DNA from: Fidelibacterota bacterium
Lineage (GTDB): Bacteria; Fidelibacterota; Marinisomatia; Marinisomatales; TCS56
NCBI GenBank assembly: GCA_043822705.1
Contig: JBDRBK010000130.1
Location: 1 to 29,359, forward strand
DNA: 29,359 bases
Direction of reading: 5' to 3'
In this document: piece by piece, positions 1 through 29,359 of the stretch
Position numbering within the stretch: the stretch's first letter is position 1
Layout: each line of letters opens with the position of its first letter
The notes under the pieces: model-generated
Told to the model about the DNA's origin: nothing
The model's input: only the letters and a program-made list of their open reading frames with translations
Database searches by the model: none
Made by a program: the position numbers and the translations under genes

Positions 1-570
1 AGTCGCTGGGTTCTGGAAACCGCCGCCCGCCAGAACAAGACCTGGCAGAAGCTGGGCCTGAATCCGATTCGGGTCGGCGTTAATCTTTCACCCCAGCATT
101 TTTACACACCGGGACTGATTGAACAGGTCGATGGAATAATCAACGATACCGATCTGGACCCCCGCTACCTGGAGCTGGAAATCACCGAAGGTACGATCAT
201 GTCCAACATGGAAATGGCCGTCGATACCCTGAATCAGTTGCGTGACAAGGGGATCGGTCTGTCGGTGGACGATTTCGGTACCGGCTATTCATCCCTGAAC
301 TACCTGAAACGGTTCCCGATCCGAACCCTGAAAATCGACCGCTCTTTCATCAGCCGTAATCTCGATCAGAATCTTCAGGAAGCGGCCATCGTCAATTCGA
401 TCATCAAGCTTGGGCACAGTCTGAACCTCAATGTAATCGCGGAAGGGGTCGAGACGCAGTCCCAGCTTGATTACCTGCGGAAGAATTACTGCAATGAAAT
501 CCAGGGATTCTATTACAGTAAACCGTTATCGGCCGAAAAACTGGCCGACTTTCTCAAGGCCCGGGAATAG
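1..570 (+). CDS. EAL-domain c-di-GMP phosphodiesterase (3' part, truncated at window start)
   Basis: Frame 1 is open from position 1 (SRWVLETAARQ..VGVNLSP..LELEITEG) and continues into the 199..570 ORF with DDFGTGYSSL, LKIDRSF, IAEGVET and IQGFYYSKP, all EAL motifs. Confidence 0.95.
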   Translation, partial: SRWVLETAARQNKTWQKLGLNPIRVGVNLSPQHFYTPGLIEQVDGIINDTDLDPRYLELEITEGTIMSNMEMAVDTLNQLRDKGIGLSVDDFGTGYSSLNYLKRFPIRTLKIDRSFISRNLDQNLQEAAIVNSIIKLGHSLNLNVIAEGVETQSQLDYLRKNYCNEIQGFYYSKPLSAEKLADFLKARE

Positions 571-626
571 AATCATTCCATAATTCAGCCTTAGATTTAT
601 ATCAGCACGAGGAGAAATCACACAGC

Positions 627-1670
627 ATGTTATTTCAGCGACGAAATTTTCTCAAATCACTGGGTGCTCTTGCGCTGCTGCCCTTGGCTCCGCTGCTGGG
701 GAAATCCGCTACCAAACAACCCCGGCACCTGCTGGCGCCGCGGCTGCGTCCCGGACAGGTGGTCGGGTTAATCAATCCCGCCGGAGTTACCTACCAGCCG
801 GATGACATAGCCATCGCCGAAGAAACGCTGGCCGCTCTAGGTCTGGGCGCCAAACGGGGTAAACACCTGCTGGATCGCTATGGCTACCTGGCGGGGACCG
901 ATCAGGACCGCGCCGCGGATGTGAATGCCATGTTCGCCGATCCGGAGATCGACGCCGTTATGGCGGTGCGGGGCGGCTGGGGCTGCAACCGGATTCTACC
1001 CTACCTGGATTATTCCGCTATCAGCCGGCACCCGAAGATTATCATCGGGTACAGCGATATCACCAGCCTGCTGGTGGCTATTAATGCCCGGACCGGACTG
1101 GTTACCTTCCACGGCCCGGTGGGGATATCGACCTGGAATCCCTTTACGGTCGAACAATTCCGGCAAATTCTGTTCGATGGTGCGCAGGTCCTGATGCGCA
1201 ATCCCGAGGAAACCAATAATCTGGGGGTAATTACCAGAGACCGGGTGCAGACGATCACCGGCGGCAAGGCTCGCGGGCGGCTGGTCGGCGGTAATCTGTC
1301 GGTGCTGGCCGCCATGGTCGGGTCGGATTACTTGCCTGACTGGGATGACAAAGTTCTATTTTTGGAAGAAGTCGGGGAAGATATTTATCGGGTGGACCGG
1401 ATGCTGACCCAGCTCAAACTGGCGGGAATCCTCGACCGGATTCAAGGATTTATTTTCGGCAAATGCACCAAATGCGATCCCGGCGAATCCTACGGATCAC
1501 TGACCCTGGATGAGGTGCTCGCGGATCATGTCAAACCGCTGGGCATACCGGCCTGGCAGGGCGCCATGATCGGTCATATAGAAGATAAATTCACCGTGCC
1601 CGTCGGTGTCGAGGTAGAGATCGATGCTGATTCAGGAACGCTGCAAATGCTGGAAGCGGCGGTAAGCTAA
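627..1670 (+). CDS. ldcA: LD-carboxypeptidase, peptidase family S66, with Tat signal peptide
   Basis: RRNFLK twin-arginine motif plus hydrophobic stretch; RGGWG; Ser-Glu-His triad motifs GYSDITS, FLEEVGE and IGHIED; GGAG RBS upstream. Confidence 0.92.
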   Translation: MLFQRRNFLKSLGALALLPLAPLLGKSATKQPRHLLAPRLRPGQVVGLINPAGVTYQPDDIAIAEETLAALGLGAKRGKHLLDRYGYLAGTDQDRAADVNAMFADPEIDAVMAVRGGWGCNRILPYLDYSAISRHPKIIIGYSDITSLLVAINARTGLVTFHGPVGISTWNPFTVEQFRQILFDGAQVLMRNPEETNNLGVITRDRVQTITGGKARGRLVGGNLSVLAAMVGSDYLPDWDDKVLFLEEVGEDIYRVDRMLTQLKLAGILDRIQGFIFGKCTKCDPGESYGSLTLDEVLADHVKPLGIPAWQGAMIGHIEDKFTVPVGVEVEIDADSGTLQMLEAAVS

Positions 1671-1678
1671 TTCGCCGC

Positions 1679-1879
1679 TCAGGTAAAATGAACCAGCCAT
1701 TCCATATTTTCGCAGAGCCAGGGATTTGCCTGGCGCGGACCGGCCGGCGATTTCTTCTCCGGTCCTACGCCATCGATTAAGTCCGGTTGGACCGGCAACT
1801 GTTCTGTCGCCGGAGATTCGGCGACTTCCGCTTCAGCTAATCCCGCAGCTCCGCGGATTGCAGTTTTTTCCTCCATCAC
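1679..1879 (-). CDS. Small hypothetical protein (66 aa), acidic/Pro-rich with an aromatic C-terminus
   Basis: GAAAGGA RBS precedes GTG-ATG on the minus strand; the ORF fills an otherwise empty gap; no recognisable family. Confidence 0.5.
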   Translation of the reverse strand: MMEEKTAIRGAAGLAEAEVAESPATEQLPVQPDLIDGVGPEKKSPAGPRQANPWLCENMEWLVHFT

Positions 1880-1972
1880 AGGTCCTTTCTTTTTGTATAG
1901 TAAAGAACAATTACTGTGCCAGAAGACAATTGAAATTGACCGGAATATATGTTATAGTCGATCCGAATGCCG

Positions 1973-2866
1973 TCAGAACAGGTCGGTCTTCAGCGTGAAA
2001 TTCTGCAGCGCGGTGACCGTCTCCGGTGAGATATTCGACAGATACATTGACAGCGTATATATTTCCCGCTGCGGTATCGGATAGCGGGTTATGAATTCGA
2101 CCGTCACCCGGCCGGGCCGTTCGTCCTCATCCGGCCGTGGCCGCAGCGTCAGAATTTCCTGATAGGCCGACCGGTTGGGGTTGACGATCCGGGCCGGTGT
2201 TTTCAAAACGGAAAACACGGTTTCGAATAATTCCTGGCGGTAGCCGTAATGCGTGCATCCCAGATAGACCAGGTAACGGTCGAACGACCGCGCCGCCTTG
2301 GTCATAGCTTCCTGGGCGAATTCAAGAATCAGATCATAGACCTGCTGACCGCCGGGATCGTTGGAGATCGTATTGGCCAGTTCGGGACAGGCCTGTGAAA
2401 TAATTGCTGCCGGCGGGATTCCGGCGGCGATCAGTTTTTTGCCGTAGGTACCCTCGTCAACGGTAGTGGGCGTGGCGAAGATCAGGATTCCCTGTCCCGC
2501 TTCGGTATCGAAGGCAGACCGCAGCAGGCCGACGCCGGTATCGACGATCCCGCGGACCGGTGTGAGACTATCACCAGCGTGACCGGTTTCCGGGTAGATT
2601 ACGGATAATGAATTACAGGCGATATATATGCTGTCCGGTGCATACAGCTCATCCACCCGGGCCAGGAAATTCCGGAACGTGGAAATTTTTTCCTGACGGG
2701 ACGACATCGAATTGTAGCCGCGATCATTTTCCGGAACGGCATTGATATATTTTATGGTGACATTTTCCGCCGGCTCGATGGCCTGAATCCGCCGCACCAA
2801 ATCGGCACAGATCGAAAGACCGCCCAACCCGGAATCGGTGATGACTAGTTTGATTTCCTGCTTCAT
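1973..2866 (-). CDS. Asp/Glu racemase family protein (divergent MurI-like)
   Basis: TDSGLGGLS, IACNS and LGCTHY motifs give both catalytic cysteines; ATPTTV and QACPELA are also present. The usual GDxxxxPYG motif is replaced by NAVPENDRGYN. Confidence 0.9.
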   Translation of the reverse strand: MKQEIKLVITDSGLGGLSICADLVRRIQAIEPAENVTIKYINAVPENDRGYNSMSSRQEKISTFRNFLARVDELYAPDSIYIACNSLSVIYPETGHAGDSLTPVRGIVDTGVGLLRSAFDTEAGQGILIFATPTTVDEGTYGKKLIAAGIPPAAIISQACPELANTISNDPGGQQVYDLILEFAQEAMTKAARSFDRYLVYLGCTHYGYRQELFETVFSVLKTPARIVNPNRSAYQEILTLRPRPDEDERPGRVTVEFITRYPIPQREIYTLSMYLSNISPETVTALQNFTLKTDLF

Positions 2867-3582
2867 GAAGTGCCCTGCCGGGTATCGGTAAAATCATCGC
2901 GCAGTAACCGGACCAGCGTTGATTCCAGACTGTCTTTCATTACCGTCAGCGGTTCCGGCGGTAATTCCAGAGTGACCAGCGGCAGATTGTTTTCCGCTGC
3001 CCAGGAACCGAATGATCCCGGAGTCGGGTAACCGACGTCACCGACCAGTTCCAATCCGGTTTCCTGTGCCAGCCGCCGCCCGAGTTCACTTTCGAATGGA
3101 TCATCGATACAGGCCAGCGCCGAATGCAGGGCCACCACCACCCGTGGTTTGATCCGGTCGATAACGGCGATCAGCGCCTGGATTTCCGGTTCGGAGGCGC
3201 CATGGCTGCCGGTGCCCAGCTCAATGTCCTGCGGTTCACCTTTGCGATTGCGGTAAAAGACCGGTCCCGGTGACCAGTTTGAGGCGGGGAAATTCCGGTT
3301 CAAATCGACACCATCGGCGTTGGCCCGGGTGCCGTGAATAGCGCCATCGGGGTTGGCACACAGAATGACCGAACTGTGCAGCTCACTCGCCGGCAGCATG
3401 CGCAGCGCCTCGGAAACCAGTACGATTGTCTCCGGTTCATCGCCATGGATTCCGGATACGATCAACGGCCGTCCGGCCGGAAACGCCGGCAGGCGAATCT
3501 CCAGGGGAATACCAAGGCGGGAATGCCCGTATACCTGTGCTATATGTTCCATCCGACCGCGTCGTGCCCGTTCAACTATCAT
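2863..3582 (-). CDS. mpaA: Murein tripeptide amidase MpaA (M14 zinc carboxypeptidase)
   Basis: GIHGDE (HxxE), NPDG, RANADGVDLNRNFP, LHS, GYPTPGSFGSW and TLELP motifs; AGGAG RBS; 4-nt ATGA overlap with the racemase gene. Confidence 0.9.
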   Translation of the reverse strand: MIVERARRGRMEHIAQVYGHSRLGIPLEIRLPAFPAGRPLIVSGIHGDEPETIVLVSEALRMLPASELHSSVILCANPDGAIHGTRANADGVDLNRNFPASNWSPGPVFYRNRKGEPQDIELGTGSHGASEPEIQALIAVIDRIKPRVVVALHSALACIDDPFESELGRRLAQETGLELVGDVGYPTPGSFGSWAAENNLPLVTLELPPEPLTVMKDSLESTLVRLLRDDFTDTRQGTS

Positions 3583-3755
3583 CCTGCCTCTCCTGTTTTC
3601 CGTTTGGGACTGTTATTGCAGAGAAAAAATTAATCCACCGGCAACCAGCCGTTCAAGACTAAGGATCATTGCCAGCAAGGAAATTTGCCGCTTAAACCGG
3701 TCGGGCGCTGCCGGCGGCGCCGCCCCGGACGGTTCCCGATAGTCAACCGGGCGAT

Positions 3756-3847
3756 TGTAGGACGAACACTGACAAGCAATAGGTAAGAACTCCTACAGCG
3801 GAATCAGATTCCGTCTGATTTTCCCGGTCCACAGGGCTCTGTATTTT
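3756..3847 (+). promoter_or_regulatory. Putative NarL/UvrY-type operator array and promoter (copy 1)
   Basis: TGTAGGA at 3756; right half-sites ACTGACA (3768), TCCTACA (3791) and TCTGATT (3814) exactly 23 bp apart; perfect inverted repeat AATCAGA-n5-TCTGATT (3802-3820); CCGTCTGATTT shared with 11164. Confidence 0.55.
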
Positions 3848-3859
3848 TGCCTTGAGATT

Positions 3860-4390
3860 ATGATACAGTTAAAACCAGATCGGAAAAAAATTCAGCGGGC
3901 CGGCGCAGTTCGTGATGGATATTTTCCCCATGGTGTGAAAAACCCGGGTATCACTGAATTTCCCCTGAAATCGAATTATGACTGGACGGTTACTGATGGT
4001 GTATGGGACCTCTGCTGTTCAGGGGATTTTCATCGGCGCTCCTGCTCCTATGGTATGATTGCGAATTATGGAAAAACAGCCAGATTAGTTGATACGAGTT
4101 TACTCCCGATTCCTACGGTACATCCGAAGGATCCCGGGTTTATTTCACATCATAATATTTCAGGCCCCGGAAAAACCGATGCAGCAGGTAGCAATGAATT
4201 GCCCTACATTTATGCTGTTGATGAAATATGCGGAAAAACGGACATCGAAATACGGTACCAGACGGAACATGCGGAACAGCCGGCTGACAGAACATTGAGT
4301 CGGAACGGAAGATACGGATTATGCAATTCGGTGAGTACCGGGGCCGGAAATGTTATACCAATGAATAAGGATTACACACAGCCAAACTGA
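3860..4390 (+). CDS. Hypothetical ORF (176 aa); may instead or also be a non-coding RNA
   Basis: Open frame lies between the operator array and a strong terminator, but it has no clear RBS, AT-rich codons unlike its neighbours and no recognisable domain. Confidence 0.3.
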   Translation: MIQLKPDRKKIQRAGAVRDGYFPHGVKNPGITEFPLKSNYDWTVTDGVWDLCCSGDFHRRSCSYGMIANYGKTARLVDTSLLPIPTVHPKDPGFISHHNISGPGKTDAAGSNELPYIYAVDEICGKTDIEIRYQTEHAEQPADRTLSRNGRYGLCNSVSTGAGNVIPMNKDYTQPN

Positions 4391-4422
4391 TAGTTTTGTC
4401 CTATATACGATACCCCTCCCAA

Positions 4423-4459
4423 GAGCCCCTATCCCCCCAATGTAGGGGCTCGTTTTTTT
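4423..4459 (+). terminator. Rho-independent terminator with C-rich loop
   Basis: Stem GAGCCCCTA (4423-4431) pairs with TAGGGGCTC (4443-4451); the loop contains TCCCCCCAA; T7 tract at 4453-4459. Confidence 0.85.
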
Positions 4460-4519
4460 ATCTGTAAGCGCTTCGAATTAGTTGGACGGTAAGTGCCTGC
4501 TGTTGGAATAAATTTGAAT

Positions 4520-5284
4520 ATGGATATCACCCGCGATCCAATCCACTCGGACGGCTGGCTGGCAGACAATTACACCGTCCATTCCTATGAAGTCGATCTG
4601 ACCGGCCGCGTTACCCTGCCCAACCTATGCCGCTTCATGCAGGAAGCAGCCTGGAAGCATGCCGAACGTCTGGGGGTCGGTTTTTCCTTCCTGATCCGCG
4701 AAAAACTGTTGTGGGTGTTGGCCCAGCAGCGTATCAGGATATTCCAATATTCCCGGATGGGTGCGACGATTACCATCCGCACCTGGCCGGCGGGGCATGA
4801 TCGCCGGTTCTATTATCGCGATTTCCGTCTGCTGGACGGCGACCGGGAAATCGGCTGCGCCACCACCGCATGGAGCGTGATCGATCTGACGACCCGCCGC
4901 CGGTCGACCAGGGAACTTGATTTCAAGATTTCGAATCCCGTCACTGAGCGGGTATTTTCAGATAAAACGCCGCCGCTGCTGGCGCTGACCGCGACCGACT
5001 GGTCGAACCGGTTGCGCGTCCGTTATGGCGATCTGGATGTGAACAACCACGTGAACAATGTGAAATATATCGAATGGATACTGGAAGGCTTCGAGCGGCA
5101 GTTCCATCAGTCCAACGATCTTGGCGAAATCACGGTCAATTACCTGGCCGAGGCGTTATACCAGGATGAGATCCGGCTCGACCATCAATCAACCGCTGCC
5201 GGTCGCTACCGTCATCGCCTGTCCAATGCCGTCGGCGGGCGCGAACTGTGCCGGGCGGAAACAGCCTGGAACGGCAAAACCTGA
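4520..5284 (+). CDS. Acyl-ACP thioesterase (FatA/FatB-type, double hotdog fold)
   Basis: VHSYEVD..G, MQEAAWKHAE, ITIRTWP, YRDF and DLDVNNHVNNVKYIEW motifs; ATG at 4520 preferred over GTG at 4493. Confidence 0.92.
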   Translation: MDITRDPIHSDGWLADNYTVHSYEVDLTGRVTLPNLCRFMQEAAWKHAERLGVGFSFLIREKLLWVLAQQRIRIFQYSRMGATITIRTWPAGHDRRFYYRDFRLLDGDREIGCATTAWSVIDLTTRRRSTRELDFKISNPVTERVFSDKTPPLLALTATDWSNRLRVRYGDLDVNNHVNNVKYIEWILEGFERQFHQSNDLGEITVNYLAEALYQDEIRLDHQSTAAGRYRHRLSNAVGGRELCRAETAWNGKT

Positions 5285-5324
5285 ATCGACGCCGACGATT
5301 GATTTAATGCCGGTTGGCTGACCA

Positions 5325-6464
5325 ATGGACTATTTATATCAGAGAAGTCAGCGCTACTTTGCCCAGGTGGCCGATGACATCAAGCAACTGGCTGAGGCCG
5401 AATTAGGCTCCCTGGGTGCGCAGGATGTCATCCCGACTTATCGTGGATTGTATTTTTCCGCCGACCGCTCCGCCCTGTACCGGATCAATTTAATGTCCCG
5501 TCTGATCAACCGTGTGCTGGCGCCGCTGGTTACGTTTGACTGCCATTCCGATAAATACCTTTACCTGCGTGCCGGGCAGGTGCTCTGGCAGGATTTCATC
5601 GCGCCGGATCAGACGCTGGCCGTATTCGCCACCGTGACGCATAGCACTATCAAGCATTCCAAATTCGCCGCTCTGCGGCTGAAAGACGCCATCGCCGACC
5701 AGTACCGCACCAGGACCGGGAAACGTCCCTCGATCGACACCCGTGATCCCGATTTGTGGCTGAACCTGCATATTCAGAACAACAAGGCCACGATCAGCGT
5801 GGATACCTCCGGTGGATCGCTGCACCGCCGCGGCTACCGGCAGGCAGGCGTCACCGCGCCGATGATCGAAACCCTGGCGGCGGCCATCATTAAAATGGCG
5901 GAATGGGACGGTTGGACGCCGTTGTACGACCCCTGTTGCGGTTCGGGTACCCTGCTCTGTGAAGCATTCCTGGCGGCGACCAATACACCGGCCGCCGTGC
6001 TGCGGAAAAAATTCGGCTTTGAACGACTGCCCGATTTTGAACCGGAGACCTGGCGGAGTGTCCGGCAACGGGCGTTCGGGCAGATCACTGAGCTGCCGCC
6101 AGGATTGATCGGCGGCTGTGATATTGACCGCCAGACGGTGGCGACGGCCCGGGGGAATTGCACCCTGATAGATAAATCGGGCCGGATCGAGATTATCCAA
6201 AAGGACCTTTTCACAATCCCGGCACTGGAAGACACGACCATCATCGCCAATCCGCCCTACGGCCTGCGGTTGAAGGAGGACGATCTGGCGGATTTCTACC
6301 GGCGCCTCGGCGATTTTCTGAAACAGCGCTGTCATGGTTCGCGGGCCTATATATATTTTGGCGAACGGCAGTATCTGAAGCACATCGGTCTGCGGCCGGC
6401 CTGGAAGCAACCCCTGGCCAACGGCGGACTGGACGGGCGCCTGGCCCGGTTCGATTTGTACTGA
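5325..6464 (+). CDS. rlmL: THUMP-domain class I SAM-dependent RNA methyltransferase (RlmL/YpsC-like, 23S m2G2445)
   Basis: LKDAIAD, DTSGGSLHRRGYR, APMIETLAAA, DPCCGSGT, NPPYG and NGGL motifs; stand-alone size of 379 aa. Confidence 0.9.
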   Translation: MDYLYQRSQRYFAQVADDIKQLAEAELGSLGAQDVIPTYRGLYFSADRSALYRINLMSRLINRVLAPLVTFDCHSDKYLYLRAGQVLWQDFIAPDQTLAVFATVTHSTIKHSKFAALRLKDAIADQYRTRTGKRPSIDTRDPDLWLNLHIQNNKATISVDTSGGSLHRRGYRQAGVTAPMIETLAAAIIKMAEWDGWTPLYDPCCGSGTLLCEAFLAATNTPAAVLRKKFGFERLPDFEPETWRSVRQRAFGQITELPPGLIGGCDIDRQTVATARGNCTLIDKSGRIEIIQKDLFTIPALEDTTIIANPPYGLRLKEDDLADFYRRLGDFLKQRCHGSRAYIYFGERQYLKHIGLRPAWKQPLANGGLDGRLARFDLY

Positions 6465-6521
6465 GCCGGGGGATAGCGATTAACCTCTGCTAAGGTAATT
6501 ATTATTTGCGACCGATAAATC

Positions 6522-8633
6522 ATGAATGAAATCAGCAATCTCCTGATACAGAAAACCGGCCTGTCCGTCGCCGTCGTGCAGAATGTGCTGCAATTGCTGG
6601 AGGACGGCGCCACGATCCCGTTTATCGCCCGTTACCGCAAGGAAATGACCGGCGGCGCCACCGACGAACAACTGCGGGACTTCGCGGAAAATTATCAATA
6701 TGTCCGGAAACTGCTGGAACGCCGGGCCGATATTCTGCGCCTGATCGAAGAACGCGGACACCTGGATCCGAAGATTCAGGAACAGCTACTGAAGGCCGCC
6801 ACTCTCACCGAATTAGAGGATGTGTACCGGCCCTACCGCGAGAAAAAAAGCACCCGGGCCGGCGTGGCGATCGCCAACGGACTCGAACCGCTGGCCGATC
6901 TGCTGGCAGGCGGCCGGTTGAGCTTGGTTGATTTCCGCGAGCGGGCCCGTGCCTTCGTGAAAGGACCGGTCGATTCGGTGGCTGCGGCGGTCCGGGGTGC
7001 CCAGGATATTTTGGCGGAACGCTACAGCGACGATCCCCGCGAGCGCGAGCTGATCCGCGGGCAGGCGCAGCGCAACGGTCTGCTGGAAGTGAAAGCCGGA
7101 CGGCAATTCGATCCCGACGGCGTCTATGCCAATTTCCGCGAGCATGCAGAAAGACTGGCCGGTGTTCCTTCGCATCGTTATTTGGCGATCGACCGGGGCG
7201 TTAATGAAAAGCAATTGTCGGTCCGGGTTGCCTGGGAGATCGAGCGCATCCAGGAAAATATCCGGCGCTATAAATTGCCCCGGTCGGCGGCCGATTCCGT
7301 AGAATTGCTGTACGACGCCTACTGCGACGGCCTGAAACGGCTGTTGCTGCCGTCGGTTGAACGGGAGTTGCTGGCGGAATTGAAGCAGCAGTCCGACCGC
7401 CGCGCGATTGCAGTGTTTGGAAAAAATCTGACCCAATTATTGCTTACGCCTCCAGTGGTTGGAATGACGATCCTGGGTGTCGACCCCGGATTTCGCAGTG
7501 GCTGCAAGCTGGCTGTCATCGATGAAAGCGGTAAATTTTTGGCCTGGGACGTCATTTATCCCACGCCGCCGCGCAGTCAGTTCGCCGAGTCGCAACGGCA
7601 GGTACTGGCGCTGGTGGAAAAATTCGCCGTTAATGCCGTCGCCATCGGTAACGGCACCGCGTCCCGTGAAACCCAGGAGTTTTTCGCCCGCCTGAACCGC
7701 GAGTCGGCCGCCGGACTGAAATATACGGTTGTGTCCGAAGCCGGCGCCTCGGTTTATTCGGCATCGCGACTGGGGCAGGAGGAATATCCCGATCTGGATG
7801 TGACCGTCCGCGGCGCGATCTCGATCGCCCAGCGGTTGCTGGATCCGTTGGCGGCGCTGGTCAAGATCGAGCCCAAGGCCCTGGGGATCGGCCAGTACCA
7901 GCATGCTGTGGACCAGAAACTGCTGGCCCGCCGCCTGCATGAGACAGTGGAGAATTTAGTAAACCGCGTCGGCGTGGAAGTGAATCGCGCCTCGGCGGCC
8001 CTGCTGGCCTATGTGGCCGGCGTTGGACCGAAATTGGCCGCCGGCATAATCGCCTATCGGGATCAGAATGGGGCCTTCTCGACCAAACGCGATCTGCTGA
8101 AAGTACCGGGACTGGGAGCGCGGGCATTCGAACAGTGCGCCGGATTTCTGCGAATCCGTAACGGCGCCAGCCTGCTCGATAATACCGGCGTGCATCCGGA
8201 AAGCTACCGGGCAGCAGCACGTTTGTTGAAGGATTATGATATTAAAACGCTGGAACCCACCGCTGCACTGGCCGCCGACCTGGACCTGGGAACGGAAACA
8301 TTGCAGGATATCATCCGCGAATTAAAGAAACCCGGCTTCGATCCCCGAACCGAATTACCCGAGATTCCTTTCCGCGATGATATCACCGACATCCGCCAAC
8401 TGAAACCGGGCAGCCTGGTCGCCGGCGTGGTGCGCAACATCGTCGACTTCGGTGCCTTCGTCGATATCGGCCTGAAAAACGACGGCCTGATTCATATTTC
8501 TCAGCTCAGCGACCGGCGCGTGGGGCACCCGCTGGAAGTGCTGGCGGTCAACCAGTACCTGCCGCGGATTCGCGTGGTCACTGTCGATGCGGAAAAGGGT
8601 TGGGTCGGCCTGAGCCTGAAGGAAACCGATTGA
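6522..8633 (+). CDS. tex: Tex/YhgF transcription accessory protein with S1 RNA-binding domain
   Basis: GATIPFIARYRKEMTG, GVDPGFRSGCK, IGNGTASRET, SEAGASVYSAS, GIGQYQH, HPESY and a C-terminal S1 domain (NIVDFGAFVDIG..DGLIHISQL). Confidence 0.97.
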   Translation: MNEISNLLIQKTGLSVAVVQNVLQLLEDGATIPFIARYRKEMTGGATDEQLRDFAENYQYVRKLLERRADILRLIEERGHLDPKIQEQLLKAATLTELEDVYRPYREKKSTRAGVAIANGLEPLADLLAGGRLSLVDFRERARAFVKGPVDSVAAAVRGAQDILAERYSDDPRERELIRGQAQRNGLLEVKAGRQFDPDGVYANFREHAERLAGVPSHRYLAIDRGVNEKQLSVRVAWEIERIQENIRRYKLPRSAADSVELLYDAYCDGLKRLLLPSVERELLAELKQQSDRRAIAVFGKNLTQLLLTPPVVGMTILGVDPGFRSGCKLAVIDESGKFLAWDVIYPTPPRSQFAESQRQVLALVEKFAVNAVAIGNGTASRETQEFFARLNRESAAGLKYTVVSEAGASVYSASRLGQEEYPDLDVTVRGAISIAQRLLDPLAALVKIEPKALGIGQYQHAVDQKLLARRLHETVENLVNRVGVEVNRASAALLAYVAGVGPKLAAGIIAYRDQNGAFSTKRDLLKVPGLGARAFEQCAGFLRIRNGASLLDNTGVHPESYRAAARLLKDYDIKTLEPTAALAADLDLGTETLQDIIRELKKPGFDPRTELPEIPFRDDITDIRQLKPGSLVAGVVRNIVDFGAFVDIGLKNDGLIHISQLSDRRVGHPLEVLAVNQYLPRIRVVTVDAEKGWVGLSLKETD

Positions 8634-8729
8634 ACAGACCGGCCGGGGAATTATCGCGTGGATGATTGTTCCTGTCGGCTTAATTTTTCCTGCCCGGATA
8701 AATGCGAAATATATGTTTAAGGAGATTTT

Positions 8730-9116
8730 ATGAACCTACTGTTGACATTTGGAACGCGCATCGTAATACTGGCGCTGATCGCCTATTCGGTGGCGATATT
8801 TACCGAGCAGCGCCGCCACCTGATCATCGACCGCGTGCTGTGGTTTATAACGATCGGCGTTATCCTGGACATCACCGCCACCGTCTGCATGATTGCCGGC
8901 TCGCCCAACTCACCGTTTACCGTCCATGGTTTTATCGGTTATTCATCCCTGGCGGCGATGCTGATCGACGCCGTTCTGTTATGGAGCTACCGGCGAGTTC
9001 ATGATGCCACCACTATCGTGCCCCGGAAACTGCACCTGTACTCCCGGGCGGCCTATATCTGGTGGGTGCTGGCGTTCATCACCGGTGGTGTCCTGGTAGC
9101 ACTGAAATATAGCTGA
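8730..9116 (+). CDS. Four-TM membrane protein, HsmA/TIGR03987-like
   Basis: AAGGAG RBS; four hydrophobic helices; ALIAYSVAIFTEQ, GVILDITATVCM, HGFIG and LHLYS..W..AFITG resemble the HsmA family as recalled. Confidence 0.7.
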   Translation: MNLLLTFGTRIVILALIAYSVAIFTEQRRHLIIDRVLWFITIGVILDITATVCMIAGSPNSPFTVHGFIGYSSLAAMLIDAVLLWSYRRVHDATTIVPRKLHLYSRAAYIWWVLAFITGGVLVALKYS

Positions 9117-9345
9117 TTCGGTCGATCAGAACCTCCGTGCTTTGCCGCCGCGGCAAAATTATCCAGCGGCTGATTTGTTTGTTTTTGATATCCCCCTGCT
9201 TTATTAAGGAATAAATTGCCGGGCTTGCCAGTGGCCGGATTACAGAGTAACTTACCCGGGTAGCGGGGCAATGCCAGGCGAAAAAGTTGCGGATATCCAT
9301 AAAAATTAAACTGCTGCCGGATCGGAAACGGCGAAACCGGGCTTG

Positions 9346-10416
9346 ATGGATAAAATTCATCTGCTGGTCGTCGAAGACGATATTTGGATGGCGCGCCTGA
9401 TCGGTCACCGGTTGCGGTCGGAAAACTATGCCGTCGAATTTGTCGCTACCGGCCGCAAAGCCCTGACCTGGATTCGCCGCCACCCGGAGTCGATAATCCT
9501 GATCGACTATTTATTGCCCGACCTGACCGCCGCGGAAGTCATCCGCCGGACGCAGGAAGCCCGGATAACGGCGGATTTCGTCATCATGACCAGTCTCGAA
9601 GAAATCGGCATTGCCCTGGAGACAATGCGTTTAGGCATCCACGATTTTATTCTGAAAAACAAGGATTTTGCCATCAACCTGCCGCGGGTGCTGGACAAGG
9701 TACGGCAAAAACTACGGATTCAGGCCGAGCTGGCGGCCAGCACTGAACAATTACGAAAACTCTCCTCGCAACTGCAACTGTCGCAGGAGCAGGAACGGCG
9801 GCGCATCGCCCTGGAAATTCACGATGAGTTGGGCCAGTCGCTGACAGCCATCAAACTGGATTTGTGCTGGTTGCGCGATCAGGCGCCGACCGCGCTGTGG
9901 CCGACGATCAATGGCACAATTGAATTGACCGACCAGACCATCGAGACCGTCCGCCGCCTGTCGACCGAATTGCGGCCGCGGATTCTCGATCATCTGGGAT
10001 TCATCGCCGCGATCGAGTGGTATCTGACGGATTTCCAGAAACGGACGCGGATTGACTGCACTCTGAAGGTGACCGTGGACGAATTCGAGCCGCCGGAAGA
10101 TCAGGCCATCGCCCTGTTCCGGATCGTCCAGGAAGCGCTGACCAATGTCGTCCGGCATGCCCAGGCCAGCCGGGTAAGTGTTGCTGTCCGGCGGAAGGAA
10201 CGGAGCCTGGAGTTGAGCATCACCGATAACGGGGCAGGTATCGCTGCCGGCCGGATCGCAAAGCTCAATTCGCTGGGAATCATCGGCATGCAGGAACGGC
10301 TGCGTCCCTGGGGCGGAAAGGTTGTAATCGACAGTCCGGTCGCCGGTGGAACCAGGGTGCGGGCGCTGCTGCCGCTGACGGCGCCGGCGGAACCGGCCGG
10401 AGAACACCGCCAATGA
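9346..10416 (+). CDS. Receiver + HisKA_3 histidine kinase with no sensor domain
   Basis: N-terminal REC (VEDD, IDYLLPD, MTS, ILK); RRIALEIHDELGQSLT H-box; QEALTNVVRHA, DNGAG and GIIGMQER. Confidence 0.93.
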   Translation: MDKIHLLVVEDDIWMARLIGHRLRSENYAVEFVATGRKALTWIRRHPESIILIDYLLPDLTAAEVIRRTQEARITADFVIMTSLEEIGIALETMRLGIHDFILKNKDFAINLPRVLDKVRQKLRIQAELAASTEQLRKLSSQLQLSQEQERRRIALEIHDELGQSLTAIKLDLCWLRDQAPTALWPTINGTIELTDQTIETVRRLSTELRPRILDHLGFIAAIEWYLTDFQKRTRIDCTLKVTVDEFEPPEDQAIALFRIVQEALTNVVRHAQASRVSVAVRRKERSLELSITDNGAGIAAGRIAKLNSLGIIGMQERLRPWGGKVVIDSPVAGGTRVRALLPLTAPAEPAGEHRQ

Positions 10417-11051
10417 TCGCCGTATATATCGTCGACGACCACGCCCTGATCCGGGAAGGAATCAAGCGGATTGTCCTGAATACGGACGATATGCAAATCG
10501 TGGGGGAAGCCGGCGACGGACAGGAGTTGCTGCGGTCAATTGCCGACGATTCGTTCGGAATCGACGTCCTGTTGCTGGATATTTCATTGCCGGGACGCAA
10601 CGGTATCGATATCCTGAAACAGGTAAAAAGCCTGCGGCCCGCCCTGGCGGTGTTGATGCTCAGCATCATGTCGGAGGAGGAATATGCCCTGCGGGCGTTG
10701 CGGGCCGGCGCGGCCGGCTTCATGCGCAAGGAAAGCACGCCCGATGAACTGATCGACGCGATCAGGAAAATCCACGGTGGCGGGAAATATATCAGTGCGA
10801 CGCTGGCGGAGAAATTGATCGACCTGACCCGGGACGGGGATGTAATAACCCACCACCAGCAATTATCGGATCGCGAATTGCAGGTACTGGGCCAGATCAG
10901 TGCCGGGAAGACCATCTCGGAAATTGCCCGTGACCTGTCACTGAGCGTCAAGACGATCAGCAATCTGCGGTTGCGGCTGTTGAAAAAAATGGGTATGTCC
11001 TCCAATGCCCAGTTGATGCACTATACAATCGAGAATAATCTGAAAATCTGA
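10413..11051 (+). CDS. NarL/UvrY-family response regulator (REC + LuxR HTH)
   Basis: VDDHALIREG, LDISLPG, LSDRELQV and IARDLSLSVKTIS; 4-nt overlap with the upstream kinase. Confidence 0.95.
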   Translation: MIAVYIVDDHALIREGIKRIVLNTDDMQIVGEAGDGQELLRSIADDSFGIDVLLLDISLPGRNGIDILKQVKSLRPALAVLMLSIMSEEEYALRALRAGAAGFMRKESTPDELIDAIRKIHGGGKYISATLAEKLIDLTRDGDVITHHQQLSDRELQVLGQISAGKTISEIARDLSLSVKTISNLRLRLLKKMGMSSNAQLMHYTIENNLKI

Positions 11052-11110
11052 ATTTTAGCGGTTCAATTTGATTTTACAGGCGGACCGTTTGATCATCCGC
11101 CACTTTTGCA

Positions 11111-11198
11111 TGTAGGATAAATCCCACACCGGACAGGGAACTGGTCCGGGCTATTATAGGACACCGTCTGATTTCCGTTTCTTCCAATAAAGTATAAT
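11111..11198 (+). promoter_or_regulatory. Putative NarL/UvrY-type operator array and promoter (copy 2)
   Basis: 18-bp imperfect palindrome TGTAGGATAAATCCCACA (11111-11128); ATAGGACACCGTCTGATT ending at 11173; TATAAT at 11193-11198. Confidence 0.65.
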
Positions 11199-11229
11199 AT
11201 TTAGCAGAAGATATGGAGATCGACGGAAA

Positions 11230-11790
11230 ATGAAAACAAAACTGATTCTCACCCAAATTGCCCTGTCAGTACTCTGTGCCCAAAATTTTACCTCGATCAG
11301 CATCAGCGGCAATTCCGGCGGCATCGGATACCGCGCCACTGCCGAGGCTGTCAATCTGGCCGCGGCGACGCCGGAAGTTCTGTCCGAAATCCATGACAAA
11401 TATTTATATGCCAGCCAGTACTCCAAGCGTAACCAGTGGAAGAACAAGCACGAATCGGCCAGTCGCGCTGTCGTTGTTGATATTCTGGTTCCATCCGGAA
11501 CAGTGTGCAAGGTCTATTGCAATAACGGTTTCAGCATCGGCGATTTATCGGTCAACAGTGTCACCGGGGACCGGTTGATTGTCAGCGATGCAAGTGGCAA
11601 TCAAAAAGACATTCTATTGAGCAGTATCGTTAAAATTGAGATCGACGACTCCCGGTCGAACAGCCGTAAAGACGGCGGCCTGATTGCGGCCCTGGGGAAA
11701 ATCATCAGTGGCCGTGACCCGGTGGTTGTGAACCTGGGCTGGTTGTCGCTGACCGAAAAAGCGCAAACGATCCAAAAAGTCTTCTTATAA
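11230..11790 (+). CDS. Hypothetical secreted protein (186 aa)
   Basis: GGAG upstream; Sec-type N-terminus MKTKLILTQIALSVLCA|Q; no recognised domain. Confidence 0.7.
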   Translation: MKTKLILTQIALSVLCAQNFTSISISGNSGGIGYRATAEAVNLAAATPEVLSEIHDKYLYASQYSKRNQWKNKHESASRAVVVDILVPSGTVCKVYCNNGFSIGDLSVNSVTGDRLIVSDASGNQKDILLSSIVKIEIDDSRSNSRKDGGLIAALGKIISGRDPVVVNLGWLSLTEKAQTIQKVFL

Positions 11791-11853
11791 TACGGCTGCG
11801 GGATGGCAGTTAATTCAGCGCTAAATCCCGCTATCAATTTTTATGTCAATCCT

Positions 11854-11888
11854 GTCGGTACGGCCGGTTTTTAACCGACCATTTTTTT
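11854..11888 (+). terminator. Possible intrinsic terminator
   Basis: GTCGGT/ACCGAC stem with a 14-nt loop followed by T7; a second GCGGGAT/ATCCCGC stem lies just upstream. Confidence 0.4.
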
Positions 11889-12220
11889 ATCCGGCACCGG
11901 CAGCATCTTAGCAGTTGAGAAATCAGACTAACTTTTAATAACAGTAGTGTAAATTATCTTTTTTATGTAACTTGTTCCGTAGAAGGGGGTTAGTGAATGG
12001 GAATTAATTATGGAAACGATTTGTGATCACTACACAAACTAAACCGGTTAAAATAGTACTTTATGTATATCGATCCAAAAAGGGGTAGCATGGAAAATCG
12101 AATGCGGAGTAAATCAGTATTCCATTTCAGGCGATTTTCCGTGGTAACGCCTTTGGTTTACTTCGGGATCGATCAATGTGAAATTCTTCGGACAATATCA
12201 ATAATCAGGCAGGTTGTGGA

Positions 12221-15200
12221 ATGAAAAAAGATCGGGAAATCGAGTGCTTGCAAGCACGCATCAGCGAGCTGGAGCAGATTGTTGAAAACTATGACCAGGT
12301 CAAACGAATCGCTGAAGAAGATCTGATTAAAGAACAATGGTTATTCGACAATATTTCCATGGGATTTGCCTACCATCAGATCGTGCTGGATACTGAGCAG
12401 CGGCCGGTGGACTATATTTTTCTACGGGTGAATGATACATTTGAAAAATTGACCGGTCTGAAGAAGGACGAGATTATCGGCCGCAAAGCCACCGAAGTGC
12501 TGCCCGGAATCGAAAACGATCCGGCGGATTGGATCGGGCGCTACGGGCGAGTCGCCCTGACCGGGGAAGTACTCCATTTCGAACAGTATTCAGAACAACT
12601 CCAGAAATTGTATTCGGTAACCGCCTATAGCCCTGCAAACAAGTATTTTGCAGCTATTTTTAACGATATCACGGAAATAAAACAAACAATTGCCAAAGAG
12701 CATTTCCAGAGCACGCTAATTGCCAATATGTTTGATGCCGTTTATATGGTCAGGGCAACCGACGGCATTATTGTATATGCCAATCTGGAATTCGAAAAAC
12801 TGTTTGGTTATTCGAGTAAGGAAATGATCGGACAGCATGTTTCGATCGTAAACGCGCCTGCAGCAAAGGAACCCGCAGAAACAGCCCGCGAAATTATTGA
12901 CATCCTGGCCAGGGAAGGCATCTGGGAAGGTGAAGTTCAAAATATTAATAAAGATGGTACTGTTTTTTGGTGTTTCGCCCGGGTTTCCACTTTCGATCAC
13001 CCCGAATATGGTAAAATATTATTAGCGGTTCATATTGATATCAGCGAACGAAAAAGAATCGAACAAAAACTGCTTGATCATCAGAGATTATTAAATGAAG
13101 TCGAGAAAATAACCTATATCGGCGGCTGGGAAATGGATATGATCACCCGTGAAGCCAATTGGACCAGGGGAACATATGATATTGCCGAGTTAGATTACGG
13201 TGATCCGATTCCAGGGCCGGATGAGCATATTTCCTGGTACCTGCCGGAATATCGACCGTTGATCGCCGAAGCGATGCGCCGGTTAATTGAAGAAGATGTA
13301 CCACTCGAGTTTGAAGCAATACTCAAGACGGCCAAAAACAACTTGAAATGGTGCCGGGCGATCGGCAAGGCGGTCCGGGAAGATGGAAAATGTGTAAAAG
13401 TATATGGCACATTTCAGGATATCACCGAAAGTAAGCTGTCTTCAGACACCTTAAAGATCAGTGAGAAAAAATACCGTGGACTGTTCAACGGTATCCGGGA
13501 TGCCATCCTGGTGGCGAATACCGCGCGGGAAATCATCGAATGCAACCCGGCCCTGACTGCATTGTTCGGCTATACACTGGCCGAAATCAAGGGCAAGCAG
13601 ACCGTATTTCTTTACGCCAGCCAGGAACAATTCATGGCAATGGGACAGGCCATTAAGGAGCACCAGGGTGACGAAGCGCCTTTCCTGTACACTATCGATT
13701 ACCGGAAAAAGAATGGTGAAATCTTTCCCGGTGAGACCGGAGTATATTTTTTAAAGGACGATAACGGTGAAATCACCGGTTTTATCGGCCTGATCCGTGA
13801 TATCTCCGACCGCGTTCGGGCCGAGCAGGCACTGCACGAAAGTGAATACCGATTCCGGACCCTGGTGGAAAGTTCGCCGCTGGGAATTATGCAGCTGGAC
13901 CGGGATTTACATATTATTTATGAGAATGCAGCCATTAAAACATTGTTAGGTGTTCCCAAAGGGGAAGATTCAATGGCTCTGGGGCAGGATTTTCGAACAG
14001 TGAGTAGCGCAATCAAAGCGGATTTGCTGGATGATATCGAGGCGCTCCGGAATGGTCAACAGGTTCGCAAGGAATTCAGTTTCAAATCCCTGTACGGGAA
14101 AGAATCCGAACTCGCTCTGTATGGCGTGCCCCTGCTGCGAGATGACCAGTTTGAAGGGGCGCTGTTGATGGTAGTGGATGTTACTGAACAGCGGCGCAAT
14201 GAGGCCCTGCTCAATGATTCGGTACAGACTCTAGCGGAAAAAAACCAATTCATCGAATCGATTATGGATCTGAGCCCGGATATAATGTATATCTATGATG
14301 TGATAAAGAAGGAAAATGTCTATTCCAACGAAGGGATCCAGAAAGTGCTGGGGTATTCTGTTAAACAAGTGCAGGAAATGGGCAGCAATTTGATTGCGAC
14401 TCTGATGCACCCTGATGATTTCCAGACCTATCTGGAATTGACCTATCCCAAATATGCCGTTGCCAGAGATAATGAATTAATCATTCATCAATTCCGGATG
14501 AAGCATAAGGATGGTAGTTGGTGCTGGCTGGACAGCACAGAAATAATTTTTTTGCGTCAAGATGATGGTACTCCCCGGCAAATTTTCGGTGTAATTCATG
14601 ATATTACAGAGCAAAAGTTAGTCAATGACAAACTGGTGGATGCCCAACAGGAAATCGAGAAGAACATAAGTTTCCTGGACACCGTCATTGATAGCAGTCC
14701 CTTTGCAATGTGGGTTTCAGATTCCAAAGGAGTGATGATCAGGTCGAACAGTACACTTTGTAAATTATTGCAGGTAACCGATGCAGATTTGATTGGGAAA
14801 TATAATGTATTGGAGGATGAAAACCTTATCAAGCAAGGCTTGATGAGTAATGTCCGTGAGGTGTTTGATATGTTGAAACCAACTCGTATAACTCTTTATT
14901 GGGTGGGCACAGATTCGGGCGATGTCGACCTGTCAGAGGCTAAAAAACTATGGGTTGATGCATCAATGTTTCCCATTACCGATGCGAAGGGCAAATTAGC
15001 AAATGTTGTCTGTCAATGGGTTGACATCACCGACCAGAAACTGGCCTTGGAAAAAATCCGGGAGAGTGAAAATCGTTTCCGCAGCCTGTTCCAGAGTATG
15101 AAAGCCGGTGTCGCCGTATATCGAGCCGTGAATAACGGGAAGGAATTTATCTTCGAAGATTTGAATCAAACCGGAGAAAAATTGACCAACGTCAGCCGGG

Positions 15201-15601
15201 ATGACGTAATTGGCAAAAAGGTGCAGGATGTATTCCCCGGTGTCAAGGAAATGGGTTTATTCGAGGTATTCAAAAAAGTCTGGAAAACCGGTAAACCAGT
15301 TGCCCACCCGGTATCCGAATACAAGGATGATCAATTGTCATTCTGGACTGAAAATTATGTTTATAAGTTACCCAGTGGTGACATTGTTGCCATTTTCGAC
15401 GATCAGACCATTATTAAACAAGCTGAAGCGCAACTGCTGCATCATGCCCGTGAACTGGAGCAGAAGGTCAATGAGCGAACCAGCGAACTCCAGCAAAAGA
15501 TCGCCGAACTGGAACGTTTCCAAACCGCTACCATCGACCGCGAACTGCGGATGAAGGAATTACGCGACGAAATTGTCAAGCTGAAGCAAATTAAACAATG
15601 A
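12221..15601 (+). CDS. Cytoplasmic multi-PAS sensor (about 8 PAS domains) with terminal coiled coils and no catalytic output domain
   Basis: Eight PAS/PAC units ending NDITE, IDISE, QDITE, RDISD, VDVTE, HDITE, VDITD and DDQT; ends ELERFQTATIDRELRMKELRDEI; no H-box, HATPase, GGDEF or EAL. Confidence 0.92.
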   Translation: MKKDREIECLQARISELEQIVENYDQVKRIAEEDLIKEQWLFDNISMGFAYHQIVLDTEQRPVDYIFLRVNDTFEKLTGLKKDEIIGRKATEVLPGIENDPADWIGRYGRVALTGEVLHFEQYSEQLQKLYSVTAYSPANKYFAAIFNDITEIKQTIAKEHFQSTLIANMFDAVYMVRATDGIIVYANLEFEKLFGYSSKEMIGQHVSIVNAPAAKEPAETAREIIDILAREGIWEGEVQNINKDGTVFWCFARVSTFDHPEYGKILLAVHIDISERKRIEQKLLDHQRLLNEVEKITYIGGWEMDMITREANWTRGTYDIAELDYGDPIPGPDEHISWYLPEYRPLIAEAMRRLIEEDVPLEFEAILKTAKNNLKWCRAIGKAVREDGKCVKVYGTFQDITESKLSSDTLKISEKKYRGLFNGIRDAILVANTAREIIECNPALTALFGYTLAEIKGKQTVFLYASQEQFMAMGQAIKEHQGDEAPFLYTIDYRKKNGEIFPGETGVYFLKDDNGEITGFIGLIRDISDRVRAEQALHESEYRFRTLVESSPLGIMQLDRDLHIIYENAAIKTLLGVPKGEDSMALGQDFRTVSSAIKADLLDDIEALRNGQQVRKEFSFKSLYGKESELALYGVPLLRDDQFEGALLMVVDVTEQRRNEALLNDSVQTLAEKNQFIESIMDLSPDIMYIYDVIKKENVYSNEGIQKVLGYSVKQVQEMGSNLIATLMHPDDFQTYLELTYPKYAVARDNELIIHQFRMKHKDGSWCWLDSTEIIFLRQDDGTPRQIFGVIHDITEQKLVNDKLVDAQQEIEKNISFLDTVIDSSPFAMWVSDSKGVMIRSNSTLCKLLQVTDADLIGKYNVLEDENLIKQGLMSNVREVFDMLKPTRITLYWVGTDSGDVDLSEAKKLWVDASMFPITDAKGKLANVVCQWVDITDQKLALEKIRESENRFRSLFQSMKAGVAVYRAVNNGKEFIFEDLNQTGEKLTNVSRDDVIGKKVQDVFPGVKEMGLFEVFKKVWKTGKPVAHPVSEYKDDQLSFWTENYVYKLPSGDIVAIFDDQTIIKQAEAQLLHHARELEQKVNERTSELQQKIAELERFQTATIDRELRMKELRDEIVKLKQIKQ

Positions 15602-16848
15602 ACCTGAAAATCATTATTAATAACTGGTATACAATTATCGGCCGCTCCCGGGTCGCCACATTGGCGATCCTGCTGGGTTTGCTTTCGGTATGCAGCGCCT
15701 TCTTAATCGGACTGGTGGCCTATCGAACCACCTTCCGGGCTTCGGAGCAGTCCCATCAGCAGTTTTACCTGAATCAGGCACGCTTGCTGTCCCGGGCCGC
15801 CGGCCAGCTCGCAGCCGACCGGTCTGAAGCAGAAGTGCTGTCGCTGCTCTGGCAACTTTGGCATGGGTCAGGTTCGAAACCAGCGGACGAATACATCTGT
15901 ATTGTCGACAGTGGTTCCGTATTGCTGCTGCATTCGGCCGCGCCCACAACGGTCGGTAATTTTGCCGGTGATAATAAATTACTGGGCGTGACTGGTACCG
16001 GAATATCCTGCCTGTCAGACCTGGCCCGGGTGCCGCGCGACTATGTGGGTGAATATATCTCCAGTTCCGGCGAAAACCAGATTGCCGCTTTCGTTGGCAT
16101 TCCCGGCCGAAACTGGGTGTTAGGCGTCCACCGTTCCCGCACCGCCCTGCAATCACAGATCAGAGCCGATATCAATTATCTTAAAATTGGTTTTATCATC
16201 TTTACCGTACTATTGCTGCCGGTCTCACTGCTGCTGTTGTTCGGACTGATTATGGCATCACAGAAACGGGTCGCACTGCTGGACGCCGAACACCAGGCCA
16301 GTGAAAAACAATTTAAAGTGTATCTGGACAAACTACCGGTCGCCATCGCCATTTCCGATGAGCAGAACCGGGTGGAATTCCTGAACAGTACCTTCACCAC
16401 CGTATTTGGGTACACCAGACGGGATATCCCCACCACCGGTAAATGGTGGGAGTTGGCTTACCCGGATCAGCAGGTCCGGGAACGGGTGATCGCCACCTGG
16501 AACAAGGCCATCAGCGAAACAGCCGGTTCCGCCCGGGATATCGGACCGATCAGCCGGACCATCACCGCTAAAAACGGCGACCTGCTTGATATTGAGGTCA
16601 CCAGCACCCGGATTGGCCAGAAATTTCTGATTGTATTCAATAATATTACCAACCGCAGGCTAATCGAGGTCGAATTGCAACATTTAAACCAGGAACTGGA
16701 GCGGAAAATTTTTCAACGGACCATTGAACTACAGGCCAAAATCGATGAGCTGGAACGTTTTCGGGAAGCCACTGTCGATCGCGAATTGAAGATGGAGCAG
16801 TTGCGCGAACGGATTCGCCGATTTGAGGACGGAACCGGGAATAATTAA
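15598..16848 (+). CDS. Membrane sensor (2 TM, Cache-like extracytoplasmic domain, PAS, coiled coil) with no catalytic output domain
   Basis: Two TM helices flank YICIVDSGSVLLLHS..GEYISSSGENQIAAF..NWVLGV; one PAS domain (FGYTRRDI..NNITN); ends ELERFREATVDRELKM; ATGA overlap with the upstream gene. Confidence 0.88.
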   Translation: MNLKIIINNWYTIIGRSRVATLAILLGLLSVCSAFLIGLVAYRTTFRASEQSHQQFYLNQARLLSRAAGQLAADRSEAEVLSLLWQLWHGSGSKPADEYICIVDSGSVLLLHSAAPTTVGNFAGDNKLLGVTGTGISCLSDLARVPRDYVGEYISSSGENQIAAFVGIPGRNWVLGVHRSRTALQSQIRADINYLKIGFIIFTVLLLPVSLLLLFGLIMASQKRVALLDAEHQASEKQFKVYLDKLPVAIAISDEQNRVEFLNSTFTTVFGYTRRDIPTTGKWWELAYPDQQVRERVIATWNKAISETAGSARDIGPISRTITAKNGDLLDIEVTSTRIGQKFLIVFNNITNRRLIEVELQHLNQELERKIFQRTIELQAKIDELERFREATVDRELKMEQLRERIRRFEDGTGNN

Positions 16849-16849
16849 T

Positions 16850-18526
16850 ATGAATATTGGAATCAGAACGAAACTGTTGTCCGGCTTTCTTGCCATCCTG
16901 TTATTATTCGTTATCACGATAATCCTGGCGCTGAGCAGCATTAATCGCTTATTTGAATATAACCAGATGTTGTATCAACATCCGTTGCAGGTAACTTCCG
17001 CCGCCACGGAAATTCAGGCTTTGGTTGTCTCGATGCATCGCTGGATGAAGGATGTCACTTTGTCGGATAAACCCGAAGAGCGGCAATATTATCTCTCTCA
17101 AGTCGCGGCCGATGAGCAAGCTGTGCTGGAATATTTCGATATCATCGATCAGCGGATACTGGGGCAGGCCGGGCAGGAATTGGCCCGTGAAGTGCGCGCG
17201 GATTTCCAGCAGTGGCAACCGATCCGCGAGTGGGTCATCCGGCTTCTGGAAGAGGGAAAAATCCGCGATGCCCAACGGGTCACCCAGACTGAGGGCAATG
17301 AAATGGTGACATATTTAATCGCCCAGACCGGTCGCCTGCAGGACTACGCCGGGCAAAAAGCCAAAGGTTTCAGCGAAACTACGGCGGATACTGCCCGAAA
17401 ATCGCGGATAGCGATCGTTATGGGTTTGATCATTTACGGAATCTTTGGCACCGGACTGGCCCTCTACCTGGCTTTTTCCATCACCCACCGGCTGGCGGTA
17501 ATCGACCGGGTGGCGATGAAAATGGGGCAGGGCGATTTCAGTGAAAAAGCCGACGTCCGGGGCAACGACGAGCTGGCCCGGCTGGCGCGGAATTTTAATA
17601 AAATGGCCCGGCGACTGGCCGATTATCATCAGGTCCTGGAACAGCAGGTACAGGAACGCACTAAGTCCCTGACCGATGCCAATTTACAGTTACGTGAATT
17701 GCGTGACGGACTTGAGCTCAAGGTGGTCGAGCGGACGGCGGAACTGAATGATAAGATCGCGAAACTGGACCGCAGTCAGCGCGCCATGTTGTATATGGTC
17801 GAAGACCTAAATGAAACCAGTCGCACATTGCGGCAAGCCCAGCAGGAACTGGTGCGCCAGGAAAAGCTGGCGACCCTGGGACAGTTGGCCGGCAGTGTCG
17901 GTCATGAACTGCGCAACCCGCTGGGGGTCATCTCCAACGCTGTCTATTTCCTGAAAACAGTGCTGCCGGGCGGCGACACAAATGTCAGTGAATACCTGGA
18001 AATCATCCGTTCGGAAGTGGCCAATTCGGAACGGATCATTGCCGACCTGCTGGATTTTTCCCGCGCCAAACCGGTGCAGCGCGAGGAAGTCACCGTCGAC
18101 CAACTGGTGCAGACGGCACTGCACCGGAATCCGCCGCCCAAAAAAATAATGCTGGATTTTATCCCGGATTCCGGCCTGCCGGCGGCCTTCGTCGATCTAC
18201 ATCAGATCGGCCAGGTCCTGGAAAATGTGGTTATCAACGCCTACCAGGCGATCGCGGGAGAGGGGACGGTCAGTATCAGCACCAGGGCTGAAAACGGAAT
18301 GGTGGAGATCGTCGTGGCGGACAGCGGCGTGGGAATCCCCGCCGACCAGCTGGAAAAAATCTTCGAACCACTGCACACCACCAAAGCCCGTGGCATCGGG
18401 CTGGGGCTGACGGTCTCGAAAAACCTGCTGGAGAGCAACGGCGGTCAATTCCGGATTACTTCCGAGCCGGGGCGCGGCTCGGTGTTTACTTTAATTTTAC
18501 CAACACTGGAGACTATAAATGGATAA
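16850..18526 (+). CDS. Membrane histidine kinase (four-helix-bundle sensor, HAMP, coiled coil, HisKA, HATPase)
   Basis: MNIGIRTKLLSGF-TM start; HAMP (DELARLARNFNKMA); EKLATLGQLAGSVGHELRNPL; ENVVINAYQA, DSGVGI and GIGLGL; ATG two bases after the upstream stop. Confidence 0.95.
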   Translation: MNIGIRTKLLSGFLAILLLFVITIILALSSINRLFEYNQMLYQHPLQVTSAATEIQALVVSMHRWMKDVTLSDKPEERQYYLSQVAADEQAVLEYFDIIDQRILGQAGQELAREVRADFQQWQPIREWVIRLLEEGKIRDAQRVTQTEGNEMVTYLIAQTGRLQDYAGQKAKGFSETTADTARKSRIAIVMGLIIYGIFGTGLALYLAFSITHRLAVIDRVAMKMGQGDFSEKADVRGNDELARLARNFNKMARRLADYHQVLEQQVQERTKSLTDANLQLRELRDGLELKVVERTAELNDKIAKLDRSQRAMLYMVEDLNETSRTLRQAQQELVRQEKLATLGQLAGSVGHELRNPLGVISNAVYFLKTVLPGGDTNVSEYLEIIRSEVANSERIIADLLDFSRAKPVQREEVTVDQLVQTALHRNPPPKKIMLDFIPDSGLPAAFVDLHQIGQVLENVVINAYQAIAGEGTVSISTRAENGMVEIVVADSGVGIPADQLEKIFEPLHTTKARGIGLGLTVSKNLLESNGGQFRITSEPGRGSVFTLILPTLETING

Positions 18527-19265
18527 ACAACTTAAGGTGTTGATCGTCGACGACGATAAAAGAATGGTTAAAACGCTGGTCGATATCTTCCGGGTTAAAG
18601 GCCTGACGGCAGTCGGCGCCGCTTCCGGCGCGATCGCCCTGGAAACGATTCGGAGCGGCAAATTTGATTGCGTCCTGACTGATATTCGCATGCCGGATAT
18701 GAACGGTGTGGAACTGGCCAAAAAGGTGCACGGCATTACACCGGCATTGCCGGTGGTGCTGATGTCCGCTTTCAGCGATGCGACGCTGATTGAGGAAGGC
18801 CTGACCGACGGCGCCGTCGCCGCTCTCTCCAAACCGCTGGACATCAACCTGATATTGAATCTATTCGCGAGTCTGACCAAAGAAACCAGTATCGTCATCG
18901 TCGATGACGATATCAATTTCAGCAAAACACTGGCAGATATCCTGAATGTCCGCAATTTCAAGGTAGTCGTGGTGCCGGATCCGCATGATGCCCTGGAGTA
19001 CATCGACACCGCAATACAGGTAGTTCTGCTGGATATGAAGCTGAACGCGATCAGCGGCTACGATGTGCTGCTGCAGATTCGCAAAAAATATCCGAACCTG
19101 CCGGTGATCCTGGTGACCGGGCACCGCAAGGAAATGGCCGCTGTCATCGATAGTGCGCTGGATCTGCGGGCTTTTACCTGCCTCTATAAGCCGTTTGCGA
19201 TCGAGGAATTGCTAAATACCCTGGAGCAGATCACGCGCCAGGGATTGAAAAAAATGCTGGGCTGA
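18519..19265 (+). CDS. Dual receiver-domain protein with no output domain
   Basis: Two complete REC domains (VDDD..TDIRMPDMNG..MSA..KP and VDDD..LDMKL..VTG..KP). Confidence 0.93.
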   Translation: MDKQLKVLIVDDDKRMVKTLVDIFRVKGLTAVGAASGAIALETIRSGKFDCVLTDIRMPDMNGVELAKKVHGITPALPVVLMSAFSDATLIEEGLTDGAVAALSKPLDINLILNLFASLTKETSIVIVDDDINFSKTLADILNVRNFKVVVVPDPHDALEYIDTAIQVVLLDMKLNAISGYDVLLQIRKKYPNLPVILVTGHRKEMAAVIDSALDLRAFTCLYKPFAIEELLNTLEQITRQGLKKMLG

Positions 19266-19284
19266 ATTTCCAACCGGGAGCGCT

Positions 19285-22200
19285 ATGGCCAACCACAGAA
19301 TTTTAATTGTTGACGACGATCCCCGAATCAGAAAAACACTGGCCGATATTCTGACGATCAAAGGGTACGACTGTGAGACGGTCAGCGGCAGCCGGGAAGC
19401 GCTGGATTATCTGACCCGGGAAATTCCCGATCTGGCCCTGATCGATCTCAAACTGGAAGACGGTTCGGGCATCGATCTGCTGACCGAGATCAAGGCATTC
19501 GCCCCGGGTGTGGAATGTATTCTGCTGACGGGTTTTGCCTCGCAGGAAACCGCCATCCAGGCCTTGAATCACGGCGCATTCAGCTACCTGCAGAAACCCT
19601 ACGATATCGAGCAACTGCTGCTGGCGATCCGGCGCGCGCTGGAAAAAGCGTTTGCCGAAAAAGCGGTGCTGCAATCGGAAAATGACTATCGCCAGTTGTT
19701 CGAGGCCGCCCACGATGCGATCATCATTTTCCGGCCAGACAATGAAATTGTGCTGAATGTCAATTCCGCTGCCTGTGAACTTTATGGCTATACGCGCGAT
19801 GAATTCATCGGTATGTCCCTGCGGCAGGTATCGACCAACGTCGCCACCGGCGAACGGCGAGTGGCTGAAATCGTCGGCGAAAAAATGCCCTTGTCGTTCG
19901 AAACCAATCATGTGCGCCGGAACGGCGATGAAATTGCGGTGGAAATAACCGCCGTTATGATCGAATTCGGCGGCGACCCGGCAATTCTGAGCGTCACCCG
20001 TGATATTACCGAACGGAAGATCGCGCTGGCGACCCTGCAGGAAAGCGAAGAGCGCTGGCGTTCATTGGCGGAAAGCTCGCCCGATCATATTTTAACCCTA
20101 AACCGGGACCTGGAAATCGTATTCGCCAATTATGCCGCACCGGGCCTGACCGTCGCCGATCTGATCGGGAAAAAACTGTATCAGTTTGTAGACAAATCAC
20201 ACCAGGCCAAGATCAAGGCGCTGCTTAAAAGCGTGATCGAAAAACGTAAAGATGTGCGCTACGAAACCGAGTATATCGCTCCCGACGGCGGGAAGATTTA
20301 TTATGAGACCCATGCCCTGCCGCAAATACTCGGCGACGATGTAGTCGGCTTGACCATGAGCGCCCGTGATATCAGCGAACGCAAACTGGTCGAGCAAACA
20401 ATCGCCGAACGATCACGGGAACTGGCACTGATCAACGAATTGAATGAGGCTGCCAATGGCGGCGCCACAATTAGCGAGCTGATCGACCTGTTCAGCAGCG
20501 GATCCAACCGGCTTTTTCCGAATTACGGTGCCGTGGTTTATCTGGTAAATGCCGGTGGCGACAGCCTGGAGCTGTATAACAGCGGTTTAACCGGGACGTT
20601 GCTGGAAAAAATTGCCGGGCTGCTGGGAACCACGATTCCCAAGGTCAGGATACCGCTGTCCGCCGACAGTATCTTCACCCGCATCCTGGCCGGTGAAAAA
20701 CTGGCGGTATTCGAGGATCCCGCCGATATCAGGCAAATGATCACCGAACATGCCCGGACGGCCGGTCTGTCCCGGCTGGTCGGTAGTGTTTATAAATTGT
20801 TGGGCATCAAGCTGGTAGTCACGATTCTGCTCCGTTCCGGGCAGAAGACGATTGGCCTGCTGATGGTATCGGAAGGACTGGCGGACGAAAGCGATCGCGT
20901 CCGTCTGGAACGGATCGCCAATCAGTTGACCGGTCTGATCCGGCGCAAACAGGCGGAAGAAGGGGTGATCCAATCAGCGCAGGAATGGCAGGCCACCTTT
21001 AACGCCATGAGCGACGCGATCTGGCTGGTTGACATGGATGGAAAAATCGTTCGGCATAATCAGACAACAGCGGATTGGCTGCAGACCGGAACTGCTGCCA
21101 TCGACGGCCGATACTGCTGGGAACTAGTCCATGGCACCAGTGCGCCGATTCCCGAATGCCCGATCCTGAAAATGAAAAAATCACTGCGGCGGGAATCCCG
21201 GGAGCTGCCACTGGGGGAGCGCTGGATCGATATTACCGTGGACCCGATTCTTGATTCGGACCACAAGCTTAGTGGCGCTGTGCATATTATCAAAGATATC
21301 ACGGAACGCAAGACAACAGAAATACTGATCCGGCAGGAGCGCGACCGGGCGCAGATGTACCTCGACGTGGCTGGAGCCCTGTTCATTGGTCTCGACCAGC
21401 GGGGCCGGATCACATTGGCCAACCGCGTCGCCCGGGAAGTACTCGAAATCGGTGAAGCTAACATTATCGGCCGTGACTGGTTTGCCAATTTTTTACCGCA
21501 GCGCCTGCGCCGAATGGTCAAAGCGGTATTTAAGCAGATAATAACCGGTGAAGTAAAAGCGGTTGAATTTTTTGAAAATGAGGTGCTGACCGCCACCGGC
21601 AAGGAAAAGATCATCTACTGGCATAATTCGGAATTGCGGGACGCTGATGGTGCAATCGTCGGTTTGCTCAGCTCCGGCATCGATGTTACCGAGCGCAAGC
21701 GCGCCGAGCTGGAAGTGCTGGAATACAGCCAGCGGCTCAAACGTTTGACGCATTATCTGCGTGATTCGATCGAGCAGGAACGGATGCGCATATCCCGCGA
21801 GATTCACGACGAACTGGGGCAGGCCCTGACGGCGATGAAGATTGATCTGGACCTGATGCGGGAAGACATTCAGGATACGGATAAAGTCCTGAGAAAAATC
21901 GATGGTGTCAGCGATCTGATCAACCACACCCTGACCCAGACCCGTCGAATTTCGGCCGACCTGCGCCCCAGCATCCTGGATGACCTGGGTCTGGTGCCGG
22001 CGCTGGAATGGTACATTGATGATTTTGCGGAGCGCACCGGGATTCGTTGCCGGTTCACTAATTTATTCAAAGTTTCGGAGGTCCCAGCAACGACGGGGAC
22101 GGTGATTTTCCGGGTTCTGGTGGAGGCCATGACCAACGCCGTGCGCCATTCCCGGGCGGATACGATCACGATCCGGTTATGGAATACCAGGAACGAAATA

Positions 22201-22413
22201 AAATTAAAGGTCCATGACAACGGGATCGGCATTTCGGCGACGGCCATGGCGAATAAAAAATCGCTGGGTCTGATCGGCATGCAGGAACGGGTGCAATTTT
22301 ACGGCGGCCGGATAGCCATCAGCGGTCGCCCTGACAAGGGTACCGAAATCCTGATGCAGTTGCCGCTGGAAAGCACGACCGATCCGGAGCGGATTCCGGG
22401 AGGAAAGTCATGA
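19285..22413 (+). CDS. REC-PAS-PAS-GAF-PAS-PAS-HisKA_3-HATPase histidine kinase
   Basis: N-terminal REC; four PAS units (RDITE, RDISE, KDITE, IDVTE); GAF-like segment ending IANQLTGLIRRK; RISREIHDELGQALT, EAMTNAVRHS, DNGIG and GLIGMQER. Confidence 0.95.
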   Translation: MANHRILIVDDDPRIRKTLADILTIKGYDCETVSGSREALDYLTREIPDLALIDLKLEDGSGIDLLTEIKAFAPGVECILLTGFASQETAIQALNHGAFSYLQKPYDIEQLLLAIRRALEKAFAEKAVLQSENDYRQLFEAAHDAIIIFRPDNEIVLNVNSAACELYGYTRDEFIGMSLRQVSTNVATGERRVAEIVGEKMPLSFETNHVRRNGDEIAVEITAVMIEFGGDPAILSVTRDITERKIALATLQESEERWRSLAESSPDHILTLNRDLEIVFANYAAPGLTVADLIGKKLYQFVDKSHQAKIKALLKSVIEKRKDVRYETEYIAPDGGKIYYETHALPQILGDDVVGLTMSARDISERKLVEQTIAERSRELALINELNEAANGGATISELIDLFSSGSNRLFPNYGAVVYLVNAGGDSLELYNSGLTGTLLEKIAGLLGTTIPKVRIPLSADSIFTRILAGEKLAVFEDPADIRQMITEHARTAGLSRLVGSVYKLLGIKLVVTILLRSGQKTIGLLMVSEGLADESDRVRLERIANQLTGLIRRKQAEEGVIQSAQEWQATFNAMSDAIWLVDMDGKIVRHNQTTADWLQTGTAAIDGRYCWELVHGTSAPIPECPILKMKKSLRRESRELPLGERWIDITVDPILDSDHKLSGAVHIIKDITERKTTEILIRQERDRAQMYLDVAGALFIGLDQRGRITLANRVAREVLEIGEANIIGRDWFANFLPQRLRRMVKAVFKQIITGEVKAVEFFENEVLTATGKEKIIYWHNSELRDADGAIVGLLSSGIDVTERKRAELEVLEYSQRLKRLTHYLRDSIEQERMRISREIHDELGQALTAMKIDLDLMREDIQDTDKVLRKIDGVSDLINHTLTQTRRISADLRPSILDDLGLVPALEWYIDDFAERTGIRCRFTNLFKVSEVPATTGTVIFRVLVEAMTNAVRHSRADTITIRLWNTRNEIKLKVHDNGIGISATAMANKKSLGLIGMQERVQFYGGRIAISGRPDKGTEILMQLPLESTTDPERIPGGKS

Positions 22414-23036
22414 ACATCCTGATTTGCGACGATCACCCGATCGTCCGCCAGGGATTGAAAGATATCATTACCCGGATTTCCGGTTTCACCGTGGTGGGTG
22501 AGGTCGGTGACGGCGATGCCGCCCTGCAGTTTATCAGCCGTAACCCGGTGGAGGTCCTGATCCTGGATATTTCGCTGCCGGGCCGCGACGGCATCGAAAT
22601 CCTCAAACAGGTCAAGAGTATTCATCCCGATATCCGTGTGCTGATCCTGAGCATGCATGCCGAGGAACAGTATGCCCAGCGCGCCTTCCGCAACGGCGCC
22701 CACGGCTACATCACCAAGAATAATGTCGTGGCCGAGTTGTCCAAGGCGCTCACCAATATTGTCGCCGGCCGTAAATATATATCTGATCATTTTTCGGCGC
22801 TGCTGCTGGACAGCATCGGTGGCGGCGTCGTCCGGCGCTACAAGAAACTGACCGACCGGGAATACCAGGTGTTTATCCAGATCGCCGCCGGCAAACCGGT
22901 CGGTCAGATCGCCCGGGAGCTCCTCTTGAGCGTGAAAACGGTCAGCACCTATCGCCACCGGGTCCTGGAAAAAATGCAGTTGAAGCAGAATGCCGAGCTG
23001 ACCCGCTATGCGATTGAGAACGGCCTGTTAGATTGA
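22410..23036 (+). CDS. NarL/UvrY-family response regulator (REC + LuxR HTH)
   Basis: CDDHPIVRQG, LDISLPG, LSMH, LTDREYQV and LSVKTVSTYRHRVLEKM; GGAGG RBS; ATGA overlap with the kinase. Confidence 0.96.
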   Translation: MNILICDDHPIVRQGLKDIITRISGFTVVGEVGDGDAALQFISRNPVEVLILDISLPGRDGIEILKQVKSIHPDIRVLILSMHAEEQYAQRAFRNGAHGYITKNNVVAELSKALTNIVAGRKYISDHFSALLLDSIGGGVVRRYKKLTDREYQVFIQIAAGKPVGQIARELLLSVKTVSTYRHRVLEKMQLKQNAELTRYAIENGLLD

Positions 23037-23104
23037 TCGCTCATAGTCACCGGCGATTCCGGTGAGCGATGCCTGAAGCGCCGGCAAAAACAGGTGCTGT
23101 TGAA

Positions 23105-23145
23105 TGTAGGATTTTTCCTACCGGATTATACAATACGGTCTTACA
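23105..23145 (+). promoter_or_regulatory. Putative NarL/UvrY-type operator array (copy 3)
   Basis: Perfect core palindrome GTAGGA-TTTT-TCCTAC (23106-23121); a second right half-site TCTTACA at 23139, 23 bp after TCCTACC at 23116. Confidence 0.65.
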
Positions 23146-23222
23146 TACAAATACCGCCGGCAGTTATAGATTTGATCGTGAAGATAAACAATTATGCCAC
23201 CGACAAAGCCACAGGATTGAAT

Positions 23223-23579
23223 GTGAAAATTTTTATTGCTGACGACTCACAGCTGTTGCAGGAACGCCTGATAACGATCCTGTCGCGCACGAGTTCGATC
23301 GAAATCGTCGGGCGTGCCTTCGATGTGAAAGAGGCAATCGCCGGGATAAAAAATACCAGGCCCGATGTTGTATTCCTGGATATCCGGATGCCGGACGGCA
23401 CCGGTTTCGAAGTAATGGATAAAATCAAACAGAATGGGAAAATTCCAATTTTCATTATTCTTACCAATTATTCCTACCACCAGTACCGTCAGCGGGCGGT
23501 GGAGATGGGGGCTAAGTATTTTCTCGAGAAAGACAAGGATTTCAGTCGCATTCCGGCGATCATCGCCGAGCTGGAATGA
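23223..23579 (+). CDS. Stand-alone NarL-type receiver domain protein
   Basis: IADDS, LDIRMPDGTG, LTN and FLEK; GTG at 23223 follows AGGA by 6 nt, so the ORF-track start at 23094 is probably too far upstream. Confidence 0.9.
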   Translation: MKIFIADDSQLLQERLITILSRTSSIEIVGRAFDVKEAIAGIKNTRPDVVFLDIRMPDGTGFEVMDKIKQNGKIPIFIILTNYSYHQYRQRAVEMGAKYFLEKDKDFSRIPAIIAELE

Positions 23580-23747
23580 CGTTTTAATTGCAGTCGAAAC
23601 CGGGTAGTACCGGCGGGCAATTCCACCTATCAAAAAGAATAATATTCGCAACCGTCAAACCGCTTCTCTCGATTGGCCGCAGAATACAATGAACCCTGAT
23701 CGATTCACCAAACCGTCGCCTCTGGTAGACTGAAACACCACAAAATA

Positions 23748-24191
23748 ATGCGAAAACCATTGGTACCAACTACTGTTGGACTTGATCCTGACCGGCGGCA
23801 AATTGATCCGGCTGTCAGCAAAGCAGCCGCTGCCATTCTGGTGGTCGAGGATGATCGTGGGTCACAGCAGTACATTGAAGTATTGCTGGGCAATAAATAT
23901 CGGTTATATTTCGCCGAATCCGTAACCGGTGCCCGGCAGGTGCTGAGCGCAATCGGTGCCTGTGAGCTGATCCTGCTGGATCTGTCACTGGATGGCGAGG
24001 AAGACGGCCTCGATCTGGTGCGGTTTTTAAAGAACCAGGAAAAGTGGCGGCAAATACCGATCGTTGTTACTTCGGCCCACGTTTTTATCGCCGACAAAGA
24101 ACGTTGTTTGTCCGCCGGCTGCGTTGATTATCTGACCAAACCATTAGCACGGAATAAACTGTTGGAATGTGTCGAGCACTGGATCAGTTAA
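23748..24191 (+). CDS. Stand-alone CheY-like receiver protein
   Basis: VEDD, LLDLSLDG, TSAH and AGCVDYLTKP; exact start uncertain. Confidence 0.88.
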   Translation: MRKPLVPTTVGLDPDRRQIDPAVSKAAAAILVVEDDRGSQQYIEVLLGNKYRLYFAESVTGARQVLSAIGACELILLDLSLDGEEDGLDLVRFLKNQEKWRQIPIVVTSAHVFIADKERCLSAGCVDYLTKPLARNKLLECVEHWIS

Positions 24192-24292
24192 TCGATCGCG
24201 CCCGGCAACCGCGTTTTTATTGTTGACTTGCCGAATTCAATGGTATTCTTATCGGCATTGATATAAATTTGGCTGGATTAGTCTGATAAGTA

Positions 24293-26983
24293 ATGAATAA
24301 TCAATTACAAATATTAATTATTGACGGTAATGCCTCTGATGTGCAGCAGGTCCGCGAATTTCTGCAGGCAATTACTACTTTAAAGTGTAGGGTTGTTTGG
24401 GAAAAAACACTTGCCTCCGGACTGGAAAAATTCGCGGCAGGTAAGTTTGATCTGGTGTTGCTGGATTCAATATTAGCGGGCGAATCCGGTACGGTGACAC
24501 TCAAGGATTGCATCAAGAAAATGCATCAATGCCCGGTGATCGTTCTATCGTCTCTGGATGACCGGGCGGTAGCCTATTCCACCGTGCAACTCGGCGCCCA
24601 GGATTATCTGATTAAAGCCGATCTCAACCCGGATATGCTGGAGCGAACGATACGATATTCCATCGAGCGCCACCGCCTGTCAGCGGAACTGGCCGGCGCC
24701 AAAGAACGGTTCGAGCTGCTATTCAGTATCGGCAACGATTCGATATTCGTATTCAGCCTGGAAGAGAACGGCGTACCCGGGAAATTTCGTGAACTGAACC
24801 GGATTCCCAGTGATGAATACGGCTATTCCCGGGAAGAATTCCTGGCGCTGACACCGTTCGATATTACGGCCCCCGATGAGCATGAAAAACTGACTGCCAG
24901 CATCCGGCGGTTGAAGAATAACAAGACGTCGCTTTTCGAGACAATTCACGTATCCCGTGACGGTTACCGGTTCGCGGTGGAGATCAATGCCCGGCAATTT
25001 TGTCTGGGGCGGGAAGAAATGGTATTTTGGGTCGTCCGGGATATAACCGACCGGGTCGCTTCCGAGCGGGAAATGCGGGAATCAGAAATGAAGTACCGTT
25101 CCGTGGCCCAGTCGGCCAGTGATGCCATTATCTCGGCCAGTTACGACGGCATCATTGTTTCCTGGAACATGGCGGCCAATAAATTATTCGGATACAGCGA
25201 ATCCGAGACTTTGGGGCAGAGGCTGGACCTAATAATACCGGAACGTTACCGTCAGCGACATCAGAAAGCCGTTGACCGTTATCTGAAGACCGGCCGCCCG
25301 CAATTGTCGGGTCGAACAGTCGAACTGGCCGGTCTGCATAAATACGGCTCCGAGATTCCGATCGAATTGTCGTTGTCGTCCTGGGAACTGGTCGGGGATA
25401 TCTATTTTACATCGATAATCCGCGACATCAGCGAACGGATCAAAGCCACAGAAGCTTTGCAGGAAAGCGAGGAAAAATTCCGCGCCCTCTTCGAGGAGTC
25501 GCGCGATACGATCTTCATCTCGACACCGGAGGGGTGGCTGGTGGATATCAACCAGGCCGGTCTGGATCTGTTCGGCTATTCCCGTGACGATGTTGATAAG
25601 GTGAATATCCAGGATTTATACGTCGATAAAAGTGAACGCCGGGAAGTCCTTACACGACTAAATGAAACCGGTTTTGTGAACGAAGTTGAAGTGCGGTTGA
25701 AACACAAAACAGGTAAGATCATTTACTGCCTGTTGACAGCGGTACTCCGGAAATTAAGTAACGGAGAAATCCAGTTTCAGGGTATTATTCATGACATATC
25801 CAACCGCATTCAATATCAGCAGGAACTTGAGTTTGCCCTGGAAAAAGCCCAGATGGGCGAAAGGGTAAAATCGTTGTTTCTGGCCAATATGTCCCATGAA
25901 ATCAGAACGCCGCTGAATTCGATTCTGGGATTCAGCGAATTATTAGGCGAATTACTGGATACATCCGCCAATCCGGAAGTAGCGGAATTTGCGGGTATTA
26001 TCCGCCACAGCAGCGACCGGCTGCTGCGAACGGTTCACGAAATTCTGGACCTATCGGCGATCGAGGCGGAGGCGTTTGAGGTACAACCGGAAGATTTTGA
26101 ACTGGCCGGTTTGATCAAGACGATTGTAGATGAGTTGCAGCCCCAGGCCCAGACTAAACAATTAAAACTGCAGTTCAGTTCTCAATCGCTAAATTCTCAT
26201 ATCAAGGCCGACCGGCACTGTATCAACGAAGCGATCAGCAACCTGATCGATAACGCCATCAAGTATACCGAAGTCGGTAGCGTCAAGGTCACTTTGAAAG
26301 AATTGAGCAATAATCTGGTCGTGGAAATCAGCGACACCGGAATCGGGATGTCACCGGAATATCTCGATCAAATGTTCCAGGCCTTTTCCCAGGAAAGCAG
26401 CGGTTACACCAAAAAATACCAGGGCATCGGCTTGGGCCTGGCCCTGACCAAGCGCTATCTTGACTTGAATGATGTGGAACTGACGGTGGATAGCGAAAAA
26501 AGTGTTGGCACCAGTTTCAGGCTGGTATTTAAACAAACCGGTCAGGCGGTAGTGCCGACAGTCGGGACGGTGACCAAACGACCGACGCCAACGACGGCAA
26601 AAAAGACTGATTCAAAACCGGTGGTATTGGTGGTGGAGGATGATATTAATTCCCGGAACCTGCTGACCTATTTTCTGCAATCCGGCTATCAACTGGTTTT
26701 CTCCGTAGCCGTGCAACCAGCGCTTGAAATTATCCAGTCCAAAAAGGTAGATCTGATTCTGCTGGACTTATCCCTGGATGGTAATGATAATGGCTTGGAT
26801 CTGCTCCATGTCCTGCGGCAATCGGGTAAATATCAGAATCTGCCGGTAATTGCCACGACCGCCCACGCTTTCAGCTCCGATCGTGATAATTGCGTGGCGG
26901 CCGGCTGCAACGATTACCTGCCCAAACCGATCAATCAAAAAAAGCTGCTGAAAAAGATCGACGCTTTATTGCAATCAGTGTGA
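24293..26983 (+). CDS. Hybrid histidine kinase REC-PAS-PAS-PAS-HisKA-HATPase-REC
   Basis: FLANMSHEIRTPLNSILGF, NLIDNAIKYT, DTGIGM and GIGLGL; three PAS units; receivers at both termini. Confidence 0.96.
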   Translation: MNNQLQILIIDGNASDVQQVREFLQAITTLKCRVVWEKTLASGLEKFAAGKFDLVLLDSILAGESGTVTLKDCIKKMHQCPVIVLSSLDDRAVAYSTVQLGAQDYLIKADLNPDMLERTIRYSIERHRLSAELAGAKERFELLFSIGNDSIFVFSLEENGVPGKFRELNRIPSDEYGYSREEFLALTPFDITAPDEHEKLTASIRRLKNNKTSLFETIHVSRDGYRFAVEINARQFCLGREEMVFWVVRDITDRVASEREMRESEMKYRSVAQSASDAIISASYDGIIVSWNMAANKLFGYSESETLGQRLDLIIPERYRQRHQKAVDRYLKTGRPQLSGRTVELAGLHKYGSEIPIELSLSSWELVGDIYFTSIIRDISERIKATEALQESEEKFRALFEESRDTIFISTPEGWLVDINQAGLDLFGYSRDDVDKVNIQDLYVDKSERREVLTRLNETGFVNEVEVRLKHKTGKIIYCLLTAVLRKLSNGEIQFQGIIHDISNRIQYQQELEFALEKAQMGERVKSLFLANMSHEIRTPLNSILGFSELLGELLDTSANPEVAEFAGIIRHSSDRLLRTVHEILDLSAIEAEAFEVQPEDFELAGLIKTIVDELQPQAQTKQLKLQFSSQSLNSHIKADRHCINEAISNLIDNAIKYTEVGSVKVTLKELSNNLVVEISDTGIGMSPEYLDQMFQAFSQESSGYTKKYQGIGLGLALTKRYLDLNDVELTVDSEKSVGTSFRLVFKQTGQAVVPTVGTVTKRPTPTTAKKTDSKPVVLVVEDDINSRNLLTYFLQSGYQLVFSVAVQPALEIIQSKKVDLILLDLSLDGNDNGLDLLHVLRQSGKYQNLPVIATTAHAFSSDRDNCVAAGCNDYLPKPINQKKLLKKIDALLQSV

Positions 26984-27085
26984 GTTTTTGCCAGCGGATC
27001 ATGCCTGGCGGCGGCATGGTCATTCCACAGCGATCAGGTGCAGCCGGACTGATTCCAATCAGCGCTGAAAATGACCGGTTTATTC

Positions 27086-27114
27086 TTGCTTATTATCTGT
27101 ATTAACTATACTAT
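27086..27114 (+). promoter_or_regulatory. Putative sigma70 promoter for the lipoprotein gene
   Basis: TTGCTT-17 nt-TACTAT, followed by an AAGGAGG RBS. Confidence 0.45.
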
Positions 27115-27148
27115 ATGACCATCAATGTGATTTACTTAAGGAGGTCCG

Positions 27149-27511
27149 ATGAAACAACATCATTTTTTGGCCGTCATATTTTTAGTACTGACAGCCTGTT
27201 CGGAGAATCCGACGAACAGCGACGAATTCGGACGAATTTATATACTGTCGGTCGTCGTCGAGCCGACCGATGCCGAGTCGGTTACGATCATGAATAATAT
27301 TGGTTTTTCTATAAATATTTCCGGCTGGACCCTGGGCGATTCAAGGGCTCCGCAGGGATTCAAAATTCCCGAGGGAACCGTGATGAAGCAGAGTGATACC
27401 CTGCAATTCACGCATGACGTGCTGGGATTCAAGATCAATAATATCGAGGAAGTTATTTATCTTAAAAACCGGTATGGTCGACTGATCGATATCTGGGAGA
27501 GCGAATCTTAG
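27149..27511 (+). CDS. Lipoprotein with lamin-tail domain
   Basis: Lipobox LTAC; E.VTI.N....INISGWTLGD..FKIPEGT..GFKINN..EVIYLKN..GRLID follows the lamin-tail pattern; strong RBS. Confidence 0.82.
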   Translation: MKQHHFLAVIFLVLTACSENPTNSDEFGRIYILSVVVEPTDAESVTIMNNIGFSINISGWTLGDSRAPQGFKIPEGTVMKQSDTLQFTHDVLGFKINNIEEVIYLKNRYGRLIDIWESES

Positions 27512-27586
27512 TCAGGCGGTAGGACTCAACCTCAGCGGATAGCTGGTTGCAGCACTGCTAATTTCAGGACCTGGTCGCCGACCAGA

Positions 27587-28123
27587 TTATCCGGTATTGT
27601 GCCGAGGTCCGGCTGCATGTTGCCGGATAATCATTTCATCGATGGCAGCCGTGATTTTGAGATACAGTGGCTCGATGCTGCGGGTCCGCGAGGCCGACGA
27701 AATGGCATCGATCCTGGTTCGGCTGAATTTATCGCGGGAATCACCGAAGGTCATGATGAATACCAACCGTTCGGCGTCAGTTGTGTGCTCCAGATATTTT
27801 GTAATTCCCGGTTCGATATCATTGCAGGCGATACAGGTTTCAAGGATCAGGATGGCATCGAATTTACTGGTGTCGGTAGACCTCAAATTGGCGATATTGA
27901 TTACTTTGATATTGGCGTATTCTTTATAATTATTGATCACCAGCCGGCGTAATCGATCCTTGAAAGTGGTGGCATCGCTGGCGATCAACAGATTGAACCG
28001 GGCCTGGTCATTGAGATAAACCGCTTCATCCAGCTTCAACGAATTAAGGAAAAATAAAAATGCTGTACATATGACAATTGTGACACTCAGGAGGATTATT
28101 GCCGTTGGTTTTAGAATCTTCAT
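27587..28123 (-). CDS. Membrane-anchored hypothetical protein, flavodoxin-like alpha/beta pattern
   Basis: N-terminal TM helix; alternating strands and helices (LLIAS, IKVINI, FDAILIL, LVFIMT); DAISSAS motif near the C-terminus. Confidence 0.65.
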   Translation of the reverse strand: MKILKPTAIILLSVTIVICTAFLFFLNSLKLDEAVYLNDQARFNLLIASDATTFKDRLRRLVINNYKEYANIKVINIANLRSTDTSKFDAILILETCIACNDIEPGITKYLEHTTDAERLVFIMTFGDSRDKFSRTRIDAISSASRTRSIEPLYLKITAAIDEMIIRQHAAGPRHNTG

Positions 28124-28230
28124 CGTCGGTCACTATCTGCAACTTGGACGATCCGGCAGGGAAAAAGTTGTCGAATAAACCAGGATTAATAAATAAACAG
28201 GGTAAAGGCAGTTGGCCTGCCTTTACCCGA

Positions 28231-28329
28231 TTAACCAATCATGAAGGGAAAGAAAGCGGCGATCAACAGGCCGATCGGTATCAGCCAGCTGGCCAGCCAC
28301 TTGATCTCCCAGGCCGTTATCTTTTTCAT
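28231..28329 (-). CDS. Small single-TM membrane protein (32 aa)
   Basis: AAGGAG RBS 8 nt before ATG; sequence MKKITAWEIKWLASWLIPIGLLIAAFFPFMIG. Confidence 0.55.
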   Translation of the reverse strand: MKKITAWEIKWLASWLIPIGLLIAAFFPFMIG

Positions 28330-28454
28330 TTCTCTGTCTCCTTTAAGCTGTGAAATATTCATATACCCTATTGACCAACTGTTTGAATAAAAGGTTGCCT
28401 GGCTAATTAACAGTGTGATTGGCGGCACATTGGTGGAATGGTGTAAATTTCAAT

Positions 28455-28703
28455 ATGTATGGAATAATCAATCTAATATTTCAAGTTCTCTACCTGTGTC
28501 TGCTGGCCCGGGTGATTCTGTCCTGGATCGACCACAACCCGTATAATGAAATAATCCGCTGGATTTATAAAATCACCGATCCCCTGCTGCGCCCGTTCCA
28601 GGCAATCCTGCCGCCCACCAGTCTGGGTATCGACATATCACCGATACTGGCATTCTTCGCCCTGGGTTTTTTGCGCAACCTGATTTTTCGGATGCTCTAT
28701 TAG
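28455..28703 (+). CDS. yggT: YggT family membrane protein
   Basis: ARVILSWI, ITDPLLRPFQ and GIDISPILAF motifs; ATG at 28455. Confidence 0.93.
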   Translation: MYGIINLIFQVLYLCLLARVILSWIDHNPYNEIIRWIYKITDPLLRPFQAILPPTSLGIDISPILAFFALGFLRNLIFRMLY

Positions 28704-28992
28704 GAGTTAGTCGATCCCAGATCTGCAAAGTTTATTCAAAACTGCCTGGACCGGCCACGCTGCCAGAATCTGCGATACGGACGAAAATACCCGGCAGCCA
28801 GGAAAAAATTTTCTTAAGTGCAGCCGGAAATATTTGTACGAAAATACCGCTGTAGTGCCGGCAACCGACGACAATCAGTATAAAATAATGCGCTGGCATC
28901 AAATTTGTTAAAAAAATGCTTGTTACGAGTAGTAGTGCGGCCCTAACATCCGCGCTATATTTTCCAGTCATGGAAAGCACTAAGGAACTGAA

Positions 28993-29142
28993 TTGAAATC
29001 AGAATATCAGCACAGACCATTCGCTGCCGGCCAGCCAGCCGGACCGGAGATGTGCATTCTGACCGGTTCCTTACGGAAGACGGCGATTCTGCTGGGTCTT
29101 CTGGCTCTGATTACTATTGAGATCGTCGTCTCGATAGCCTGA
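28993..29142 (+). CDS. Putative branched-chain amino acid attenuator leader peptide
   Basis: TAAGGA RBS then TTG at 28993 (alternative ATG at 29050); ends ILLGLLALITIEIVVSIA*, with 12 of the last 18 codons Ile/Leu/Val; directly upstream of ilvD. Confidence 0.75.
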   Translation: MKSEYQHRPFAAGQPAGPEMCILTGSLRKTAILLGLLALITIEIVVSIA

Positions 29143-29279
29143 CCGAAATTTTACATTCGGCAGGCATTGTAGAGACGGCGGAAGCACCTTCCCCCGAATA
29201 ACCTCCCTTTGCCTGCCTGATCCGAAATACCGGTCTGTCCGAGCCCGTCCATGGCTGCAACAGCTTAAGGACAGCTCAA
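29124..29279 (+). promoter_or_regulatory. Attenuator-like alternative RNA structures in the ilvD leader
   Basis: 29124-29132 pairs with 29172-29180 and encloses hairpin 29137-29165; 29156-29166 can instead pair with 29210-29226; no U-tract. Confidence 0.6.
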
Positions 29280-29359
29280 ATGCGATCGGATAAAATCAAA
29301 CAGGGATTCGAACATGCCCCGCACCGCAGCCTGCTGCGGGCCACCGGTGCCATCCGCAG
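29280..29359 (+). CDS. ilvD: Dihydroxy-acid dehydratase (5' end, truncated at window end)
   Basis: AAGGA RBS; MRSDKIKQGFEHAPHRSLLRATG is the characteristic IlvD N-terminus. Confidence 0.88.
   Translation, partial: MRSDKIKQGFEHAPHRSLLRATGAIR

Follow-up and report, generated by a model that had tools for sequence, protein, structure and literature searches.

Candidate docking helices that may link output-less sensors to separate signalling enzymes in bacteria and archaea

Class I sensor kinases are normally single-chain proteins, and known accessory sensors rely on one-off interfaces. Chemoreceptor-CheW-CheA arrays connect many sensors to one kinase and need MCP hairpins and CheW. Stand-alone sensors that act in trans on a neighbouring enzyme include H-NOX with HqsK/HahK or c-di-GMP enzymes, NosP, and LuxP-LuxQ (PMC6769237). 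Related solutions are found in class 1 cis-AT PKS docking domains, which sit at ACP/KS junctions and channel the substrate (PMC9113145); in the S-helix, which carries ERT at coiled-coil positions c, d and e and joins a sensor to its output within one chain (PMC1592074); in CheA3/CheA4, where ATP binding is split from phosphotransfer (PMC3591291); and in soluble guanylyl cyclase alpha/beta, whose coil of the S-helix family favours the heteromer (PMC2828450). Here we describe a locus in a 29,359-nucleotide contig of a Fidelibacterota bacterium (JBDRBK010000130.1; the window), where two sensors, S1 and S2, end in a short helix A and the adjacent kinase K carries a different helix B (Table 1). It is compared below with these systems.

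As in the H-NOX and NosP systems, two neighbouring genes supply sensor and enzyme, and the partner can be either a kinase lacking its own sensor or a c-di-GMP enzyme; A-bearing sensors are likewise encoded beside a kinase or c-di-GMP enzyme. In H-NOX and NosP the sensor domain itself binds, whereas A is a separate short tag on many unrelated sensor types, and its matching tag B lies in the enzyme stalk, single, arrayed or in relays. S1 and S2 contain PAS domains and a Cache fold only, with no H-NOX or FIST haem domain found. In class 1 PKS docking, two C-terminal helices grip a coiled coil, and a four-helix bundle results; an A2B2 bundle, for which conservation and co-variation give indirect support only, would be the counterpart here. 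Unlike the PKS domains, A and B have no specific match among solved structures (generic zippers only for the A profile, best E 0.066; nothing at E ≤ 1 for the B profile), and B, which frequently lies inside the chain, would transmit a conformational signal; by Pfam, PKS domains are absent from S1, S2 and K. ERT-type S-helix signatures precede A in both sensors (NERT in S1, FQRT in S2, in the stretch before A and not in A itself) and B in K (QERT and VERT, likewise ahead of B and not in it), and A repeats the Arg at d three heptads past the ERT. Only in K, however, does the S-helix join a sensor to a downstream domain of the same chain, since S1 and S2 stop after A, 12-14 residues past the motif; A and B are moreover distinct motifs, and many of their relatives lack ERT. 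As in RetS-GacS (PMC12148439), a second protein would control the kinase through helix-bundle contact in its cytoplasmic stalk, but RetS, itself equipped with a full kinase region, swaps into the DHp, whereas A proteins, including S1 and S2, have no DHp. Like CheA3/CheA4 and the chemoreceptor arrays, the locus would build kinase function from separate proteins and serve one kinase with many sensors; unlike them, it is cut between sensor and intact class I kinase, and no adaptor is seen (no MCP signalling domain, CheW or class II kinase among the 23 window proteins scanned). The guanylyl cyclase subunits are homologous and both hold a cyclase domain, whereas A and B have unrelated cores and A proteins lack an output. 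In searches of open-access articles, motif strings included, we found no description of the A/B pair.

The S1-S2-K locus

Table 1. Coordinates of the genes and helices discussed (positions in the window)
Feature	Position	Strand	Description
S1	12221-15601	+	1126 aa; soluble eight-PAS sensor without output domain, ending in S-helix and helix A
S-helix signature (NERT) of S1	15452-15490	+	three heptads ahead of the helix A RE
Helix A ('plug') of S1	15491-15595	+	invariant RE at 15539-15544
S2	15598-16848	+	416 aa; TM-Cache-fold-TM-PAS sensor without output domain, ending in S-helix and helix A
Helix A ('plug') of S2	16732-16836	+	invariant RE at 16780-16785
K	16850-18526	+	TM-4HB-TM-HAMP-two S-helix signatures-helix B-HisKA-HATPase_c histidine kinase
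Helix B ('socket') of K	17750-17845	+	core SQRAMLYMVEDL at 17774-17809
Phospho-accepting His352 of K (GHELRNPL)	17903-17905	+	
Double-receiver protein	18519-19265	+	overlaps the K stop
REC-PAS-HisKA_3 kinase and LuxR-type regulator	19285-23036	+	without A or B

The three genes abut or overlap, as the earlier note had it: S1 and S2 share an ATGA overlap, and the ATG of K (giving 558 aa; the longest frame opens at TTG 16823) lies one base past the S2 stop. These overlaps suggest that S1, S2 and K are co-transcribed; promoter and terminator scans gave matches at chance level. The double receiver is likely the phosphoacceptor of K, and the genes that follow it are likely a downstream relay. The GC3 of S1 is 0.51 against a genome median of 0.65.

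By Pfam, PAS is the only family in S1 and S2; TIGR00229 passes in seven stretches of S1, where eight PAS-end motifs were counted by eye, and the periplasmic part of S2, which Pfam misses, has a predicted fold matching Cache (TM 0.79 over residues 40-200). Neither intact nor degenerate DHp or ATPase domains were found in the sensors with Pfam and NCBIfam profiles, and no frame was found running on into a kinase, which bears out the earlier claim that both end without an H-box or ATPase. An ORF check placed the starts of the three peptides quoted in the earlier note at 15452, 16693 and 17711. Frameshift or truncation is ruled out by the reading frames and by the homologues, which end at A and do not continue into kinases: A was terminal in 145/145 proteins, all kinase-free, and C-terminal in 316 of 322 ORFs; kinase domains occurred in 2 of the 322.

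K has the domain order 4HB_MCP_1-HAMP-HisKA-HATPase_c and the marks of a class I histidine kinase (PF00512 at 46.7 bits and PF02518 at 81.5 bits, both above cut-off, and His352). Helix B lies in its stalk ahead of the H-box, where a coil between HAMP and HisKA had been claimed, and is modelled as a stretch of a single helix that runs unbroken into DHp helix 1 (helix 2-92, pLDDT 93); a fold search with the stalk returned ordinary DHp matches only. The earlier note had also aligned the sensor tails with this coil and read basic against acidic residues as complementary. The gap-free alignment exists and is due to the common S-helix; homology of A and B is not supported, their cores comparing at 3.6% in hhalign and a second comparison aligning the S-helix part only. 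Net charges are indeed opposite (+1.0 and -1.8), which makes in-register pairing of homologous helices by acids and bases partly right as a picture; with unrelated cores, and with the conserved residues of B pointing outward (e/g 2.98 bits, b/c/f 2.37, a/d 1.70), groove docking fits better.

Distribution and co-variation of helices A and B

Helix A (F..xT[IV]DREL[RK]M.[EQ]L) represents a large, unnamed family of 17,397 clusters. It is borne by proteins with many sensor types, including PAS, dCache, GAF, MEDS, V4R, 7TM, receiver and CheB, as well as by some 140-aa proteins that have two TM segments and lack an evident ligand site. No Pfam or NCBIfam family matches over the motif: 47 A sequences gave only scattered weak coiled-coil matches, and NCBIfam matches of the sensor tails were far below cut-offs. 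Atlas neighbours of A were unnamed with scores under 0.9, and a word-based search for homologues of the short tail, too insensitive a method, returned two proteins. The genome has 42 HisKA+HATPase ORFs, yet of its 22,782 six-frame ORFs two hold motif A and one holds motif B, all in the S1-S2-K cluster; owing to this confinement, the presence of A and B at the locus is not a matter of chance.

The pair recurs across bacteria and archaea. In four phylum samples, 24/25, 16/17, 4/5 and 10/10 genomes with B also had A (54/57 in total), usually just upstream of B, and in each of the three exceptions the B gene lay at a contig edge; the two motifs thus co-occur and adjoin across phyla, so that this test proposed in the earlier note comes out in its favour. 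Given B, A was present in 52/57 loci with upstream context. Given A, B was nearby in 56/76 loci, or 52/62 where at least 2 kb downstream were present, and B was found in 43/48 kinases directly after an A gene versus 10/47 other kinases of the same loci. These A-to-B counts are partly circular, because the training sequences of the B profiles came from genes next to A; the un-iterated profile gave 35/79 loci. On kinase-side loci that the profile had missed, a loose B pattern recovered B in only 3/17. Orphan A genes also occur: 18/28 A genomes of one phylum had no B at E ≤ 0.001, four of five genomes re-searched at E ≤ 1 stayed without B, among them one, 97% complete, in which unrelated genes surround three A sensors in tandem.

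Helix B was found on three kinase classes (HisKA, HisKA_2 and HisKA_3) and on HD-GYP phosphodiesterases, so that the module is wider than kinases. Its spacing to the His is a multiple of 7 in 67/73 cases. Sensor-less kinases carry B arrays of a 21-residue repeat, and 52 of the 53 kinases with at least three copies have no PAS, HAMP or receiver ahead by the profiles used. One HD-GYP family exists in both forms, with 28 fused A-linker-B proteins, where both motifs are kept while the linker drifts, and 53 proteins with N-terminal B only. Of such N-terminal B sites, 9/9 sit 101-335 bp after an A, and a split 2TM-A protein shows 56% identity to the fused N-terminus. An apparent PAS-B-kinase fusion (L154) proved to be a scaffold-gap artefact.

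The similarity of A tracks that of B (partial r 0.28, shuffle maximum 0.14) and does not track the H-box region of the kinase that carries this B (r 0.05). The top co-varying pair is A-Met19/B-Asn14 (z 10.5, 77 de-replicated pairs), in a signal that rests on few subtypes and on kin that are not independent; column mutual information did not distinguish parallel from antiparallel. By location, 18 of 124 A/B pairs combine membrane A with soluble B and 51 are soluble with soluble. Estimated depths below the membrane are 122 Å for S2 and 112 Å for K; the A/B depth correlation was at first not significant (rho 0.32, p 0.07, 32 of 51 pairs) and reached significance only once a post hoc filter had been applied (rho 0.45, 27 loci).

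Proposed docking and its alternatives

Co-occurrence, fusions, co-variation and heptad phase, all read from sequence, lend support to the view that A and B are probably a docking pair passing sensor signals in trans. Sensors would be made as separate proteins ending in S-helix and A, and the enzyme would bear B, the putative binding site of A, in a dimeric coiled coil leading to its catalytic part. A twist or slide from PAS or Cache domains would travel along the sensor S-helix to the B coiled coil and the DHp and switch the kinase, so that three inputs would converge on K, from its own 4HB domain, from S2 in the membrane and from S1 in the cytoplasm. We infer physical A-B binding, signal transfer and its sign alike. 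There are about even odds that A lies in the outer g/e groove of the B coiled coil. The end of an A-A coil, unstable through Arg at d and like charges at g/e, would splay, and each A helix would pack in parallel orientation into one g/e groove on the B dimer, with Ala11, Asn14, Asp18 and Leu16 of B facing Met19 and Arg15/Lys23 of A; the product would be an A2B2 four-helix bundle of the class 1 PKS type.

It is unlikely that A binds B merely as a tether or brake, anchoring or clustering the enzyme, or keeping it off or on by mere occupancy, with no conformational signal through the joint. Very small A proteins with two TM segments next to soluble B-HD-GYP enzymes, the 18/124 membrane-soluble pairs, the avidity that multi-B arrays would suit and the sensor domain of K itself are consistent with such a role, for which the inhibition of GacS by RetS binding offers a precedent (PMC12148439). 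However, most A proteins hold several real sensor domains of many types, 51/124 pairs are soluble with soluble, the heptad phase of B to the His is fixed, and A continues the S-helix in phase. We consider it less likely still that A and B make no contact and are a co-inherited mobile cassette or ligands of a common third partner, A perhaps being a mere dimerisation tail. Since the genes are adjacent, shared descent could account for co-occurrence as well as for matched subtypes; some A genes are orphans, and a single-chain model of a natural A-linker-B fusion gave two helices and a disordered linker with no confident packing (pTM 0.31). Against this, the pair persists while sensors and outputs swap (HisKA, HisKA_2, HisKA_3, HD-GYP), A tracks B and not the DHp of the same gene, fusions retain both motifs despite the drifting linker, and domain maps reveal no third gene common to the loci.

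Very improbable, finally, is the derivation of A from DHp helix 1, as a remnant or mimic (RELR for HELR), the sensors being kinases cut short or pseudokinase tails that enter the DHp bundle of the kinase like RetS. On visual inspection ELE.F and VGRELR are similar to ELEAF and VGHELR, and A occupies the place where a DHp would come after the S-helix. Yet profile comparison does not support A as a degenerate H-box (1.8% probability against 200 HisKA H-box windows, 0.6% against 6 HisKA_3 windows, best A-profile score on H-box windows 9.1 bits), and none of the 47 A sequences matched a HisKA family at E ≤ 0.1. Across thousands of clusters A is also strongly conserved and sits at the terminus, it is paired with HD-GYP enzymes, which have no DHp, and this origin would leave B unexplained.

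If A and B dock as proposed, coiled-coil signals would be able to pass from one chain to another. A portable tag pair would say what many PAS/Cache proteins without output and kinases without input do in uncultured bacteria and archaea, would explain several inputs on one kinase in small-genome lineages, and would offer a natural 35-residue connector for sensor building. With a chance that we put slightly below one half, A/B is a general prokaryotic connector standard, by which any A-ended sensor or receiver fits any B enzyme. Cells could then change their inputs through the gain or expression of one gene at a time, and the signal would cross a non-covalent coiled-coil joint. In that case B...A proteins would act as relays that chain sensors, the 21-residue B arrays would be multi-socket strips on sensor-less kinases, and the co-varying subtypes would constitute a specificity code.

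Sensors and kinase of the window

The tails of two adjoining sensors without an enzyme domain (S1, S2) and a coil of the following histidine kinase (K) had been read in the earlier note as complementary docking helices, by which the sensors assemble on the kinase in trans. The three genes and the three quoted peptides lie where that note placed them, and S1 and S2 do end without a kinase domain, both terminating 12–14 residues past a common motif, the C-terminal helix A. In K, helix B is located in the stalk, in the HAMP-to-HisKA interval, and in the predicted structure the signaling helix (S-helix), B and DHp helix 1 form one unbroken helix. The gap-free alignment of A with B did not hold, as the two cores are unrelated and the common part is the preceding S-helix only. 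The 3.3-Mb genome, with 42 kinase ORFs for comparison, has two copies of A and one of B, every copy within the window cluster.

The GC3 of S1 (0.51) falls in the lowest tenth of long ORFs, whose median is 0.65, S2 and K being ordinary; S1 may be a later addition to the cluster. The 4HB-HAMP part of K has 37–39% identical relatives in same-family genomes (L002, L003, L005), which run on into PAS domains without B; judged from its sequence, K looks like a mosaic.

Coordinates of window genes and of selected loci (L) and proteins (P)
Source	Positions	Feature
Window	12221-15601	S1, soluble PAS array by profile search of the protein, ending in A
Window	15598-16848	S2, TM-Cache fold-TM-PAS, ending in A
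Window	16850-18526	K, complete membrane kinase with B
Window	16850-17750	4HB-HAMP part of K
Window	9343-11051; 19285-23036	Two REC-HisKA_3 kinase and LuxR regulator pairs, on either side of the cluster
Window	up to 26983	Beyond the cluster, more single receivers and one hybrid kinase
Window	1973-2866; 3860-4390; 8730-9116; 11230-11790; 27587-28123	ORFs with no Pfam match at E<=0.01
L361	4531-5424	A tail on Tll0287-like domain
L137	7964-8929	A tail on CheB methylesterase domain
L055	5709-7178	A tail on TPR protein
L047 (genome G012)	2397-4829	Three tandem TM-PAS-A genes, near-identical tails, unrelated neighbours; B not found in genome
L123	8093-9175	Sensor-less kinase, N-terminus of 3-7 tandem 21-residue B copies
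L092, L098, L119, L304		Same type as L123
L132	9603-12512	B internal, A terminal, no enzyme
L066	1485-4127	Same type as L132
L216	5745-7130	Same type as L132
L249, L266, P0128		Same type as L132
L236	2386-6897	Two sensors with different A subtypes, then kinase with two different B sites and PAS between
L237	2221-6749	Same arrangement as L236

Distribution and architecture of A and B

Searching 1.84 billion representatives with a profile built from 47 A sequences of the window's own phylum gave 17,397 matching clusters at E≤0.001. We checked 145 proteins, namely the 143 of at least 60 aa among the best 150 matches, S2 and one further match: A lies within 40 residues of the C-terminus in all of them, and HisKA and HATPase profiles built from the window proteins matched none. 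Over all loci collected, A is terminal in 316 of 322 distinct A ORFs; continuation of sensor homologues into kinases, which the earlier note had held to count against its reading, is confined to two of the 322. Inputs capped by A in 18 scanned proteins include PAS, dCache, GAF, 7TM, TPR, MEDS, V4R, receiver and CheB domains, among others. No entry in Pfam, NCBIfam or PDB covers A, and no PDB sequence matches B. Among the named records carrying A are Patescibacteria, Bacteroidota, Verrucomicrobiota, Chloroflexota, Nitrospirota, Proteobacteria and several archaeal groups.

The co-occurrence and adjacency expected in the earlier note stood when followed from B, nearly every B genome having A, and only in part when followed from A, several A genomes and loci having no detectable B. 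The B pattern gave 97 metagenome matches (80 with flanks, 78 profile-confirmed), and 52 of the 57 loci with at least 300 bp upstream contained A; short non-kinase frames account for three of the five misses. One long contig (L242) carries a true B-PAS-kinase with no A within 7 kb upstream. Within phyla, whose four centre genomes were picked because the pair is present, whose members are non-independent kin and which supplied some profile seeds, B occurs in 25 of 151 genomes of the window's own phylum, 24 of them with A; the corresponding counts for A, B and both are 21, 17 and 16 among 161 genomes (phylum of G176, Patescibacteria by record), 5, 5 and 4 among 151 (archaeal phylum of G177) and 28, 10 and 10 among 171 (phylum of G180). 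In all three B-only genomes the B gene is at a contig edge, with the upstream side missing.

The direction from A to B is weaker. A DNA pattern scan for A yielded at least 125 stretches, 79 with flanks and 76 after removal of three duplicates. With a B profile iterated on these same loci (threshold 12 bits, reversed-sequence maximum 8.6 bits), which makes the counts partly circular, B was found in 56/76 loci and in 52/62 with at least 2 kb downstream, on the downstream side of A in 54 of the 56 having both, and in 43/48 kinases immediately following an A gene versus 10/47 other kinases; the un-iterated profile found it in 35/79. A diverged B is visible by eye in three of the five B-less kinases immediately following an A gene. 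Re-searching five A-only genomes at E≤1 left four without B, the fifth showing a diverged copy by eye. Among 20 G180-phylum loci retrieved, 10 have a low-scoring B, a loose pattern recovers B for three of the 17 kinase-side loci where the profile had none, and five of seven kinase-side loci of the G661 family gave no B. The B-less loci may contain a socket that has diverged, may rely on other partners or may be genuine counter-examples.

B is followed by a kinase (HisKA, HisKA_2 or HisKA_3) in 181 of 218 ORFs; the others comprise eight B...A proteins, 25 incomplete ORFs and four of other kinds. Two to seven copies of B occur in 75 kinases, 178 of the 184 intervals measuring 21 residues, and where B immediately precedes HisKA the spacing from B to the His is divisible by seven in 67/73. 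Complete proteins with at least three copies lack PAS, HAMP and receiver domains ahead of B in 52/53 cases, the sole exception being an assembly gap. In at least one genome with tandem-B kinases, B copies outnumber A genes. The enzyme-less B...A proteins are candidate relays chaining sensors, and the two-site kinases of L236 and L237 possibly offer one socket per sensor.

Co-variation, geometry and known systems

In a set of 76 non-redundant pairs, similarity among A helices goes along with similarity among B helices (r 0.29; 0.28 with the H-box region removed; shuffle maximum 0.14), the value for the H-box region of the kinase being 0.05. The window A subtype is paired with AML[YF]M in 7/8 cases; REFRI has a B type of its own in 5/5. 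With ERT set at c, d and e of the S-helix heptads, as in the available text of PMC1592074, positions a/d of A are Leu5, Phe8, Thr12, Arg15, Met19 and Leu22; the most conserved B residues (Ala11, Asn14, Leu16, Asp18) lie off B's own core, and co-variation is strongest for A19-B14 and A19-B11. The core face of A would thus sit in the g/e groove of the B dimer, comparable to the groove arrangement that the available text of PMC9113145 describes for class 1 PKS docking domains. In the window the depths estimated below the membrane are close (122 versus 112 Å, agreement being weak across pairs overall), which suggests a parallel orientation; an in-register strand-swapped A:B dimer and an antiparallel fit are possible arrangements.

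The A/B joint resembles a PKS docking pair, and the system fell into none of the known families tested. Judging from the available portions of the sources, stand-alone sensors beside enzymes (H-NOX with HqsK or c-di-GMP enzymes; PMC6769237) work similarly, known split kinases (PMC3591291) are cut at another place than S1/S2-K, and RetS-GacS (PMC12148439) uses two DHp domains; a kinase-sensing review (PMC8534201) lists accessory proteins, with no A/B-like tag found in the portion available. No description of the motif pair was found in open-licence literature. We rate the pair at the system's centre as undescribed within that literature, and the sensor-beside-enzyme principle as already known.

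Split and fused HD-GYP forms and the role of the pair

With a natural A-linker-B protein as query, 81 proteins were found, Gallionella and Nitrosomonadales among their names; 28 are fused and 53 begin with B only. An HD motif is present in 67 of 82 proteins examined. In this family A is present in 23 of 121 genomes, and the nine sites of its exact B pattern (seven genomes) all lie 101–335 bp downstream of an A. Twenty fetched A loci comprise 13 in which A is followed by B-PAS-HD-GYP (one fused) and seven in which it is followed by kinases. Over 114 residues, the split 2TM-A protein shares 56% identity with the N-terminus of its fused counterpart, and the fusions conserve A and B around a variable linker predicted to be disordered.

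On sequence grounds, these forms are the strongest sign that A and B would work in contact, and docking of A on B with signal transfer, which we rank first, is probable. Docking as a tether or brake shares this contact and appears unlikely; a pair with no direct contact, which the split and fused forms speak against, is somewhat less likely again. That A is a pseudo-DHp or a truncation is very improbable, profile comparison of A with H-box windows speaking against it. The HD-GYP forms also show that the A/B pair is not restricted to kinases.
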